64,000 nucleotides of DNA. It comes from Candidatus Sulfotelmatobacter sp. (GTDB lineage Bacteria; Acidobacteriota; Terriglobia; Terriglobales; Acidobacteriaceae). Made by a program: the position numbers and the translations under genes. This document shows, one piece after another, positions 1-64,000 of this stretch. Location: positions 9,420 through 73,419 of the forward strand of contig JASHOT010000280.1 of NCBI GenBank assembly GCA_030040965.1. Reading direction: 5' to 3'. The notes beneath the pieces are model-generated. The model was not told the origin of the DNA, did not search any database, and saw only the letters and a program-made list of their open reading frames with translations. The stretch's first letter is position 1. Each line of letters starts with the position of its first letter.

Positions 1-333
1 AGCAACAGTTTGTTTGTGGCTTATCTTTCCAGCGAGCGACGCCGGCGGGGATACGAATTGGACTTGCTTTACGAGATCAACCGCAAACAACTGGGCCGCG
101 TCCGGGTTGCAGTGACGGTGCAGGGAATCGATGACGTTTCGCCGCTTGCCGACTATTGTCTGTCGCTGGATTGCGCGGCCGATTTTCCGGACCTGTACCG
201 TCCGGTGCTCGATGTGATGTTCGGCCAGTTAGTGGGATTGTTTGCCTCGATGCGGCATGGCCTCAAGCCGGACCAGCCCAGCCCGAATGGCGCCATCACA
301 CGAGTGGTTCAGCCAATCAAGCTGTATTCCTAG
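1..333 (+). CDS. SIS-domain sugar isomerase-like protein, C-terminal fragment (5' end outside window)
   Basis: Reading frame is open from base 1 to the stop at 331-333. The C-terminal sequence (...LKPDQPSPNGAITRVVQ...) resembles AgaS/GlmS-type SIS isomerase C-termini. Recognised from memory only. Confidence 0.5.
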   Translation, partial: SNSLFVAYLSSERRRRGYELDLLYEINRKQLGRVRVAVTVQGIDDVSPLADYCLSLDCAADFPDLYRPVLDVMFGQLVGLFASMRHGLKPDQPSPNGAITRVVQPIKLYS

Positions 334-381
334 ATCGCGTCAATCGGCTCGATTTCAGTTGGCCTGTGGAATCGAGCTGCC

Positions 382-1497
382 TTAAGCCGTAGTCAGCGCA
401 GGTGTATCAGGTTCGTAGGGACAGAACGGATCAGTCCCCAAAGCATCGCCTGTATGAGCAAAGGCACGGGCTCGCGATCCCCCGCAAATATGGCTGTATT
501 CGCAGGCTCCACATTTTCCGTGAAATGTATCCGGCGAGTGCAGCGAGCGGAAAATCTGCGAGTCGCGATAGATTTCCACCAGAGAGTTCACGCGCACATT
601 GCCGCAGCGCAGCGGCAAAAATCCCGAAGGATAAATGTCGCCAAGATTCGAAACGAAGACGATGCCGTGCCCGTCGCGAATCTGGAATCCCTTATAGACC
701 GAGGTGGTTTTCATCTCAGCTGTGGCCATGTGCAACTTGCGCATCTCTTCAATCGCGATTCGGCGGTAGGAAGGCGCTTCGGTTGTTTTGATCGCGAACG
801 GGGCGCGCGGAGTGAGATCGAACACCCACCGCATGATGCGTTCTCCCTCTTCTGGAGAAACTTCGTTCAATGCCTTGCCCCGGCCGACGGAAATCAGCAT
901 GAACAGGCTCCAGCGCATCACCGGGAAGCTGGTGCGCAGCAATTCATAAATTGCGGGCAGATCGTCGGCAGTTTCCGCGGCCACGAGCGTGTTGACCTGG
1001 ATGGGAAGGCCGAGGCGCCCGCAATGGCGTGCGGCTTCCATGGTGCGGTCAAACGTTCCGGGAACGGCGCGGATATTGTCATGCTTCTCCGCGCAGGAGC
1101 CGTCGAGGCTCAGCCCGAGGCTTTGAATTCCATGCGCCTTCAGTTTGGTGATGGCGTCGTTGGTGAGCTCGGGCGTGGCGCTGGGAGTGATTGAAACTTC
1201 CAGGCCCAGATTGTTGCCGTAATCGATCAGCTCGTAAATATCTTTGCGGCTTAGAGGATCGCCACCGGTAAGGATCAGATGAGGCAGGGGGTCGCCGAAA
1301 TCGACCAGTTGGCGCAGGAACGTCTTGCTCTGCTCGGTATTCAATTCGAGCGGATGCGGCATGGGCATCGCCTCGGCGCGGCAGTGTTTGCAGGCGAGAC
1401 CGCAAGCCTGCGTCATCTCCCAGTAAACCAGCATCGGATTCTTGGAAAAATCGTGAGCCGGATGGCCCATCTTCGGAGTAGTGCCCGCGACTACCAT
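382..1497 (-). CDS. radical SAM / SPASM-domain enzyme of unknown substrate (AhbD/NirJ/PqqE-like; resembles the TIGR04053-type family)
   Basis: CGLACKHC (CxxxCxxC) motif near the N-terminus. C-terminal Cys-rich auxiliary-cluster region (CGACEYSHICGGSRARA...FCPY). SD AAAGGGGAA lies 6 nt before the ATG. Confidence 0.85.
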   Translation of the reverse strand: MVVAGTTPKMGHPAHDFSKNPMLVYWEMTQACGLACKHCRAEAMPMPHPLELNTEQSKTFLRQLVDFGDPLPHLILTGGDPLSRKDIYELIDYGNNLGLEVSITPSATPELTNDAITKLKAHGIQSLGLSLDGSCAEKHDNIRAVPGTFDRTMEAARHCGRLGLPIQVNTLVAAETADDLPAIYELLRTSFPVMRWSLFMLISVGRGKALNEVSPEEGERIMRWVFDLTPRAPFAIKTTEAPSYRRIAIEEMRKLHMATAEMKTTSVYKGFQIRDGHGIVFVSNLGDIYPSGFLPLRCGNVRVNSLVEIYRDSQIFRSLHSPDTFHGKCGACEYSHICGGSRARAFAHTGDALGTDPFCPYEPDTPALTTA

Positions 1498-1576
1498 GAC
1501 GTTCCCCTTTCGGCGTAAGACTATGGAAAAACACCCACAAGCAAGATTTAGAGTACGTTCGCTAGTAGAAAAAGGC

Positions 1577-1592
1577 TGTGATTGGGATCACA
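1577..1592. promoter_or_regulatory. perfect palindrome TGTGATTGGGATCACA (TGTGA-N6-TCACA / TGT-N10-ACA class), 85 nt upstream of the rSAM start codon
   Basis: Read directly from the sequence. Belongs to a family with 8 members in this window. Confidence 0.5.
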
Positions 1593-1883
1593 GGGATGGG
1601 TGACGAGAAGGAACTGGCTTCAAAGTGGCAAGGTTTCGAAGTTTCAAAGGGAAACGGAGGCATGCCGAAAAGCCTTGAAACCTTGAAACTTTGAATCGTT
1701 GAAGCCTTAAACACAAATGCCCGGGTCTGGGGGTGAGCACCTAGACCCGGGCTGGCTGTTCCTCTGTTGGCAATGGAGGGGAACCGGCAACCCGAGCGTG
1801 CCGGCGAGCAGATCACTCACCCTCATTTATGCCGCGCCCTCCTCTTTGGGGAGTACGCGGAGTCCTCTGGGAACAGCGATGCC

Positions 1884-1973
1884 TTAGCGAGTCGCCCAGG
1901 ACAGATTGGGTATCATCACAAATAGAGCCACCGCGATCATAGCGATGGCGATTGCCAGCTTCACAATCTTCAT
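1884..1973 (-). CDS. 29-aa hydrophobic small protein (MKIVKLAIAIAMIAVALFVMIPNLSWATR)
   Basis: ATG preceded by GAAAGGAAAC 6 nt upstream, the same SD flavour as two confident genes here. GC-rich third positions and a single TM-like helix. Below the ORF-track size cutoff. Confidence 0.35.
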   Translation of the reverse strand: MKIVKLAIAIAMIAVALFVMIPNLSWATR

Positions 1974-2104
1974 GAGTGCGTTTCCTTTCAAACCTGCCGT
2001 CTCGGCCTCGCTGCGCGGAAGCTATGGAATCTCGCAGACGGTTACCGAGACTCGATAAGAATTTATTAACGTCTTGCAGTTTCTACGTTCCGAGCCGAAT
2101 GGTC

Positions 2105-2120
2105 AGTGATTACAATCACG
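2105..2120. promoter_or_regulatory. imperfect palindrome AGTGATTACAATCACG (GTGAT-N4-ATCAC core), ~190 bp upstream of the hemA sigma54-like promoter
   Basis: Read directly. Shares TACAATCACG with the site at 3829-3844. Confidence 0.4.
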
Positions 2121-2299
2121 CCCGGAAGTGATCGTGATATCTGGCTAAGTTATTGGGAAAACGGCAGATAGCGTCAAAAAACTCTCGTCCCGCGTGATAT
2201 ACCGCAGTCCTTTCCGGGTTGGGTTGGCACGCGATTTCTGTGCCAGCCTGTAACTCACTGAAATGGCACATGCTACTGTCCATCCGGAATTTCACCGGT

Positions 2300-2316
2300 T
2301 TGGAGACGGGCGTGCG
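2300..2316 (+). promoter_or_regulatory. sigma-54-type -24/-12 promoter candidate TTGG-AGACGGG-CGTGCG upstream of hemA
   Basis: GG-N10-GC spacing is exact. Same TTGG-N7-CGTGC motif as three other sites. The GC lies 54 nt before the hemA ATG at 2369. Confidence 0.5.
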
Positions 2317-2368
2317 ATTTAGAAGGGTGCAACCTGCGTCTGAGGTGTCATCTTTGGAACCCACTCTC

Positions 2369-3721
2369 ATGGTAATCGGCCTGAACCACTCGACGGCCTC
2401 GTTGCCCATGAGGGAGCGATTCTGGATCGGGGAAAACGCACGTTACCAGGTTCTGCGCCAACTCAAGAGCGCCGAGGGAATTGAAGAACTCGTCGTTCTT
2501 TGCACGCGCTGCCGCACCGAATTTCTGATATGGGCGAGCGATCCGACCCTCGCCGCCAATTCTCTCCTCCGATTTCTTGGCGCCCAGCACGGACTGAAGT
2601 TGACAGAGTGGCAGCACTTTTACCGCCGGCTCGATGATTCGGCTATCTCCCACATTTTTCGCGTTGCCTCAGGGCTGGATTCGCTGGCGTTGGGCGAACC
2701 GCAAATGGTTTCGTACCTCAAGTCCGCCTGGGAGCAAGCGCAAACAGTGGGGGCTGCGGGACGCTTTCTGAACGCCCTCATCGAAAAAGCTCTGCAGGTT
2801 TCGACCCGCGTACAGCAGGAAACCGCGGTTGGGAAATTGGCCGCTTCGATTCCCGCTGTGGCTCTGGATCTGGCCAGTCAGGTTTTCGGATCTCTGGAAG
2901 GACGGAAAGTGTTACTGCTCGGCACGGGAAGAATGAACGAGCTTTCCGCCCGCGCCTTGGCTCAGAGAGGCGCTGGATCGCTGGTCGTCATCGATCAGTC
3001 CTCCAGCCGGGCGCAGGAGATGGCGGAAAAGCTGGGCGGCACCGTAGCCCCGTTATCGGAGCGCTGGAGTTGCATGTTGCGCGCCGACATCGTCATCAGC
3101 GCCACCGGCTGTCCGCACGCGGTGCTGACCCGCGAAGAGGCCGAGCGGATTGCGCAGGAGAGGAACCGCGTGCCGCTGGTGATTCTGGACATCGCGATCC
3201 CGCGTGACGTGGATCCGGATGTGCATCGAGTGGATGGAATCGTTCTCTACGATCTTGATGGCCTGGAGCGTGCCGCGCGAGTGAATACCACCGAGCGTGC
3301 TGGCATCGCGTCTGAAGCGGAGAAAATCGTCTCCGAAGAAGCTCAGGCATTTCGCAGCCAGCTTCAGAGCCAGCCCGTGCTCCCAACCAGCGTTGCGCTG
3401 CGTCGCAGGCTGAACGAGATTTGCCGGCAAGAACTGGAGTCCTTCATTGAGGAGCGGGGGCCGTTTACTCGGGAGCAGGATCAATCACTTCATGCTGTAG
3501 CTGCCCAGCTCATACAGAAGATTGCCAACTCTTTGGCTCGGGAACTCAAAGAACTTCCAGAAAGGGCAGAGCAGGAGCGCATGACGGCGGCCGTTACGCG
3601 CCTGTTTCATCTCGATTCGTTGAAAGCGGATTCGGCGCCAAGGGCGCTTGCCGGCACCAGATCGGAAAAGAAGGAAAGGAGAGAAGGTGGCGAAGAACGC
3701 GCAGTCGCCATCAATTTCTAA
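2369..3721 (+). CDS. hemA: glutamyl-tRNA reductase
   Basis: MVIGLNHSTASLPMRERF... is a typical HemA N-terminus. An NAD(P)-binding GTGRM segment and a C-terminal dimerisation helix are present. The track ORF begins at 2219, but M51 (2369) matches family N-termini and lies downstream of the predicted promoter. Confidence 0.9.
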   Translation: MVIGLNHSTASLPMRERFWIGENARYQVLRQLKSAEGIEELVVLCTRCRTEFLIWASDPTLAANSLLRFLGAQHGLKLTEWQHFYRRLDDSAISHIFRVASGLDSLALGEPQMVSYLKSAWEQAQTVGAAGRFLNALIEKALQVSTRVQQETAVGKLAASIPAVALDLASQVFGSLEGRKVLLLGTGRMNELSARALAQRGAGSLVVIDQSSSRAQEMAEKLGGTVAPLSERWSCMLRADIVISATGCPHAVLTREEAERIAQERNRVPLVILDIAIPRDVDPDVHRVDGIVLYDLDGLERAARVNTTERAGIASEAEKIVSEEAQAFRSQLQSQPVLPTSVALRRRLNEICRQELESFIEERGPFTREQDQSLHAVAAQLIQKIANSLARELKELPERAEQERMTAAVTRLFHLDSLKADSAPRALAGTRSEKKERREGGEERAVAINF

Positions 3722-3770
3722 CTCATTCCATTCGTGATTGGCGCTTTTCATAATTCCTCATACCAGCGCC

Positions 3771-3803
3771 AAAGGGCTTCCCCAGAAGGGAAGCCCTTTT
3801 TCT
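3771..3803 (+). terminator. rho-independent terminator after hemA
   Basis: AAAGGGCTTCCC-loop-GGGAAGCCCTTT hairpin followed by TTTTCTT. Confidence 0.7.
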
Positions 3804-3828
3804 TGGGATTCGAACGTCGCATTGTGTT

Positions 3829-3844
3829 TGGTGAGTACAATCAC
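3829..3844. promoter_or_regulatory. weak palindrome family member TGGTGAGTACAATCAC(G)
   Basis: GTGAG-TACA-ATCAC. Shares TACAATCACG with the 2105-2120 site. Lies 273 nt upstream of the lipoprotein gene. Confidence 0.3.
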
Positions 3845-4116
3845 GTTTCAGACGCTACTGGACTGTGCGAGAGGTTTGACAATTATCGACAAAATTCATA
3901 ATCGGTTTACAAAAATCGGACTACGATAAAGCTGCTGCAGGTTGTGTCGGATTGACTAGCTGCTAATGGAACGAAGGGGAGTGGGCCGATCATCGCTTCA
4001 AGCGATTGCTCCAAGCGAAATTGCTTCAAGCGATGGGTTCAGCGCAACTAGTCCGACCTCATGGTTGGACACGACAATTCACGGTTTCGTAATCGGCCGC
4101 TTGCTCGGAGGAAGTT

Positions 4117-5754
4117 ATGAAACTGTCCGCTTCGTCTTCCTGTTCCCACTTTTTGTCCTATTTATCTCTTGTAAGTCTGCTCGCTTTCGCGCTGGCCACC
4201 ATTGGGTGCGGTTCGGGTGGAGGTGCAAAGACTCCTCCACCTCCGCAATTCAGCGGAAATACCAACGTGACGGTCGTGGCATCGAGTACGGCCAACGACC
4301 AACTCTCGCAGTTCGACCTTCAGATACAGACGTTGACCTTGACTGGCCAGTCAGGAAACACGGTCAATGTCTTGTCAGGGAGTTGGGAGACGGAATTCAT
4401 GCATGTCAACGGATTGGTCCAGCCAATTGCTACCGTGAGCATTCCACAAGGAATCTATACGGCCGCTACTGCGGTGATCGGGGGCGCAAGCTTTACGTGC
4501 GAAACCGTAATGCCGGCTGACTCGGACACGCCCGGCAACCTTGACGAGAGCACCTATGCCTACGGTTACACTCCGAATTCCCAGGTCGCCGTGAATCTTC
4601 CATCGCCAGTCACGATCACGGGAGACAGCATGGGATTGGTGGTGAATCTGCAGGTTTCACAGTCGGCGAGTTTTCCCAGCACCTGTTATCCGCCTAACGG
4701 GGGGATCGCCAGTTTTTCGATTACTCCAACGTTCAATCTAACTCCGGCTACGTTTACCACGCAGGCGACAAGCCCCGCCAACGGCAAGGTCACCGAACTC
4801 GAGGGGCAGGTGAGCGCGTTGGCGTCGGCGGGAAGTGGGTTTACTTTGGCCGTGAGCGGACCGGATTACACATTCGACCAGACCCTGACCGTGGCCGCAA
4901 ACGGCAATACCGTCTATCAGGGACTCAGCAACCTTTCCGCGCTGCAGGTGGGCACATTCGTCGATATGGATGGAGCTCTTCAAGCGGATGGTTCTGTACT
5001 TGCCACGCGAATCGCAAGCTACGATCAGAGTGCCCTCAATGTCATGATCGGCCCGCTGCTGCAACTGGCGGCTTCAGCGCCGGATTTCTACAGTTTTCCA
5101 TCCGAGCAGCAAGGCCAAACGTATTCCCAACCGTTGGGTTCACAAGGCTTGGGGATTTATTCGTACTCGGATACCACTTCGTTTCAGATTTCCGGCCAAA
5201 TGAGCAATGTAAACAGTCTGCCCTTTGCGGCGAGCTTCACTAGCGGCAATATGGTCACGGGGCAGAATGTGGCTGTTTTTTCGGGACCGATCACCGCCTA
5301 CTATGGGGGCGAGTACAACGCCGCGACAACTATTGCCCTGATGCCGCAAACAATCGATGCCACCCTTGTAGGTTCTGCTACAAGCGGCAGCTTTACCGAT
5401 TACACCGTTTCGCTTGCATCTTATGACCTGTTTCCGACGCTGGCTGTGCAACCGGGGCAGACCACGGTGCTCAGCAAACCGGGCGAGGTCGAAGTCTACA
5501 TTGACAACAACACGCAAATGCTCAATACGCAGTCGCTGACGTCGGGTGGAACGTTCCGTTTCTACGGGCTGGTTTTCAACGATAATGGAACGCTGCGCAT
5601 GGATTGCGCCCAGGTGAATGACGGTGTGGCGTTCACGCCGCCTTCCAGTTCGAATAGCCAGAGACTCGCGCGGCCTGGCGATGTGCAAACGGTTCGTCGT
5701 CCCGGAGTCGCGGGGTTGCAGCCGACATTCAGAACATTCACGCGGCCCGAGTAG
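4117..5754 (+). CDS. secreted lipoprotein, DUF4382-like N-terminal domain plus DUF5666-like repeats (function unknown)
   Basis: Signal peptide with lipobox LATIGC followed by GSGGG. SD GGAGGA 5 nt upstream. Paralog of 5790-7397. Domain names are from memory of family patterns. Confidence 0.8.
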   Translation: MKLSASSSCSHFLSYLSLVSLLAFALATIGCGSGGGAKTPPPPQFSGNTNVTVVASSTANDQLSQFDLQIQTLTLTGQSGNTVNVLSGSWETEFMHVNGLVQPIATVSIPQGIYTAATAVIGGASFTCETVMPADSDTPGNLDESTYAYGYTPNSQVAVNLPSPVTITGDSMGLVVNLQVSQSASFPSTCYPPNGGIASFSITPTFNLTPATFTTQATSPANGKVTELEGQVSALASAGSGFTLAVSGPDYTFDQTLTVAANGNTVYQGLSNLSALQVGTFVDMDGALQADGSVLATRIASYDQSALNVMIGPLLQLAASAPDFYSFPSEQQGQTYSQPLGSQGLGIYSYSDTTSFQISGQMSNVNSLPFAASFTSGNMVTGQNVAVFSGPITAYYGGEYNAATTIALMPQTIDATLVGSATSGSFTDYTVSLASYDLFPTLAVQPGQTTVLSKPGEVEVYIDNNTQMLNTQSLTSGGTFRFYGLVFNDNGTLRMDCAQVNDGVAFTPPSSSNSQRLARPGDVQTVRRPGVAGLQPTFRTFTRPE

Positions 5755-5789
5755 ATTCAGGCAGAGGTTCGGCGGAGGACGGAGGAATT

Positions 5790-7397
5790 ATGAGTTCCCT
5801 ACGATTTGTCCCGCGTATGTTTTCGTCCGAAAAGTTTGTTCTTACGCTGCTGGTCACTGTTTGGTCTGGACTAACCACTAACTGCGGCTCGGGTGGAAGC
5901 ACATCGAAAACTGCACCTTTATCTGGAAGCACGCAGGTGATGGTCGTGCTGACGAGCACGGCCAACGATCAGTTGTCGGAATTCGACCTCGGTTTTCAAA
6001 GCCTCGCGTTGACGAGCCAGTCGGGCAAAACGGTTACTCTGCAATCATTGCCTACCTCAGGACCGCCGTTGGACGCCGAGTTCATGCACCTGAACGGTAT
6101 GGCTCAGCCACTGCTGAGCGTGACGGTTCCGCAGGACATCTATACAAGCGCAACGGTCACGCTGGGCGGGGGTGCCTTTGTGTGCATCGCCCTTGGTCAG
6201 ATCGATGGGGAACAGACCCTAAGCTCGGCCTATTACACCCTCTACCCACCCACGGCGACCGTGAACTTCCCATCGCCTCTTACTGTGACGGGTACGAATA
6301 TGGCTCTGTCGCTGGACCTGTTAGTATCGCAGTCCGCCACAATAGGCGACTGCGTGAACGTCGACGGATTCACTGGTTTTTCGATGGCACCGACCTTCAG
6401 TCTTACACCGTTCACTTTGGCCGCCTCACCGACGAATTCGGCGAATGGCAAAGTGTTGGGGATCGATGGAGAGATCACAGCGGTCGGTTCCAGCGGCACC
6501 AGCTTAACGTTGTCGCTGCCCAACTACGTGCCTTCGGTGACAGGGCTGCCAGTTTCTGTTCAGTCCAACAGCAACACCGTGTATCAGGGAATTAGCGGCT
6601 TTTCCGCGCTGGCAGCAGGCACGTTCGTCAATATGGATGGTGCGATCCAGTCCGATGGTTCTCTCGTGGCGACGCGGATTGCGGTGGAAGATCCTTCTGC
6701 CGTAGATGTATTCCGCGGTCCGCTGATGCAGGTGGCAGCTTCGGTGCCTTCATTCTTCATGCATGCTCGCGAGATGCAGGGCGCTGGCATGCCCGGGTTC
6801 GGAAGCGGCGAAAATATGGCGTTCTACTACAGCGGTTCAGCTTTTCAGATCTCCCAACAGCTATCGAATCTGGGCAATCTGCCGTTTGTACCAAGTTTCA
6901 ACGCTTCAAACATGGTGCCCGGACAGGAGATATATGTCTCTGCACCCTCCATCCCGGAAGGCGGCGGCTATCTCACGGGGAGCACAGTCACGCTCATGCC
7001 ACAAACAGTTGATGGCACGGTCGCCGCGTCCTCAAGCGCCGGCAACTTTACGATTTACACAATCTCGCTTGCGTCCTATGACCTGTTTCCTATGCTGGCG
7101 GTGCAGCCCGGGCAAACCACGGTTGAGAATGATCCGAGCCAAATCGAGGTTTATGTCGACAGCAATACGCAAATGATCAACACGCAGTCGCTTTCTTCGG
7201 GAGGCACGTTCCGCTTCTATGGGCTGGTTTTCAACGATAACGGCACGCTGCGCATGGATTGCGCGGAGGTGAATGACGGCGTGGCTTTCACCGCTCCGTC
7301 GAGTTCAGGAGGTCAGAAAGTCGGGACCATCCAGATAGAACGCCGGCCGGGCGCGACCGGCGTGCAGCAGGTGGTAACCACTGTGACCACTCACTGA
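5790..7397 (+). CDS. secreted lipoprotein, paralog of 4117-5754
   Basis: Lipobox LTTNC followed by GSGGS. Colinear similarity with the upstream gene. Near-identical C-terminal ~90 aa (TFRFYGLVFNDNGTLRMDCA.VNDGVAF). Confidence 0.8.
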   Translation: MSSLRFVPRMFSSEKFVLTLLVTVWSGLTTNCGSGGSTSKTAPLSGSTQVMVVLTSTANDQLSEFDLGFQSLALTSQSGKTVTLQSLPTSGPPLDAEFMHLNGMAQPLLSVTVPQDIYTSATVTLGGGAFVCIALGQIDGEQTLSSAYYTLYPPTATVNFPSPLTVTGTNMALSLDLLVSQSATIGDCVNVDGFTGFSMAPTFSLTPFTLAASPTNSANGKVLGIDGEITAVGSSGTSLTLSLPNYVPSVTGLPVSVQSNSNTVYQGISGFSALAAGTFVNMDGAIQSDGSLVATRIAVEDPSAVDVFRGPLMQVAASVPSFFMHAREMQGAGMPGFGSGENMAFYYSGSAFQISQQLSNLGNLPFVPSFNASNMVPGQEIYVSAPSIPEGGGYLTGSTVTLMPQTVDGTVAASSSAGNFTIYTISLASYDLFPMLAVQPGQTTVENDPSQIEVYVDSNTQMINTQSLSSGGTFRFYGLVFNDNGTLRMDCAEVNDGVAFTAPSSSGGQKVGTIQIERRPGATGVQQVVTTVTTH

Positions 7398-8878
7398 GTG
7401 GATGAATTTTCGGAAGGAACTGGTTCCGAGTTCTCCTCTTCGCCCGCGGGGACGAGTTCAAACTTTTTCAGTTTGTAGCGCAGTGCGTCGCGGCTGATGT
7501 CGAGCAGACGCGCGGCGTGAGTTTGATTGCCCCTCGCCTGTCGCATGGCCAGTTCGACCATGGCGCGCTCAACCTCTTCGAGCGAGGTTCCTTCCTCCGG
7601 GATGTAAAGCCGCGGCAGCACGCGTCCGTTGGAAAGTTGTTTGCCCCCTCCGTCGGCGGAAGCGCTGCTGTGCTCAAAGGCGGTCAAGCCGCTGCGGCCC
7701 GATTCGCCCACCGCAAACGGAAGATACACCGGGCGCAGAATCGATTCTTCTTCCAGAATCATGGCGCGCTCAATCGAGTTCTTCAGCTCACGGACATTCC
7801 CTGGCCAGTTGTGCGCCAGCAGCAGCCGCCGTGTCTCGGGGCTGATGCCGCGAATCGACTTCTTGAACTTGCGGTTGTACCAGGTAACAAAGAAATCGAC
7901 GAGCGGGAGAATGTCTTCCGGCCGCTCGCGCAGCGGCGGAATGAAGATGGCGATAATCGCGAGCCTGTAATAAAGATCCTGGCGGAAGTGGCCTTCACGC
8001 ACGGCTTTTTCCAGGTCGCGATTTGACGCGGCCACCACGCGCACATCCACCTGCAGATCCCGCACTCCACCGACCCGCCGGATCACCTGATCCTCGAGCA
8101 CACGCAGCAACTTCGCCTGTAACAGCGGCGAAAGCTCACCAATCTCGTCGAGGAACAGTGTGCCGCCATGCGCGGTTTCGAACAGGCCTTTCTTCATGGC
8201 CTTGGCGTCGGTGAATGCGCCTTTCTCGTGGCCAAAAAGTTCGGCCTCCATCAGCGTTTCAGGAATCGCCGAGCAGTTGATGGCTACGAACGGGCCGTTC
8301 TGTCGCGAGCTGTCGTAGTGGATATTTTTCGCGATAAGGTCTTTGCCGGTGCCGCTCTCCCCCTGAATCAGAATCGTGGTTGCCTCGCTGGCCGCCACCT
8401 TCTGCACGAAGCTCATCAGTTCGATCGTTTTCGGCGCGACGGCAACTACATCGTGATAACCCGTGCTGCGCCGGACCTCGCCCCGCAGCGACTGCACTTC
8501 CGTGCGCAGCCGGCTGGCTTCAAGCGCGTTCTGGATGGTGACGTGAAGTTCCTCGAAGTCGAGCGGCTTGCCGACAAAATCGTAGGCGCCGAGTTTTAGC
8601 GCGGTTTTGACGTCATCCAGCTGCGGATCGGCGGTGATCATGATGACCGCTGGGGCGTCAGGATTCTTCTTGACCTGCTCGAGCACCTGAATGCCGTTGA
8701 TGTCGGGCATGCGCACATCGAGCAGAATGAGGTCGGGCGATTCGCTTTGGGCGAGCCGAAGACCGGGCTCACCCGAAGGCGCCTCGACAATCTGGTATCC
8801 CCATTCCTCACACTTCTGCCGCAGGGACCAGCGCACCAGGCGCTCGTCATCGACAATCAGGATTTTCTCCGCAGCCAT
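7391..8878 (-). CDS. sigma-54-dependent response regulator (NtrC-family enhancer-binding protein)
   Basis: Receiver domain (ILIVDDE..., LILLDVRMPD). AAA+ sigma54-interaction domain (GESGTGK, GAFTDA). C-terminal Fis-type HTH (GNQTHAARLLDISRDALRYKLKKF). Confidence 0.9.
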   Translation of the reverse strand: MAAEKILIVDDERLVRWSLRQKCEEWGYQIVEAPSGEPGLRLAQSESPDLILLDVRMPDINGIQVLEQVKKNPDAPAVIMITADPQLDDVKTALKLGAYDFVGKPLDFEELHVTIQNALEASRLRTEVQSLRGEVRRSTGYHDVVAVAPKTIELMSFVQKVAASEATTILIQGESGTGKDLIAKNIHYDSSRQNGPFVAINCSAIPETLMEAELFGHEKGAFTDAKAMKKGLFETAHGGTLFLDEIGELSPLLQAKLLRVLEDQVIRRVGGVRDLQVDVRVVAASNRDLEKAVREGHFRQDLYYRLAIIAIFIPPLRERPEDILPLVDFFVTWYNRKFKKSIRGISPETRRLLLAHNWPGNVRELKNSIERAMILEEESILRPVYLPFAVGESGRSGLTAFEHSSASADGGGKQLSNGRVLPRLYIPEEGTSLEEVERAMVELAMRQARGNQTHAARLLDISRDALRYKLKKFELVPAGEEENSEPVPSENSSTQ

Positions 8879-9032
8879 GCCCTCGATAGCTTACTACGAC
8901 GAGAGGCAAAATGGGGCTCTGCGCGGGCTGGATTGAGGGTGTCTCTATTTGGAATGGGTTTCCAGCGGTCCCGTACGAGATATAGGTTTCTCGAAAAGGA
9001 CTTTCGAAGAATGTCGGACGATTTTTTGATCG

Positions 9033-10298
9033 TTAGGCGGCTCCGGTCGCGGCACGCTCGAGGGGCAGAACTACTGAAAAAGTGCTTCCCTTACCGATTG
9101 CGCTAGTCACATCGATACGACCTTGATGTTCTTCCACGATGCGTCGGGCAAGAGATAATCCCAGTCCGGTTCCATCGCCCTTGGTCGTGTAAAAGGGACG
9201 AAAAATGTTGGGCAGCGAACTGGGCGAGATGCCGCGCCCGTTGTCTTCGATTTCGACAACGGCGGTCATTCCTTGCTGCTTGACCGTAACTTCGATCTTG
9301 CCGTTCGCGTCGATCGCCTGCAGAGCATTGAGCAACAGGTTCAGCAGGACCTGATGAATCTGATCGCTGTCGTGCTCGATTTCTGGAAGGGAACTGTCCT
9401 TGTGCAGGATGATGTTGACCGATTTTGCCAGCGCTTGCTGACGTCCCAGCATGACCGCGTGTTCGACGGTGGTGTTCAGATCGCTTTTACGCACGGCGGG
9501 AGGATGTGGCCGCGCCGTCTGCAACAGATCACTCACAATATGATTGATCCGTGCGATCTCCTGTCGAACATCTTTCACGACCGCGCGCGCGGGACTGGTA
9601 GGGGGCAGATCGCGCCCTATGATTTCAATCACGCCTGCGATTCCTGCGAGCGGATTACGGATTTCATGAGCCAGGCCGGTCGCCAGTTCGCCGAGAGTGG
9701 CGAGGTGTTCAGCACGTGACATCTGGGTGCGGTGCAGCCGCTCGATTTCTTCGCGGCTTTCGCGCAACTGTTCGACCATCTGATTGAAGTTGCGGCCGAG
9801 ATCTCCGATTTCGTCATTGCGGCGCGAAAAACTCACCGATGCCGTCAGATCGCCCGCGCCCACACGCGAAATCTTCTGTTGCAGCTCGACCATCGGACGC
9901 TGCACTGTGTACGTGAGAACGACCAGCAAAGCCCCGCAGATGGCAACTGCACCCGCACCCGCGACCAACAACACGATATGCCGCTCCGGATCGCGCCAGG
10001 AAAGCGTCGCCAGAAGAAAAAGCAGAAGGCCGCCCAGCAGCACGCAGGCAATCGGGACCAGCGCTTTGATTTCCCAGTTTATGCCGAACCACGATAGTTC
10101 GGGATTCTCCATTTTTGGAGCGCCAATGTCTGCCATTGCCGTTCCCGTCGCGCTGGCGTACCCGGTGCTGAACGATCTCCGGCGGGTGGGAATGATGGAC
10201 TCTACGTCATCCGATTCGGGTTGTGGCGCGGGGCTCGTCATTTCCTTGTTTATCTCGTACCTGGCCGTGTTGTCTTCGACCGTCTCAGGCATAAGCAT
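9033..10298 (-). CDS. sensor histidine kinase with HAMP domain and almost no periplasmic loop (intramembrane-sensing type)
   Basis: Two TM helices separated by ~6 residues (RDPERH). HAMP domain, H-box LAHEIRNPL, and HATPase boxes DNGRGI and GTGLGLS. The start overlaps the ccsA stop by 14 nt. Confidence 0.85.
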
Positions 10299-11718
10299 GC
10301 AATCCGGGGAGCAGGTACGTCACTCCGAAGAAGGTAAACATCACAACTGCGAAGCCTCCCACGGCAAAGTAGGCGGCGACGCGGCCTCTCATGCCACGCG
10401 TAATGCGCATGTGCAGATAGGCCGCGTACACCAGCCAGGTAATCGCCGCCCACGTCTCTTTGGGGTCCCAGTTCCAGTAGGAACCCCAGGCCCGATTGGC
10501 CCAGTAGGCGCCGGCGGCAATCATCAGGGTGAGCAGAGGGAAGGCAATGCAGATGGTTTTATAGGTGATGCGGTCCAGGTCGTCAGAGCCGGGCAGAAGC
10601 CGCTCCAAGTCCTGGCGCCGCCATAACAGCAACAGATAAAGCAGGTTGGCAAAGATTCCTCCGACCAGCGCCGAGAGAATGAATGGGCTCGCCGCCAGGC
10701 TGGTAGCGAAGAGGCCATCGGCATCGAGCGAAGGATAACGCCCGTCGCGCGCCCGCAGCACGAAAAACACCAGCGCGAGCGATTGCAGCAGGATGCTGAT
10801 GAACACGGCGCGATTCGCAGTTGCGATCAGGCCGTCGTTCTTCTTCGCCAACGCGAAAATGTAGAGCGCCAGGGGCGCGGCAACAGCGGCGAGAACCAGA
10901 ACCATCAGCCAGCCGAGATCGGGAATCGTCACGAACAGCCGCACTCCCCGCGAAAGAAAGACTTCCTGCTTGTTATCCGCGTCCCAGGCCACAACGTTCA
11001 GTCCGCCCCAGCGTTCGAAGCGAGTCAGTATCGCGGCATAAACTCCCACCGTAAAAATGCTGGTCGCGGCGAGGAAGGTCTCGGTCTTCATTTTGTCCTG
11101 GATAAGAAACATCATGGCAAGCGCGAAGCTCAGCGCGCAGGCCGCATAGGCGAGCATGGCCAGTGTGACGTGCACGTGCAGCCATGTAGATTGCAGCGCC
11201 GGGACGAGCGGCCGAACGTCGCTGCGCAGAAGCTGCATCAGCACCACTCCGACAATGGCGACGGGCATGGTGACCGTGCCGATAACTTTTACGCCGTAGC
11301 GTTTCTCGGCGATCAAGGTGAGCGCGGCCAGCGTCCATACAAAACTCAGCAGCATTTCATAGAGGCTGGCAAAGGGCGGATGTCCCGCCTCGTACCAGCG
11401 ATGCGCAACCGCGCCGGTATTGGCAATCAGCCCAGCCCAGGTCGAAAGCGAAGCAAACTTGATGTACGACTCGGTCCCGGTGACGCCGAATCCGAGATAT
11501 AGAGCTCCAGCGCCCGCGTAGAACACCAGAGCCGCGTAGAGCAGGTTGGCCTCACTGGCCAGATTTCCGTTTTTCACCACATTCAGGAACGCGATGAACA
11601 GTAGGAACGCGATGCTCAATCCCACCCCCACGACCAGCGTGGTGCCGTTTGCAGCTTCTGCGCGTCCTCTTGCGATCTCTGCTCTTGCCATATCCACAGT
11701 CCTCCGTTGCCGGCTCAT
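10285..11718 (-). CDS. ccsA: cytochrome c biogenesis System II haem-handling protein CcsA/ResC
   Basis: Polytopic membrane protein with the tryptophan-rich [14 protein letters not shown] motif. Sits directly after resB. Confidence 0.85.
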
Positions 11719-11733
11719 CTTCCGGCGCGTGCG

Positions 11734-13185
11734 TTATCCTCGGATCGCCGCGGCTTTTGGTTCTTCAGCCGCTTCCGCCGATTTGGACTTCAGATCCTTC
11801 TGAATCTGCGCCACGACATCTTTAAACTTCTGCTCGAATGCGTCGCGGTTGCGGTTGGCCGTTCCTCCAACCCAGAGCATGGAGTGGCCGCGCGCGTCGA
11901 TGACCGGAACGACCCACAACCTCACGTGCGAGACGTAGAACACGAAGGTCAGGCCGATGGCCATCAGCACCACTCCGGCCCATACCGACCACTGTCCCGG
12001 CTCATGCGAAACCTGCAAGCCGGTGAACAGCCCCGTCTTCAGGTCTTTGGGCTGAAAAATGTAGGGGGAAGCTGCATTTTCCGCAAAGCCCTGAATCTCC
12101 GGAAGCCAGACATTGACTGCTTTGTTCGCCTTCTTTGAAGTCACGATCATGTGAACCGCGGGATTCACCACATCGTTGCTGCGCGCGTAGATGTGGCCAT
12201 CCTGGACGACGAAGTCGGGAATGAACTCAGTCAGTTCCACGGTTGTGTCGGAATCAAGCGGAACCGGCTGATTCAAAGAGAGCGCGATTTCCTGCGCCTT
12301 GCCGGTCTTTTCATCGATGGGTGTAACATCGAGCGTCAATTTGTCGAGCTTCCCGGTCTGACCGAAGCTGGACTGGTAGAAGCGGACACCGTGATAACTG
12401 AGAGGATCGTTTACGACGATTTCTTTGCGCGAAACTTCGCGCCCGTTCTCCACCACGGCCAGCTTCGACCACCATTTCTTGGGAGAACCGTCGGCGTAGG
12501 TTTCCTCCCCGGTGCCGTCGCAGCGGATGGAGAAGGGAATTGTTTTGGTGGTACCGGTCTTGATTTCGATCTGGTTGCTCGACGTTCCCGGAGTCAGCAT
12601 CAGAAACCCGCGCCAACCGTAGAGCGCGTCGACGATTCCGCCGAGGAAAATCAGGAGCAGGCTGGCATGCACGATGTAAACCGCCATCTCGGAAATTCGG
12701 TGGCGCTCGGAGAACAGCGAAAAACTGTCGGTGCGGACGATCCGCTCGGAATGAAAGCCCACATGCTTGAGAGCCCGCTCGGCGGCGCTCAATCCTTGCT
12801 CTTCGTCATCGATCCTGATCTGCGCCTGTGTCGGCAAGGCACGGCGGAAGATGTCGTCGGGACTCTTATAAGGCCGCGCGAAATAACGCCAGGCGTTGGG
12901 GAAGCGCTCGACCGAAGCCGCGATGATGCACAGGCTTACCAACACCAGGAGCGCGACAAACCAGCGCGCGTGGAACACGTCGGTCAGTCCGGTTACGTCC
13001 AGAAAGCGCAGCATAGCCGGAGAGTAAGCCCGCTGCATGTCGTCGGGATCGATCATTGGGCGCTGCAGAATCACCGTGCCCGCAGCGGAAAAGATGACGC
13101 ACAAGATAATGAGAATCACGCCGGTCTTGATCGAACTCAGCGTCCGCCACAGTTTTCGTGGTGCAGTTTTCATTGACAGGGCCAT
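11734..13185 (-). CDS. resB: cytochrome c biogenesis System II protein ResB/Ccs1
   Basis: N-terminal TM helices, a large extracytoplasmic domain and a C-terminal TM. Adjacent to ccsA. SD GAGGAAG before the ATG at 13185. Confidence 0.8.
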   Translation of the reverse strand: MALSMKTAPRKLWRTLSSIKTGVILIILCVIFSAAGTVILQRPMIDPDDMQRAYSPAMLRFLDVTGLTDVFHARWFVALLVLVSLCIIAASVERFPNAWRYFARPYKSPDDIFRRALPTQAQIRIDDEEQGLSAAERALKHVGFHSERIVRTDSFSLFSERHRISEMAVYIVHASLLLIFLGGIVDALYGWRGFLMLTPGTSSNQIEIKTGTTKTIPFSIRCDGTGEETYADGSPKKWWSKLAVVENGREVSRKEIVVNDPLSYHGVRFYQSSFGQTGKLDKLTLDVTPIDEKTGKAQEIALSLNQPVPLDSDTTVELTEFIPDFVVQDGHIYARSNDVVNPAVHMIVTSKKANKAVNVWLPEIQGFAENAASPYIFQPKDLKTGLFTGLQVSHEPGQWSVWAGVVLMAIGLTFVFYVSHVRLWVVPVIDARGHSMLWVGGTANRNRDAFEQKFKDVVAQIQKDLKSKSAEAAEEPKAAAIRG

Positions 13186-13226
13186 TGGTCTTCCTCGTTC
13201 CCGCGCTCTTCGTCCGATGGGACGAT

Positions 13227-13243
13227 TGCACGTGCCCCGCCAA
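13227..13243 (-). promoter_or_regulatory. sigma-54-type promoter candidate TTGG-CGGGGCA-CGTGCA upstream of resB-ccsA-HK-EBP
   Basis: Exact GG-N10-GC spacing on the minus strand. The GC lies 43 nt before the resB ATG. Motif shared with 2300, 31963 and 32915. Confidence 0.55.
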
Positions 13244-13351
13244 CTCGGGCTGAATCATTAACATCCGCTGAATCAATGTCTTGAAGATTGTTTCTGCAAG
13301 GAAGAGCGAGTTGGAATGAGCCAATACACTCATTCCCGCCGGAATTCATGT

Positions 13352-13420
13352 TGTGATTTCACCCACTGCAAGTCCTGTGATTTCAATCACAAATCCGGGA
13401 ATGAGCTGTGTTATTTCACC
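13352..13420. promoter_or_regulatory. operator/UAS array: perfect 16-mer TGTGATTTCAATCACA (13376-13391) flanked by two half-site-like copies (TGTGATTTCAC at 13352, TGTGTTATTTCAC at 13407)
   Basis: Read directly. Located in the divergent resB / cytochrome operon control region. The same 16-mer occurs at 33140 and as its reverse complement at 28099. Confidence 0.6.
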
Positions 13421-13592
13421 AGTTCGATTGCGGGAGAAGGCCCATTCGTACTACGCCACTGGGTACTGTGGAAATCGGCATCAGTCGGTGATGAGTTTCT
13501 CATCTGCTTTGTTTGCAGTTATTTGCGGAAATTCCACAGACTGAGGGATTTGGCCACAGGTAAGGGCACGCGCATGCACATGCAGAAGTGGC

Positions 13593-15116
13593 ATGTTCCG
13601 CGAGATCTCAAATCGCAGCCTTCCCAAAGTAACCGGCGAAAGCGCCCTCCCCCGATTTCTGAAACTCGCGGCTGTTCTGTTCCTTGCGGTCACGCCGGCG
13701 CTGGCCAAGACACATCCGGTGCCCCTCGATAAGAATGTCGACTCCGCCAAGTGCGTGGAATGCCATGAAGACAGGACCAAAGGCAAGGCGGTCCACTCCG
13801 CCATTGCCATGGGATGTCTGAGCTGCCACGAAGTGCGCGTGACCCGCGACGTAACTCGGGTCAAGCTGAAGACCACGACGACCCAAGCCCTTTGTCTGAG
13901 CTGCCATGATGATAAGAAAGTCCAGGCGGGGCAGACGATGCATCCGCCGGCGGTTCGCGATTGCATCAAGTGCCATGATCCGCACGAGTCCGATAATCCC
14001 AACCAGCTGCTGAGGGCGATTTCCGGTACAACGCGGGACGACAATCTTTGCCTGTCATGCCACAACGTTGGGGTGAACGTGCCGAAAGATGGCAGCCGGC
14101 ACGCCGCGCTCGATATGGGATGCGACAGCTGCCACGTCACCCACAAGAACGGCGAGCGGGGAAAGATCGAGTTTGAAGCGCACTTAAAGAAAGCAGTTCC
14201 CGACCTGTGCGTCGATTGCCACGACGTAAAAGATGCCGCCCTGCAGAAGACGCATGCCGGACAGCCCTTCGATAAGGCGAACTGCCTGCAATGCCACAAT
14301 CCACACGAGTCGGCGAAGCCCAAGTTGATGCAGACTTTCCTGCACAACCCCTTCGAAAACAAGATGTGCGACACCTGCCATCAGCCGGCGAAGGACGGCA
14401 AGGTGGTTCTGACCAGCTCCGACAGCAAGGCGCTGTGCGTGACCTGCCACGACGATCAGGCAAAGAAAATCGACACGGCAAAGGTGCAGCATCCAGGCGC
14501 GCAGGGTGATTGCGTGACCTGCCACAACCCGCACGCGGGAAAGTCGCCGGGCTTCCTGCAGCCCGATCCGGTGCAGGCGTGCCTGGCCTGCCACAGCGAC
14601 CAAGCCGATCAGATGAAGAAGGCGCACCTGCATCAGCCGGCGTTCCAGCAGGGATGCGCGACCTGTCACGAGCCGCATGGTGGGGAAAATGACCACCTGC
14701 TGCGGGCGGCCAATGTCAACAAGCTCTGTCTCGAGTGCCACGGGCCGGATGCGAATCCGCAGAAGGTCGAGAGCGAGCATCTGGTCACGATCTTCAACGG
14801 CGGCGTGAAGCTCCCGGAGGACTACTTCCGCAAAGTGATCCAGCTGCCCATTCAATACGGCCATGGTCACCCGGTCGATCGGCATCCGGTCTCCGACATC
14901 ATGGATCCGAAAGACCAGAGCAAAGTTCTAAAGCCCATCAACTGCCTGACCTGCCATCAGCCGCACTCGGGAGCGAATGCGGGAATGCTGGCGAAGGATC
15001 AGCCAAACAACATGGCGTTCTGCATGACCTGTCATGCCGACCTGAATTCAGGTGGGCAGCCGGCGCAGAACGCGCAGCCGACAGCACCGAAGGCGCAAGG
15101 CGGGACCACAAAATGA
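13593..15116 (+). CDS. 16-haem c-type cytochrome (periplasmic, c7/c3-like repeats)
   Basis: 16 CXXCH motifs counted in 507 aa, many as CxxCH.PH. N-terminal hydrophobic signal segment LKLAAVLFLAVTPALA. Confidence 0.9.
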   Translation: MFREISNRSLPKVTGESALPRFLKLAAVLFLAVTPALAKTHPVPLDKNVDSAKCVECHEDRTKGKAVHSAIAMGCLSCHEVRVTRDVTRVKLKTTTTQALCLSCHDDKKVQAGQTMHPPAVRDCIKCHDPHESDNPNQLLRAISGTTRDDNLCLSCHNVGVNVPKDGSRHAALDMGCDSCHVTHKNGERGKIEFEAHLKKAVPDLCVDCHDVKDAALQKTHAGQPFDKANCLQCHNPHESAKPKLMQTFLHNPFENKMCDTCHQPAKDGKVVLTSSDSKALCVTCHDDQAKKIDTAKVQHPGAQGDCVTCHNPHAGKSPGFLQPDPVQACLACHSDQADQMKKAHLHQPAFQQGCATCHEPHGGENDHLLRAANVNKLCLECHGPDANPQKVESEHLVTIFNGGVKLPEDYFRKVIQLPIQYGHGHPVDRHPVSDIMDPKDQSKVLKPINCLTCHQPHSGANAGMLAKDQPNNMAFCMTCHADLNSGGQPAQNAQPTAPKAQGGTTK

Positions 15117-16372
15117 CATCCAGAAATCGCAAACAAGTTGGAATGGCGGCGATGCTGGGCGTACTGCTCTCGTTAGGCCTGGCCGCTCCGCTCCATGCCG
15201 ACAAGAAAAAGAAAGACGACCCGAACGCGGCGGCAAAGAAGACGGTGCTCGAGGAAATCGACTATTCGAAGCTGGTGTGGCCCAATCCACCGGCTCCGAC
15301 GCGGGTGAAGTATCTGAATTATTTCTGCTGCGACAAGTACGTGGCCGCCGCGCCCAAGCAGAAGTCTTCGTGGATGGATCGCATGGCCGGCGCCGACAGC
15401 GCGCAGCAGAAGCAGCTGGATAAGCCGCTGTTCGCGCTGTGGACGCCGTACGGCATCGCGGTCGACTCGAAGGGAACGGTCTACGCCGCCGACGGCAAGG
15501 TGGGCGCGATCTTCATGTTCAACACCGAGACCAAGGAGCTGACGATGATCAAGAACGGGGTGCAGGCGCACTTCGGCGACATCATCGGGCTGGCCATCGA
15601 CGATGCCGACCGGCTCTTCGTCTCCGACACCAAGTTTCACCGCATTCTGGTGCTCGATAAGGACCACAAGGTGGAAGGCGCGATCAGCGAGGGAAATCTG
15701 GTCGATCCGGCCGGAATGGCCATCGACAACGAAAACCGCTTCCTCTACGTGGCCGATGCCGGACGCGACCAGGTCATGGTTTACGACGCCGACAAGCTCA
15801 ACCTGCTGCGCACCATCGGCACGGCCGGCAAGAAGCACACGCTGACCGAAGCCGGGCAGTTCTCGGCGCCGACCAACGTGGCGCTCGACGCCGACAACAA
15901 CCTGTACGTCACCGACATGTTCAATAACCGCGTCGAGGTCTTCGACGCCGACGGGAACTTCATCCGGGCATGGGGAAAATCGGGCGACCGGCCGGGATAC
16001 TTCACTCGGCCGAAGGGAATCGCCATTGACGCTGACGGTCACGTCTGGGTTGCCGACGGCCAGCTCGACATACTGCAGGTTTACACGCAGGACGGGCAAT
16101 TTCTGATGTGGATGGGCGGGCACGGCTTGTTCCCAGGACAGTTCCGGGCGCTGGCCGGGCTCTATATCGACAAGAACAACCGGATTTTCACCTCCGAGCA
16201 GTATCCCGGGCGGGTGCAGATGTTCCGCTACTTCACCGATGACGAGGCGAGGGCGCAGATCAAGCAACGCCAGGCGGAGGTTGACAAGAAGAGATCGGAG
16301 GGGCCTAAAGCGGCAGCCGCGGACACTGCGGCCACTTCGTCCCCTGCGAGTTCTGCGGCAAAACCGCAATAG
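15113..16372 (+). CDS. NHL-repeat six-bladed beta-propeller protein (secreted)
   Basis: ATGA overlap with the upstream stop. Signal peptide MAAMLGVLLSLGLAAPLHA. Repeated blades such as LYVTDMFNNRVEVFD and VWVADGQLDILQVY. The track ORF start at 14735 is a spurious 5' extension. Confidence 0.85.
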   Translation: MTSRNRKQVGMAAMLGVLLSLGLAAPLHADKKKKDDPNAAAKKTVLEEIDYSKLVWPNPPAPTRVKYLNYFCCDKYVAAAPKQKSSWMDRMAGADSAQQKQLDKPLFALWTPYGIAVDSKGTVYAADGKVGAIFMFNTETKELTMIKNGVQAHFGDIIGLAIDDADRLFVSDTKFHRILVLDKDHKVEGAISEGNLVDPAGMAIDNENRFLYVADAGRDQVMVYDADKLNLLRTIGTAGKKHTLTEAGQFSAPTNVALDADNNLYVTDMFNNRVEVFDADGNFIRAWGKSGDRPGYFTRPKGIAIDADGHVWVADGQLDILQVYTQDGQFLMWMGGHGLFPGQFRALAGLYIDKNNRIFTSEQYPGRVQMFRYFTDDEARAQIKQRQAEVDKKRSEGPKAAAADTAATSSPASSAAKPQ

Positions 16373-16401
16373 GGTTTGGCTGTTCCGCGGATAGCCAAAC
16401 C
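16373..16401 (+). other. intra-operon stem-loop GGTTTGGCT-N11-AGCCAAACC with no U-tract
   Basis: 9-bp perfect stem immediately after the NHL gene stop, in the only sizeable gap (122 nt) of the operon. Confidence 0.3.
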
Positions 16402-16494
16402 GGGGCTGGTGCAAGCCGGCTCCGGGCTGCAAGCGCAGTAATAGAAGTAGCGGTGGAAGTAACAGCTGTTACAAAACAGGAGGTTTCATACGGT

Positions 16495-17517
16495 ATGAAA
16501 AAGCTACTCTTTGTAATGTTCGTGGTTATGCTCGCGGTCGGAATGGCTGCGGCGCAAAGTTACACAGCTGGCGGCGGCACGGGATTGTACGGTATTGATA
16601 TCCTGGGCGCCCACCAGAATGGCGGACGTGGTTGCGCTGGCTGCCATGCTCCGCACAGCGGCGCAGCGGGCGGCGGCGGCAACGCGGCCACCAACGCGGC
16701 TGCATTCAACGATCCTCTCTCCGGCAGCGCGGCGCTGTTCGGACAAGATGTAACTCCTCTGTTGGGATACACCATCACCCTGGGGAACGGCTATGTTGAG
16801 ACGCTGCCTGGCGAAGCGACCGCTTACACCACGCAGACCGCCGAACTGGAAGGCATCACCATGTGCCTGGCTTGCCATGACGGCGTGGTTGCGAAGGGCC
16901 AGATGATGAACGGCCAATCGTGGGAGCAGAGAATGGGTCTGCTGCCTTCGACCGTGTACGGAACCCGTCCCATCCCGACGCTGCTCGGCAACGATAGCGG
17001 CGACGGCAACACCAGCGGATACGGCAACGATCACCCGGTGGGCGTGCAGGCCACTTTGGCTGCCGTGGGTGCGTGGAGCAACAACGCCACGACCAGCCCG
17101 TTGACCATCACGATCAACGCCAACGGCGCGATCAGCAACATCGTTCCCAACAACGCTGCGTATGTGGCGTTCAATGCCAACTACGGCTATCCGGCCATCG
17201 CCGGCAGCCGCTGGGGTTGGGGCGTTTCTGTTCCCGCTGGAGCAACCAGTGGCGGACAGGCGTTCCTGACCTGCACCACCTGCCACAACCAGCATGCGAT
17301 GTATGTCTACACTGCCCCGGCCGGCAAGCAGACCGGCGCTTCGATCGCGGGCGGCGGATATTATCCGACGTACTTCTTCATCAACTCGCCCTATAACCCG
17401 GGCGCGGGCAACACCAACCCGAACGTGGCGGTTTCGACGACGCAGTTCTGCCGTCAGTGCCACGTGACGGAGTCAAACGAGTACGCCGGCATCACCACGG
17501 TCACCACGCAGTACTAA
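16495..17517 (+). CDS. tetrahaem c-type cytochrome, Gly/Ala/Thr/Asn-rich and loop-dominated (340 aa)
   Basis: 4 CXXCH motifs (CAGCH, CLACH, CTTCH, CRQCH). AGGAGG lies 11 nt before the ATG at 16495. Signal peptide MKKLLFVMFVVMLAVGMAAAQ. Confidence 0.85.
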   Translation: MKKLLFVMFVVMLAVGMAAAQSYTAGGGTGLYGIDILGAHQNGGRGCAGCHAPHSGAAGGGGNAATNAAAFNDPLSGSAALFGQDVTPLLGYTITLGNGYVETLPGEATAYTTQTAELEGITMCLACHDGVVAKGQMMNGQSWEQRMGLLPSTVYGTRPIPTLLGNDSGDGNTSGYGNDHPVGVQATLAAVGAWSNNATTSPLTITINANGAISNIVPNNAAYVAFNANYGYPAIAGSRWGWGVSVPAGATSGGQAFLTCTTCHNQHAMYVYTAPAGKQTGASIAGGGYYPTYFFINSPYNPGAGNTNPNVAVSTTQFCRQCHVTESNEYAGITTVTTQY

Positions 17518-17583
17518 CCGTTGAAATGGGGGAGGGAGATGGTCTCTCCCCCGTTTTTCCAGAGCTCGATTGAAGGAATCGCA

Positions 17584-18672
17584 ATGAAATGCCAAGTGGG
17601 GTGGGTGATGACGGGGATAAAGGCAGCGACGAGATTAGGAATGACGATGGGAGTGGTGCTCGGCCTGGCGCTTTGTGGGAGCGCGCAGGTGGTGGCCTCG
17701 CATGCTCCAACGCTGGCTGCGCCCGCGGCGGGCAATACGGCGGCGGCGACGCCGGTCACAGTGACTGCGCCCTCGAGCGGGCAACCGGTGGTGAAGGTGA
17801 ATGGAGCAGTCCTGACCGATCGCGACCTGCTGCGCGAAGAAGAGACGATTTTCCCTTACGCGAACATTCATAACGGCTCGATGCCGAAGGCGATGGAGCC
17901 GGAGATGCGCAAGGGCGCGATGGAAATGATCATCTTCGAAGAGTTGCTCTACCAGGAGGCGCTGCGCGAGAAGCGGACGGTGCCGGCCGAGCAGTTGCAG
18001 CGGGCGGAAGTGGAGTTTCGCAAGCAGTTTGCCACCGATGAGGAATTCAAGCAGGTATTGCAGAACGAAGTGCACGGTTCGAAGCAGCTGATGCGGGAGA
18101 AGATTCGCCGCTCGCTGCTGATCGACGAGATGCTGAAGACGGAAGTGCGCGACAAGGCGAAGGTGAGCGAGGCGGGGGCGCGGGCGTATTACGGCGCGAA
18201 TCCGAAGAAGTTCGAGCACAAGGAGATGTTCGCGATCCAGACGATTTCGATCATTCCGCCGCAGAATGCGAATCCCGACGTGGTCGAGGAAGCGCGCAAG
18301 AAGGCGCAGAACGCGTTGAAACAGGCGAAGGCGACCAAGAGTTATCAGGAGTTCGGCCTGCTGGCGGAAAAGATCTCGGACGATGACTGGCACGTGAACA
18401 TGGGCGACCGCAAGGCGGTGGAACGGGAAACGCTGCCTCCGCAGATTGTCGCCGCGGCGCTGGTTATGAAGCCGGGGCAGGTGAGCGATCTGATTCAGTT
18501 GGGGCCGGCGTACACGCTGTTCCGGCTGAACAAGCACATTCCGGCGGGCGCGGCGCCGTTTGAGGAAGTGAAAGCGAAGCTGATTACGGATCTGGAAAAG
18601 GAAAGAACCGAACAGCTTCGTTCGGCGCTCGACAAGAAACTGAGAAAGACGGCCAAGATTGAGGTTCTGTGA
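17584..18672 (+). CDS. SurA/PpiD-like periplasmic chaperone with parvulin-type peptidyl-prolyl isomerase domain
   Basis: Signal-like N-terminus. SurA-N-like helical region followed by a parvulin-like segment (...FAIQTISI...MGDRKAV...GQVSDLIQLGPAYTLFRL). The start was chosen at the ATG with GAAGGA upstream. 17521 and 17608 are alternatives. Confidence 0.75.
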   Translation: MKCQVGWVMTGIKAATRLGMTMGVVLGLALCGSAQVVASHAPTLAAPAAGNTAAATPVTVTAPSSGQPVVKVNGAVLTDRDLLREEETIFPYANIHNGSMPKAMEPEMRKGAMEMIIFEELLYQEALREKRTVPAEQLQRAEVEFRKQFATDEEFKQVLQNEVHGSKQLMREKIRRSLLIDEMLKTEVRDKAKVSEAGARAYYGANPKKFEHKEMFAIQTISIIPPQNANPDVVEEARKKAQNALKQAKATKSYQEFGLLAEKISDDDWHVNMGDRKAVERETLPPQIVAAALVMKPGQVSDLIQLGPAYTLFRLNKHIPAGAAPFEEVKAKLITDLEKERTEQLRSALDKKLRKTAKIEVL

Positions 18673-18761
18673 AGCGGGCAGCCAATGGCGCATGGAGATT
18701 GATGTGGAAGTTGCGCCAGGGCATGGGGGAAGAAATCAGGTGGGGCATGCCGCGGGAATGG

Positions 18762-20606
18762 ATGAAACTTCGGAGCGCGTGCAGATGGCTCGCCGGCGTG
18801 TTGCTGGCAGCGTTGCCGGCCGCGGCGCAGATGCAGGTCGGGCTGGCGACGATGAACCTGAGCGGCAACGTCGGCTATACCTACGACGGGGGCATGGATC
18901 AAGGAGCTTCGAGCCATGGCATGGGATTTACGGGCAACGGAACTCTGACCGGGAATTACTACAACCCCAATTTTCTGAACTTCAACGTCCAGCCTTTCTA
19001 TAACCGCTCGCAGTCAGACTCGTTGTTTGGCACGCTGACCAACGCGTCGGGAGTTTCGTCGAATGTGAACCTGTTCGGCGGCACGCACTTTCCCGCAACC
19101 GTTTCCTTTGGCCGGGTGTTCAACGCGACCTCGGCGTTCGGCGTGCCCGGCTCCGATATCGGACTGGCACAGCACGGGAATACGCAGACGGTTGGCTTCG
19201 GCTGGAGCGCGTTGATACCGAACTGGCCGACGCTCACGGTGAATTACGGGATCAACGGCACCTCGAACGAGATTCTGGGCGAAGAAGGAAACGACACGGA
19301 AAAAGATCACACGCTCAACATGCTCTCGACGTATAAGCTGGACGGCTTCCGCATGACCGGCCAGTTCACGCACCGCAATACCGATGCGTCGTTTGACGAG
19401 GTGGTGGAAGACGGCGAAGGCCCGGTGACGACGCTGAGTTCGAGTAACACTTTCGGCGCGACGGTGACGCATTCGCTGCCTCTTTCCGGAGGGTTCGGGG
19501 TGAGCTGGACGCATCTAGGCTATAGCTACAACTATGACGATTCAGACTCGGCCAGCAACTCGGGCGGGGCGAGTACGGTGAATGCGAATGCGTCGGTCCA
19601 TCCCACACCGAAGCTCGCCATATCGGGAAATTCGAGCTACAACGACAGCCTGTTGGGAAGCATTCCGCAACCTCTGCTGAACAGCGGAGCGCCGCTGAAT
19701 TTGACCAGCCTGGGCAGCTTCCAGTCGGTATTTGTGGGCGGCGACGTGTTCTATCAACTGCTCAAGAATCTTGGCGTTCATGCCGATGTAGACCATGAGA
19801 ACCAGATGTTTCTGGGCAAAAGTTATTCGGCGACGCAATTCGGAGGCAGCGTCAACTTCCTTTTTGATCATTCCATTCTGAAGGGGTTGTCGTTCTCGGT
19901 GGGCGCGGTCGATACGGCACAGCAGGAGAGCAATACCGGACTGGGGTTCGTGGGCACGGTGAACTACAACCGCAAGTTCTACGGATGGGATGTGGGCGCG
20001 AACTTCAGCTATTCACAGAATGTGCAGACTGTGCTGCTGCTGTATACCACGTCGTCGTACAGCTACCTGGGAAACGTGAGACATCGCATCGGCGAGAGCA
20101 CATACTTCATGGCGGGATACAGCGGGGCGCACAGCGGGCTGACGGCAAATTCGGGTACCACGAGCAGCGCCGAACGGTTCTATACGACTTTCTTGCATCG
20201 CGGCAACAGCTTCAACGCCTTTTACACGCAATCCGATGGACTGGCGGTGCTGACGGCAAGTGGGCTGGTGCCGGTCTCGACGACTCTACCGACGCAGGTG
20301 CTGGAGTCCAGTGCGCTGACCTCGTATTCGTCGAAGGGATGGGGATTTAATATTGGCCTGACCCCGATCAAGCGGTTGACCATCAGCGGCGGATTCGCGA
20401 AGTCGAACGGCGATACGATCGCTCCTTTATTAACGACCTATAACAACAACGAACTGATCAACGCAGTCATGCAGTACCGGTTAAGAAAGATATACCTCAA
20501 TGGCGGATATACGCGACTGCAGCAGAGTTTAGGTGTGCCGGGCTCGTCGCCGATTATGGTAACGTCGTACTACATCGGGTTCTCCAGATGGTTCAACTTC
20601 TTCTGA
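18762..20606 (+). CDS. predicted large outer-membrane beta-barrel (porin-like, ~614 aa)
   Basis: Signal peptide MKLRSACRWLAGVLLAALPAAAQ. Long run of short alternating hydrophobic/polar strands rich in G/S/T/N/Y. C-terminus ...YYIGFSRWFNFF (terminal aromatic). An alternative GTG start at 18669 overlaps the PPIase stop. Confidence 0.7.
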   Translation: MKLRSACRWLAGVLLAALPAAAQMQVGLATMNLSGNVGYTYDGGMDQGASSHGMGFTGNGTLTGNYYNPNFLNFNVQPFYNRSQSDSLFGTLTNASGVSSNVNLFGGTHFPATVSFGRVFNATSAFGVPGSDIGLAQHGNTQTVGFGWSALIPNWPTLTVNYGINGTSNEILGEEGNDTEKDHTLNMLSTYKLDGFRMTGQFTHRNTDASFDEVVEDGEGPVTTLSSSNTFGATVTHSLPLSGGFGVSWTHLGYSYNYDDSDSASNSGGASTVNANASVHPTPKLAISGNSSYNDSLLGSIPQPLLNSGAPLNLTSLGSFQSVFVGGDVFYQLLKNLGVHADVDHENQMFLGKSYSATQFGGSVNFLFDHSILKGLSFSVGAVDTAQQESNTGLGFVGTVNYNRKFYGWDVGANFSYSQNVQTVLLLYTTSSYSYLGNVRHRIGESTYFMAGYSGAHSGLTANSGTTSSAERFYTTFLHRGNSFNAFYTQSDGLAVLTASGLVPVSTTLPTQVLESSALTSYSSKGWGFNIGLTPIKRLTISGGFAKSNGDTIAPLLTTYNNNELINAVMQYRLRKIYLNGGYTRLQQSLGVPGSSPIMVTSYYIGFSRWFNFF

Positions 20607-21760
20607 GGATCGCAGCCGGAAGGAAGTTCCTGCGTTTCGGGGCCGCTCTCACAGGGATGGTGCTGCTTCTGGCGGCTGCGGGATGGGCCGCGGGCGGGGG
20701 CAAGGCAAGCAGGGACAAAGAAAAAGCGGCCGAGCCGGCGCCTCCGGATTTGCTGCTCGAGGGCGGCCGCAAATTGCACTACGAGCGCAGCTTCAGCTCC
20801 GAAAAAGAAGTGGAAGGCAAGCGCGGATTTTTCACCAAGCTGGTGGATGTGGTTGCGGGTGAGCCGGACCATCCGCATCTGGTGCGGCCCTACAGTATTG
20901 CCGTGGATTCGAAGGGACGAGCCATCGTTGCCGATCCGGGCGCGAACGGGATCCACATCTTCGACTTCGAAAATCACAAGTACAAGTTCATCGAGCGGCG
21001 GGACAAGTCGAAAGACAAGGACCCGATGCGCACGCCGCAGTGCGTCGCCGTCGATGCGCAGGACAATATTTATGTCACCGATTCGGTGGCAGGCAAAGTT
21101 TTCGTCTTCGATCCCAGCGGAAAATTCAAGCGCGCGCTGGGCAGCCTGAAAGGCGGCGAAGGATATTTCAAGCGGCCTACCGGCATTGCCGTGGATTCGA
21201 CTGCGCAGAAGATATACATCAGCGACACGCTGCGCGACAAAATCTTTGTGCTCGATATGGATGGCCGGGTGCTGACGAGCATCGGCAAGCGGGGCGGAGG
21301 CGACGGGGAATTCAATCTTCCGACGGAACTGCTGGTGCACGACCAGAATCTGTACGTGGTTGATGCCATGAATTTCCGGGTGCAGTATCTGGACCGCGGC
21401 GGCGCCTATCAGACCGAGATTGGCCGCATCGGGGATACCAGCGGCACGATGTTCCGGCCGAAAGGGATTGCGATCGATTCCGAAGACCACTTGTACGTGG
21501 TGGATGGGCTGTGGGGTATTGTTCAGGTTTTCGATCAGCAGGGAAGGTTGCTCTATTACTTCGGCAGCCGCGGAACGGCGAGCGGTGAATTTCAGTTGCC
21601 CACCGGATTGTTTATCGATCACGACGACCACGTCTACGTGGTCGATTCGTTCAACCGGCGCGTGCAGGTATTCAAATATTACGGCTTACCGAAGCAGGCG
21701 CTGTCGCAACCATCGGGGCCGGCGCAGCAGCCGAGGGAAGAACAAGGATCGGGACGATGA
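20588..21760 (+). CDS. NHL-repeat six-bladed beta-propeller protein, second copy
   Basis: Overlaps the upstream gene by 19 nt. N-terminal membrane/signal segment. Blades include IYVTDSVAGKVFVFD, IYISDTLRDKIFVLD, LYVVDAMNFRVQYLD and VYVVDSFNRRVQVFKY. Confidence 0.85.
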   Translation: MVQLLLRIAAGRKFLRFGAALTGMVLLLAAAGWAAGGGKASRDKEKAAEPAPPDLLLEGGRKLHYERSFSSEKEVEGKRGFFTKLVDVVAGEPDHPHLVRPYSIAVDSKGRAIVADPGANGIHIFDFENHKYKFIERRDKSKDKDPMRTPQCVAVDAQDNIYVTDSVAGKVFVFDPSGKFKRALGSLKGGEGYFKRPTGIAVDSTAQKIYISDTLRDKIFVLDMDGRVLTSIGKRGGGDGEFNLPTELLVHDQNLYVVDAMNFRVQYLDRGGAYQTEIGRIGDTSGTMFRPKGIAIDSEDHLYVVDGLWGIVQVFDQQGRLLYYFGSRGTASGEFQLPTGLFIDHDDHVYVVDSFNRRVQVFKYYGLPKQALSQPSGPAQQPREEQGSGR

Positions 21761-23682
21761 AGCGACGGACTCCAGCCACGGTGCTGTTGCTGCTCGGCCT
21801 GATCGCGCATCCGGCGAGCGGCCAGACACAGCCAGCGGGCGACGTCCTCGGCTCGCACAACCTCTCCCTCAGCGGAACATCCCCAATCAAAGGCCGGCTT
21901 GATCCCTGCCTCTATTGCCATGTGCCGCACTCCGGCGTGCAGAATTCGAATGCGGCGCTGTGGAGTCAGACGCTCTCGACCCAAACCTATACCACGTATT
22001 CGAGCACAACACTGCACAATACGTCGCAGCAGCCAACGCTGGGAGGACCGAGCAGCCTGTGCCTGAGCTGTCACGATGGCACGGTGGCTGTAGGGCAGAC
22101 GCAGCCTTACGGGCAGGTCCCGATGAGCGGCAGCATGTACCCAGCCGACGTGTTTGGAACGAATCTGCAGGGATCACATCCGTTCAGCTTGAAGCTGCCG
22201 CTGGTGGACGCGGCGGATCTTGTGCCTTCGCTGGTGTTGAATGGAACGACAGCCGATCCCCTGCATGCGGTGCAGCTAATCAACGGTGACGTGGAGTGCA
22301 CCAGCTGCCACACACCGCACAACCAGGCGATCGACACGATATCGAAGAATTTTCTGGTGCGCGACAGTTCGAGTGGGCAACTTTGCCTGGCCTGCCACGA
22401 TCCGAATCCGCGGACGGTCAACGGACAAAGCAATGACCTGGCGCAGTGGTCGGGCAGCATCCATTCAACGGCGGGAAATGCGATTGCCAACAATCCCTTG
22501 CTGGGCAGCTACACAACCGTGGCGCAGAACGCGTGCCTGTCGTGCCACATGCCGCATAATTCGGCGTCGCCGATGCGACTGCTGCGCGAGCCGGTGCCGC
22601 CCATGCCCAACATGGATGTCTCGACGCAGAACTGCATCACCTGCCACAACGGCAACTCCAATATTTCGCCGGCGATTACCAATGTCTATGCGGAGTTTGC
22701 CAAGATCTCCCATCCGTTTCCTGCAGGCGTGAACCAGCATGATGCGGGCGAGCCGGCGCTGCTGAACAATAATCGTCACGCAACGTGCGTGGACTGCCAT
22801 AATCCGCACGCTGCCTTGCAGGTGACTTCGTTTTCGGCGACGCTACCACCGCTGATCCGGCCGTCGCAAGCCGGTGTGGTCGGGATCAGCGCCACCGATG
22901 GTGTGAGCGTCCTTACTCCGGCAGTGAATCAATATGAGAACTGCTTGCGCTGCCATGGCATGAGCACCGGCAAACAAACTCCGGCGATCTTTGGATACCT
23001 GCCGACCCGCATCGTCAATGCTGCCGATCCGTTGAATCTGTTGCCGCAGATGAATTCCACGGCAAGCTCGAGCCACCCGGTACTGCATCCTAGCTCGAGC
23101 GCCTTGCCGCAGCCGAGCCTGCTGGCGTTCATGCTGCAACTGGATGGGAAGACGCAAGGGCGGGCGATGGGCACGCAAATCTATTGCAGCGACTGCCACA
23201 ACAGCGACGACAATCGCGAGTTCGGCGGCACCGGCCCCAACGGGCCGCACGGATCGAAGTGGCTGCATCTGCTCGAGCGCCGCTACGAATTCAGCGAGGC
23301 TCCCGGACCGGGACAACGCATTACCAATCTCTATCCCAATCCGGATGTCAGCATCAACGGCCCCTACGCCATGTGCGGGAAATGCCACGACCTGCAGAAC
23401 CAGATTCTCGCAAATACAAGCTGGGCACGGCATTCCAGCCACATCAACGCGGGATTCTCCTGCTCGACCTGCCACACTCCGCATGGCATCGGAGCGAGCA
23501 GCGGAAATCTCACCGGCGAGCGGCTTATCAATTTTGATTCGAAAGTCGTTGCGCCCAACGGCGGCATGCCGGTCTCCTATAATCGCGGCGCCAACACCTG
23601 CGCGCTGGTTTGCCACGAGACCGTGCACTATCCCAATGGCACGGTTACGCCGCTGACGGTAAAGGGGCCGGGGAAACGGTAA
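21757..23682 (+). CDS. multihaem c-type cytochrome with 11 CXXCH plus one CX3CH (CALVCH)
   Basis: ATGA overlap with the upstream stop. Signal peptide MKRRTPATVLLLLGLIAHPASG. Motifs counted by eye, several as CxxCH.PH. Confidence 0.9.
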   Translation: MKRRTPATVLLLLGLIAHPASGQTQPAGDVLGSHNLSLSGTSPIKGRLDPCLYCHVPHSGVQNSNAALWSQTLSTQTYTTYSSTTLHNTSQQPTLGGPSSLCLSCHDGTVAVGQTQPYGQVPMSGSMYPADVFGTNLQGSHPFSLKLPLVDAADLVPSLVLNGTTADPLHAVQLINGDVECTSCHTPHNQAIDTISKNFLVRDSSSGQLCLACHDPNPRTVNGQSNDLAQWSGSIHSTAGNAIANNPLLGSYTTVAQNACLSCHMPHNSASPMRLLREPVPPMPNMDVSTQNCITCHNGNSNISPAITNVYAEFAKISHPFPAGVNQHDAGEPALLNNNRHATCVDCHNPHAALQVTSFSATLPPLIRPSQAGVVGISATDGVSVLTPAVNQYENCLRCHGMSTGKQTPAIFGYLPTRIVNAADPLNLLPQMNSTASSSHPVLHPSSSALPQPSLLAFMLQLDGKTQGRAMGTQIYCSDCHNSDDNREFGGTGPNGPHGSKWLHLLERRYEFSEAPGPGQRITNLYPNPDVSINGPYAMCGKCHDLQNQILANTSWARHSSHINAGFSCSTCHTPHGIGASSGNLTGERLINFDSKVVAPNGGMPVSYNRGANTCALVCHETVHYPNGTVTPLTVKGPGKR

Positions 23683-23878
23683 GAACTGCGACGGCTCGGG
23701 AACATCCGGAAAGCATGCCCGTCCGCGACTGGACGGAAGCGGCTCTTAGGACAGGGAGGGTTCTCAATCGTTTGCGAGTTCACGTCAGGCAATTACCAAA
23801 TGGACCCGGCGCGGCCTCCGGGCCGCACCGCTGCGCTTTACGAACTTGCACCAAAAAGCCAATCTACCCTACTGTAGC

Positions 23879-24106
23879 CTACTCAGTAAAATAGCCCTCC
23901 GACCAATTGTCCACTCCTATGAGATACCTGACAATCTCAAATCCTTCAGGGTAGTCCTTGAATCCCGGTCTTTCCGCAATACGCCCTTGTGCAGACCTTG
24001 CGTCACTTTCAGATGAGTAAACACCAATAAGCTTTTCGTTGTTCTCACTCGCGCCCGTAGGATGGAGAGTGCCACAAGAGATAGACCGCATTCATTAATC
24101 TTTACT
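23879..24106 (-). pseudogene. small conserved-looking protein split by a frameshift
   Basis: Frame 1 gives MNAVYLLWHSPSYGRE-stop. The 70-aa track ORF in the adjacent frame continues ...ASENNEKLIGVYSSESDARSAQGRIAERPGFKDYPEGF.... Together they read as one ~75-aa protein. The join is near a GGG run at ~24058-24062. Confidence 0.4.
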
Positions 24107-24341
24107 CCTTTCTCGCCTGTTATTGTCCACGCCCGCTTACCTGGCTGGCGGATGGCGTCGACTCCAAACAGAAGGAATGGTATTGCCTAAGCAGGTCACA
24201 GCAAGATAAATGTTACCTTCCCGGTCGAAAGTGGTGACCAAAGGCTTTGATCCGCTCGAGGATACTTGGAACCGCGTCAATCGGTCGGGTGCCATTCTGC
24301 CTCGGGCCTAAAGTTCATCGGCACTCCTCTAATGCTGGCGC

Positions 24342-27300
24342 CTATTGCACCGTCAGCGTCGCCGTGGTGATGGCTACCGGACTCGGCTGGGCTGCCGTCG
24401 TTCCCTGTATCTGGATGTTGTAGGTCACGGGATTCTGCTGATGTGACGAACTGCTGCTTCCCCCGCAACCGACGAGAGCAAACAGAGCCAGGGAGGCTAG
24501 GGCGAGCGACAGCCAACGCTTGCGATTGCGGCGCGCACGGCCAATCAGAAGAATTCCAGCAAGCGGACTGAAGGCGAGAGAAATCTGAGTAGCCAGGAGC
24601 GTTGTGTGGCCATTCTTCAGGGGCTGTTTGTTGAGCGAAGCGGAGTCCGACGGCACCGTGACCGTCAGCGTGAACGATACGGCGCTGCTGCCAGGCGTAA
24701 TGGTCGCAGGTGAGAAGGTGCAAGTCGAGCCTGTGGGAATAGAGCTCTGCAAACACGAAAGCGTGATGGGCTGGTGCGGGTTGCCGGTGTTGGCGTTGAG
24801 AGAAAGCGAGAAGTTGGCTGTGCCTCCCGGGGAGATCGTCTGCGGAGCCGGTTGGCCGGCCGAAGGAGCGGTAACGATTGCGATCGGGTAAGACCCGGAA
24901 ACCGTGGAGTCGGCCTGCGAAACGGCGGTGATCAGAACCAGCGCCGGCGAAGGAACGGAACTCGGCGCCGTGTAGTTACCGTTCGTGTCGATCGTGCCGA
25001 TGGTCGAGTTGCCGCCGGCGATCGTGTTCACTTCCCAATTCACGGCGGTGTTCGTTTCTCCGGTCACGGCAGCGGTAAAGCTCTGGGTGCTGGAGGTATA
25101 GACCTCGGTCACGCCCGCTGGGGTTGTGCTCACACTGATGGCCCCAGCGTCGCTGGCCGCGAGAGTGACCGCTGCAGAGGCTGATGTCGTGCCATTCGCG
25201 TCCGAGATCGCGGTTACCGTTATCGCAGACGAAGGCGCGGTGGCCGGGGCTGTGTACAGACCGGAGGCGAGAATGGTTCCGACAGTTGAGTTGCCGCCGG
25301 TGACTCCGTTCACTTGCCAGGTGACGTTCGTGTTGTTGGCACCGGTGACCGTGGCGAGATATTGCTGCGTACCGCCGACGGCAAGGGTCGTCGACGATGG
25401 CACGACGGACATCACCACTGTGGATGTGAGCTGGCGGATGCGCGAATTCTGGCTATCGGCGACGAACAGATTTCCCGCGCTCACGGCAACGGCTTCAGGT
25501 CCGTTAAGCTGCGCCGAGGTTGCCGGTCCTCCGTCGCCCGAAAAGGCGGCTGTGCCGGTGCCCGCGATGGTCTCGATCGTGGCGTCGATGGCGACGACTT
25601 CGCGGATGGCGGAGTTGTCAGTATCGGCGATAAACATGTTGCCCAGCGAGTCGACCAGCACGCCAAAGGGAGTATTCAGCAGCGCAGAGGTGGGCGCGCC
25701 GTTATCGCCCGCATAGCCGTCCTGCCCGAGAGTTCCGGCGACGGTGAGGATGTCGCCCGCGGGAATTGTGGTTCCGGCGATCGTGATCGATTGAGTTGTG
25801 GAATTCACCACGCGAATTGCCGAGTTCTGAGAATCGGCGATGAAAATGTCGTCGGAGGAGTCGAGAGAAATGCCGGTAGGAAAGTTGAGAGATGCGGCAT
25901 TAGCGGGGCCATTGTCGCCGCAGCCGCTGCTCGGGTCGTCGCATGCTGTGGGGGGAAGTCCGGCCACGGTGTTGATGGTTCCGGGCAGAACAGTGACTAA
26001 TCCGATGACGAGGTTTTGCGTGCCATTGTTCACCACGCGTATGGCGGAGTTGCCGGTATCGGCGATGAAGATGTTGCCGGCGGCATCGACGGCGACAGCT
26101 TGTGGATTGTCGAGCTGCGCGCTGGTGGGCGCAAGACCGTCGCCGGCATACCCGGCAGAGCCGAGTGTTCCGACGATCGTGTTAATGATTCCTGCCGGTG
26201 TGACTTGACGGATGACCGAATTTTCCGCGGTAACCCCGGTATCGGCAATGTAGATGTTTCCGAGGCTATCGACGAAAACGCCGTAGGGAAAATTCAGCTG
26301 GGCACTGATGGCCGCGCCGCCATCGCCGCAGCCGCCTGGGGCGGGAACAGCGCAGGTACTGCCGTTTCCTGCGACGGTTTGAATGTCTCCGGGCTGGATG
26401 GTCACGTTACCGATGGTGACCGCTTGTGAGCCTGGGTTGTAGACACGGATGACGGAGTTGACGGTATCAGAGATGTAGACGTTTCCGCCAGCATCAACCA
26501 AAACGCCGCCGGGGAAGGCGAGTTCGGCGCTAGTGGCGGGCCCGCCGTCGCCGGAGTAGGCAAGCGTGTTATTGCCGACTACGGTCTGGATCGTTGTGCC
26601 TGTGACTTCGCGGATCACATAATTGTCGCTGTCGGCGACGAAAATGTCGCCGGAGCTGTCGAGGAAAACTCCTGCGGGATAATTCATCAGGGCGCTGGTC
26701 CCTGGTCCGGATGAGGGGGTATAGCCGAATTGCCCGAGCGTTCCGGCAACGGTCGTGATGGTGCCGCTTGAGCTGACCTCGCGGATGGCATAGTTAAAGG
26801 TGTCGGCGATGTAAACGTTATCCGAGCTATCCACGTAAAGGCCGACTGGCAGACAGAGGAAGGCGCTGGTGGCAGATCCGTTGTCGCCGGTAAACTGGCA
26901 TGCCGAGCCCGTCAGGGAGTTGTAGTAAGTGCCGGCGACGATTTCAATTTCGCCGGACGGAATAGTGATTCCGGCGATTGTGACCGACGCTGTCCCTGGA
27001 TTCACAACGCGGATCACTGAGTTCAGCGTGTCGGAGATGAAGATATTTCCAGCTGCGTCGAGATAGACGCGTTCCGGTTCGTTGAAAATTGCGTCGAGTG
27101 CGGGGCAGCCGTCTCCCAAAGCATCCGTTTGCGCTGCGCAGCCGGTTCCACCGCCGGCAACAGTCCCGATAATGCCGGTATTGTTCGTGACCAGACGGAT
27201 GCCATTGTTGTCGGTGTCGGCGATGAAGATGTCGTCAGAGGAATCGACGTACAGGCCGAATGGTTCATTCAACTGTGCGCTCGTTGCCGGACCGCCATCG

Positions 27301-27797
27301 CCGGTGTAGCCAGGTCCAGCAGCGAAATTGCCCGCGACGGTAGCAATGTTTCCCGGCGCGATAGAAACCCCAGCAATTGTGATTGTAGAGGTGCCCATGT
27401 TGACGGCGCGGATCACGGAATTATAGGTATCTGCAATGAACACGTTGCCCGCGGGATCCAAAGCAATGGCCTGCGGTCCTCCCAGGCCAAATGAGGCGCC
27501 GGTGGCACGGCCACCATCGCCGGAGTAGCCGGGCGTGCCATTGCCCGCCACGATGGTGAGAGTGCCGGAGGTAGAAATTTTGAAGACATCGCCGGACCAG
27601 GAGTCGGCGATGTAGATATTACCAGCGCTGTCGAGAACGACGCTTTGTGTGGTTCCGATGCTGGCCATAAGCTCGGGAAGGTTATTGGGCCCGCCGCCGG
27701 CGATAGTGTTGATCGAATATTGGGCCCATGAGAATTGCGCGGCGCAGAGGGTGAGGGCGAGTCCGAGAACGCAAGAAAGGAAATTCCGTGGACGCAT
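24342..27797 (-). CDS. 1151-aa secreted protein: twelve NHL-type blades (two propellers) plus three Ig-like domains and an unusual C-terminal hydrophobic/basic/lipobox-like tail
   Basis: Twelve repeats of D..GN.[FY]I[AS]D..N..IR. Signal peptide MRPRNFLSCVLGLALTLCAAQFSWAQ. SD AAAGGGGAA before the ATG at 27797. The track ORF start at 27899 is an extension. Confidence 0.85.
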   Translation of the reverse strand: MRPRNFLSCVLGLALTLCAAQFSWAQYSINTIAGGGPNNLPELMASIGTTQSVVLDSAGNIYIADSWSGDVFKISTSGTLTIVAGNGTPGYSGDGGRATGASFGLGGPQAIALDPAGNVFIADTYNSVIRAVNMGTSTITIAGVSIAPGNIATVAGNFAAGPGYTGDGGPATSAQLNEPFGLYVDSSDDIFIADTDNNGIRLVTNNTGIIGTVAGGGTGCAAQTDALGDGCPALDAIFNEPERVYLDAAGNIFISDTLNSVIRVVNPGTASVTIAGITIPSGEIEIVAGTYYNSLTGSACQFTGDNGSATSAFLCLPVGLYVDSSDNVYIADTFNYAIREVSSSGTITTVAGTLGQFGYTPSSGPGTSALMNYPAGVFLDSSGDIFVADSDNYVIREVTGTTIQTVVGNNTLAYSGDGGPATSAELAFPGGVLVDAGGNVYISDTVNSVIRVYNPGSQAVTIGNVTIQPGDIQTVAGNGSTCAVPAPGGCGDGGAAISAQLNFPYGVFVDSLGNIYIADTGVTAENSVIRQVTPAGIINTIVGTLGSAGYAGDGLAPTSAQLDNPQAVAVDAAGNIFIADTGNSAIRVVNNGTQNLVIGLVTVLPGTINTVAGLPPTACDDPSSGCGDNGPANAASLNFPTGISLDSSDDIFIADSQNSAIRVVNSTTQSITIAGTTIPAGDILTVAGTLGQDGYAGDNGAPTSALLNTPFGVLVDSLGNMFIADTDNSAIREVVAIDATIETIAGTGTAAFSGDGGPATSAQLNGPEAVAVSAGNLFVADSQNSRIRQLTSTVVMSVVPSSTTLAVGGTQQYLATVTGANNTNVTWQVNGVTGGNSTVGTILASGLYTAPATAPSSAITVTAISDANGTTSASAAVTLAASDAGAISVSTTPAGVTEVYTSSTQSFTAAVTGETNTAVNWEVNTIAGGNSTIGTIDTNGNYTAPSSVPSPALVLITAVSQADSTVSGSYPIAIVTAPSAGQPAPQTISPGGTANFSLSLNANTGNPHQPITLSCLQSSIPTGSTCTFSPATITPGSSAVSFTLTVTVPSDSASLNKQPLKNGHTTLLATQISLAFSPLAGILLIGRARRNRKRWLSLALASLALFALVGCGGSSSSSHQQNPVTYNIQIQGTTAAQPSPVAITTATLTVQ

Positions 27798-28098
27798 GTT
27801 ATTTCCCCTTTCGGACGACGCGGTACGATCCTGAAAGCCGCGGTATGTCACTGGCGGCGCCGGCCGCGATCGAAACGGGCGATATAGCGGCGACTGCAAG
27901 CAGGAGATTGAAAGTGCGCGTCTTTCTCAAGTTCAAAGCACCCCAGTTCATAGGCGGCCGTCCTTTGAGGTTCGTTCTATTCCCAGGGGAGTTTCATTCC
28001 GGGGAAGTCGTAGAACCCGTGCAGAGATATCGAACCCGTCTTTTATCCCAAAGTAGGGTGCTCGGGCAAACTGTGCAGCCATTCATGTCACAGGCGGA

Positions 28099-28114
28099 TG
28101 TGATTGAAATCACA
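28099..28114. promoter_or_regulatory. perfect palindrome TGTGATTGAAATCACA (reverse complement of the 13376 and 33140 16-mers)
   Basis: Read directly. Lies between the divergent giant NHL gene and the membrane-protein gene, 107 nt before 28221. Confidence 0.55.
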
Positions 28115-28220
28115 GCGCTGGTCGCGCGCAGCTTTCCAGGCGCGTAAAGCCTTCTCTCACAACGGGATGGTCCGCGCAGTATGAGCGTAGGAGGATTGAT
28201 TTAATCGGCTACAATGTCGC

Positions 28221-29741
28221 GTGCCTTCAACGTCCCAAATGCAGGATTCTACCTCGCTCGCGGGGCGGTATTCGCCGAAATCAGCACTGCTGCGGGTTGT
28301 GGCGTTGGCCGTGCTGTTCTCTGCAGCGGCGGTTTATGAAGCGGCGAGTCTTTCTGCGTTTTCCGCGCCGCAGCTCTGGCTCCATCTGCGCACCGGCTTG
28401 TGGATGTTGCAAAATCATGCGCTTCCGCGCACCGGGCTGTTCTCGCAGTATTCCAACCTTTCCTGGCACGATCCCAGCTGGCTCTTTGATCTCCTGCTCG
28501 GTGGGGCCTATCGTCTGCTGGGCCTGCGAGCGATCGCGATCCTGCTGATGCTGCTGAAGGTCGCTCTCGCTGTCGTTACTTTTCTTCTGGCGCGGGCCAT
28601 GCGGGTAAGTTGGTGGGCAGCGGTAGCTCTCTCAGCACTCGCGCAGTATGCCATTGCCCATCTGCAGCCGGTTCCTTCCGTTGTTTCAATTCTTTTCTTT
28701 GCGCTGGAGTTTAGACTGCTCATTCGCTCGCGGGCGACAGGTTCAACCCGAGACTTGTTCTGGCTGCCGCCGTTATTTCTTCTTTGGGCCAACGGGGACA
28801 ATCAATTCGGCGTGGGATTGATTCTGCTTGGACTGTTCCTCATCTCTTTGCTGATCGAGCAAGCGCTGAGAATGCGGCACCCGGTATGGATCAGTCCGGG
28901 CATCGTGCCTGTCAACCCTGCGAGGGTCGGCGCCGTGACCGTGCTTTCTCTGCTGGCAACATTCGTGACTCCGTACGGATTTCATCTCTTGCCCGAGGGA
29001 TTCAAGGCACTTTACAGCGATGTCGGCTTCGAACATTTCTCGGAAATGAGCGCCATTGCCTTCCGCACTCCGCAGGAATATGTGTTGATGCTGATGGTCA
29101 TGATTGCATTCCTCACGCTGGGCCGTCGGCGCTCGCTGGCGCTGTTCGAATTGATGATTTTGCTCGCAGGAACGGCCCTTGCTTTCCGCATTGAACGCGA
29201 TAGCTGGATCGCGGTTCTTGCGGCGATTGCGATCATTCCCTCTGCTTTCACAGAGAGCGACTGTGCTGCCGAATCTCTTCAACGCAGCCTACGCGGCGGG
29301 ATTGCCGCGACAGCAGTCATCGTCTTGATTGCGCCGCTGTTCGTTCCGCGGTCGGATGTGTTGATGGCCAGGATCGCGCGAAATTTTCCCGTGGCGGCGT
29401 GCAATTACATACGAGAGCATCATCTGCCGCCGCCACTTTTCAACGCATATTCATGGGGAAGTTTTCTGACGTGGTATCTGCCGGAGTATCCGGTAGATGT
29501 CGACAGCCGCGTGGAGTTATACGGAAGCGACCGGCCGAGCAAGTATTTTGACGTAATCGGCGGTAAGGAGCGACTGGAATCGTATCCCGATGTGTCGCGG
29601 GCTGGCACGCTATTGCTGGAACGAGAGTCGGCGATGGCAAAGGCACTCACGACCTTGCCCGCGTTGAGCGCGCGCTATCGGCTGGTGTACAGCGACGATC
29701 TGGCAGACGTATTCGTTCCTGTAGAGCCGCCTCTCCAGTGA
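28221..29741 (+). CDS. polytopic membrane protein with C-terminal extracytoplasmic domain (putative GT-C-fold glycosyltransferase, function unknown)
   Basis: Many hydrophobic helices. Paralog of 29763-31304, with shared motifs (W.HL..G...., LF.LW.N..QF..GL, S[FY].WG.FL..Y.PEYPV..D.R..LYG). GTG start at 28221 or ATG at 28239. Confidence 0.65.
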   Translation: MPSTSQMQDSTSLAGRYSPKSALLRVVALAVLFSAAAVYEAASLSAFSAPQLWLHLRTGLWMLQNHALPRTGLFSQYSNLSWHDPSWLFDLLLGGAYRLLGLRAIAILLMLLKVALAVVTFLLARAMRVSWWAAVALSALAQYAIAHLQPVPSVVSILFFALEFRLLIRSRATGSTRDLFWLPPLFLLWANGDNQFGVGLILLGLFLISLLIEQALRMRHPVWISPGIVPVNPARVGAVTVLSLLATFVTPYGFHLLPEGFKALYSDVGFEHFSEMSAIAFRTPQEYVLMLMVMIAFLTLGRRRSLALFELMILLAGTALAFRIERDSWIAVLAAIAIIPSAFTESDCAAESLQRSLRGGIAATAVIVLIAPLFVPRSDVLMARIARNFPVAACNYIREHHLPPPLFNAYSWGSFLTWYLPEYPVDVDSRVELYGSDRPSKYFDVIGGKERLESYPDVSRAGTLLLERESAMAKALTTLPALSARYRLVYSDDLADVFVPVEPPLQ

Positions 29742-29762
29742 AAGTTTATTTCCGCTTGGCAG

Positions 29763-31304
29763 TTACCAGTTGCGGGCGAGAACCAGCGCGATCTCGTCGC
29801 GATAGATGACGCGAAAGCGGCGGTCGGTCAAAAGCATCTGCGCAATCGGTAATTTGCGCTTGAGCAGGACGACTCCAGCCTCATTGAGAATGGGGTCGGT
29901 GAGATACGATGGCTCGGCTTCCTGCGTGGCATGGTAGCGCTGATCCATGGCATCGCCGTAGAGATCGGTGCGGCCGTCCATCGACACCGGATACTCGGGC
30001 ATGTAGAAGATCAGGAAGCCGCCCCAGTCAAAGCTGTTGTAGAGCGGTCCTCCCACTGGATTGCGTCGCAGAAAATTTACGGCGTCCACCGGATATTCGC
30101 CGCTGATCGCGTGGTCAAGGCCGCGCTGATTGAAATCGGTGTTGCGAAGCGTCAGCAGTAAAAGGAAGATGCTGGCAACAACCGCGGTCGCCCATCCTGA
30201 AAGTCGAATCGATGGCGTCTCGCGTTCTGTGGAAGGGAAGTCAGCAATAATCGCAGCCGCGGTGACACAGATGAACCAGGTGTCGCGCCAGGTGCGAAAG
30301 GCGAAGACACTGGCAAAGATGAGCAACGCCAGTTTGAAGGGATCGAGTTTCTTCTTCCATCCCAGAGCGAAATATGCCGTCACCGCCAGCAGCAACTCAA
30401 TCCATTGATGAAAGAAGGCAAAGCTCAAGGCCTGCAATTCGCGGATCATCGAGTACATGACCTTCGATCTGGAGATGACGATCGCGTGCTGGTACAAGTG
30501 AAATGAGTAAGGGCTCGCACAGCCTGCAACAACACAGCAAGCGAGAACGATGAAGGGCTCCATCACGGGAACCGACGAAGGCTGCAGATAATCTGGATAG
30601 ACGCGCGACGAAATCGCGAGCCGCTTCAGAAGATTCATGCCAGCAAAAAGTCCGATGACGGCCAGCCCATAGACGAATTGAATGTGAACGTTTGCCCAGA
30701 TGAGAAAGACGAGAGGCAGCCAATAAAGCGGTCTCGCTTGGCCCGTGTGTTGTGCCTCGAAGAGTTGCGTCAACAAAATGGTGTACAAGATCACGGTGAA
30801 AAAGACCGGCCGCGGCGCGATGTTAAATAGAAATCCGAGATAGGCGACGATCGAAAGCGCCCACGCGACCCAGAATCGCCCTGAGATTCGATAAAGCATG
30901 CGAAAGACAGCCATTGCGACGGCGATCGTGAGCGCGGTGCCAAAAAGGCCCAGGCCCATGAAACTCCACCAATCGTAGGCAGGAGAGAGCAGAACTTCGT
31001 AGCCCCAGCTGTAGGCCATCCACGAATGATCGGCGGCGGTGCGGGAAAAGATTCCGTTGTGCGGGAAGGCGCGGTGCTGGACGATCCAGTCGCCCACACT
31101 GAGATGCCACCAGATATCAGGATCGAGCACGGAAAGCTTGGTGAGAAAGCATTCGCTTCCCACGCCAAGAATAAGGAGGACGATTGCGAAGATGCGCAGA
31201 GCGCGCAATCGGAACAGATCGAGGATCTCCTGCGCGGCGCTCATCGGTCGCCGAGCCTCAGGCCGGTCGGGGGCGGGTACGGTGGATGGGTGCATTGCGG
31301 ACAT
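29763..31304 (-). CDS. polytopic membrane protein, paralog of 28221-29741 (putative GT-C-fold glycosyltransferase)
   Basis: Colinear similarity to the convergent neighbour. ATG at 31304 chosen (MSAMHPS...). The track start at 31319 is a TTG. Confidence 0.65.
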   Translation of the reverse strand: MSAMHPSTVPAPDRPEARRPMSAAQEILDLFRLRALRIFAIVLLILGVGSECFLTKLSVLDPDIWWHLSVGDWIVQHRAFPHNGIFSRTAADHSWMAYSWGYEVLLSPAYDWWSFMGLGLFGTALTIAVAMAVFRMLYRISGRFWVAWALSIVAYLGFLFNIAPRPVFFTVILYTILLTQLFEAQHTGQARPLYWLPLVFLIWANVHIQFVYGLAVIGLFAGMNLLKRLAISSRVYPDYLQPSSVPVMEPFIVLACCVVAGCASPYSFHLYQHAIVISRSKVMYSMIRELQALSFAFFHQWIELLLAVTAYFALGWKKKLDPFKLALLIFASVFAFRTWRDTWFICVTAAAIIADFPSTERETPSIRLSGWATAVVASIFLLLLTLRNTDFNQRGLDHAISGEYPVDAVNFLRRNPVGGPLYNSFDWGGFLIFYMPEYPVSMDGRTDLYGDAMDQRYHATQEAEPSYLTDPILNEAGVVLLKRKLPIAQMLLTDRRFRVIYRDEIALVLARNW

Positions 31305-31320
31305 GAGTTTCAGCCACAAC

Positions 31321-31938
31321 TCACTTGAATGCGAACGACGACAGGATCAGCCGAAGCGATTGTCGCGCATTCTCCGCCTCGGAATCCGGCGGAAGCGAAG
31401 ACATCGGAGTCCCGGATTCATCGCTCAACGAGACTGCGATCCGCAGTTCGTAACAATGCTCTTTCTGAAACGACCTGTACAAATATAAGCTCTGCAAGTG
31501 CCCGGCAACTGTTTTTTTGACGGCAGCATAGCGAAAGATGAGCCCATTGATAGTAATGGATGAAGGCTGGACTTGATCTCCGTGCTCGCGGCTGAAGCGG
31601 TCGGAGTAAGCCAGGCACTCCGCCTCGGCGTTTGAACCGCGACCGGCATCCACAGAAAATCCCGCAGCTTCGAATCTAGTGTTTTCGACATCGTCGAACG
31701 GATAGATTACGCAAACCAGAGCAGTGGCGAAATCGCAGACAGGAATTGCGAGATGCCGGCCCTGCGTAGCCTTCAAGATACGGTCGCCGACCAGAAGTTG
31801 GTAATTCTCAGGATAAATAAACTGAAATGCATCGTCGGGACTGTTGAAGGTTTCGAGGGACGGTGGTTCTTGCGCGACTGCCATGGAAGAAACAAAACAC
31901 AGCACGAAACCGATGAAAGCGATATTGAGCAGCTTCAT
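31321..31938 (-). CDS. secreted protein of unknown function (205 aa)
   Basis: Signal peptide MKLLNIAFIGFVLCFVSSMAVAQ. Its stop is 16 nt before the start of the downstream membrane-protein gene. Confidence 0.6.
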   Translation of the reverse strand: MKLLNIAFIGFVLCFVSSMAVAQEPPSLETFNSPDDAFQFIYPENYQLLVGDRILKATQGRHLAIPVCDFATALVCVIYPFDDVENTRFEAAGFSVDAGRGSNAEAECLAYSDRFSREHGDQVQPSSITINGLIFRYAAVKKTVAGHLQSLYLYRSFQKEHCYELRIAVSLSDESGTPMSSLPPDSEAENARQSLRLILSSFAFK

Positions 31939-31962
31939 AATAAGACCATCGAAGCTGATCCG

Positions 31963-31979
31963 TGCACGCGGTCTTCCAA
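31963..31979 (-). promoter_or_regulatory. sigma-54-type promoter candidate TTGG-AAGACCG-CGTGCA
   Basis: Exact GG-N10-GC spacing on the minus strand. The GC lies 26 nt before the ATG at 31938. Confidence 0.5.
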
Positions 31980-32090
31980 ATGTTTAGGGTGTTCTCATGG
32001 GCAGGAGCATTGAATCCGTTAAAGCGTTGCAGCGAGAGAATGTGGGTTCGATAGTTGAGGACCTCAAGCAAGGGAGAAATCGCTCCTGTC

Positions 32091-32106
32091 AGTGAGCGAT
32101 TTCACG
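32091..32106. promoter_or_regulatory. imperfect palindrome AGTGAGCGATTTCACG (GTGA-N6-TCAC)
   Basis: Read directly. Lies ~120 bp upstream of the 31963-31979 promoter candidate. Confidence 0.35.
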
Positions 32107-32217
32107 CACGCGAAAGGGAGTATTTTCGAAGCGTTTACGCGCTCAATGCAACGTTAACGCCGATCGCAGACAATTGTTCTGTTTAGGTTGGACCGTTTTC
32201 CGGATAGCCCGCGTGGC

Positions 32218-32883
32218 TTACATGGCGGGCTTATCAGTTTTCGTCCCAGGAGCGATGCTGAGGTGGCGCTTCGCCTGCGCCATCATCTGTTCAACTTCGG
32301 GCCGTTTCGGACTCTTGGGTTCGAGTTTCAGATAAGCTTCCCAGGCGGCGATAGCCGCCTTCGGATCGGCTTTTCCCTTCCACTCAAAATAGCCGAGATT
32401 GAAGAGTACTTTCGAGTTTTTCGGATCGATCTTGTGGGCGCGGTTCAGGGTGGCAATGCCTTTATCAAGGTCGCCCAACTTCACATAGATGAAGGCCAGT
32501 TCGTTTAATGCATCCGGCTGCGGCTTGACCGATGCCGCTTCCTCCAGATATTGCTGAGCGCTCTGAAATTGCTGAGCGGACAGGTACGAGTGGCCAATTT
32601 GCGCTAAAAGATCGGCATCTTTCGGATTTTTCTGCAACTGTTCAAGCAAAGGAGCAACCTGCTTATCCGCCATGCGCTTGAGATCGGCGGCGCTGGGCAT
32701 GGGATGCGGAGGGTTGCCCGGCGCCGGAGCTGGCGCGACTGCCGACGTGGTGGCTCCTGCGCTAGCCGTTGCCGGTGCATGCAGCAGATAGCCGGCGGCT
32801 ATGCCTAGCATGAGGCAGATCACACCCATGGTGAAGGTTTGTGTGTTATTCCAGGTCTTTAAGCTTTGATCGCTGGTTTCCAT
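32218..32883 (-). CDS. membrane-anchored TPR protein (CcmI/CycH/NrfG-like periplasmic TPR module)
   Basis: N-terminal TM (FTMGVICLMLGIAAGYLL), Ala/Pro linker and TPR repeats. C-terminal ...AIAAWEAYLKLEPKSP...PGTKTDKPAM. Paralog of 33221-33922. Confidence 0.7.
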   Translation of the reverse strand: METSDQSLKTWNNTQTFTMGVICLMLGIAAGYLLHAPATASAGATTSAVAPAPAPGNPPHPMPSAADLKRMADKQVAPLLEQLQKNPKDADLLAQIGHSYLSAQQFQSAQQYLEEAASVKPQPDALNELAFIYVKLGDLDKGIATLNRAHKIDPKNSKVLFNLGYFEWKGKADPKAAIAAWEAYLKLEPKSPKRPEVEQMMAQAKRHLSIAPGTKTDKPAM

Positions 32884-32914
32884 TTTGCGTCGTTCCTAAG
32901 TTCAAGTACGTTGG

Positions 32915-32931
32915 TGCACGCCGAGTGCCAA
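32915..32931 (-). promoter_or_regulatory. sigma-54-type promoter candidate TTGGCAC-TCGG-CGTGCA (best -24 match in the window)
   Basis: TGGCAC is a perfect -24 element. GG-N10-GC spacing is exact. The GC lies 33 nt before the TPR gene ATG at 32883. Confidence 0.6.
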
Positions 32932-33139
32932 ACTGAGTCAGTACTGAGTTGGGAAAAACCCATTGTTTATAGCTATTTGGAGCCAAGTGCGTACCTCGGG
33001 CTGCCGCGCTTGATCCCCGCGCGAATTAGAGACCATTGGCGCGGGGCATATGACCCAGGCAGCATTCCCTCCAACTGCCTCGTTTTTGCAAAACTAAGCA
33101 AGTGCGAAACAGCTGCCGAGTGCCAGACGCACCTTTCGA

Positions 33140-33155
33140 TGTGATTTCAATCACA
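33140..33155. promoter_or_regulatory. perfect palindrome TGTGATTTCAATCACA between the divergent TPR genes
   Basis: Identical to the 13376-13391 16-mer. 66 nt before the 33221 ATG and ~218 bp upstream of the 32915 promoter candidate. Confidence 0.6.
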
Positions 33156-33220
33156 ACCTCGCGACCAGCGATCAGGGCACAATCCCTGCAAACGTAGGGG
33201 ATTTCAACGAGGAGAATCAT

Positions 33221-33922
33221 ATGACGGATATAAAGGGTTCTGAGTCCGGGAAATGGACCAGCACACAGGCCTATGCGCTGTCGGTAATCTGCCTGCTGGT
33301 GGGCGTAGCAGTCGGGTATCTCGTGCGCGGCTCGGCTCCATCGCAAACCGAGGCGGCGAACGTTCCACAATCACGGTCGAACGGCATGGCAGCACCCGGA
33401 GCAGCACGTTCCAATGGCGCAGTTCAACAACCGACGCCGGAACAGTTGCGGCAGATGGCCGACTCGCAGGCCGCGCCGCTGCTGGCTCAACTCAAGAACG
33501 AGCCCAACAATGCAGAATTATTTTATAAGATCGGGAATTTATATTACGACGCACAACAATATCCCGACGCGGTGAAGTATTACCAGGAATCGTTGAAGAT
33601 CGATCCCAAGGCCACAGACGTTCGCACAGATCTTGGCACTGCATATCACTTGATGGGCCAGCCCGATCAGGCAATCCAGGAATACGACCAGGTGTTGAAG
33701 ATCAATGGCAAGCATGCCAACGCTCTGTTCAACGAAGGCATGGTGAAGTGGCAGGACAAGATGGACATCAACGGGGCCGTTGCCTCGTGGAAGCGGCTGC
33801 TCGAAACTAATCCCAACTATCCGCAGCGGGACCGGGTTGAGCATTTGATTGCGCAGGCGCAACAACACTTGACGATGAGCCCGGGAACGAAAACTGATAA
33901 GCCGGCGGCGATTGCGCAATAA
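33221..33922 (+). CDS. membrane-anchored TPR protein, paralog of 32218-32883
   Basis: Same architecture as its paralog. TM segment YALSVICLLVGVAVGYLV. C-terminal ...AVASWKRLLETNPNYP...PGTKTDKPAAIAQ. Confidence 0.7.
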   Translation: MTDIKGSESGKWTSTQAYALSVICLLVGVAVGYLVRGSAPSQTEAANVPQSRSNGMAAPGAARSNGAVQQPTPEQLRQMADSQAAPLLAQLKNEPNNAELFYKIGNLYYDAQQYPDAVKYYQESLKIDPKATDVRTDLGTAYHLMGQPDQAIQEYDQVLKINGKHANALFNEGMVKWQDKMDINGAVASWKRLLETNPNYPQRDRVEHLIAQAQQHLTMSPGTKTDKPAAIAQ

Positions 33923-33959
33923 GGCTGCCGATTGTTTGCTCATAAGCTGGAAGTCCAAC

Positions 33960-35639
33960 ATGGAGACGGAAGTCCAACTGGAGAAAAATGAGGCCGCGGC
34001 GATCGGGCGTCCGCACCGGACGATGCTGGCTGCGGCAGCGATTCTTGTTCCTCTAGTTCTCATGGTAATTCTTGAGGTGGGATTGAGAATCGCAGGCGTG
34101 GGTTATAACACGGACCTGCTGGTTCCTTGCACCCTGCAGGGAGCACCAGCCAACTGCTACAACCTGTTCTTTGCGGCTCCGTTTTTCCCCGCCGGGATGG
34201 TGCAGACCCCTCGCTTGTACTCGATCCCGGCGACCAAGCCATCGGGAACCTATCGCATTTTTGTGCTGGGAGAATCTGCGGCCATGGGCGATCCCGATTC
34301 CGCCTACGGATTCAGCCGCTATCTGGAGATGATGCTGCGCACTGGCTACCCGTCGATGAAGTTTGAGGTCGTGAATACGGGCAGCGTGGCCATCGACTCG
34401 CACGTGCTGCTGCCGATTGCGAAAGGGCTGGCTGGCCAGCGTCCGGATCTGTTCATCATTTATTCCGGGAATAACGAAGTGGTGGGGCCTTACGGTCCAG
34501 GCACCGTGCTCACGGCATCGGCGATGAGCATGCCAGTCGTGCGGGGCAGCATTTTTTATCACTCCACGCGCATCGGCCAGATGATCACTCGTCTCGGCAC
34601 GCAGAAAAAAGAATGGCGCGGCATGGAGATGTTTCTCGACAAGCAGGTGCCTGCAAGTTCTCCCTGGATGAAATATGTCTACGCAAACTTCGCTGAAAAC
34701 CTTCATGAAACGATCGAGGTTGCGCGGAGCGCGGGCGCGAAGGTCATCGTTTCGACCATTGCGACGAATCTGAAAGATTGCGCGCCGTTCGCGTCTCAGC
34801 ATCGGGAGGGATTGAAGCCGGACGAGTTGCGATCCTGGACCGCGCTGGTCGAGCAAGGCGAAGCCTTGGAGGTCAACTCGCCGGCCGAGGCTCTGAAGGC
34901 GTACTTCGCCGCCGCAAAAATTGATGATGACTACGCTGAGCTCGAATTTCGGATTGGACGCGCCCTATGGAGCAGCGGAGATGCAAGGTCGGCCAGGGAG
35001 CACTTTGTGCGGGCGCGCGATCTCGATACGCTTCGTTTTCGCGCCGACAGCCGGATCAACGAAATCAATCGCGCAGCCGTAACTTCGCTTCGCGATGGCG
35101 TCGCCCTCGTTGACGCGGAGAATATCTTGTCGGATGCGAGTCCCGATGGGATTATCAACTCCGATTACGTGTACGAGCACGTGCATCTGACGCCGGAAGG
35201 CAATTATCTTCTGGCCCGAGCGATGTTCCTGCAGATAGCCAAAAATCTTCCAACCCGGGGCAACGCTCCTGCAGGATCGGATGTTCTCTCCGAGACCGAT
35301 TGCGAGCGACTGCTCGCTCTGACGCGCTTTGATCGCGCACGCCTCGCAGCTGACATGCTCGATCGGCTGCAAAAGCCTCCCTTCACTACGCAGCTGAATC
35401 ACTCCGAACAACTCTTTCGCATGGCAGCCAAAGCACAAGCAACCGGCGAAACTCCCAACGAAACGCTTGCACAGTATCAATGGGCGATCGCGAAAAGCCC
35501 GGAAGACCGCATGCTGCGTCTGCGAGTGGGAATGTTTCTCTATCCCTACAATCGTGCGGCGGCGGCCGAGCAGTTGGGGATGGCGCAACCCTGGGATGGA
35601 TATCCGGTTTTCCTGCCGGATGGAACCCAGGTTCGCTGA
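33960..35639 (+). CDS. membrane-anchored SGNH/GDSL-fold protein with C-terminal helical-repeat region (DltD/AlgJ-role candidate)
   Basis: N-terminal TM. SGNH-like blocks: FVLGESAAMGD (block I), IIYSGNNEV (block III), YEHVHLTPEGN (block V, D/E-x-x-H). Confidence 0.65.
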   Translation: METEVQLEKNEAAAIGRPHRTMLAAAAILVPLVLMVILEVGLRIAGVGYNTDLLVPCTLQGAPANCYNLFFAAPFFPAGMVQTPRLYSIPATKPSGTYRIFVLGESAAMGDPDSAYGFSRYLEMMLRTGYPSMKFEVVNTGSVAIDSHVLLPIAKGLAGQRPDLFIIYSGNNEVVGPYGPGTVLTASAMSMPVVRGSIFYHSTRIGQMITRLGTQKKEWRGMEMFLDKQVPASSPWMKYVYANFAENLHETIEVARSAGAKVIVSTIATNLKDCAPFASQHREGLKPDELRSWTALVEQGEALEVNSPAEALKAYFAAAKIDDDYAELEFRIGRALWSSGDARSAREHFVRARDLDTLRFRADSRINEINRAAVTSLRDGVALVDAENILSDASPDGIINSDYVYEHVHLTPEGNYLLARAMFLQIAKNLPTRGNAPAGSDVLSETDCERLLALTRFDRARLAADMLDRLQKPPFTTQLNHSEQLFRMAAKAQATGETPNETLAQYQWAIAKSPEDRMLRLRVGMFLYPYNRAAAAEQLGMAQPWDGYPVFLPDGTQVR

Positions 35640-35675
35640 CCAGTTCTCGCCGACCCAGGTTTCGCTAGCTGTTCC

Positions 35676-37166
35676 CTAAAACTGCCGATACATGAACTGG
35701 CTGGCGCTGGCTTGTTGCCCATGTGTAACCAGGAAGACGAAAAACAGCACCAAAACATAGAGCGAAGGGACCCAGAACCACCGCCAGCGGGCGAGTGCAG
35801 CGAGCGGTCCGGAAAGTGATCGCCTGTCTGGCGCCTGTGTGCTTGCGGTGTGCTGGTCCAGTACGTCGGCGAGTGCGACGACCAGCGTGTATCCGCCCGC
35901 TAATGACGCGATCAGAACGTACAGGCTTGAGCTCAGCAGATGGGAAAAATAACTTGCAGGCGCAACGATCGCGGAAAGCATATGCATCGCCTGCTGCCAG
36001 GAGTTTGCGCGAAAGAAGATCCACCCCAGGCTGATGAGCGAGGCAGTGACGATCCACGACAAAAGGGACCAGAGCCTTTCTGGCGGTTGCCAATCGACTT
36101 TGCGCTCCCACTGCTGCAACTGCCGATGCGCAACCAGCAGCACGCCATGATATGCGCCCCAAATCACGAATAGCAGCGTAGCTCTGTGCCATAGTCCAAA
36201 CGCGACCATGGACAGACCGAGTATCAGATTTCGCCACCAGACTTCGCGCCGCGCCGTGGCAAGCGGAAAGAAAAAATAATCGCGAATCCAGAAGGAGAGC
36301 GACATGTGCCAGCGCGTCCAAAAAGCGGAAAGTGTTGTTGAGGCAAAGGGCCGCTCGAAATTTTCCGGAAGCGCGAAGCCGAGCACCTTGGCCGCGCCGA
36401 TGGCAATGTGCGTGTAGCCGGCGAAATCGAAAAACAACTGGAGTCCGTAACCAAAGGCGAGACACCAGACATCGAGAGCCGTCCACTGATCTGCGTGATC
36501 GAACCCGCCTATGACCCCATCACCGGAGAGAATTCCCTGGCCCAGCAATTTGGCCAACTGCAACATCAGCACGCCGATGGCAATTCGTCGCAACCCTTGC
36601 GCAATGTCACTCATGGTGGTCGTCTGCTGCGAGCGAAATTGCGGCAACATCTCGGGCAAGCGACAAATCGGCCCGGAGATGGTCACAGGAAAAAAAGACA
36701 GGAACAAAGCAAATTCGATGAAAGTGGGGTCCAGCTCTTCTCCGCGATAAACATCGAACAAGTAACTCATCGCCTGGAAGGTCCAGAAAGAAATCCCAAG
36801 CGGTAGAGCCATGCCCGCGATGCCATGCAGGGAATCGAATCCGGTGCGGGCGGCGAGGTCAGGAAGGTATTTGAAAACGCCTAACAGCGCCAGATTAAAT
36901 ATGAGTCCAATCGACAGCGGCGCCCAGCGGGGATTCCGCTGCAGCCATTTTCCCATCAAGAAATTGACCAGAATTGAACTAAACAGGACGGCGGTGAACC
37001 ACGGTGCCCATGTGAGATAGAGTGAGATGCTGGCGGCGAGAAGAACGCTTTGGCGGGTTGTTCGCGAACGACTGCTCGCCAACACGAGCAGGCAGACGAA
37101 AAAAAAGAAAACGTAGCAGCCGCCCCGAAACAAGACATCCGAGTGTTCCAAGTCAGTTCCTCCCAT
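35676..37166 (-). CDS. MBOAT-family membrane O-acyltransferase (AlgI/DltB-like)
   Basis: Polytopic membrane protein. FWTRWHMSLSFWIRDYFFFPL contains the conserved MBOAT His region. Start overlaps the upstream gene stop by 14 nt. Confidence 0.85.
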   Translation of the reverse strand: MGGTDLEHSDVLFRGGCYVFFFFVCLLVLASSRSRTTRQSVLLAASISLYLTWAPWFTAVLFSSILVNFLMGKWLQRNPRWAPLSIGLIFNLALLGVFKYLPDLAARTGFDSLHGIAGMALPLGISFWTFQAMSYLFDVYRGEELDPTFIEFALFLSFFPVTISGPICRLPEMLPQFRSQQTTTMSDIAQGLRRIAIGVLMLQLAKLLGQGILSGDGVIGGFDHADQWTALDVWCLAFGYGLQLFFDFAGYTHIAIGAAKVLGFALPENFERPFASTTLSAFWTRWHMSLSFWIRDYFFFPLATARREVWWRNLILGLSMVAFGLWHRATLLFVIWGAYHGVLLVAHRQLQQWERKVDWQPPERLWSLLSWIVTASLISLGWIFFRANSWQQAMHMLSAIVAPASYFSHLLSSSLYVLIASLAGGYTLVVALADVLDQHTASTQAPDRRSLSGPLAALARWRWFWVPSLYVLVLFFVFLVTHGQQASASQFMYRQF

Positions 37167-38844
37167 TCTTTCGTTGAGTTATCTGCTGTCGAAGCTGCAA
37201 TGCCGCCGCATTCTCAGGATCAAGCGCCAAAGCCTGTGAAACTGATCTTTCTGCGGCAGCAAAGTCGCCCAATTGCAGCCAAGCCTCGGAACATTCGTTC
37301 AGGCAGAGCAACGCCATTTCGCGATTGGCGGTGAATCGGAGAGCCAGCTGATATTCGCGAATCGCATCGCGAAACTGGCCTTTACCGAAATAGATATGTG
37401 CAATATTGTAATGACAGTATTCTGTCCGAGGCTGAATTGCGCAGGACTCCTGATAGTGCTCCAAGGCCTCATCCACGCGGCCGGCTGAGAAAAGGGCGTT
37501 TCCGTAAAGTTGCTCGAGCCACATGTCGGGACGTCCCCATGCGTTTCTCGCTTGAGCGAACAAAGTGACGGGATCCTTCCAGCAACTGAGATAGCGGGTC
37601 GTCGAGAGACTCAACACAACGATTACGACTATGCCGGCAAGCGGTAAGAACCTGCGCATCGCAGGCAAAGTGTCGATAAGACTCGCCAGGCCCCACACCA
37701 TCATGATGAAAATTCCGATGGCGGGAATATACATATAGCGGTCTGCCATTCCCTGAAAGCCCACCTGCACGATGCCAATCACGGGAATCGATGCGATCAG
37801 AAAGAAGAACCATCCTGTCAGCAAGTATCCACTGCGGCTCAACCCTACCGCCAGAGCCGTGATCGCAATGAGGATTGCAGTCGAGGCGATGGCGTCGCCC
37901 AGTGCTGGAGAAAGTTGCAGGGGATAGTAGGCTGCGAGTTTCACGGGCCAGAATATCTTGCCAATGTAGGCCACGCATGAGATCGCGGCATTTTGCATGC
38001 GCGTCGAAATTGGCAGCAAAGACAGCGCCATGACGGAGCCGCCAGAATTTTGGGCGCGTTCCGTGAGCACGGAACTGGCTGCGCTGAGCGACAACAAAGG
38101 CAGCTTTTCGAACGCCAGTTTTGACCATCGTCGCAAGAAGGGAAGCTCTTCCTCACGATGCAGCGGCCAGAAATCAAATAGCAGCAACGAGAGCGGCAAA
38201 GTCACGGCCATCGGCTTGGCCATAAGGGCCAGCACGAAAGCGAAAACAAGGACTAGATACCTCGGCCAGCGCCGGTTGCGCAGATACCATCCGTACACAG
38301 CTACAGCGAGAAAAGAAAAGAATGCGCTGAGCAGGCTCTTTCGCTGTGCGATCCAGGCGACGGTCTCGACATTGAGCGGATGAACCGCGAACAGAAAGGC
38401 GACGAAAAAACTCCGCCCTGCAGCGCCCGTTGCACGCTGCAGAATCCAGAACAAGAGAAAGACATTAGCCGCGTGAAGCAACACATTCTCATAATGAGGC
38501 GGAAACGGACTCAGTCCAAACAACTGGCAATCCGTCATGTGCGAAATCCAGGTCAGCGGATGCCAGTTTGACTGCTCAAAACTCGTCAGCGCCCAGCGAA
38601 CATTGGCGATCGTCAAGCCGGAGGCGACATGGGGATTATCGGTGACGTAGGCGTCGTCATCCCATAGCCTTAGAAATCCATGATGGCGAACTGGAAGATA
38701 AAGCAGCAAAACCCATACTGCCAGCACCAGGCCGAGCAGCATTGGCCGTTTGCATAACTTGTCCAAGGATGCCGCGAACCGCATGAATGATTGCTCCGGA
38801 TATTGCGGAACAAGAGAGTATAAATGGCGCATCAAGGGCCGCAT
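37153..38844 (-). CDS. TMTC/PMT-like GT-C glycosyltransferase with C-terminal TPR repeats
   Basis: N-terminal polytopic domain with LWDDDAYVTDNPHV (DD motif in the first loop, as in protein O-mannosyltransferase-like enzymes). C-terminal TPR repeats (YGNALFSAGRVDEALEHYQESCAIQP...). Confidence 0.7.
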   Translation of the reverse strand: MRPLMRHLYSLVPQYPEQSFMRFAASLDKLCKRPMLLGLVLAVWVLLLYLPVRHHGFLRLWDDDAYVTDNPHVASGLTIANVRWALTSFEQSNWHPLTWISHMTDCQLFGLSPFPPHYENVLLHAANVFLLFWILQRATGAAGRSFFVAFLFAVHPLNVETVAWIAQRKSLLSAFFSFLAVAVYGWYLRNRRWPRYLVLVFAFVLALMAKPMAVTLPLSLLLFDFWPLHREEELPFLRRWSKLAFEKLPLLSLSAASSVLTERAQNSGGSVMALSLLPISTRMQNAAISCVAYIGKIFWPVKLAAYYPLQLSPALGDAIASTAILIAITALAVGLSRSGYLLTGWFFFLIASIPVIGIVQVGFQGMADRYMYIPAIGIFIMMVWGLASLIDTLPAMRRFLPLAGIVVIVVLSLSTTRYLSCWKDPVTLFAQARNAWGRPDMWLEQLYGNALFSAGRVDEALEHYQESCAIQPRTEYCHYNIAHIYFGKGQFRDAIREYQLALRFTANREMALLCLNECSEAWLQLGDFAAAERSVSQALALDPENAAALQLRQQITQRKNGRN

Positions 38845-38885
38845 GTCGGCAGTTGTAGTAACAAAGCCGTCGTCTACAATGGCGT

Positions 38886-40598
38886 GTGTTTCGATTCTCC
38901 AATCTGGTGGAAGCTCTGGACGCTGCGCCTGCCGAGCGGCCGTTCATTACATTCTGGATCGACGAAGACCAGCGCGAGACGGTGACGTTCGGGGAATTTC
39001 GCCAGCGCACGTTCTCGGAAGCGGAAGAACTACGACAGCACGGCTTAAAGACCGGTGACCGTGTGGTAATCATCATGCCGCAATCGATTTCGGCGATGGT
39101 GACGTTTGCCGCAGCGATGAGAACTGGTGCGGTGCCGGCATTTCTCGCATATCCCAATTTCAAGGTCGAGTCGGCGAAATATCGGTGGGGACTGGCTGGG
39201 GTCACGGCAAATCTCAGCGCCAAGGCCATTGTGATCGACGCGGAATTTCCTGACGAATTCCTCGGTTGCATCTCGCTCGGTGATCCAAGCAAACTGATTC
39301 GCGCGCAGGATCACGCGAAGTCGCCGCAGTCGCATGGACAATTCAAGAATGCGGAGATTCGGTCCGAGAATCTTGCATTTATTCAGCACTCTGCCGGTAC
39401 CACGGGACTGCAAAAAGGCGTAGCGCTCAGTCACGGCGCGGTGCTGCGCCAGATCGAATACCTGTCGCAATCGTTGCGTATCGACGGCAGCTCCGACCGC
39501 ATTTATAGCTGGCTGCCGCTCTATCACGATATGGGATTAATCGCGTGCTTCATGCTACCCATCGTCTGCCACGTTCCGCTGGTCATGCAGTCTCCCCTGG
39601 AGTGGGTGATGCATCCCGATTCGACGTTGCAGATTATCAGCGAATACAAATGCACGCTGGCGTGGATGCCAAATTTTGCATTTCAATTTATCCCACGGCG
39701 TACGCCGAACGGCCGATGGGCAGAGTACGATCTTTCCTCCCTTCGCCTGCTGATCAATTGTTCCGAGCCGGTCCGGACCACGAGCATGAGTGAGTTTCAA
39801 AAGGCATTCTCCGTTTCCAGTGCGGTGCTGCAGTCCTCTTACGCAATGGCGGAGAATGTTTTCGCGGTTACGCAATCTGACAACGAGCGCGGCCCGGCGA
39901 CTCTGTGGGCCGACGGAGTGCAATTTCGCAATGCTCATCGCATTGTTCCGGTTTGCAAGGCAACTGCCGGCGCTGTCGCGTTTATGTCATCGGGGCGGCT
40001 TCTGCCGAATCAAAAAGTGCGGATCATCTCCGAGTCCGGTACGACGTTCGACAGCGACTTTGTCGGCGAAATAGTGATTCAAAGCGATTGCCTGTTCGAC
40101 GGCTACTACAATCGTCCGGACTTGACGGAACAAGCGATCGTTGATGGCTGGTATCACACGGGCGATCTCGGGTTCTATCACGATGGCGAACTTTATGTCG
40201 TCGGCCGGAAGAAGGATCTGCTGATTATCGGCGGCGAGAATATATATCCGCAGGACATCGAAGAAATTGTTGGCGGCCATGCCTCGGTCCACGATGGGCG
40301 CGTCATTGCGATGGGGCTGTACAATCCGAATCTTGGGACGGAGGAAATTGTGGTGGTCGCTGAATTGGTGGACGAGGAAGAACTCGCCAACTCCGTTGCA
40401 CTCGAAGGCGAGATTCGCGGCGCAGTGGTTTCCGGACTGGGCGTTGCGGTGAAGAAGATCTTTTTGAAACCGCCAAAGTGGATTGTGAAAAGCACCGCCG
40501 GAAAAGCCGCGCGTGCGGCCACCCGAGAAAAGCTGCTGCGTGAGCATCCGGAGTTGAACGCGCATGCGGACTTGGATCAGGAGAACACATCGAAATGA
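38886..40598 (+). CDS. adenylate-forming ligase (acyl/aminoacyl-AMP ligase loading a carrier protein; FAAL/DltA-like)
   Basis: AMP-binding core motifs SAGTTGLQKG, GWYHTGDLG and GRKKDLLIIGGENIYPQDIE. GTG start. The stop overlaps the carrier-protein ATG. Confidence 0.85.
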   Translation: MFRFSNLVEALDAAPAERPFITFWIDEDQRETVTFGEFRQRTFSEAEELRQHGLKTGDRVVIIMPQSISAMVTFAAAMRTGAVPAFLAYPNFKVESAKYRWGLAGVTANLSAKAIVIDAEFPDEFLGCISLGDPSKLIRAQDHAKSPQSHGQFKNAEIRSENLAFIQHSAGTTGLQKGVALSHGAVLRQIEYLSQSLRIDGSSDRIYSWLPLYHDMGLIACFMLPIVCHVPLVMQSPLEWVMHPDSTLQIISEYKCTLAWMPNFAFQFIPRRTPNGRWAEYDLSSLRLLINCSEPVRTTSMSEFQKAFSVSSAVLQSSYAMAENVFAVTQSDNERGPATLWADGVQFRNAHRIVPVCKATAGAVAFMSSGRLLPNQKVRIISESGTTFDSDFVGEIVIQSDCLFDGYYNRPDLTEQAIVDGWYHTGDLGFYHDGELYVVGRKKDLLIIGGENIYPQDIEEIVGGHASVHDGRVIAMGLYNPNLGTEEIVVVAELVDEEELANSVALEGEIRGAVVSGLGVAVKKIFLKPPKWIVKSTAGKAARAATREKLLREHPELNAHADLDQENTSK

Positions 40599-40843
40599 CC
40601 GCAGACGAGCAGCAGATGGTTGAGCACATAGTCGAGTTGATTCGCAAACCTGGAGTGACGATCAATGAAAACACGCCGCTCGTCTCTTCCGGTCTCATCG
40701 ACTCTATGGAGTTGGTTGATCTTCTGCTAAGACTTGAGGATATTACGCACCGCCGCATTCCGGCGGGCAAGGTGCAGCCCAAAGATATGGACACGGTCGC
40801 TAAAATGTTCGCCACTGCCGAGCGAGTCGGGAAGCCGCGCTAG
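40595..40843 (+). CDS. acyl/peptidyl carrier protein (DltC-like)
   Basis: 82 aa. GLIDSMELVDLLLRLE contains the phosphopantetheine Ser motif. ATGA coupling to the ligase gene. Confidence 0.8.
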   Translation: MTADEQQMVEHIVELIRKPGVTINENTPLVSSGLIDSMELVDLLLRLEDITHRRIPAGKVQPKDMDTVAKMFATAERVGKPR

Positions 40844-40998
40844 CAAGGATTTACCATCCCGAAGCAGCTCTCGTTGCGACGGTGACATGTATTGCCTCGG
40901 TCGCGGTTAGCCTTATAATGAGCGACGCGTGCCCGGGGCTGAGCACTCCGCAGTCGCGCTACGTTTTGCACCCAACGATCGCCTATGAGTCTGGGCTT

Positions 40999-42198
40999 AT
41001 GAGCCAAACTCTGCGAGCTGTATCCGCCGACCTTGAGGACGTTGCCGCCGCCGTGCCGGAAGTCTCGGTCGTGCTGCCCTGCCTGAATGAACGCGAGACG
41101 GTCGGCATTTGCGTGGCCAAGGCTGTTACCGCACTGCGCGACGCGGGGATTCAAGGCGAAGTCATTGTCGCCGATAACGGATCGACCGACGGCTCCGTGG
41201 AGCTTGCGCAGGCTGCCGGCGCCAGAGTGGTTCCTGTCGCGCAGCGTGGATATGGAAATGCGTTGCGGGGCGGGATTCAGGCTGCATGCGGCACTTATGT
41301 TCTGATGGCGGACTCCGATGACAGCTATGATTTCGGACATATTCCGCGGTTTGTGGAACAGCTGAGAAATGGCTCCGAGCTTGTGATGGGCAACCGCTTT
41401 CGCGGCGGCATTCAGAAGGGAGCCATGCCTCTTCTGCACCGCTATCTGGGGAATCCCGTGCTGACCGCGGTCGGACGCCTTTTCTTTGGCTCGCCTTCGC
41501 GTGATTTTCACTGCGGCATTCGCGCCTTCCGGAAAGACAGCTACGAGCGCATGGGCATTCGCTCGACCGGTATGGAGTTCGCCAGCGAGATCGTCGTCAA
41601 GGCCAGCTTGTTACAGATGAAGGTGAGTGAAGTTCCAACCACTCTTTCGCCCGATGGCCGTAGCCACCCGCCGCATTTGCGCACCTGGCACGATGGATGG
41701 CGCCATTTGCGCTTTCTCCTGATGTACAGTCCGCGATGGCTGTTTTTGTATCCCGGCATCACATCCATCTTGGTCGGGCTCGCGGCCTGTGTTTGGCTCA
41801 TGCCCGGGCCGCGCCGGGTCGGCAGCATCGTTTTCGATGTCCACACGCTCGACTACGGTTTCGCATCAATTCTCGTGGGATTTCAGCTGCTGGCTTTCGC
41901 CGTGTTCACAAAAGTCTTCGCCATTACCGAAGGACTTCTGCCCGAGGATCCACGGCTGAACCGCTGGTTCAAACACGTCACGCTGGAAACGGGGCTGGTT
42001 ATCGGCGCATTGTTCGTGATCCTCGGACTTTCCGGTTCCATCTTCGCGCTCTCCAGTTGGGCGCGGACCAGCTTCGGTCCGATTACTTCCGAAAATATTC
42101 TTCGCATCGTCATGCTTTCGGTTTTTTCGTTGACTCTCGGGCCGCAAATTATCTTCAGCAGCTTCTTTCTCAGTATTCTCGGCTTGCGCCGCCGTTGA
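40999..42198 (+). CDS. family-2 glycosyltransferase with C-terminal TM helices (polyprenyl-phosphate sugar synthase-like)
   Basis: VSVVLPCLNE, ADNGSTDGS and a DSDDSY (DxD) motif. Four C-terminal hydrophobic helices. Start set at MSQTLRAV. Confidence 0.8.
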   Translation: MSQTLRAVSADLEDVAAAVPEVSVVLPCLNERETVGICVAKAVTALRDAGIQGEVIVADNGSTDGSVELAQAAGARVVPVAQRGYGNALRGGIQAACGTYVLMADSDDSYDFGHIPRFVEQLRNGSELVMGNRFRGGIQKGAMPLLHRYLGNPVLTAVGRLFFGSPSRDFHCGIRAFRKDSYERMGIRSTGMEFASEIVVKASLLQMKVSEVPTTLSPDGRSHPPHLRTWHDGWRHLRFLLMYSPRWLFLYPGITSILVGLAACVWLMPGPRRVGSIVFDVHTLDYGFASILVGFQLLAFAVFTKVFAITEGLLPEDPRLNRWFKHVTLETGLVIGALFVILGLSGSIFALSSWARTSFGPITSENILRIVMLSVFSLTLGPQIIFSSFFLSILGLRRR

Positions 42199-42200
42199 CC

Positions 42201-42896
42201 ATGTCCCCAGCCGAATTCGATTCCTTCGCGAAAAGTTACGAACAGGACCTGGCCAAATCGCTGGCAGTCACCGGCGAGACGCGCGAATTCTACGCGCAAC
42301 AGCGAATCGATTGGACGGCGGAGTGTTTATCCCGACTGAAACATCGCGTGCGGCGAATTCTGGATTATGGCTGCGGCGATGGCGCGAACGTGCCCATGCT
42401 CGCTTCAAAGTTCGAGGCAGAGCAGGTCATCGGAGTGGATGTTTCCAGCGCTTCGATCGCTGTAGCCCGGCAGTCCCACGCCTCGCCGGCATGTTCTTTT
42501 TTTTGCCTCGAGGAATTTGCGCCGAAGGGCGAGCTGGATCTCGTGTTCACGAATGGAGTTTTCCATCACATTCCCCTAAGCGAGCGGCGCGCTTGCCTGC
42601 TGGCGATTCGGCAATCTTTGCGGCCGGGAGCGGTTTTCGCATTCTGGGAAAATAATCCGTGGAATCCGGGCACTCGCTATGTCATGTCGCAATGCGCTTT
42701 TGATGAAAACGCAATTACCATTAACCCACCGAAGGCGCGCAGAATTCTCTCGGAAGCCGGGTTCAAAATTGTGAGAACAGATTCACTTTTCTATTTCCCT
42801 CGCCAACTCGGTTTTCTGCGTCCGATGGAGCGCTGGCTTCGAGGGTTACCTTTGGGAGGGCAATACCTGGTACTGTGCCAGAATTCTCCAGAGTAA
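42201..42896 (+). CDS. class I SAM-dependent methyltransferase
   Basis: ILDYGCGDG motif I. The ATG is 3 nt after the GT2 stop. The track ORF start at 41697 is an out-of-gene extension overlapping the GT2. Confidence 0.8.
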   Translation: MSPAEFDSFAKSYEQDLAKSLAVTGETREFYAQQRIDWTAECLSRLKHRVRRILDYGCGDGANVPMLASKFEAEQVIGVDVSSASIAVARQSHASPACSFFCLEEFAPKGELDLVFTNGVFHHIPLSERRACLLAIRQSLRPGAVFAFWENNPWNPGTRYVMSQCAFDENAITINPPKARRILSEAGFKIVRTDSLFYFPRQLGFLRPMERWLRGLPLGGQYLVLCQNSPE

Positions 42897-42913
42897 GTGC
42901 GGGGGTGAAGAGG

Positions 42914-43514
42914 CTATGGTTTGACAGGCTGCGCGCTACAGCTCGTCGTTGCTTGACTCATCGCGTACTGGCAACGCCAGCGGAAGCCATTGGGATCGTG
43001 CAGACCGTAACCCCACACGCGAAAGAAGAGCATGCCGCCTTCGACTTGTGAAGCCTCGACAAAAACGTGATCGTTTGCGCGCAGATGTTCTCGCAATTCG
43101 ACGGGAAGTTGTCCAATCAGCTGCGATTTATCGAGAAGAATCGCTAAGGCGGCGTGATCGCGCGAAAAAACCAGTGTCCGCGATGTTCTCTTGCCGACAT
43201 ACTGCGTAACTAATAAGAACTCGTTTTCGCTCCACGCCACGGCTGCCTCGCCCATGTAATCGCACAACTTCCGCGAATGATGAGTTGTCAGGTCGATAAG
43301 CCAGAGAGAGTGAAATGTCCCGACAAAATCGGAGTCGGATGCTTCGCGGTCGGAGCTCCGGACAGCAAATCGGCGATCCGGAGCAATCAGTTCGCCCGCC
43401 TTTGCCAAATACGACAAATTGCGCAATGACCGGCGCTGCGTTTTGAAGCACGGCCACAGCAAGCAGTGCAAGCTTGAGGCACGAAGGGCGCATGCTGAGA
43501 TGCATGATTCCCAT
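42914..43514 (-). pseudogene. secreted protein of unknown function, apparently frameshifted near its signal peptide
   Basis: The signal peptide MRPSCLKLALLAVAVLQNAAPVIAQ is in one frame (43514 downward). The 185-aa body is in the +1 frame (42914-43471). The join is around 43400-43440. Confidence 0.45.
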
Positions 43515-43539
43515 TTCAGCCGATGCGCCCCAAATTGGT

Positions 43540-43555
43540 TGTGACTTGCCTCACA
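43540..43555. promoter_or_regulatory. perfect TGTGA-N6-TCACA palindrome TGTGACTTGCCTCACA
   Basis: Read directly. Lies 26 nt upstream of the 43514 start. Confidence 0.45.
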
Positions 43556-43588
43556 AAGCGGATTACTTCGGTGTTCTTTCCGGTTACC

Positions 43589-44045
43589 TTATCGCTGTTC
43601 CCGGATCACTGCCGAGTCCAGGTGGTTGACCACAGAAGCGCTGGCAGCAGCTTCTTCCAGCATTTGGCTGTGCTCCCATTCCGTCAGCATCATCATGGCT
43701 TTGATATGGAAGTGAGACTCTTTTTGGGCATCGTCGATGCGAATCAGCATCTCGTTTTTCTGCAGCTTGAACTTTGTTTCCTCCGCTAGCGGAAGAAGCT
43801 GATCTGAGGTCTTCCCACTAGCTAATTACGTAGACGACTTTGTCGGACAGCAGAACGTATTCCGGGCATTGGCCGCCGGAGTCGAATTTGGCGCCGCCCG
43901 ACATCGCCACCATGAATCCATGATCAGCCGGCATGCAATCCGTCATCCGCATGCGCACAATCGTTCCCAGGTCATTTCTGTTGGTTTGCGCGGTAAGAAC
44001 AGCAGAGCTGCAACACAACACCATCAGCACGAATACGCGTTTCAT
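43589..44045 (-). pseudogene. small secreted protein interrupted by a 1-nt frameshift
   Basis: The 75-aa ORF (MKRVFVLMVLCCSSAVLTAQ...DKVVYVIS-stop) continues in the adjacent frame as ...ASGKTSDQLLPLAEETKFKLQKNEMLIRIDDAQKE...REQR-stop. The join is at about 43818-43825. Confidence 0.45.
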
Positions 44046-44054
44046 AGTCTCCTA

Positions 44055-44988
44055 TCAGTGGCTGTCAGCGGAATCGAAATATCCGGCACGGCAGCGGAAG
44101 TTCAGGTTGAGGTTGTGGGTGGGTAGAATTCGAACTGCGTGGAATCCGAGACTGGGGTAAGGAAGCTTGTATGTCACCTCGTAACTGGAGCGAAAATCCT
44201 GGAGCACGCTGCCGAAAACGGCGTTGGCGCCATCCCGAAGGCGAAACGAATGGCCTCCGGTGAGCAATGCGAGCTTTTCGAGGAAGACCGCGCCCGAGGA
44301 ATTTGCGGCGGGCATGAGATTGACGGTATAGACCTGAACATCGCTGGCGACGAGGGTCTCAATGGCATCATCGGCGGAGACCCTGCTGATCGTATCCTGA
44401 CCGTCTGAGAAAAGGATCACAACTCTTCTGGTGCGACTGTCGCCAGCCTCGCGCAACACCGCCGCAGATGCAGAGAGGCTGTCATACAGCGGAGTGGAAC
44501 CCCCTGGGGCAATCGATGCAAAGGAACTCTCCGTCTGCGAGCTACTACAGTTGTTTTTGCAGATCACCGTGGGTTGCGTGGCTTGAAACGTGAGTAGCGA
44601 AAGACTCTCGTGCAGGCAGGCCGGAGGTTCGTGAGATGATTTCGAAAGTCGCGCGAATTTCCTGCTGGAAGCGGGTAGAAACCGAACTGCTGGCGTCCAC
44701 CAGGATGGCCATGTCCAAACGTGTATAGTCGGCACGTCTAAAGCTGCGGAAGTTCCTGACGATGAAATCTTTGTCGACCACCGCGAAATCAGTGGCTTGC
44801 AGGTCGGCGATAGCATGCTGATTCTGGTCGGTGGCGGAGAAGGTAAGCTGAACTTCGGAAACCTGCGAACGATAAATCGGGGCAGCATAATCGGGCGCTG
44901 GCTTGCCTCCAGGCACGCCAAAGGCCGGCAGGCCAAACAGAAGAGTCAGAAACGCCCAGGTCCGGGGGAAGGCGAAGGATCGCGCCAC
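44055..44988 (-). pseudogene. VWA-domain protein (acidobacterial VWFA-related type), frameshifted
   Basis: Frame A carries the signal peptide plus the MIDAS DxSxS motif (DMAILVDASSSV). Frame B carries ...GGSTPLYDSL...VVILFSDGQDT.... The frames switch near 44625-44640. Confidence 0.6.
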
Positions 44989-45083
44989 TCAGGCTATATC
45001 GGCAACGGAAGGGAAACTTTAGAGCATAGGCCTTCGTTTCTTCGTTACCCGCGATATCAATCTGCGCTCGCCAACCCATTAGT

Positions 45084-45100
45084 TGGCAGTTGAGTTGCCA
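45084..45100. promoter_or_regulatory. palindromic sigma-54-like element TTGGCAG-TTGAG-TTGCCA (GG-N10-GC on both strands)
   Basis: Plus strand reads TGGCAG-N5-TTGCC. Minus strand reads TGGCAA-N5-CTGCC, whose predicted TSS is ~87 nt before the VWA start at 44988. Confidence 0.3.
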
Positions 45101-45215
45101 CGTTTGCGCCGGAGAAAGTCGCGAGCACGCAGCGGGATTAACTAAGAGAGTTCTTACCTGGCTCGCCGTGTGGGAACCGACGTGCCTCTCATCAGGCGAA
45201 GCGCCACTGCGCAAA

Positions 45216-47024
45216 TTAAGTAATGCTCACTTCGGTATAGGTTCCATGCACCTGCCGCAGCGCTTCGCAGATTTCCCCAACTGTTGCATAAGCGCGGACA
45301 GCTTCAATGATGCGTGGCATCGTGTTGGCGGGCGAAATCTTGCCGTTCGACTCTGCTTTCGGTTCCTGTGCCGCGGCTTTTTTCAGCGCATCAAGCGTGC
45401 GGCGTACGTCATCGTTTGAACGGCGGGCACGTAGCGCCTTCAGCTTTGCCGACTGCTGACGTGCGACGGCTTCGTCGATGTAGAGAATCTGTGGCGGTTC
45501 TTCCTCGATCGCAAACTCGTTCACGCCGACGATAATTTTTTCTTTCGCTTCAACTGCACGCTGATATAGATACGCCGCTTCAGCAATTTCCTTCTGCGGA
45601 TACCCACGCTCGATGGCCTTCACCATACCGCCCATCGCATCCATTTTGCTGAAATAATCGAAGGTGCCCGATTCCATCTGCAGGGTTTGATTTTCCACGA
45701 AGTATGATCCGCCCAAGGGATCGACGGTCTGCGTTGCGCCCGATTCATAGGCGATAATCTGCTGCGTACGCAGCGCAATGCGGGCCGCTTCCTCGGTGGG
45801 CAGGGCAAGTGCTTCGTCATAAGAATCGGTGTGCAGCGACTGCGTGCCGCCGAGCACGGCCGCCAGTGCCTGCAGCGCGACACGCGCGATGTTGTTCATC
45901 GGCTGTTGTGCGGGCAGGGACACTCCTGCCGTCTGGGTATGGAAGCGCATCAGCCAGGTTCGCTGGTTCTTCGCGCCGAAGCGGGTCTTCATAACTTGCC
46001 CCCAAACCTTTCGGGCAGCGCGGTACTTCGCGATCTCCTCGAAGAAATCATTATGGGCGTTGAAGAAAAAGCTGAGCCGTGGACCAAATTCGTCTATGTC
46101 GAGCCCGCGACGCCGAGCCCATTCGACATATTCGACGCCGTCATACAACGTGAACGCCAGCTCCTGCAGCGCGGTCGAACCTGCTTCGCGAATGTGATAT
46201 CCGCTGATCGAAATGGTGTTGAATCGCGGCGTGAATTTCGATCCAAATTCGAAGGTGTCGACCACCAGCCGCATCGAGGGAGCCGGGGGATAGATATATT
46301 CCTTCTGCGCGATGTATTCCTTGAGAATGTCATTTTGAATCGTGCCGGAAATCTTCTTCCAGTCCGCGCCCTGCTGTTCCGCAACCACCAGATACATGGC
46401 CCACAACACAGACGCCGGCGAGTTGATGGTCATCGATACCGTCGTTTTCTCGAGATCGATGCCGCCGAAAAGAATTTCCATATCCTCGAGCGAATCGATC
46501 GCGACGCCGCACTTGCCGACCTCGCCTTCGCTCGCAGGATGATCGGAGTCGTAACCCATCAATGTGGGCAAATCGAACGCCACAGAAAGCCCGCTGCCGC
46601 CATGCTCGAGAAGATATTTATAACGGCGATTTGTTTCTTCCGGTGAAGCAAATCCGGAAAACTGGCGCATGGTGAAAAGCTTGCCGCGATATCCGGTGGC
46701 GTGAATGCCGCGCGTGAAGGGCGCCTGCCCGGGATAGCCGAGATAATTCTCTTCGGTCCAGTCCGCTGGCAGATCGGCTTGCGTGTAGAGTCGTCGAATC
46801 GGAACGCCGGAAATTGTTGTGAAACGTGCCTGGCCGTGCTCATCGAGATTTATCCCGCTGGGTGCGCCGATCGGCCGCTCGGGATTTTTTTCCAGCGTAG
46901 GCGCAAGGGTTTTTTCAGCCCACTTCTTTTCCGCTTCCGTCGGACGACGATTTTCGAAAACGTCAGCGATCGGACTCTCGGCAACTCGCGGTGTCTTGGA
47001 AACTGTTGGCGGCTTTTTCTCCAT
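45216..47024 (-). CDS. methylmalonyl-CoA-mutase-family acyl-CoA mutase, large catalytic subunit without fused B12-binding domain
   Basis: [23 protein letters not shown] and a colinear MCM barrel. Ends ...[22 protein letters not shown], as split-type large subunits do. Start set at MEKKPP (47024). Confidence 0.85.
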
Positions 47025-47229
47025 GCGAACCCCGGTTCTGATTCGATGATAGGGAAGCGCGGGCGCGGGAGCAAGGTCACAGCCGGCTCTCAAAACGACC
47101 GGTCGGTCTGAGTCAGGTGACACCCAGCTGCCATGAATCGCTACCCTCCCACCGTCCGTGAGGGCGAATATTTGTCCTCCGATGGTATGCTGTAAGGCGT
47201 TTTTTGCAGGCCGACGCGATTCCACTGCA

Positions 47230-48407
47230 ATGAAAAAAGTCTCGCCGCTTCGGTTTTGCTTCTAGCTTCTCTTGCGACCGTCAACTGCGGAAGCGGAGGC
47301 GGAGGGAGCACCCAGTCCGAGCAGACGACTCAACCGAATTCTCCGCCCGGCGTTAGCTACTCTATGGTGACCTTACCGTCGGGTGGCTATCATTCGGGCT
47401 CGCTGGCGATTGCCGATTTTAATGGCGACGGAAAACCCGACATAGCCGTGTCGAATTTTTATTCGGGTACGATTTCAGTTTTTCTGAATCAAGGTGGTGG
47501 GCAGTTTTCGTCCCCGGTGGTGACCACGTTGCAGATCCCCAATACCGCGGGCGGGATCGCGGTCGGCGATTTCAACCAGGACGGCCGGCCGGATCTGATT
47601 GTGGCTACGGTTGCGGGAGACCAGGTAGATCTTGTGCTTCTCGGAAATGGCGATGGGACATTTACCCAGGTCGCCCCCATTCCAAACTCCTTTGGCTTTT
47701 CAAAAGGTCTGGTTGCGGATTTTAACGGCGACAAGCACCTGGATTTCGTGGGATGCAGCAACGGCAACATCAGCATCGCGCTCGGGAATGGCGACGGTAC
47801 GTTCCAGCCAGTGAGCTATCTTCCTGCCGGGCCGTCTCCAAACTCATACTTCGGATGTGCGGCGGCAGATTTCAACGGCGATGGAAAACTCGACGTGTTG
47901 GGAGCGGATTTTACAAATGATCCCGACCTGATTTTTTATGCAGGGAACGGAGATGGCACGTTCCAGGGTGGGCTTGTAATTGCCTCGGGCAATGACGAAC
48001 CGACTTCGATATCGACGGCTGACTTTGGCACCGGCACGATGGACATCCTAGTGGGCTTTGAATCGGGAGCGGCGTCCTATCTGTCGGGCAATGGCGATGG
48101 CGGGTTCAGTGGGTCCAGCGGCTTCGCATCTGGCTCCAGCAACAATTTGGGCGCAACGGTTTTGGCCGTAGATCTTAACAACGACGACAAGATCGATGCC
48201 GTGGCTAGCAGTTACTCCGTCGGCACCTTGCAACTCGTGCTCAACTCAAGCGGCAGTGGCTTCCAAGCCTCCACGTCCTACAATTACGGGCTGGCCGCAG
48301 GCTTAGCGGATGTGGCTACCGGGGATTTCAACGGAGACGGGTTGCCTGATGTTGTTGTTGTGAACAGCCAAACCAACCAGGTTACCGTGCTCCTTTCGCA
48401 GAAATAA
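47230..48407 (+). CDS. FG-GAP/VCBS-repeat lipoprotein; the ATG is out of frame with the body through an A6 tract
   Basis: Repeats of DFNGDGK.D. With A7 instead of A6 after the ATG, the N-terminus reads [26 protein letters not shown] (ideal lipobox). The track ORF begins at TTG 47256. Confidence 0.7.
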
Positions 48408-48423
48408 TCCCATCAGGTCCGGC

Positions 48424-48543
48424 TTATCTCCCTGCCTTCGCACATTTCCACGATACGTAGCCGGCATGGTAGAGAAGCGCAGCCCTGCGCGGCCATCGAG
48501 AAATCCAAGGCTGGTGAGAATAGTTGCAGATAAAGGTTGGCAG
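48424..48543 (-). pseudogene. remnant of a GT2 gene 3' end (duplicate of 49725-49865)
   Basis: Translates to ...LPTFICNYSHQPWISRWPRRAALLYHAGYVSWKCAKAGR. The intact gene reads LLTFIYNYFIRLGFLDGREGLLLHMYHAGYVSWKYAKAWE. Nucleotide similarity is visible over ~120 bp. Confidence 0.55.
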
Positions 48544-48554
48544 CGAGCGCCTAG

Positions 48555-49682
48555 TTAATTGCCATCCACAAGCCGGAATCGTATGGCTCGAGTCAACTCC
48601 GGCGACCACAGGGCGAGATGTTGCCGGAGATCGCGATGATTGATTTCATCGGCGGCTACATTGTAACGAGCCAACAGCTCGCGCGGATCAAGCATGCAGT
48701 CGATCAGCACCTTGCGGCCGTAGCGTTTTTCGACGATGACCGCCATCTTATAGCCCACGGTGTACCAAGGACCTTGCTCTCCGAAAAATGTGTATCCTTT
48801 TTCGTCGATTTTGTCCTTGCTCGCCAAAGTTCCATTGATCACATCCAGAAAAAACTCCTGCAGCGATGCGAGGTCTTGATTGAAATTTGCCATGTCGTGC
48901 TTCCAGCGCGCCTGATCCTGGGAGGAACTCGTCGCCTGCGGATCGACATCCGGACCACCGGCCGCCGCCAGCATAGCGAAGCCTTCGCCGAAAGCGCCCA
49001 TCCAGTCGACTGCAGGCTTCACGTTCGTCGGCAAGTCTTTTTGCCGCTCCTCCGCGAGCGGCCCTACGCTGGAGAAGCCAATGTGATGCAACTCATGCGC
49101 CACAGTGTTCTCAAAATTTGCTGCGGACTCCTCGGGATCGAGATAGAGGAAGATCGTCGGATCCGTTTGAGTATCGAATACAAAACTGTTCGTCTTGGGC
49201 TTGATGACCGGAAAAACTTTGGCTTTGATGACGGCGTGTTCTGGCAGGTAGCTGAGATCCCGGCGCGCGGAAGCGATCAGATCTTTTTGCTTCCATGCAT
49301 CGAGCGTTTGACGCAGCGCAGAATTCTTTGACAACAATTCAGGAGAAAGCACAAATTTCTTAAAATCGTCGTCGGTGAAGTCGCGGTGCATGCTGGCTTC
49401 GCGCTTTTTCAGGCGAACGTAAGGTTCGGTGGCAAAAAGATTCTGCCAATCGGCATCTGTGATGGCGGTTCCAGCAGAACGCTTGTCGAGAATCGCGAGT
49501 ACCGCCTCGGCTTCGCTCGTATCGAGGCGTAGCGCGATGCGGCTGGCATTGTCGGATGGCACTTGTGCATCGAGCGAAGCCAGCGACGATAGGAGCGCGA
49601 ATGAGATAGCGATGACAAAGCGGGATATGGACACAAACCCTCCTGCAAGCTTGGACGACGCAAGGTGTCTAGAGGTGAGCAC
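48555..49682 (-). CDS. secreted putative zinc metalloprotease (HExxH; DUF5700-like)
   Basis: Signal-like N-terminus ISRFVIAISFALLSSLASLDAQ. HELHH motif. Alternative GTG start at 49634 behind AGGAGG. Confidence 0.65.
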   Translation of the reverse strand: MLTSRHLASSKLAGGFVSISRFVIAISFALLSSLASLDAQVPSDNASRIALRLDTSEAEAVLAILDKRSAGTAITDADWQNLFATEPYVRLKKREASMHRDFTDDDFKKFVLSPELLSKNSALRQTLDAWKQKDLIASARRDLSYLPEHAVIKAKVFPVIKPKTNSFVFDTQTDPTIFLYLDPEESAANFENTVAHELHHIGFSSVGPLAEERQKDLPTNVKPAVDWMGAFGEGFAMLAAAGGPDVDPQATSSSQDQARWKHDMANFNQDLASLQEFFLDVINGTLASKDKIDEKGYTFFGEQGPWYTVGYKMAVIVEKRYGRKVLIDCMLDPRELLARYNVAADEINHRDLRQHLALWSPELTRAIRFRLVDGN

Positions 49683-49724
49683 ACAGAGTTACACGGCAGT
49701 TGAAGCCGTTTCCGATGACGAACA

Positions 49725-50498
49725 TCACGAATCCCGCTTGCGGCTCATCTCCCACGCCTTCGCGTATTTCCACGATACGTATCCGGCATGGTACATGTGC
49801 AGGAGCAATCCCTCGCGGCCATCGAGAAATCCGAGGCGAATGAAATAGTTATAGATAAATGTTAAAAGTGGCCGAAAAACGATGTCGGACAAGCTAAAAG
49901 TCGTGTGCCCTTTGCCCACGGCCAACTTCGCGCCAAGAGACGAATAGCGATTCATGTGGCCGAGATACAGCGTGAGATTGGGATATGTGTAATGCACAAT
50001 CGCGTTTTCAAACTGCTTTGTCGTCTGGGGGATGTCGGGCTTCAGGTCGCAACGATCATGCGGATCGTGCCCGGCCACAAATCCCTGGCCGCGACGAAAC
50101 AATCGCAGCTTGGGATCGGGATAAAAGCCGCCATGCTTCATCCACCGGCCGAGGAACAAGTTCTTGCGCGGCAGCCAATAGCCGCTCGCAGCGTTGGGGT
50201 CGGCAATGGCCGCACGTATCTCCTGGGCCAGCCCCGGGCTGATCTCCTCGTCGGCATCGAGCAGCAGCGTCCAATCCTTCGTACATAAATCGAGGGCGTA
50301 TTGCTTTTGCGCGACGTATCCGCGCCAGGGCTCAACGATTACACGCGCTTTGTACTCTCGCGCGATTTCGCAGGTGCGATCTTTAGAGCCGGAATCGACC
50401 AGCACAATTTCATCAGCCCAACTCACGCTCGCGAGAGTGCGGCTGATATTTGCTTCCTCGTCCATCGCTACAATGGCCACGGAAAGTGTCATAACCAT
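49725..50498 (-). CDS. family-2 glycosyltransferase (LPS-core/WaaE-like)
   Basis: VAIVAMDEE..., VDSGSKDRT and LDADE motifs. The ATG overlaps the upstream gene stop (ATGA). Confidence 0.8.
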   Translation of the reverse strand: MVMTLSVAIVAMDEEANISRTLASVSWADEIVLVDSGSKDRTCEIAREYKARVIVEPWRGYVAQKQYALDLCTKDWTLLLDADEEISPGLAQEIRAAIADPNAASGYWLPRKNLFLGRWMKHGGFYPDPKLRLFRRGQGFVAGHDPHDRCDLKPDIPQTTKQFENAIVHYTYPNLTLYLGHMNRYSSLGAKLAVGKGHTTFSLSDIVFRPLLTFIYNYFIRLGFLDGREGLLLHMYHAGYVSWKYAKAWEMSRKRDS

Positions 50499-51811
50499 CA
50501 GTCGGATGTTCCGAGTTGCGAGTCGCGAATTCTAATTCTCATCTCCGAAAACACAAACATGATCAGCACCAGCAACTCCGGCTCCATCGGGTGTCGATAG
50601 CGCGCGTGCGGGAACACGAAATAATAAACGGCCGGATACGCAATAATCAGCCACGCGAAAAGCGATGCCCCGGGCCGCTTCTGCCGTAATGCCCGAACCA
50701 ATCCCCAGATCGCCAGCACCGACGTGGCGAGAAATGCCGAACTGCGAAAGTCGATCCAGCCGACGCTGCTGGTCGGGCGCGGTACTCCATTCCAGAAGTA
50801 AAAGAAGCGCTTCATGCTGATTACGGCGAGACGCCCGGGATTCGCACGAATCCAGTCGAACGCGCTGCGTTTGCACTCGGCCGCATAGGCGAGTTCTCCC
50901 ATGTGCTGAAATTTCCCGAGTTCAATCTTATTCAGATTCGGCTGCAGGTAAGGCATTAGCATGCCATCCGCGTAAGGCCCGTTGCCCAGGCGAAACTGCA
51001 AGCCAAAATCATCGCGGATGAAAACGAAGTGTCCAAAGACTTCATAATTGCGAATCAACCACGGCGCCAGAACTGCAAAAAACGTAACCGATGACAGAAT
51101 CACGCCGGCCAGCGACGCAAGCCCGTTGCGATATCGTTGACGCCAGATCCACAAACCGCAGACGGGAAGAAACATCAACATGGTCGGATTGGCCAGCGCA
51201 CCCACGCCGTACAAGGCACCGAATAGTATCCAGCCGCTGAGGCCCGGCCAATCGACCAATTCGAGAGCGAGAAGAAACGTACACGCAAGCACCAGGGGAG
51301 TGAAAGTCGTATCCCAAATCCAATGGATCGACCAATACCACACATAGGGATTCAATGCCCAACCGTATGACGACCACAATGCGACCCGCTCACCGAAAGT
51401 CCTGTGGGCAATCCAGAAAATCGGGATCGTGGTCAAAGCAGCAAGCAAGCTGTTGACCGCGAGAAGTACCCAGGCCGATGTCAGGCTGTAAATTCCGAAT
51501 ATTTTGAAAACGCCGCCAATCAGGTACGGATACAGCGGAGGCTCCCAGGCCGAAGGCCCCGTGTTGCCTTCGTACGGGCTGCTGAATCCTTGCCCTTCGG
51601 CAATCGAGCGTCCGATGCGTCCCATCTCGAAGCCAAAGCCGAAGTGATCGTCTCCCGTCCGCATCCGATATTGATGGAAGATGCCGATCGCCCCCAATTG
51701 CAGCACGAAAGACAGAGGCAAAAGCCAGAGAAAAGATTTCGGCAGGGAAGGTCGCGCAACTCTCGCCATTGCGCGATAGTTTAACAGGCAAAACGCAACG
51801 TGGCTCTCCAC
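50498..51811 (-). CDS. GT-C-fold membrane glycosyltransferase (ArnT/PMT-like)
   Basis: Polytopic membrane protein whose N-terminal loop carries DDHFGFGFEMGRIGRSIAEGQGF.... Typical ArnT-like topology. GTG at 51811 or ATG at 51769. Confidence 0.65.
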   Translation of the reverse strand: MESHVAFCLLNYRAMARVARPSLPKSFLWLLPLSFVLQLGAIGIFHQYRMRTGDDHFGFGFEMGRIGRSIAEGQGFSSPYEGNTGPSAWEPPLYPYLIGGVFKIFGIYSLTSAWVLLAVNSLLAALTTIPIFWIAHRTFGERVALWSSYGWALNPYVWYWSIHWIWDTTFTPLVLACTFLLALELVDWPGLSGWILFGALYGVGALANPTMLMFLPVCGLWIWRQRYRNGLASLAGVILSSVTFFAVLAPWLIRNYEVFGHFVFIRDDFGLQFRLGNGPYADGMLMPYLQPNLNKIELGKFQHMGELAYAAECKRSAFDWIRANPGRLAVISMKRFFYFWNGVPRPTSSVGWIDFRSSAFLATSVLAIWGLVRALRQKRPGASLFAWLIIAYPAVYYFVFPHARYRHPMEPELLVLIMFVFSEMRIRIRDSQLGTSD

Positions 51812-51845
51812 CTAGCTGAATGTCCTCGGAATCGATCGATTGGGA

Positions 51846-53942
51846 TTACATCTGACCACCTTGTGCAGACGGCGATCCGGTGCTCGACGGCTCGACGGGA
51901 GCGACATCCTGTCGTGGCACGACATAGGGTACATTGGGCAGGCGTTTGACCTCGCCGCGAGTGGCGTCGGCAACATCGATTCCGGCATGGTCGAGCAACA
52001 AACCGGTGGCGCGGTCAAGTTCAATGCGCGATTTCTCGTAGGCTGCCTTGGCAGAGACCAGATTCGATTCGCCCGTGGTGAGCGTAGCGGCATCCTGCAG
52101 AATCGTAACCTGCGTGGTGAGTCCGACTTTCAACTTTTGTTGATCGGCATTTAAAGTTTGACGCGCGAAGTCGACGGCAGCCTGCGCGGCTTCAACGGCA
52201 GCGCGATTCTGCCGGACGTCGAATTGCGCATTCCGCACTTCGATGCGCACCTGATTTTCCAGTTGCTGTAGTCGTACCTGGGCCTGGCGATATTCCAAAT
52301 CAGCGCGCACCTGATTGGCCTGGGCCGCACGATTGCGCAAGGGAATTGTCAGCGAGACCCCCAAGCCCTTGTCGGGAGCTGTGGAGTTGACGAGCTGATT
52401 CAGCGTTGCTCCATAGCCGACCGAATAGGCATGCTGAAAAGGCGGCGGCGCAGTCGATTGCGTAAAGCAGTAGGTTGCAGTGCTGGGGCAGTTCGGGAGC
52501 AAAGAATTCACATCCCCACCCACCCCCGATCCGCCGTAGTACGCAAACGCCTGCAGCGACGGCAAGAGATCGTTGCGCACCGCCTTGGCGCTCAGATCGC
52601 GCGAGTTGAGATCGATACGCGATTCCACCAGCTCGGCACGATGATTGAGCGCCTGACTGATAAGATCCTGAATGGGAATCACCGGTTCTTGCTCCGGCAG
52701 CTGCATCGTAGAGGTGGGAATTACGTCGGCTTCCGCGAGAATCGGGTCTTCGATGCTGCGACTCACTGCGTTCTTCATCAGCAGCTGCTCCAGTTGCAGA
52801 TTGTTCTGAGACAGAATCAGATTCTGCTGATCGGTTGCGACCGTGCTCTGCGCGCTCACGACCTGAATCGGCGGAGCCGTTCCTACCTGGGCCTGACGTT
52901 TCGCGTCGTCGAGAGCTTTCTGTGCGTAGGCGAGAGCCTCCTGCTGCACTCTGACGTTTTCGTATGCATATACCAGATCCCAATACATGTCCTCAATCTG
53001 ATCGACGGTGGTGATTACCTGCAGTCGGAACGCAACGTCAGTGATTTCACGGTTATTCTTTGCGATGCGAATAAACCGCAAGTTGGGCAGCGACCCAAAG
53101 CCTTGCAACAGATTCTGCGTCAGGCGGAACTGAAAGGCGGAATTGATCAGCGGGGTAATTTCTGAGGTCGGCAGGTTTGAGGTGACATGGTTGTTGTTAA
53201 ACGCCGCGGTCAACGATGTGCCCCATTCAAATCCCTGGGTATAGGCGAAGTTTGCGGTGTAGGTGTTCGTGCTCGCGACGGGCACAGGACTGAACAGGCT
53301 CGTCGATTCCGTCTGGTTCCTATCCAACTGCAGCGTGCTGGTGATCTGCGGATCGAATGCAGTGATCGGCGCGCCGATGCCCAGCGTTGAACTGACCAAG
53401 CCATTCGTGCCCGTACCGATGCCGCTTGCGGCGACCGTGGTGCCTCCAGTGCCGGAGCCGACGGTGCCGCCAAGTCCGCCCACGCCGCCGCCGGGCGTAT
53501 TCTGCACGATCCCGGCATTGACGCCGAGAATGCTGGCGCCCGATTTCGCTCGCAGAAGGTCGGTCGCCGCGATGTTCAGATTGTAGCGGGCAAGATCAAT
53601 ATCGAGATTGTTCTCGAGCGCCAGCGCGATTGCGTCGTCAATAGAGAGATAGATTTTTCCGTCATGCATCAACGAATCGATACGCGACGAGTTGCCCAGG
53701 TTGGGTGGAGGGACTTCCTGGGCGGAATAAGGCCGGAGAATGTGCGGAAAGGCCGGCCGTGGAACGGAATAATCTTGAAAAGTGGCGCCGCGTTGTGCCG
53801 GCTGTGGCGCCGGCGGAGGCACAGACTGTGCCGTTGAAGCCGGCTGCTGTGCTTCAACAAGAATGGGAGTGGTCAAAATCAGAGCGGCGAACGCGACAAC
53901 TTGCGCAAGACGCTCGGCAGAACGCAAACGCGGCAAAAGCAT
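51846..53942 (-). CDS. TolC-family outer-membrane channel protein, long form (698 aa) with Gly-rich insertion
   Basis: Signal peptide. LSIDDAIALALENNLDIDLARYN is a typical OEP N-terminus, and a two-fold OEP repeat is present. Insertion NTPGGGVGGLGGTVGSGTGGTT.... Confidence 0.8.
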   Translation of the reverse strand: MLLPRLRSAERLAQVVAFAALILTTPILVEAQQPASTAQSVPPPAPQPAQRGATFQDYSVPRPAFPHILRPYSAQEVPPPNLGNSSRIDSLMHDGKIYLSIDDAIALALENNLDIDLARYNLNIAATDLLRAKSGASILGVNAGIVQNTPGGGVGGLGGTVGSGTGGTTVAASGIGTGTNGLVSSTLGIGAPITAFDPQITSTLQLDRNQTESTSLFSPVPVASTNTYTANFAYTQGFEWGTSLTAAFNNNHVTSNLPTSEITPLINSAFQFRLTQNLLQGFGSLPNLRFIRIAKNNREITDVAFRLQVITTVDQIEDMYWDLVYAYENVRVQQEALAYAQKALDDAKRQAQVGTAPPIQVVSAQSTVATDQQNLILSQNNLQLEQLLMKNAVSRSIEDPILAEADVIPTSTMQLPEQEPVIPIQDLISQALNHRAELVESRIDLNSRDLSAKAVRNDLLPSLQAFAYYGGSGVGGDVNSLLPNCPSTATYCFTQSTAPPPFQHAYSVGYGATLNQLVNSTAPDKGLGVSLTIPLRNRAAQANQVRADLEYRQAQVRLQQLENQVRIEVRNAQFDVRQNRAAVEAAQAAVDFARQTLNADQQKLKVGLTTQVTILQDAATLTTGESNLVSAKAAYEKSRIELDRATGLLLDHAGIDVADATRGEVKRLPNVPYVVPRQDVAPVEPSSTGSPSAQGGQM

Positions 53943-54153
53943 GATTGTTCTCCTGATTGAAGGACGATGCTGCTCATTTTTTGACGGCCGGACTGCTCAA
54001 CGGTTTCTGTATTACGCTGCCCAATGCCAACAAAGGAATCTTCCATCTTAGCGAGAGAAGTTTCACGAAAGCCGGGAGGGATTGTAAAGAATTGTTGAGA
54101 CGGCACACCGAGGTAAGGGCATGGCCCGTTCGCAAGATTCTCCCAAAAGAATT

Positions 54154-54177
54154 GGCGCGGCGTTGTTAGCCCGCGCC
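54154..54177 (-). terminator. hairpin GGCGCGG-N10-CCGCGCC flanked by T/A runs, after the upstream TolC gene
   Basis: On the minus strand the stem is followed by AATTCTTTTGGG. Located 58 nt after the 54235 stop. Confidence 0.45.
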
Positions 54178-54234
54178 TTTTCGAGTACAGAGTCTCGACA
54201 TGCAGCGATAGTGCGACTGCCTGTATGCCCGTCG

Positions 54235-56319
54235 TTATTGTTGCGGCGGCGTAGTGGCCGATGGCAGCTCTTTGCGGGGCGCGACGTAGGGAACGTTCGG
54301 CATCCGCGTGACCTGGCCGCGGGCGGCATCGTCAATGCTGATGTTCTCGTGATCAAGCAGCGTCCCAATAGCGCGATCCAGTTCGATGCGCGATTTTTCA
54401 TAGGCAGCCATGGCCGACAGCAAGGTTGATTCTGCCGTGGCCAGCGCGCTGCGCGTCTGCAAAACCGCTGTCGTCGTCGATGTGCCGAACTGATATTTCT
54501 TCTGCTCGGCATCGAGCGACTGTTTCGCATAGTCCACCGCAGCCTGCGCCGATGCGACGCTGGCGCGATTTTGCTCTACACCAAACTGGGCATTGCGCAC
54601 TTCAATGCTGACGCGGTTCTCCGTCTGCTGCAGCGCCATTTGCAACTGGCGGTATTCAAGTTCGGAGCGGATTTGCGCTGCCTGCGCGGCGCGATTGCGG
54701 ATGGGAATATTCAAGTTCAGGCCGATGCCTTTATCGGGGTTCGTCGAGTTTACCATCTGATTCAGGGTGCTTCCGATGGGAGTGGTCGGAAAGCTGAAGT
54801 CCAGACCGCTCGGACCTCCGGTTGGGCTGGCGCACCCAAACTCGTCCTGTAGCTGGGTAGGGGGATTAGCGCACACCCCAAGGGGATTCTGGGTGCCGCC
54901 GACTCCTGCTCCACCGTAGTAGGCAAATAAGTTTAGGGTCGGAAGCAGTGCGCTGCGAACGGACTTATTGCTCTCCTCCTGACTATTCAGCTGAATACGT
55001 TGCTCGACCAGTTCGGCCCGGTGGCGCAGAGCGTCGTTTACCAGGTCTTCCGTGGGCTGAATCTGCTCGTTTTCCGGGAGTTCCATGGTTGAAGTGGGCA
55101 CCACTTCGGCGGTCGCCAGAATCGGATCGTGCAGTGTGCGGCTCAGCGCATTCTTCATCAATAGCTGCTGCAACTGAAGGTTTGTCTTGGCTACGGTCAG
55201 AGCCTGTTGGTCCGCAGCGACCGTGCTCTGCGCCCGTACGGCTTCAATCGGGGCCAGACTGCCAATTTCCACCTGCTTCTTTGTATCCGAAAGTGTTCGG
55301 TCGGAAAAAGCCAACGACTCTTCTTTCACGCGTTGATTTTCGTATGCGTAGACCAGATCCCAGTACATGTTTTCGATCTGATCGACGGTTGTCGTGACCT
55401 GCAGGCGGAACGCCACATCCGAAAGTTCGCGATTGTTTTTCGCAATACGGATGAAGCGAGTATTGGCGGGCAATCCGAACCCTTGCAGGATGGGTTGGGT
55501 CAACTGAAACTTGAAGTTCGAGTTCAGTGCTGGGCTTACCGCGGAGAAAAAACTGTTGGTAGTTTGCCGTTGGTTATTGAAGCCAACAGAAATGTCCGTG
55601 CCCCAATGAAAAGCCTGGGTGTAAGTAAAACTCACTGTGCCGGTGTTCTGAACCAGGTGCTCAGCAGGCGGGACCCCTTGAAAGATGCTGACTGCCGTCT
55701 CGGAAAGATGATCTTCCTGCAGGGTTCCGGTAATTACCGGGTCAAAGCTGGTGATCTGCGGCCCCAGACCCAACGTCGACTGCACCAATCCCGCGGCGCC
55801 TGCGCCTGCGCCACCAGCGCCCAACGAGGTGCCTCCAGTTCCCGAACCAACCTCAGATCCCAGACCGCCCACGCCACCACCGGGAGTGTTCTGCACGATG
55901 CCGGTATTAACACCGAGCGTGGTCGCGCCCGACTTTGCGCGCAGCACATCCGTATCGGCGATGTTCAGGTTGTAGCGCGCGATTGCAATATCAAGATTGT
56001 TTTCGAGCGCGAGCGCGATGGCGTCGTTCAGCGACAGATAAATCTTGCCGTCATGCATGAGCGAGTCGATGCGCGCTGTGTTCGCCAGATTCGGTGCAGC
56101 CACATGCCGCGGGGTGTACGGTCCAACCGGATTCGGGAAGTGGGAAACCGGCTGAGCGTAGTTGATCACCGGCAGCGGCTTCTGCTGCGATTGCGGGAGG
56201 GGCGCAGAGGGCGCCTCCTGTCCCCAGCACACCATCCCCCAGCACACCATGGCGCAGATCGCAACAACAATGGTACTGCCCAGTTTTCGGCTGTTACCAA
56301 AAAAACGTGCAAATGGCAT
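54235..56319 (-). CDS. TolC-family outer-membrane channel protein, paralog (694 aa)
   Basis: Colinear with 51846-53942, including the Gly-rich insertion. The signal peptide contains a duplicated MVCWG. Confidence 0.8.
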   Translation of the reverse strand: MPFARFFGNSRKLGSTIVVAICAMVCWGMVCWGQEAPSAPLPQSQQKPLPVINYAQPVSHFPNPVGPYTPRHVAAPNLANTARIDSLMHDGKIYLSLNDAIALALENNLDIAIARYNLNIADTDVLRAKSGATTLGVNTGIVQNTPGGGVGGLGSEVGSGTGGTSLGAGGAGAGAAGLVQSTLGLGPQITSFDPVITGTLQEDHLSETAVSIFQGVPPAEHLVQNTGTVSFTYTQAFHWGTDISVGFNNQRQTTNSFFSAVSPALNSNFKFQLTQPILQGFGLPANTRFIRIAKNNRELSDVAFRLQVTTTVDQIENMYWDLVYAYENQRVKEESLAFSDRTLSDTKKQVEIGSLAPIEAVRAQSTVAADQQALTVAKTNLQLQQLLMKNALSRTLHDPILATAEVVPTSTMELPENEQIQPTEDLVNDALRHRAELVEQRIQLNSQEESNKSVRSALLPTLNLFAYYGGAGVGGTQNPLGVCANPPTQLQDEFGCASPTGGPSGLDFSFPTTPIGSTLNQMVNSTNPDKGIGLNLNIPIRNRAAQAAQIRSELEYRQLQMALQQTENRVSIEVRNAQFGVEQNRASVASAQAAVDYAKQSLDAEQKKYQFGTSTTTAVLQTRSALATAESTLLSAMAAYEKSRIELDRAIGTLLDHENISIDDAARGQVTRMPNVPYVAPRKELPSATTPPQQ

Positions 56320-56722
56320 CTACTCTTCTCCCATCGTTCATCAGTGCTAAAAATGAAGAACCTGCAACTAGATCCCTGGGTTACGTTAGACAGGCAAGCT
56401 CGACAAGCGACGACACGCGAACAAACCATGTCCTCAGTGGTTCAATACGCAAACTGCACCGGGAAGGTTCCGGGGAAATCCGACTCGATGACTACTTGAT
56501 CTCCCATTCGTAACGCAGCTTTGATCCATTTTGAGTGTGAGACTTTTCAGTATATCTGACCGCGAACCAGCCCTTCGCGCCCTCGCCGTTAAACTGGTAC
56601 AGTTGCGCGAAGCACTAACTTTTTCATACGAAACAACTTGGAGTTTCTCGATTGGATGAGCATAGCCTAGCCCAGGACTCGAAAGTTCGTGCTCTAATCC
56701 TGATCTGATTGCCCATCGCCAT

Positions 56723-57475
56723 ATGCGCAATCTCAAACTGATTCTTGCATACGACGGCGCCGAGTTTTCGGGCTGGCAAGTGCAGCCCGATGCCGCTACG
56801 GTGCAGGGCACACTTGCCTCAGCCATTGGACGAATTACCGGCGAAAAGGTCTTGCCGCAAGGTTCAGGACGAACCGACGCAGGAGTGCATGCGCTGGCTC
56901 AAGTTGTGACTTTTGTCACGGAGTCGTCGGTCTCCACCGAAAATTTTGTCAAGGCGTTGAATGACATTTTGCCCGCATCCGTGCGCGTGCTGGAAGCGGC
57001 TGAAGCACCGCCGGAATTTCACGCACGCCATTGCGCGCGCGCCAAAACTTACCGTTATCGCATTTACCGCGATGCGATTTGCCCACCCTTTCTCGCGCGC
57101 TACGTCTGGCACTATCCTTACCGGTTGGATGAAAACGCGATGGCGCATGCCGCTGGCTTCGTAATCGGTGAGCACGACTTTACCTCTTTCGCCGCGGTTG
57201 ATCCTGAACGCGGACGCGAGCGCGAGCCGGTTTCAAATGTGAGGGAAATTCTCTCGTCGTCGTGGCTGCGAGACGGGGAGGAGTTGATTTATACGGTTCG
57301 AGGAACGGGATTTTTGCACCACATGGTCCGAAACCTCGTCGGTACCTTCATTCTTGTCGGCAAAGGAACAATGCAGGTTGACGATGTACCTCGCATCCTC
57401 ATGGCCCAAAGCCGCGCGGCCGCCGGGCCCACCGCACCGGCGACCGGTCTGTGCTTAGTAAGCGTCGAATACTAA
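56723..57475 (+). CDS. truA: tRNA pseudouridine(38-40) synthase
   Basis: GSGRTDAGVHA catalytic-Asp motif and TruA-like length and order. Confidence 0.9.
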   Translation: MRNLKLILAYDGAEFSGWQVQPDAATVQGTLASAIGRITGEKVLPQGSGRTDAGVHALAQVVTFVTESSVSTENFVKALNDILPASVRVLEAAEAPPEFHARHCARAKTYRYRIYRDAICPPFLARYVWHYPYRLDENAMAHAAGFVIGEHDFTSFAAVDPERGREREPVSNVREILSSSWLRDGEELIYTVRGTGFLHHMVRNLVGTFILVGKGTMQVDDVPRILMAQSRAAAGPTAPATGLCLVSVEY

Positions 57476-57563
57476 TGTCCGGACAAAAGAAATACTCCAT
57501 TTTGTGATGACGGTGGATCTCGACCGCGCTCTCAGGCAGCAATTCCACGGCTAAGATTCGCTT

Positions 57564-59168
57564 TTGCTATCCTTGCGCGTGCGGCAAATTCATTGGAGCG
57601 CGTGGCTGTTCGTGGTCCTTTCTGCGATTCTGCAGGTGCTCATCTTTCCCCTTCCGGGCGTTTATGTTCTTTCCTGGATAGCCTTAACACCCCTGATTTT
57701 GGCTCTGCTGCGGGCGCGCCCAGCTGGCGAACTCGAGGTCGATGGCGCGGTGCGGTTGCGGCCGACGTCTGCGTGGCAGGGATTTTTGCTCGGCTGTGTG
57801 TGCGGGATTTTGTGGTACGCGGGAACGTGTTACTGGATATTTGACACGATGCGGCTGTATGGCGGGCTGAGCGCGGGCATGGCTGTGCTGGCGCTGTTTC
57901 TTTTCTGCTGCTATCTCGGACTGTATCACGGCGTGTTTGGATTGCTGGTGAGTTTGCTGGCGAGATCGCGAGATTATCGGTGGGCGCTTGTGACGGCTCC
58001 GTTGTTGTGGGTTGCGGTGGAACTGGCGCGCACACGCATCACGGGATTTCCGTGGAATTTGCTGGGCACCGCCCAAGTGGATAATTTTGCACTCTGCCGC
58101 ATTGCAAGCTGGACGGGCGTCTACGGGATTTCGTTTGAGATTGTGCTGGTGAACGTCGCGCTGGCCGCGGCGTTTCTGGTCCCGAAAGAAAAACGCGGCG
58201 CGATGCTGGCAGCAGCATTGGCGGCCGCAGCCGTACTACAGGCGGGGAGATTGGTCGAGGCTCCGGCCGCGAAGGGAGATCGTGCCGCGCTGCTGGTGCA
58301 GCAGAATATTCCAGTGGCGGCGAACTGGGATGCGAATAACTTTCAGCAAACTTTGAAAGAGCTGTTGGATTTGAGCATGAAGAGTGTATCGGCGCAGAAA
58401 GTGGATTTAATCGTGTGGCCGGAATCGCCGGCCCCGTTTTTCACGAACGATGCGCGCTTTCGAGATGCGATCAGCAAGATGGCGCGGCAGACCAACGCAT
58501 GGATTGTCGTGGGAGCGATTGGCGCTACCGGCTCGGAAGCAGCCCTAAACGTGAAGGAGTACAATTCCGCCGCATTGATCAGCCCCAATGGCGATTGGAC
58601 CGGGCGCTACGACAAGGTGCATCTGGTGCCGTTTGGAGAATATTTGCCGTTCCCCAGCCTGTTTGGGTTTGCGGGCGGGCTGACGAAAGAAGTTGGTGAG
58701 TTCGGGCGGGGCGCTTCGCGCAGGCCGCTGGACGCGGGCGGGAGGAAGCTCGGAGTTTTCATCTGCTACGAATCGGTTTTTCCCGATGAAGTAAGGCAGT
58801 TTGCCGACAACGGTGCGCAGGTCTTTGTCAACATTTCCAATGACGGGTGGTACGGCGACAGCGGTGCATACGCGCAGCATTTGAACCAGACGCGCATGCG
58901 TGCGATCGAGAATAATCGCTGGCTGCTGAACGCGACCGATACGGGAGTGACGGCGTCGATCGATCCCGCGGGGAGACTGGTGGCGAAAGCTCCACGCAAG
59001 ATGAGAACGGCGCTGCTGGCGCCATACGGGCTCACTTCGGTAACGACCTTCTACACGCGGCACGGCGACTGGTTCGCGTATGCGTGTGCGATAATTTCTT
59101 TGGGCGCGCTGGTGGCGCGCTTCGTATTTCCTGAAAATCCCAAATCAAAACAAGTGGAAGAAAGCTGA
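57564..59168 (+). CDS. lnt: apolipoprotein N-acyltransferase
   Basis: N-terminal polytopic domain plus a CN-hydrolase domain with VWPESP (Glu) and VFICYES (Cys). Confidence 0.9.
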   Translation: MLSLRVRQIHWSAWLFVVLSAILQVLIFPLPGVYVLSWIALTPLILALLRARPAGELEVDGAVRLRPTSAWQGFLLGCVCGILWYAGTCYWIFDTMRLYGGLSAGMAVLALFLFCCYLGLYHGVFGLLVSLLARSRDYRWALVTAPLLWVAVELARTRITGFPWNLLGTAQVDNFALCRIASWTGVYGISFEIVLVNVALAAAFLVPKEKRGAMLAAALAAAAVLQAGRLVEAPAAKGDRAALLVQQNIPVAANWDANNFQQTLKELLDLSMKSVSAQKVDLIVWPESPAPFFTNDARFRDAISKMARQTNAWIVVGAIGATGSEAALNVKEYNSAALISPNGDWTGRYDKVHLVPFGEYLPFPSLFGFAGGLTKEVGEFGRGASRRPLDAGGRKLGVFICYESVFPDEVRQFADNGAQVFVNISNDGWYGDSGAYAQHLNQTRMRAIENNRWLLNATDTGVTASIDPAGRLVAKAPRKMRTALLAPYGLTSVTTFYTRHGDWFAYACAIISLGALVARFVFPENPKSKQVEES

Positions 59169-59174
59169 AACTTC

Positions 59175-60279
<1,105 letters not shown>

Positions 60280-60287
60280 CTGAAGAC

Positions 60288-60923
60288 ATGGCGAAAAATC
60301 TTCAACCACAGAGGACGCAGAGGGCACAGACACATGTAAAGCTGGGTCCGCGATTTTTTCGCGCGTTGGCGTTTGCGGCGGAGAAGCACAAAGGACAGAC
60401 GCGGAAGGCTTCGTCGATTCCATATCTTGCGCACCTGATGGGAGTTGCGTCGCTGGTACTGGAAGCTGGTGGCGATGAGGATCTGGCGATCGCCGCTTTG
60501 CTGCACGATGTCGTCGAGGACTGCGGCGGTAAGCCAATGCTTAGAGAGGTTCAACGACGATTTGGGGCACGCGTGGCCAAGATGGTGGACGGGTGCACCG
60601 ACGCCTATGGCGAGCCCAAGCCGCCATGGCGCGCACGAAAGGAGAATTACATTCGTCACCTGAAAGAGGCGGATGGGGATACGCGACTGGTTTCCGCTGC
60701 GGATAAACTGAATAATGTGCGGTCGATTCTGAGCGACTACCGTGAAATCGGCGAAGTGATTTGGTCGCGCTTCAACGGCGGGCGCGAAGGAACACTGTGG
60801 TACTACCGGACGCTGCGAGATGAATTTCTGCGGAGCAAGCCCAACCGCATTACGCGCGATCTGGAATTAGCAGTTTGTGATTTGGAGTCATTGACGGAAA
60901 AGCTGCGAGCGATTGAGCAGTGA
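60288..60923 (+). CDS. HD-domain phosphohydrolase (RelA/SpoT-type hydrolase-like, small alarmone hydrolase candidate)
   Basis: FAAEKHKGQTRK...PYLAHLMGVA...ALLHDVVED matches the HD-domain signature of (p)ppGpp hydrolase domains. Confidence 0.7.
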   Translation: MAKNLQPQRTQRAQTHVKLGPRFFRALAFAAEKHKGQTRKASSIPYLAHLMGVASLVLEAGGDEDLAIAALLHDVVEDCGGKPMLREVQRRFGARVAKMVDGCTDAYGEPKPPWRARKENYIRHLKEADGDTRLVSAADKLNNVRSILSDYREIGEVIWSRFNGGREGTLWYYRTLRDEFLRSKPNRITRDLELAVCDLESLTEKLRAIEQ

Positions 60924-62236
60924 GTGGCGAGCAAACGTCGTTCGCACGCTCACAACTCATGGCTCATAACCTAATTATGGCACGCATGATCGATCAAATC
61001 CGGGCTTCGAAGCTGCCTTCGGGCATGATGCAGTTTGCCGCTCGCGGTGCTCTCCAGGTGCCGTCAGCGGAAAATATTGAAATTCTGGTTCATCTCGCAG
61101 TGCACAACAAGGTTTTTGGCGAACTGGCGCGGATGACGCTGGCGGGGTGGGACGAGAAGGCATCGCGGGCGGCGGCGGCCGATCCCCAGACTCCGCCGGA
61201 AGTGCTGAATTACATGATTTCGCCCGATAACCTCCGTCCGGCGCTGCTCCCAGAACTGCTGGAGAATCCATCGCTGCCTCAGGAGCAGATTGTGAAGCTC
61301 GCAGTTTTAGCGGGGCGAGAGACGATTGAGGCGCTGCTGAAGAGCACGCGAGTGCGCTCGCTGAAGACAGTGCTGGAAACGCTGAAAACGAATCCATATC
61401 TGAAAAAAGAGGAAGCGGAGGAGATCAAGCAAGCGTTCGCTCGTGGGGTAAGGCCCGCGCCGCCGGTTGGCGATGCGCTAGCACAGAAGGGTGCTCTGCC
61501 CGGTGCAGCGGAAGGGACAGCGAGCTCGGCCACAGATGTCTCGGTCGAACATGCGGCCGAACACGTCGAGGAAATTGCAGATCCTGAAGGCGACGAGTCG
61601 GTTTCGGTGTATATGACGGAAAACGCGACCGAGATCGCCGCGGAAGGGGAAAAGAAATTCCAGGCGATTGGCGGGATGATCGAGTTGGGATCGGAGTCAA
61701 CGGAAGCCGAGGCGCCGCTGACGGTTGAGCAAAAATCTGCAGTTGCCACGCCGGCAGTTAGCAGTGCAGCGGTTGCGGCGGCGAAAAAACATTCTGCAAA
61801 ACCGGAGCGGATGAATACGCTGCAAAAGATTAATTCGCTCGACGTAAAGGGACGCATTCAGCTGGCGTTGAAGGGAAACAAAGAAGAGCGCTCGATCCTG
61901 ATCCGTGATGGAACCAAGGTGGTTGCGCTGGCGGTGCTGGAAGCACCGAAACTTTCTGATGGAGAAGTAGAGAAGTTTGCCAGCCAGAAAAATGTACTAG
62001 AGGCGGTGTTGCGGCAGATTCCGCTGAAGCGGCGCTTCATGAAGAATTACATTGTGGTGCGCAATCTGGTGGCGAATCCGCGCACACCGCTCGATTTGGG
62101 CTTGGGCCTGATGAAAAATTTGCTGGCGCAGGATTTGAAGAATCTTTCGGCGAATAAGGAAGTTTCGGAAACAATTCGCAAATTGGCGCTCAAGATGTTC
62201 AAGCAGAAGACGGAAGAGGCGAACAAGAAGAAGTAG
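60920..62236 (+). CDS. hypothetical helical-repeat protein with acidic low-complexity centre
   Basis: GTGA overlap with the HD gene. Repeats such as LLPELLENPSLP and NLVANPRTPLDL suggest LRV/HEAT-like repeats. No family recognised. Confidence 0.55.
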   Translation: MSGEQTSFARSQLMAHNLIMARMIDQIRASKLPSGMMQFAARGALQVPSAENIEILVHLAVHNKVFGELARMTLAGWDEKASRAAAADPQTPPEVLNYMISPDNLRPALLPELLENPSLPQEQIVKLAVLAGRETIEALLKSTRVRSLKTVLETLKTNPYLKKEEAEEIKQAFARGVRPAPPVGDALAQKGALPGAAEGTASSATDVSVEHAAEHVEEIADPEGDESVSVYMTENATEIAAEGEKKFQAIGGMIELGSESTEAEAPLTVEQKSAVATPAVSSAAVAAAKKHSAKPERMNTLQKINSLDVKGRIQLALKGNKEERSILIRDGTKVVALAVLEAPKLSDGEVEKFASQKNVLEAVLRQIPLKRRFMKNYIVVRNLVANPRTPLDLGLGLMKNLLAQDLKNLSANKEVSETIRKLALKMFKQKTEEANKKK

Positions 62237-62247
62237 TGCGGCAATCC

Positions 62248-62676
62248 ATGGCGTCCCTGGCGCAACCCGATCCCATTGGCGATTTATTGAAGCGAGCGAA
62301 GACGATTGCTGTGGTCGGGCTGTCTTGCAATCCGTTGCGGGCGAGCTACGGTGTTTCGGCGTATATGCAGCAGCAGGGGTATCGGATTATTCCAGTCAAT
62401 CCGGAGATTAAGGAATGCCTGGGCGAGAAGGCATATGCGTCGCTGCTCGATATTCCTGAGCAAGATGTGCCGGGGAAGATCGATATTGTGAACATCTTTC
62501 GGCGACCGGAATTCGTTGAGGAAGTCGTCGAAGAGGCGATTCAGCTGAAAGTGCCGGCGATCTGGATGCAGGAAGAAGTGATTCACCAGCAGGCAGCAGA
62601 AAAAGCGCGCCGGGCGGGCATTTTCGTAGTAATGGACCGGTGCATTCTGAAGGAACATTGCGCCCGCTTCCGATGA
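62248..62676 (+). CDS. CoA-binding domain protein (YccU/YneT-like)
   Basis: KTIAVVGLSCNPLRASYGV...GYRIIPVNP is a Rossmann-like CoA-binding motif. A GTG at 62236 is an alternative start. Confidence 0.75.
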   Translation: MASLAQPDPIGDLLKRAKTIAVVGLSCNPLRASYGVSAYMQQQGYRIIPVNPEIKECLGEKAYASLLDIPEQDVPGKIDIVNIFRRPEFVEEVVEEAIQLKVPAIWMQEEVIHQQAAEKARRAGIFVVMDRCILKEHCARFR

Positions 62677-62735
62677 CCGGACAATAAAATGACCAACCCA
62701 TGAAATTGTGATACGTTGGCGGCGAAGGAGAAACT

Positions 62736-63854
62736 GTGAGTTCTGATCCTGTTCTGCCGCCGGGCGAGCCAGTTGCAACCTCCTCCACTTCCGAGACGAG
62801 TGAGCCTTTCCAAACGAGCGCAGGGCAGGTTTTGCGGCCTGAGGTCGCTCGGACTCCCAAGCCGTCAACTCTAAAAAAAATCTTTTGGGGCCGAGAAGGA
62901 CTGCGCGCGGGCTGGAGTGCGCTGATCTTCATTGTGATATTTGCCGCACTGCTGGCCACGCCCATTCTGATCATGCTGAAGTTCGTGCATTCCGCCCACC
63001 GCGCGCAAGACATGCAGGTCATCCCACTGAAGCTGGGATACCTGAACGAAGGCCTGTCGGTGTTCGCGGTTCTGCTGGCGACCTGGATCATGGCAAAGAT
63101 CGAGCGGCGCGGGCGCAATTACGGTTATGGCGGCGCCAACAAGTTCAGGCATTTTCTGCGCGGCCTAACGTCAGGCCTGGCGATGATCACGGTGCTGGTG
63201 TTCATTCTTTGGAAGAGCGGTCTGCTGGTGATTGAGGGCCGCTTGATCTTTGGTGGCGATGTCGCTCGATACGGTGGGTTGTGGCTCGGGGGGTTCTGCC
63301 TGGCGGGCGTGTTTGAAGAATCGTTGATGCGCGGGTTTCTTCTGTATACATTGACGCGGGGATTCAGCACGATTTATCAGCGGGCGTTCAAGACACAGCA
63401 CAGCGCGGCGCTGGGATTCTGGACGGCAGCCACGATTCTCTCCATCATCTTTTTTCTCGGCCACACCAGCAATCCGGGAGAATCTCCAGTCGGGTTGCTC
63501 GGTGTGTTTTTAGCGGGAATGTTTTTCTGTTACAGCATATGGCGCAGCGGAGCGATCTGGTGGGCCATCGGGATGCACGCGGCGTGGGATTGGGGACAAT
63601 CGTTTTTGTTTGGTGTAGCCGATAGCGGCCTGATGGCCGAGCATCACCTGCTGGCCACGCATCCACAGGGCACGGCCTTGCTCAGCGGCGGGACGACAGG
63701 ACCGGAGGGCAGCATTTTGGCTCTGGCAGTGCTAGCAGTGGGGACACTCTTGATTCGCTTCACTTTGCCGAAGGGTCAGTACTACGAGGCTCTGCCGCAG
63801 GCGAACCTGCCGGAGACGCACCCGGTGGCGACGACTGCAAGCGTTTCCGCTTGA
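62736..63854 (+). CDS. CPBP-family intramembrane glutamic endopeptidase (CAAX protease-like)
   Basis: FEESLMRGF (EExxxR), FFLGHTSN (FxxxH) and HAAWD motifs. AAGGAG lies 5 nt before the GTG. Confidence 0.8.
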   Translation: MSSDPVLPPGEPVATSSTSETSEPFQTSAGQVLRPEVARTPKPSTLKKIFWGREGLRAGWSALIFIVIFAALLATPILIMLKFVHSAHRAQDMQVIPLKLGYLNEGLSVFAVLLATWIMAKIERRGRNYGYGGANKFRHFLRGLTSGLAMITVLVFILWKSGLLVIEGRLIFGGDVARYGGLWLGGFCLAGVFEESLMRGFLLYTLTRGFSTIYQRAFKTQHSAALGFWTAATILSIIFFLGHTSNPGESPVGLLGVFLAGMFFCYSIWRSGAIWWAIGMHAAWDWGQSFLFGVADSGLMAEHHLLATHPQGTALLSGGTTGPEGSILALAVLAVGTLLIRFTLPKGQYYEALPQANLPETHPVATTASVSA

Positions 63855-64000
63855 TTTCTTCCAACCGCTCACGAATGCGCTTTTCGATGCCTTCATTGGT
63901 CGGCTGGTAGTAGACGCGCCCGCGCAGATTCTCCGGCAGGCACTCCATGTTGGCGACTTTTCCTTCCACGTCATGGGCGTATTGATAGCCCTTCCCGTAG
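63760..64000 (-). CDS. rarA: replication-associated recombination protein A (MgsA/RarA), C-terminal fragment (5' end outside window)
   Basis: ...YQYAHDVEGKVANMECLPENLRGRVYYQPTNEGIEKRIRERLEEI resembles the conserved RarA C-terminus. The frame is open to the window end. Confidence 0.6.
   Translation of the reverse strand, partial: YGKGYQYAHDVEGKVANMECLPENLRGRVYYQPTNEGIEKRIRERLEEIKRKRLQSSPPGASPAGSPAAEPRSTDPSAK

Follow-up and report, generated by a model that had tools for sequence, protein, structure and literature searches.

The window, a 64,000-nucleotide stretch of DNA from Candidatus (Ca.) Sulfotelmatobacter sp., contains a seven-gene cluster in which the target gene, TET, encodes a c-type cytochrome with four hemes (Table 1). 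On balance, we favor the view that the TET gene product is the major OmcE-type tetraheme subunit of an apparatus for extracellular electron transfer with a wide distribution in Acidobacteriota (Terriglobia, e.g., Ca. Sulfotelmatobacter). We infer polymerization, secretion and over-expression of this protein from sequence.

The family of the target protein is large and unnamed, and in this analysis it was found only in Acidobacteriota MAGs. The thousands of metagenomic members all carry generic names or are labeled hypothetical, and the MAGs that contain them, Ca. Sulfotelmatobacter included, come from peat, bog and soil. A related sister subfamily has proteins of about 305 amino acids. About 36 of 39 genomes kept the seven genes in synteny. 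Stand-alone paralogs of the target gene were detected at loci L008 and L036, and locus L007 contains a second copy. A published survey of OmcE homologs reported five phyla, and Acidobacteriota was not among them.

Table 1. Features of the target cluster and its surroundings (positions in the window)
Feature	Positions	Strand	Description
ResB + CcsA	10285..13185	-	System II cytochrome c maturation; divergent from cluster
MHC1	13593..15116	+	16-heme cytochrome, c7/paired-CXXCH type; first gene of operon
NHL1	15113..16372	+	Six-bladed NHL beta-propeller; Pfam NHL/DUF5128
Leader hairpin H1	16373..16401	+	9-bp stem GGTTTGGCT/AGCCAAACC; starts 1 nt after NHL1 stop codon
Leader hairpin H2	16402..16423	+	9-10 bp, CCGGGGCUGG...CCGGCUCCGG
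Perfect palindrome	16459..16472	+	GTAACAGCTGTTAC, 14 nt; ends 5 nt before Shine-Dalgarno (SD) sequence
SD sequence AGGAGG	16478..16483	+	Unpaired in predicted fold; 11-nt spacer to ATG, rather long
TET (target)	16495..17517	+	ATG 16495 to stop 17517; tetraheme c-type cytochrome, 340 aa
CXXCH motifs of target			C47-H51 (C47/C50/H51), C124-H128 (C124/C127/H128)
CXXCH motifs of target, continued			C260-H264 (C260/C263/H264), C319-H323 (C319/C322/H323)
3' hairpin	17528..17558	+	GGGGGAGGGAGA-TGG-TCTCTCCCCC then GTTTTT; in 66-nt gap
PPIase	17584..18672	+	SurA-like PPIC-type peptidyl-prolyl isomerase; periplasmic chaperone; UetB counterpart by gene order
BAR	18669..20606	+	Putative outer-membrane beta-barrel (channel or anchor); signal peptide, ...YYIGFSRWFNFF C-terminus
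NHL2	20588..21760	+	Second NHL beta-propeller
MHC2	21757..23682	+	12-heme cytochrome: 11 CXXCH + 1 CX3CH

The target protein and its relationship to OmcE

Translation of the open reading frame bore out the size and the four CXXCH motifs given in a first-pass annotation of this DNA. A Sec signal peptide (residues 1-20, ending ...MAAA before QS) precedes a mature part of about 320 amino acids. The protein is rich in G, A, T and N, as had been noted (46.5% of residues), and contains only 23 charged residues. Three motifs had been placed in CxxCH..H-like contexts, but the target has two CXXCHxxH motifs only (CAGCHAPH and CTTCHNQH). The protein is less heme-dense than OmcE, with about 80 amino acids per heme vs. 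about 50. Among 100 homologs of the target family, all eight Cys and all eight His were invariant, and the invariant His outside the CXXCH motifs are exactly four (H40, H54, H180, and H267).

Profile comparisons point specifically to OmcE, from which cytochrome nanowires of Geobacter and Desulfuromonas are built. A profile of 100 members of the target family matched PDB entry 9YUQ, the OmcE bundle of D. soudanensis (E 3.3e-4). In hhalign, the whole target profile matched the OmcE family, represented by a 60-sequence alignment, at 98.7% (E 2.8e-16), and the match was retained from end to end when signal peptides were removed (97.6%, E 4.1e-12). The alignment of the mature parts brought the four heme motifs, NDHP and CXXCHxxH of the target into register with those of OmcE. 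Control comparisons of the target profile with four other multiheme cytochrome families gave values of 7-37%. The relationship is remote because a single-sequence phmmer search of the target against PDB chains matched no cytochrome nanowire. The earlier idea of an OmcS/OmcE-type protein gains support from this specific, remote homology to OmcE. OmcS was not matched at any threshold in PDB searches with the target sequence or profile.

The four additional His of the target, H40, H54, H180, and H267, correspond to H9, H34, H125, and H175 of OmcE (P0241 numbering). The last three align directly with OmcE His in hhalign, and H40 was equated with OmcE H9 by way of a D(V/I)LG(A/S)H motif that the target has in common with the N-terminal part of MHC2 (MHC2-N). 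By these alignments, all eight predicted heme ligands of the target match OmcE positions in order. In OmcE, eight His serve four hemes, one of the His coming from the adjacent subunit. Inter-subunit His ligation of heme and the same heme packing are found in both OmcE and OmcS.

The OmcE proteins of G. sulfurreducens (GSU0618) and D. soudanensis (WTL, PDB 9YUQ) have, like the target, four CXXCH motifs and four further His. The ligand contexts D/xLxxH, CXXCHxPH, CLxCHDG, NDHPxG, CXXCHxxH, and CXXCH are common to OmcE and the target, and the target, like OmcE, is probably loop-dominated. In contrast, the target (340 aa, about 320 when mature) is 50% longer than OmcE (200-230 aa; 200-240 aa among OmcE homologs). 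It contains several insertions and lacks 10 residues between the N-terminal His and heme 1. Its C-terminus is a conserved tail of 17 residues with a final F/Y, where OmcE ends in ...CHxK. Judged from these profiles, the target is a distant, enlarged OmcE homolog. An AF2 model of the target, made without hemes from the 100-sequence alignment, had a pLDDT of 56.8 with heme regions below 50, and a Foldseek search of the PDB with this low-confidence model returned noise only.

The operon encodes a second OmcE-like sequence. The N-terminal 200 residues or so of MHC2, whose heme motifs are all invariant, constitute an OmcE-like tetraheme module. Residues 33-215 were 33% identical to D. versatilis OmcE by BLASTP (E 4.5e-19), and MHC2-N matched the OmcE family in hhalign at 99.5% (E 3e-22). 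MHC2-N is therefore nearer to OmcE than is the target, and the target is not the sole OmcE-like candidate in the operon.

Operon structure and expression signals

Chaperone and channel genes, which the first-pass annotation described as neighbors of OmcS/OmcE-type genes, have likely counterparts here in a SurA-like PPIase and a putative barrel, together with homologous propellers. The propellers of the target cluster matched those of D. versatilis by BLASTP with E values of 1e-43 to 1e-50, and no lipobox Cys was present in the NHL proteins of the cluster. MHC1 is probably a periplasmic heme wire. The divergent ResB and CcsA are likely the heme-attachment machinery for the cytochromes of the cluster. 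A sigma-54 response regulator is also encoded near the cluster.

BAR (614-645 aa, start taken as GTG 18669) is conserved in synteny and has a C-terminus of the outer-membrane-protein type. Searches of BAR against Pfam, NCBIfam and PDB profiles revealed no family match, its hhalign comparison with three omcE-cluster barrels gave 0.1%, i.e., no detectable homology, and a single-sequence AF2 model had a pLDDT of 30. Because profiles, hhalign and AF2 gave nothing usable, the putative barrel topology is assigned from the signal peptide and the C-terminus only.

The 122-nt gap upstream of the target had been reported as the only gap in the operon. Its length was exact, with NHL1 ending at 16372, but a second gap of 66 nt lies downstream of the target. 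All other junctions overlap if BAR starts at GTG 18669. The target is thus bracketed by the only two intergenic gaps of the operon, each of which contains conserved RNA hairpins.

The leader as a whole folds with a free energy of -53.8 kcal/mol (z = -4.7). The 9-bp stem-loop without a U-tract that had been noted there (H1) was confirmed, and its stem extends to 13 bp when folded as RNA. H1 was kept in 28 aligned leaders, its G.U pairs fit the sense strand only, and one pair had compensatory changes. The second hairpin, H2, had 94.6% of its cells paired across loci, chiefly by G-C/G.U changes. Covariation in the leader was modest, with two pairs showing double changes. The palindrome occurs once in the window, where 0.03 occurrences are expected, and exactly one copy was present in 35 of 39 loci, always at the identical position. 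L030 and L034 have a one-base variant, and neither the stand-alone paralog loci (L008 and L036) nor the second copy in L007 contains the palindrome. The palindrome would either form a 5' stem-loop in the mRNA or bind a protein. The annotation had also described a canonical SD sequence unlike those of neighboring genes; AGGAGG is indeed the only perfect SD sequence among the seven genes, and GGAGG was retained in every aligned leader.

The 3' hairpin and its T-run are features that the earlier annotation did not record. The hairpin has a G+C-rich, 10-bp stem (-19.1 kcal/mol) with a U-tract directly after it. A hairpin was present 8-15 nt past the stop codon in all loci, and its stability lay between -16 and -23 kcal/mol in almost every one. 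Each locus has a single copy of its G4AG..CTC4 motif, as does the window. The T-run ranged from 2 to 6 T in 8 bases across loci and was weak in several where the stem was kept; the efficiency of termination is uncertain because of this variation. The 3' hairpin is probably a leaky, terminator-like element and may also stabilize the 3' end of the mRNA. The strongest expression signal is this hairpin rather than the leader stem-loop. In more than 30 related genomes, the gap is of similar length (113-133 nt in most), and the two leader hairpins, the palindrome, the SD sequence and the 3' hairpin recur, which is more than chance. Rfam covariance models had no match in the region 16250-17700 at E <= 1.

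An internal promoter had been suggested as one source of differential expression, and none was recognized. A sigma-70 scan of both gaps detected no promoter, the sigma-54 consensus was present neither in the leader nor upstream of MHC1, and the number of sigma-54 consensus sites in the whole window was below chance. The string CGGCTC-N4-CTGCA in the leader was considered as a promoter and rejected for its wrong spacing and lack of conservation. Short metagenomic contigs were considered as proxies for transcripts and dropped; one of them, L041, spans NHL1-target-PPIase and was uninformative on transcript ends. The cluster as a whole has a stronger codon bias than the remainder of the window; in the target, the codon shares are 92% for AAC, 89% for TTC, and 60% for CGT. 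The effective number of codons (ENC) of the target was indistinguishable from that of its cluster neighbors. The conserved leader and 3' hairpin support the idea that expression of the target is set apart from that of its neighbors, which the ENC does not.

Proposed function and alternative explanations

As a major extracellular subunit, the target protein would be exported, have its hemes attached and then be chaperoned by the PPIase and/or the propellers. The chaperoned protein would be delivered to or through the putative barrel and form the outermost heme chain. By homology to OmcE, this chain would most likely be a homopolymer, each subunit supplying one His ligand to a heme of the next. 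The target would be made in excess of its partners. Three features would increase both the steady-state amount and the translation of the part of the polycistronic RNA that encodes the target. These are the 3' G5AG..CUC5 hairpin with its T-run of variable strength, acting as a leaky terminator or 3' stabilizer, the structured leader and the only perfect SD sequence. Genes downstream of the target would depend on read-through because the 66-nt gap has no room for a promoter.

Possible, although rather unlikely, is that the target is a non-polymerizing, OmcE-related monomer of the outer surface, similar to UetA, that attaches to the barrel or to MHC2. Electrons would then pass to or from minerals, humics or partners, and the hairpins would simply tune stoichiometry. 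The order tetraheme-PPIase-barrel, the two NHL proteins and the 11-12-heme cytochrome match the uet genes, which are known without a demonstrated filament. Moreover, the insertions and the deletion in the target could abolish or change the OmcE polymer interface, which the shifted N-terminal His could likewise disrupt, and eight His for four hemes fit all-internal ligation equally well. However, each of the eight ligands has its equivalent in a family that does polymerize, and a ninth conserved His, as proposed for a non-extending 'stopper', was absent from the 100 homologs of the target family. The set-apart expression architecture, which resembles that of a major subunit, is common to the target and real omcE genes and also argues against a monomer.

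It is improbable that the 3' hairpin serves simply as a terminator at the end of an operon, dividing the cluster into the operons MHC1-NHL1-target and PPIase-to-MHC2, with the target not over-produced and the leader hairpins without a role in differential expression. A hairpin with a T-run fits an intrinsic terminator, the same hairpin closes the stand-alone paralogs, the target has the same ENC as its neighbors, and no promoter or processing site was readable in the sequence. Yet the T-run lies only about 30 nt from the start of the PPIase gene, too little for a promoter and a leader, and the stem is kept in several loci where the T-run is degenerate. Conservation of the leader and of the near-invariant palindrome far exceeds that of a neutral spacer, and the last place before a terminator would itself raise the target above the genes downstream.

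A periplasmic or barrel-inserted carrier that stays in the cell, i.e., a shuttle between MHC1 and the barrel or a protein that sits in the barrel as MtrA does, is very unlikely: the target has a Sec signal peptide and no other recognizable secretion signal in its sequence, lies directly upstream of the PPIase and putative barrel, and abundant periplasmic shuttles, of which the PpcA family is an example, could likewise need strong expression signals, but a loop-rich, low-charge protein with so many residues per heme is unlike compact shuttles or MtrA-type wires, its specific homology is to an extracellular filament subunit and did not extend to the periplasmic-type cytochromes compared, and the periplasmic role is probably filled already by the 16-heme, c7-type MHC1.

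If the target is the major filament subunit, it may have a partner in the polymer. We tentatively suggest, as a doubtful extension, that Acidobacteriota have heteromeric OmcE-type nanowires made of the enlarged target and MHC2, with the excess of the subunit set post-transcriptionally by an mRNA cassette consisting of the 5' hairpins, the palindrome and the gene-specific 3' hairpin. The same His-heme interface would join MHC2 to the polymer, as a base anchor or as a heme-exposed tip. An adaptor for OmcE filaments has been sought in Geobacter operons and was not found.

To our knowledge, structures of cytochrome nanowires come from only a few Desulfuromonadia and two archaea. If proteins of the target family form extracellular heme wires, a phylum dominant in soil and peat would have a dedicated path for passing electrons to iron minerals, humic substances or partner cells, with a bearing on peatland carbon turnover and methane suppression. 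The locus also offers candidates for the chaperoning and export of nanowire subunits (the PPIase, the propellers and the barrel) and for the control of subunit stoichiometry (the conserved leader and the 3' hairpin).

Comparison with known systems

In chaperone-usher pilus operons of the papA/fimA type, the gene for the major subunit precedes the chaperone and usher genes, and a stem-loop or partial terminator after the major subunit gene keeps subunit mRNA above the mRNA of the assembly genes. The papBA transcript is processed to give a stable papA mRNA. The likeness to the target operon would be one of mechanism only, as the protein families are unrelated and the target locus is known from its DNA alone.

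By published description, OmcS and the OmcS-companion (osc) operon resemble the target cluster in that a gene for a filament-type cytochrome is found with companion genes. The osc genes are proposed to function in folding, secretion (the channel-like OscEFG) and morphology. OmcS is a hexaheme protein without sequence similarity to OmcE, whereas the target is tetraheme and OmcE-related.

The uetABCDEFGHIJ (undecaheme electron transfer) genes of Ca. Tenderia electrophaga and Gallionella encode a tetraheme cytochrome (UetA), a PPIase (UetB), a barrel (UetC), two NHL proteins (UetHI), and an undecaheme cytochrome (UetJ), and ccsAB is part of the module. What is known of the system comes only from bioinformatics and transcript data; an extracellular role was proposed and polymerization was considered. 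The target cluster has the order TET-PPI-BAR-NHL2-MHC2 with NHL1 upstream of TET, so that the local order of uetA-uetB-uetC is identical, a likeness in gene order. Both systems contain two NHL proteins, an 11-12-heme cytochrome and adjacent System II maturation genes. Differences are the absence from the target cluster of the cupredoxin (UetF) and of the three triheme c7 cytochromes (UetD/E/G), in place of which there is one 16-heme cytochrome of the c7/paired-CXXCH type.

The published minimal omcE cluster consists of two multiheme cytochromes, two propellers, OmcE and a barrel, and omcE clusters are flanked by resB/ccsB. This composition was seen directly in the omcE loci compared here, those of D. 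versatilis and two MAGs (L040, L042, and L043). The target cluster differs in gene order, with propeller 2 and MHC2 after the barrel, in having a PPIase gene and in a barrel without detectable homology to those of omcE clusters. Both have a pair of multiheme cytochromes, a pair of NHL propellers that are homologous between the clusters, and one large barrel-like protein; ResB/CcsA adjoin the target cluster as resB/ccsB are found near omcE. A perfect sigma-54 consensus site lies upstream of D. versatilis omcE, and terminator-like hairpins are present on both sides of the gene. The omcE genes are bracketed by the largest gaps of their clusters (150-260 nt), as the target is by the two gaps of its operon.

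The tetrahaem cytochrome and OmcE

Translation of the third gene of the operon (TET) gave a 340-aa product with four CXXCH motifs, as the first-pass annotation had stated. The richness in Gly, Ala, Thr and Asn noticed there was confirmed (46.5% of residues), and charged residues number just 23. Three motifs had been placed in CXXCHxxH contexts, and two were found, CAGCHAPH and CTTCHNQH, with the second His three residues past the motif. A Sec-type signal peptide, MKKLLFVMFVVMLAVGMAAA/QS, forms the N-terminus. Every one of the eight Cys and eight His residues (H40, H51, H54, H128, H180, H264, H267, and H323) was invariant in an alignment of 100 family sequences. Residues 324-340 (window 17467-17514) form a family-specific C-terminal tail after the last haem motif, in which N328, E329, and T338 are invariant and the terminal F/Y nearly so; in contrast, OmcE terminates at ...CHxK. 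A role in docking or strand donation is possible for the tail.

Direct comparison of the protein with PDB sequences gave no match. The family profile matched a single PDB entry, 9YUQ (E 3.3e-4), a cryo-EM model of the nanowire bundle formed by the tetrahaem subunit OmcE of D. soudanensis. Comparison by hhalign with collected OmcE homologues (60 aligned) gave 98.7% (E 2.8e-16) for whole profiles and 97.6% (E 4.1e-12) for profiles without signal peptides, the latter in an end-to-end alignment that paired CXXCHxPH, CLxCHDG, NDHPxG, CXXCHxxH, and the C-terminal CXXCH of the two families. The link to OmcE is specific and does not come from haem motifs alone, since the profile reached just 7-37% (E 4e-4 to 5e-3) against four other multihaem cytochrome families.

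The N-terminal module of MHC2, the last operon gene product (MHC2-N, residues ~23-215), matched OmcE by BLASTP (33% identity, E 4.5e-19) and hhalign (99.5%, E 3e-22) and by these comparisons is a complete OmcE-like tetrahaem module, nearer to OmcE than TET is. The N-terminal His of TET (DILGAH) aligns with that of MHC2-N (DVLGSH), with a 10-residue deletion before haem 1. Because of the profile matches and this correspondence through MHC2-N, the TET family is, as judged from sequence, a remote and enlarged OmcE relative with eight of eight haem ligands positionally conserved. OmcE has exactly eight His for four haems, one supplied by the adjacent subunit; TET has the same numbers, and the inter-subunit ligand is known for OmcE. 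The 12 haems of MHC2 are accompanied by 30 invariant His, six above the bis-His requirement. An AF2 structure of TET predicted with haems left out was of poor quality, and a Foldseek search was not informative.

The operon, its surroundings and its relatives

Features of the tetrahaem cytochrome operon and its neighbourhood
Feature	Position	Strand	Description
Seven-gene operon	13593-23682	+
MHC1	first gene		16-haem c7/paired-CXXCH cytochrome
NHL1	second gene, ends 16372		NHL six-bladed propeller
H1	16373-16401		first leader hairpin
H2	16402-16423		second leader hairpin
Palindrome	16459-16472	+	14-nt, perfect, GTAACAGCTGTTAC; ends 5 nt upstream of SD
SD of TET	16478-16483		AGGAGG
TET	third gene, 16495 (ATG)-17517 (stop)	+	tetrahaem cytochrome
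3' hairpin	17528-17558	+	10-bp G+C-rich stem, then GTTTTT
PPI	fourth gene		SurA-like PPIC-type peptidyl-prolyl isomerase
BAR	fifth gene, starts 18669 (GTG)		614-645 aa, signal peptide, OMP-type C-terminus ...YYIGFSRWFNFF
NHL2	sixth gene		second NHL propeller
MHC2	seventh gene, 21757-23682	+	12-haem cytochrome
ResB and CcsA	within 7391-13185	-	System II cytochrome c maturation; divergent, upstream of operon
HAMP histidine kinase and sigma-54-dependent response regulator	within 7391-13185	-	beyond ResB/CcsA

BAR matched no family and is a putative beta-barrel. Codon bias was stronger in all seven genes (ENC 37.7-43.7, GC3 0.72-0.82) than in the window's remaining long ORFs (ENC 43-58, above 45 in every case but one), suggesting that the whole cluster is highly expressed or has had a separate history; ENC did not single out TET from its operon neighbours. 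The surrounding DNA also encodes HemA (glutamyl-tRNA reductase, which starts haem synthesis), with two paralogous ~540-aa DUF5666 proteins after it (window 2219-7397, +), and, convergent with the operon end, a protein of 1185 aa in which NHL/teneurin-type repeats are numerous (24342-27899, -). Several related loci carry more NHL genes downstream.

More than 2,600 homologues of TET were detectable; the 120 closest were 64-86% identical, 326-393 aa long (mostly 333-357) and unnamed or only generically named. A sister subfamily of ~305 aa is as large as TET's own, and 414 clusters at 50% identity came from a search using no word index. The 39 genome loci retrieved were all from MAGs, most of them Acidobacteriota/Terriglobia (Ca. 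Sulfotelmatobacter, SbA1, and bog and soil MAGs), with three labelled Binatia or Verrucomicrobiia. The seven-gene order was kept in about 36 of the 39. Stand-alone paralogues occur in L008 (10001-11017), L036 (10001-10915), and as a second copy in L007 (17380-18405); one genome has its cluster copy in L035 and a further, stand-alone copy in L008. The literature searched contained no link of Acidobacteriota or Sulfotelmatobacter to OmcE-like cytochromes.

RNA elements flanking the gene

The gap before TET, 122 nt because NHL1 ends at 16372, had been called the only one in the operon, but a second gap of 66 nt follows the gene. TET thus lies between the only two gaps in the operon, since the remaining junctions overlap when BAR starts at its GTG. 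The 9-bp stem without a U-tract described for the first gap was present in H1 (GGTTTGGCT/AGCCAAACC) and lengthens to 13 bp as RNA. The 128-nt leader folded at -53.8 kcal/mol (z = -4.7 vs. shuffles) and left the SD unpaired. This SD, 11 nt from the ATG, is the sole perfect one among the seven genes, in agreement with the earlier observation.

The upstream gap measured 113-133 nt in almost every syntenic locus. In the leader alignment, 94-100% of cells preserved H1 and H2 pairing. G.U pairs, functional on the sense strand only, were numerous, but compensatory double changes affected two pairs only; a GTAG-rich spacer was variable. The spacer before the palindrome (window 16440-16458; A2 columns 90-107) consists of GTAG-like hexamer repeats (e.g., GTAGAGGTAGAGGTAGAG in L019) that differ in number among loci and in the window are able to base-pair with the palindrome's 3' half. 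The palindrome was found a single time in the window, against 0.03 copies expected by chance; 35 of 39 loci have exactly one copy, and L030 and L034 carry a one-base variant. Neither it nor any other leader element preceded the stand-alone paralogues (L008, L036, and the second L007 copy). Its sequence fits both an RNA 5' stem-loop and a protein operator. No promoter was recognisable in the operon, nor was a sigma-54 promoter found there despite the nearby sigma-54-dependent regulator, and Rfam gave no match.

A G5AG...CTC5 hairpin lies 8-15 nt past the stop codon in every locus (-16 to -23 kcal/mol, with few exceptions), with sense-strand G.U pairs and a T-run of two to six T in eight bases. 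Each 21-kb locus contained exactly one copy of the G4AG..CTC4 motif, as did the 64-kb window; in all cases it lay 3' of the TET gene, and it was retained after the stand-alone copies L008 and L036. Because it was found solely after this gene, stand-alone copies included, the hairpin moves together with the gene rather than being a generic terminator of the genomes concerned. Only ~30 nt separate the T-run from the PPI start codon, and the four genes downstream most plausibly depend on read-through.

Proposed function and comparison with known clusters

Homology, conservation and architecture are established, and by its sequence TET is an enlarged acidobacterial OmcE-like subunit of an OmcE/Uet-type cluster with a conserved mRNA cassette. 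The first-pass observations were largely right; the OmcS/OmcE-type reading is partly supported and now rests on specific OmcE homology, while localisation, polymerisation and expression ratios are inferred. TET would be exported by Sec, loaded with haem by ResB/CcsA, and handed over by PPI and/or the propellers to the putative barrel, where it would form the outermost haem chain, most likely a homopolymer with OmcE-type inter-subunit His-haem ligation. MHC1 would be the periplasmic wire and MHC2, given its OmcE-like head, a candidate tip or an adaptor joining cell and filament. Subunit excess over partners would come from a leaky terminator or 3' stabiliser, the structured and possibly processed leader, and the strongest SD in the operon.

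As described in the literature, a minimal omcE cluster encodes OmcE together with a pair of multihaem cytochromes, a pair of beta-propeller lipoproteins and one large beta-barrel, with resB/ccsB adjoining; direct inspection of D. versatilis and two MAG loci confirmed this composition. The window operon is made up of comparable parts, its propellers being homologues of the D. versatilis propellers (E 1e-43 to 1e-50), whereas it adds a PPIase, places the second propeller and MHC2 after the barrel, and has a BAR without homology to Desulfuromonadia omcE-cluster barrels. In the three inspected loci the subunit gene likewise lies between the largest gaps (150-260 nt). D. versatilis omcE (L040) has a perfect sigma-54 consensus upstream (TGGCAC-N5-TTGC, 9901-9915). 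It is flanked by G+C-rich stem-loops with T-runs (9791-10000 and 10646-10907) and so looks monocistronic within its cluster. The local order tetrahaem-PPIase-barrel matches the undecahaem electron transfer (uet) clusters of Ca. Tenderia and Gallionella, a likeness of gene order and part list; two NHL proteins, an 11-12-haem cytochrome, and neighbouring System II genes are common to both. For UetA and UetJ an extracellular location is predicted, and polymerisation has been suggested in that system.

Follow-up and report, generated by a model that had tools for sequence, protein, structure and literature searches.

The closest described systems are acyl relays built around an MBOAT. In the Dlt system (DltX/A/B/C/D), which D-alanylates teichoic acids, a cytoplasmic adenylating ligase and a small phosphopantetheinyl carrier with a DS(M/L) serine are combined with an MBOAT that has a conserved histidine, an acyl-tyrosine FxYxxF shuttle, and a membrane-anchored SGNH-type transferase (PMC12148441; PMC5541007). 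The acyl group passes from DltC to DltB, then to a tyrosine of DltX, and then to a serine of DltD; in the PatA/PatB system of peptidoglycan O-acetylation, it passes from a PatA tyrosine to a PatB serine (PMC12148441). MBOATs with a fused shuttle have been published as acyl-CoA users that work without carriers, and the PatA/PatB, AlgI/AlgJ/AlgX, and WssH/WssI systems use acetyl-CoA with neither a carrier nor a ligase (PMC12148441). Carrier proteins had been considered unnecessary for acyl relays other than the Gram-positive Dlt system, and this is why the module described here matters.

Carrier-dependent modification of a diderm envelope is known from AlmEFG of Vibrio cholerae and from Gram-negative dlt/dra loci, which resemble our locus in joining a DltA-like ligase to a DltC-like carrier. 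AlmG is an LpxL-type lipid A acyltransferase of the cytoplasmic face and not an MBOAT, and Gram-negative dlt loci have genuine DltA and DltB. None of these loci is known to use a FAAL. FAALs use holo-carriers and reject CoA (PMC8460268), and an MBOAT context is not mentioned in the FAAL surveys PMC8460268 and PMC12820801.

We analyzed a 64,000-nucleotide stretch of DNA from a soil acidobacterium (the window) in which each of the Dlt parts listed above has a counterpart (Table 1). The preliminary description of the window had reported four ORFs, for a ligase, a carrier, an MBOAT, and an SGNH protein, and all four are present where it placed them. The ligase motifs and the coupling of the ligase to the 82-aa carrier also held: in the window DNA, the ligase stop and the carrier start overlap in ATGA. 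So did the convergence of the SGNH gene on the MBOAT gene, with a gap of 36 nt. The claim that the MBOAT gene is divergent from the ligase and carrier genes held only in part. A fifth gene, for a membrane+TPR protein, lies between the MBOAT and the ligase and had been overlooked; it is this gene that is directly divergent. Its 3' end shares 14 nt with the start of the MBOAT gene, and from this overlap we infer that the two are probably cotranscribed.

Table 1. Features of the acylation locus and its surroundings (window positions)
Feature	Coordinates	Strand	Remarks
Polytopic membrane protein, ~510 aa (one of two paralogues)	28221..29741	+	no family
Polytopic membrane protein, ~510 aa (one of two paralogues)	29763..31319	-	no family
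TPR1, membrane-anchored TPR protein	32218..32883	-	translation; paralogue-like partner of TPR2
TPR2, membrane-anchored TPR protein	33221..33922	+	translation; frequent module neighbor
SGNH-fold protein (likely), N-terminal membrane anchor	33960..35639	+	559 aa; 575 aa from TTG 33912
MBOAT, fused C-terminal acyl-shuttle tail	35676..37166	-	496 aa
Polytopic membrane+TPR protein	37153..38844	-	563 aa; 543 aa from NCBI start 38784
Ligase, adenylating, very probably FAAL-type	38886..40598	+	570 aa; SAGTTGLQKG, YHTGDLG, GRKKDLLIIGGENIYPQDIE
Carrier, stand-alone phosphopantetheine	40595..40843	+	82 aa; with GLIDSMELVDLLLRLE
GT2 glycosyltransferase, C-terminal TM helices	40882..42198	+	3' of carrier; PF00535
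SAM-dependent methyltransferase	42201..42896	+	231 aa; Methyltransf_25/_12/_11

We infer from sequence alone that the ligase is very likely a FAAL-type enzyme and not a DltA. It matches PF00501 (AMP-binding) with 174.7 bits, and its best NCBIfam match is the FAAL model NF006624 (307.9 bits). It fails the amino-acid adenylation model TIGR01733 (133 bits, cut-off 317), and its 25 best NCBIfam matches include no DltA model. In the PDB, it best matches the FAALs 3PBK, 3KXW, and 7R7E-G, all full length, with an E value of ~1e-59 to 3PBK. The residues through which EcFAAL rejects CoA, W224/P226/M231/F279/P107 (PMC8460268), align with W209/P211/M216/F264/P90 of the ligase, and W209, P211, M216, and F264 are invariant in ~74 homologues. 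A segment of FSH length is kept, and LPLYHDMGL stands where amino-acid A-domains have their Asp motif. In its full-length similarity, its CoA-rejecting residues, its FSH-length segment, and its adjoining carrier, the ligase is like the FAAL+ACP pairs of PKS, NRPS, and lipid pathways (FadD32/Pks13, EcFAAL 3PBK, LpFAAL 3KXW). However, the window pair is not followed by a PKS, an NRPS condensation domain, or an AGPAT-type acyltransferase; its apparent downstream consumer is the MBOAT.

The carrier is about equally DltC-like and ACP-like. It scores 27.4 bits on the DltC model NF003464 (cut-off 68) and 26.2 bits on an ACP model, and its PDB matches are 6CXT and the DltC chain 7R49_H (E value of ~1e-4). 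On PF00550 (PP-binding), it reaches 20.2 bits, slightly below the gathering cut-off of 20.8. Ser37, in the motif G-L-(I/V)-D-S-M, is invariant in 73/73 homologues.

The MBOAT (62.3 bits on PF03062) is not of the DltB type. Residues 112 to 385 align with the DltB structures 8JEM and 6BUG (E value of ~1e-32), but the protein misses the DltB model TIGR04091 (178.8 bits against a cut-off of 375). Its core is 34 to 42% identical to acyl-CoA-type enzymes with a fused tail (37.5% to NgPatA), compared with 31% to DltB. As in PatA, AlgI, and WssH, two extra C-terminal helices end in the FxYxxF acyl-shuttle motif as defined in PMC12148441; the sequence is FMYRQF here and FIYANF in NgPatA. The shuttle is fused to the MBOAT, whereas Dlt carries it on the DltX microprotein, and no DltX is present at the window locus. 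None of the residues H287, H327, Y493, and F496 varies among the homologues (81/81).

The product of the remaining core gene is predicted by modeling to have the SGNH fold, which we consider likely. The HMM support is weak (22.6 bits on PF13472, cut-off 32.9), although PF13472 is found in many homologues, and it is backed by Foldseek matches and by invariant residues of catalytic type. The AF2 model is only moderately confident (pLDDT of 68.3, and <50 around Ser106), and a TM helix is predicted at residues 19 to 44. Foldseek with this model returned SGNH esterases (target-normalized TM-score of 0.55 to 0.72) and also NgPatB (7TJB), a separate periplasmic SGNH partner like that expected here. 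Ser106 (GES), Gly170, and His409 are invariant among homologues, whereas N (49) or T (14) occupies position 172 and E (61) or D (2) occupies position 406. The protein differs from DltD in carrying an inserted and C-terminal TPR-like helical region, and similarity to DltD was not detectable.

The genes are conserved together across Terriglobia. In 80 species-level Terriglobia genomes, we counted ligase and carrier genes at the 71 loci whose upstream flank was at least 4.5 kb. The ligase adjoins the MBOAT in 69/71 loci (~97%), and the carrier adjoins the ligase, flanking the MBOAT, in 68 of the 71. An SGNH gene was found in 62/72 loci by blastp and in 65/72 when tblastn was added; ~10% of the loci with ample flank have none. 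Ligase and MBOAT genes are immediate divergent neighbors in 48 loci (median gap, 132 nt), and the neighbors beyond these four genes vary. Six control MBOATs (32 to 37% identity) had no adjoining ligase. All relatives come from MAGs or metagenome contigs. Five loci without an SGNH gene (L017, L018, L020, L036, and L050) instead have a GNAT-aminotransferase fusion, an ABC exporter, and a second ligase after the MBOAT, a content that fits lipid-like chemistry better.

The association also extends to more distant relatives. Of 21 metagenome loci flanked by at least 3.5 kb on each side, 18 have the carrier, 17 the ligase, and 16 the SGNH gene. The adjacency of ligase, carrier, and MBOAT is kept through three gene orders and 41 to 57% sequence divergence: colinear FAAL-CP-MBOAT-SGNH in L086, MBOAT-FAAL-CP in L088, and CP-FAAL-MBOAT-microprotein-SGNH in L095. 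In L095, stops and starts overlap, the MBOAT is short, and the shuttle is split and DltX-like, as in dltXABCD. In a neighbor-joining tree, the carrier-linked MBOATs with a fused tail are monophyletic (100/100 bootstraps), to the exclusion of NgPatA, five other carrier-less MBOATs, DltB, and the short MBOAT of L095. The tree holds few carrier-less controls and lacks AlgI and WssH. Two kinds of partner ligase occur within this clade, FAALs and true amino-acid adenylation enzymes (327 to 333 bits on TIGR01733, cut-off 317); both are accompanied by carriers. Relatives adjoin genes for NDP-heptose or other NDP-sugars, a polysaccharide deacetylase, GTs, Wzz, a Wzx-like flippase, and an ABC-2 exporter. 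The window module itself lies outside any polysaccharide cluster.

Our reading, which we favor with moderate confidence, is that the products of the locus form an MBOAT-SGNH acyl relay that depends on a carrier protein and modifies an extracytoplasmic component of the acidobacterial envelope. The gene content, motifs, co-conservation, and clade structure are shown above; the chemical steps, cargo, and acceptor are inferred. The FAAL-type ligase would adenylate a carboxylic acid, most likely fatty or fatty-acid-like and not an alpha-amino acid; the sequence alone determines neither the chemical nature of the cargo nor its chain length. The acid would then be passed to a phosphopantetheine arm on Ser37 of the carrier, a step that we propose because the ligase has the CoA-rejecting features of FAALs. 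The acyl-carrier would dock on the cytoplasmic face of the MBOAT, whose His327 would catalyze transfer to its own Tyr493 (FMYRQF) on the periplasmic side. Ser106 of the SGNH protein, with His409 and Glu406, would receive the acyl group and hand it to the acceptor. The invariant catalytic set comprises carrier Ser37, MBOAT H287/H327/Y493/F496, SGNH S106/H409, and the FAAL motifs. The acceptor would most probably be a periplasmic surface glycan, which is likely by analogy with relatives that have polysaccharide genes beside them. Because fused-shuttle MBOATs have been published as acyl-CoA users without carriers, carrier use here rests solely on genomic association.

The Dlt-like four-component logic that the preliminary description had proposed is thus supported by the computational checks, in logic and not in membership: the window MBOAT, carrier, and ligase fall short of the equivalog cut-offs for DltB, DltC, and DltA, the cargo is taken to be something other than an amino acid, and the host is a diderm and lacks teichoic acids, unlike the Gram-positive hosts of Dlt. 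Its view that the ligase is closer to FAALs than to DltA held on NCBIfam profiles and PDB matches. It had left open acylation or aminoacylation; the latter is unlikely for the window, even though amino-acid adenylation enzymes are used in sister systems. Its check of co-conservation was passed, with a ligase-carrier-MBOAT core that is near-invariant across Terriglobia loci and flanks that change. The grouping with acetyl-CoA-type PatA-like enzymes that it named as a refutation was not found in the neighbor-joining tree with its few carrier-less controls.

The alternative that survives best, though we think it unlikely, keeps the relay and takes the acceptor to be, in place of a finished polysaccharide or protein, a membrane lipid or lipid-linked molecule located in the inner membrane's outer leaflet: lipid A or the LPS core, a hopanoid, an aminolipid, or a polyprenyl-linked intermediate. 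In its favor, a FAAL cargo is likely hydrophobic, and the window module is outside a polysaccharide cluster and beside a GT2 of polyprenyl-phosphate-sugar type. L017-type loci carry an alpha-oxoamine-synthase-like aminotransferase fused to GNAT and an MsbA-like ABC exporter. The SGNH proteins are 53 to 85% identical and the MBOATs 58 to 70%, which we read as stronger conservation of the SGNH protein, fitting a universal acceptor. However, all characterized bacterial MBOAT-SGNH pairs target polymers (PMC12148441), the distant relatives L086, L095, L113, and L141 accompany Wzz, Wzx-like or ABC-2 export genes and NDP-sugar genes, and the TPR insertions suggest a macromolecular acceptor.

A second alternative is that the MBOAT and SGNH protein are an acetyl-CoA-dependent O-acetyltransferase pair like PatA/PatB or AlgI/AlgJ and that the FAAL and carrier serve another lipid or metabolite pathway, being nearby only by shared ancestry. 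The fused tail typical of acyl-CoA users and the core identities given above speak for it, as do L017-type loci, which combine FAAL and carrier with the aminotransferase/GNAT fusion and ABC exporter. We regard it as very unlikely. Most loci offer the FAAL-carrier pair no plausible consumer other than the MBOAT, the adjacency survives the three gene orders and their divergence, and the ligase, MBOAT, microprotein, and SGNH genes of L095 overlap. The carrier-linked MBOATs form a distinct clade in which the ligase type changes and the carriers stay, and the six carrier-less controls have no ligase nearby. True Dlt-type aminoacylation, in which the ligase would activate D-alanine or another amino acid and the charge of an anionic surface polymer would change, draws on the near-equal carrier scores and on DltA-resembling adenylation enzymes in sister systems of the MBOAT clade, but it is all but excluded by the low TIGR01733 score and missing DltA match, the replaced Asp motif, and the full-length FAAL matches with invariant FAAL-specific residues.

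Under the preferred relay, three genes may decorate the same acceptor. The membrane+TPR protein, the GT2, and the methyltransferase are variable add-ons of the module, present in only 21/82, 15/82, and 15/82 loci, respectively. The membrane+TPR protein matches TPR families at residues 445 to 556, and W41-D42-D43-D44, after TM1, is invariant. JGI labels its homologues "protein O-mannosyl-transferase"; PMT_2 matches only 1/30 homologues and, weakly, the 42%-identical L141 protein. Foldseek and a PDB profile search gave no informative match. A PMT/TMTC-like GT-C glycosyltransferase is possible on sequence grounds only. The GT2 scores 82.9 bits on PF00535 and, below cut-off, 131 bits on AglJ (TIGR04182) and 81 bits on a dolichyl-phosphate hexose transferase model, from which we infer that it is likely of the polyprenyl-phosphate sugar synthase type. 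In locus L001, the GT2 homologue carries GT2_TM_C, a 231-aa methyltransferase homologue occupies the same position, and a TPR homologue stands in the place of TPR2.

TPR1 and TPR2 each have a tblastn match in 58/82 loci; many of these matches are 34 to 52% identical and at other positions, and the two often share one site. The paralogous membrane proteins of ~510 aa have no Pfam or NCBIfam match. They align with each other by hhalign (probability, 100) and are occasional neighbors of the module, in 29 to 31 of the 82 loci.

The preliminary description had reported a Dlt-like set of four genes encoding a ligase, a carrier, an MBOAT, and an SGNH protein. An ORF map confirmed that all four genes exist where they were placed (see the table). 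However, the gene list was incomplete, as it overlooked a gene for a polytopic membrane protein with TPR repeats that separates the ligase from the MBOAT and shares 14 nt with the start of the latter. Because of this position and overlap, we read the minus strand as an operon of the membrane+TPR protein followed by the MBOAT, opposite a plus-strand series of ligase, carrier, GT2, and methyltransferase. The longest ORF for the membrane+TPR protein starts at 38844. In the identical NCBI protein (P0391), as in most homologues, the start is 20 codons further on (38784 in the window), and with it about 101 nt rather than 41 nt separate the gene from the divergent ligase. A self-contained island spans about 28.2-42.9 kb, and elsewhere in the window there are cytochrome, NHL-repeat, efflux, and other unrelated genes. 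A scan for promoters and terminators across 31.0-43.6 kb was uninformative, with counts not above those of shuffled sequence.

Features of the module and of the surrounding window (window positions)
Feature	Position	Strand	Description
Ligase	38886-40598	+	570 aa; ORF map
Carrier	40595-40843	+	82 aa; start inside the ligase stop codon as ATGA
MBOAT	35676-37166	-	496 aa; ORF map
Putative SGNH protein	33960-35639	+	559 aa; convergent, ends 36 nt from the MBOAT stop
Membrane+TPR protein	37153-38844	-	563 aa (543 aa from the NCBI start); polytopic, C-terminal TPR repeats
First paralogous membrane protein	28221-29741	+	about 510 aa; polytopic
Second paralogous membrane protein	29763-31319	-	about 510 aa; polytopic
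Secreted protein	31321-31938		205 aa
Second GT2 and PMT_2-family membrane glycosyltransferase	49725-51811	-	257 aa and 437 aa
Two large OEP-family outer-membrane proteins	51846-56319		
NHL/beta-propeller repeat proteins (one of 1185 aa), multihaem cytochromes, SurA-like PPIase	14735-27899		interleaved
ResB/CcsA cytochrome c assembly genes	10285-13185		

The four-gene reading was also said to fail if the genes were not conserved together. An MBOAT scan with one genome per species gave 560 relatives, and we took the best 80, which are 58-69% identical and nearly all labelled as Acidobacteriota or Terriglobia MAGs. Presence was scored by tblastn and blastp. Where at least 4.5 kb was available upstream of the MBOAT, we found the ligase in 69/71 loci and the carrier in 68/71; where at least 6 kb was available downstream, the SGNH protein was present in 62/72 (65/72 by tblastn). 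Co-conservation therefore held. Directly divergent transcription of ligase and MBOAT is seen in 48 loci (median gap, 132 nt), and the SGNH gene occurs in both orientations. Chance neighbourhood was rejected on these co-occurrence statistics and on the alternative gene orders. Other genes, counted over all 82 loci, are much rarer: the membrane+TPR protein is present in 21, and the GT2, the methyltransferase, and a flanking methylmalonyl-CoA mutase are each present in 15. Since the ligase, carrier, and SGNH protein recur in most loci and the others do not, the conserved core is exactly the original four genes, and the membrane+TPR protein, GT2, and methyltransferase are add-ons to it.

Whether the ligase is a DltA or a FAAL had been left undecided. 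The protein carries an AMP-binding domain (174.7 bits, Pfam), and its top NCBIfam match is the FAAL model NF006624 (307.9 bits, full-length alignment). NF005850, named for a long-chain-fatty-acid--CoA ligase, is also among the top full-length matches, and both fall under their curated subfamily cut-offs. With the amino-acid adenylation model TIGR01733 the ligase reached just 133 bits (cut-off, 317), and no DltA model appears in the 25 best NCBIfam matches. The closest solved structures are FAALs (3PBK, E = 3.5e-59, followed by 3KXW and 7R7E-G). FAALs are defined by a blocked CoA pocket (W224, M231, and F279 in EcFAAL), a helix specific to FAALs, and an alternative pocket lined by prolines (P226 and P107) (PMC8460268). 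We found that EcFAAL W224, M231, F279, P226, and P107 align to ligase W209, M216, F264, P211, and P90, and that about 74 homologues all retain W209, P211, M216, and F264. The helix segment aligns to EcFAAL without gaps. Residues 327-380, which we take to be the region of the FAAL-specific insertion in the N-terminal domain, contain one single-residue gap against EcFAAL; there was no FACL alignment for comparison. Thus, the ligase meets the FAAL criteria in its closest relatives and in its CoA-blocking and alternative-pocket residues, and it sides with FAALs rather than DltA. Because the pocket residues are conserved, we infer from the sequence that the enzyme would not form acyl-CoA and should load its acid onto the holo-carrier. 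The Ala of the A5 motif YAMAE, where many ANL enzymes have Gly, was rejected as a marker of the acyl pocket or cargo size, as the motif is common to 115/150 subfamily representatives.

The 82-aa protein scored 20.2 bits against Pfam PP-binding, slightly under the 20.8 threshold, and fell well below the cut-offs of the DltC models NF003464 (27.4 bits; cut-off, 68) and TIGR01688 (19.1 bits; cut-off, 52.35). Its likeness to DltC and to ACPs is equally weak. Ser37, in the motif G-L-(I/V)-D-S-M, is invariant in 73/73 homologues. The small protein is thus a carrier with an invariant DSM serine, yet it cannot be assigned to DltC. Its best PDB match is the 77-aa chain of 6CXT/6CY8 (E = 5e-5), for which the deposited name, "Alpha/beta hydrolase fold protein," is ill-suited to a carrier-sized chain with a DSL-type serine motif.

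In the Dlt pathway, the acyl group leaves DltC via DltB for a Tyr on the microprotein DltX, within an FxYxxF motif, before reaching the Ser of DltD, while in all other bacterial MBOATs this hexapeptide is fused to the protein's own C terminus on two extra helices; PatA auto-acetylates its own shuttle Tyr using acetyl-CoA (PMC12148441). Residues 112-385 of the window MBOAT align with DltB structures (E about 1e-32), and H327, in GLWH, aligns with the histidine of the DltB WHG motif. The match to the DltB equivalog model TIGR04091 reached 178.8 bits, far from the cut-off of 375. A C-terminal extension of about 110 residues ends in FMYRQF. H287, H327, Y493, and F496 are invariant in 81/81 homologues, and position 491 is F, L, or M. 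The MBOAT therefore meets the PatA/PatB-type criteria of a catalytic His and a C-terminal FxYxxF with an invariant Tyr, with catalysis itself inferred.

Split shuttle microproteins were found only in two distant relatives, L095 and L085. Pfam DUF5989 (PF19451) matches the free-standing microprotein of L085 (11081-11242, minus strand; ending GIAPFVYTLF; 56 bits). It also matches the fused C-terminal tail of an MBOAT from Candidatus Acidoferrales (L086:10377-11864; 42.7 bits), which NCBI names "DUF5989 family protein." There was no DUF5989 match on the window MBOAT tail, though these two match. DUF5989 appears to be a DltX-like acyl-shuttle element, a role that we infer from sequence and consider likely; the family is not mentioned in the literature that we searched.

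The third PatA/PatB-type criterion is an extracytoplasmic SGNH partner with catalytic Ser and His. The putative SGNH protein is weak by HMM, and PF13472 is present in many of its homologues; a PDB sequence search returned TPR matches only. An AF2 model built with 30 homologues (pLDDT, 68.3) shows an N-terminal TM helix and an alpha/beta domain broken up by TPR-like helices. Foldseek matched the model to SGNH esterases (target-normalised TM-score, 0.55-0.72) and to NgPatB. Three residues, Ser106 (GES), Gly170, and His409, never vary among homologues; N or T occupies position 172, and E or D occupies position 406. The model and these invariant residues together satisfy the criterion, with low local model confidence around Ser106.

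The ligase has few close orthologues: among full-length clusters built at 50% identity, only two exceed 55% identity to it, and the next are at 43% or less. The 57%-identical ligase P0242, from Candidatus Acidoferrales, lies in a colinear FAAL-carrier-MBOAT-SGNH locus (L086). Its MBOAT is 47% identical to that of the window and ends in FMYTLF, and its SGNH protein shows no relation by BLAST to the window protein. Heptose and other NDP-sugar genes are upstream, and a polysaccharide deacetylase and a GT2 are downstream. The locus of P0246 (43%) has the order MBOAT (ending FVYVQF), FAAL, and start of a carrier. The locus of P0293 (43%; L095:7727-12261) encodes an 83-aa carrier (CDSL), the FAAL, a 386-aa tail-less MBOAT, a 79-aa microprotein with two TM segments ending SLFLYGRF, a 407-aa anchored protein with SGNH-like G-x-S and D-x-x-H motifs, and Wzz. 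These genes overlap from the ligase onward and lie inside a polysaccharide cluster. We infer from gene content that L095 is a dltXABCD-like split version fed by a FAAL. P0245 (40%) has a carrier and an SGNH protein as neighbours, together with a DUF5989 microprotein that ends in FVYTLF; the 11 kb examined contain no MBOAT. No MBOAT was found near P0252 (L089), and a truncated Chloroflexota FAAL (P0248/P0511) is followed by a transposase without an MBOAT. The FAAL relative P0259 (L094) is at a contig edge, and its context is uninformative.

A metagenome scan seeded with the Acidoferrales MBOAT gave 80 loci at 44-57% identity. Twenty-one of these have at least 3.5 kb on both sides, and among them we found a carrier in 18, a ligase in 17, both in 16, and an SGNH protein in 16. 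The ligase is FAAL-like in 25 of the metagenome loci and of two other types in 19. The two non-FAAL types scored 327 and 333 bits with TIGR01733, above its cut-off, and DltA was the next-best model. In one example the order is SGNH, MBOAT (FIYTLF), amino-acid ligase, GNAT, carrier, and ABC-2 exporter. In another, a Wzx-like flippase is followed by a divergent MBOAT (VMYALF), SGNH, amino-acid ligase, and PMT_2/TPR protein.

The preliminary description would have been refuted by an MBOAT grouping firmly with acetyl-CoA-dependent AlgI/PatA enzymes. We compared the MBOATs with six controls from annotated records (Methylobacter, a Flammeovirgaceae bacterium, Paludibaculum, Deinococcus, Neisseria gonorrhoeae PatA, and Bacillus). 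The controls are 32-37% identical to the window MBOAT, and all end in FxYxxF (FIYANF in NgPatA). None has a ligase nearby, and no carrier is listed in the four with gene annotation. In a neighbour-joining tree of 220 core columns, the carrier-linked, fused-tail MBOATs form one clade in 100/100 bootstraps. Outside it lie the six controls, Streptococcus thermophilus DltB, and the short L095 MBOAT; inside it, FAAL-type and amino-acid-type partners are interleaved. The carrier is the feature that tracks the MBOAT clade, with the caution that the tree is small and its controls thinly sampled. The refuting outcome was not seen against PatA-type controls; the tree includes neither AlgI nor WssH.

These results set the module apart from both known systems. 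The window MBOAT shares the architecture of PatA/AlgI-type MBOATs, yet it belongs to a separate clade. PatA/PatB systems use an acyl-CoA donor without carrier or ligase, whereas here ligase and carrier are present in 69 and 68 of 71 loci, with donor use inferred. Because of this carrier and ligase, it is not a standard PatA/AlgI-type system. Nor is it a Dlt system: DltA is a D-alanine-specific adenylation enzyme, whereas the window ligase is a FAAL; DltB has about 400 aa and no fused tail, whereas the window MBOAT carries one and branches apart from S. thermophilus DltB; and Dlt has a separate DltX microprotein, which the window lacks. With the carrier not assignable to DltC, the DltA, DltB, DltC, and DltX criteria all fail, and the module is Dlt-like in logic, not by membership. 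We found no description of a FAAL/carrier/MBOAT system in a full-text literature search.

We propose a relay in which the FAAL would activate a carboxylic acid and the acyl group would be held as acyl-S-Ppant on carrier Ser37. The MBOAT, through His327, would then form O-acyl-Tyr493 on its fused tail, and the acyl group would pass to SGNH Ser106 and from there to the acceptor. Every step is copied by analogy from demonstrated Dlt and PatAB chemistry (PMC12148441) and FAAL biochemistry (PMC8460268), and none has been shown for these proteins. From the sequence, we infer a carboxylic acid cargo that lacks an alpha-amino group; the simplest candidate is a fatty acid, with a chain length that the sequence does not reveal. 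Because relatives sit in polysaccharide contexts, the acceptor is probably a surface glycan, again by inference.

It remains possible that the acceptor is a lipid instead of a polymer. In favor of this, one group of loci has no SGNH gene (L016-L018, L020, L036, and L050), and L017 and L050 encode an MsbA-like ABC exporter. An ordinary acetyl-CoA-dependent MBOAT-SGNH pair beside an unrelated FAAL is unlikely, as it fits poorly with the adjacency counts, the recurrence of the genes in other orders, and the separate MBOAT clade. D-alanylation in this window is very unlikely and was ruled out on ligase type, since the ligase fails the amino-acid adenylation model.

If the proposed FAAL-to-SGNH relay works, abundant soil Acidobacteria would put on their envelopes acyl groups beyond acetyl-CoA chemistry, for example, fatty acyl or aminoacyl groups, which could influence surface hydrophobicity, desiccation and antimicrobial tolerance, and soil aggregation. 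In the current view, Dlt is carrier dependent with a split DltX shuttle and D-alanine cargo, and all non-Dlt MBOAT-SGNH systems are acyl-CoA dependent with a fused shuttle and acetyl cargo (PMC12148441). What is new in this locus and its clade is that a fused shuttle occurs together with a carrier and a dedicated ligase, either a FAAL or an amino-acid adenylation enzyme, and they offer a natural series for asking what lets an MBOAT take a carrier protein rather than CoA. A bolder reading, which we are more inclined to doubt than to accept, places the window in a large undescribed clade of carrier-dependent MBOATs with their own shuttle tyrosine, in which the cargo would be reprogrammed by swapping the adenylating enzyme (FAAL or amino-acid type); here, a fatty or fatty-acid-like acyl group would be moved onto a surface glycan or glycoprotein in the periplasm. 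If true, diderm bacteria would have a new class of envelope modification, a counterpart to the lipidation of Wnt, Hedgehog, and ghrelin by eukaryotic MBOATs. All of these readings are limited in that they rest on relatives known only as MAGs or metagenome contigs, on structure models of moderate confidence, and on a small tree, without expression or biochemical data.

The membrane+TPR protein was difficult to assign. The features sought were a GT-C fold whose first loop outside the cytoplasm bears acidic residues, or homology to PMT_2 or DUF1736. PMT_2 was detected by Pfam in only 1/30 homologues, and the L141 metagenome homologue matched it with E = 7e-4. An hhalign comparison with the window's own PMT_2 protein was not significant (probability, 1.8%), a profile search of the PDB using just the TM domain gave no match, and Foldseek on the AF2 model was swamped by TPR matches. 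A WDDD motif after TM1 is invariant, and JGI labels homologues as protein O-mannosyl-transferase. A PMT/TMTC-like GT-C glycosyltransferase is possible on this weak support. The GT2, which is of the polyprenyl-phosphate-sugar type, the membrane+TPR protein, and the methyltransferase might fit periplasmic decoration of the relay's own target; this is an inference, and the GT-C assignment is weak.

Several loci showed further variation. In the Terriglobia group without an SGNH gene, a variant represented by L017 (11512-19645), L020, and L050 lacks it within 10 kb. In L017 and L050, the only loci of the group on which Pfam was run, the MBOAT is followed by the exporter gene. L017 also encodes a GNAT-aminotransferase fusion (class I/II, alpha-oxoamine-synthase-like), a methyltransferase, and a second AMP-binding enzyme with an AMP-binding_C domain. 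Separately, sister systems from the same MBOAT clade, with an amino-acid ligase, carrier, and SGNH protein, occur on metagenome contigs (L113:2078-8709 and L141:6105-14703, and also L109, L136, L155, L160, and L162), where they adjoin ABC-2 or Wzx-type export genes. They are possible candidates for aminoacylation systems with fused-shuttle MBOATs.

Within the window, the two paralogous membrane proteins (hhalign probability, 100) have no match in Pfam or NCBIfam and are present beside the module in about 30/82 loci. They adjoin the secreted protein, which is also without a family match. The second GT2/PMT_2 pair is separate from the module, 7 kb downstream, and is followed by the OEP-family proteins. 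The multihaem cytochromes have paired CXXCH motifs and an MtrC/MtrF-like domain, and the cytochrome c assembly genes are directly upstream of their cluster.
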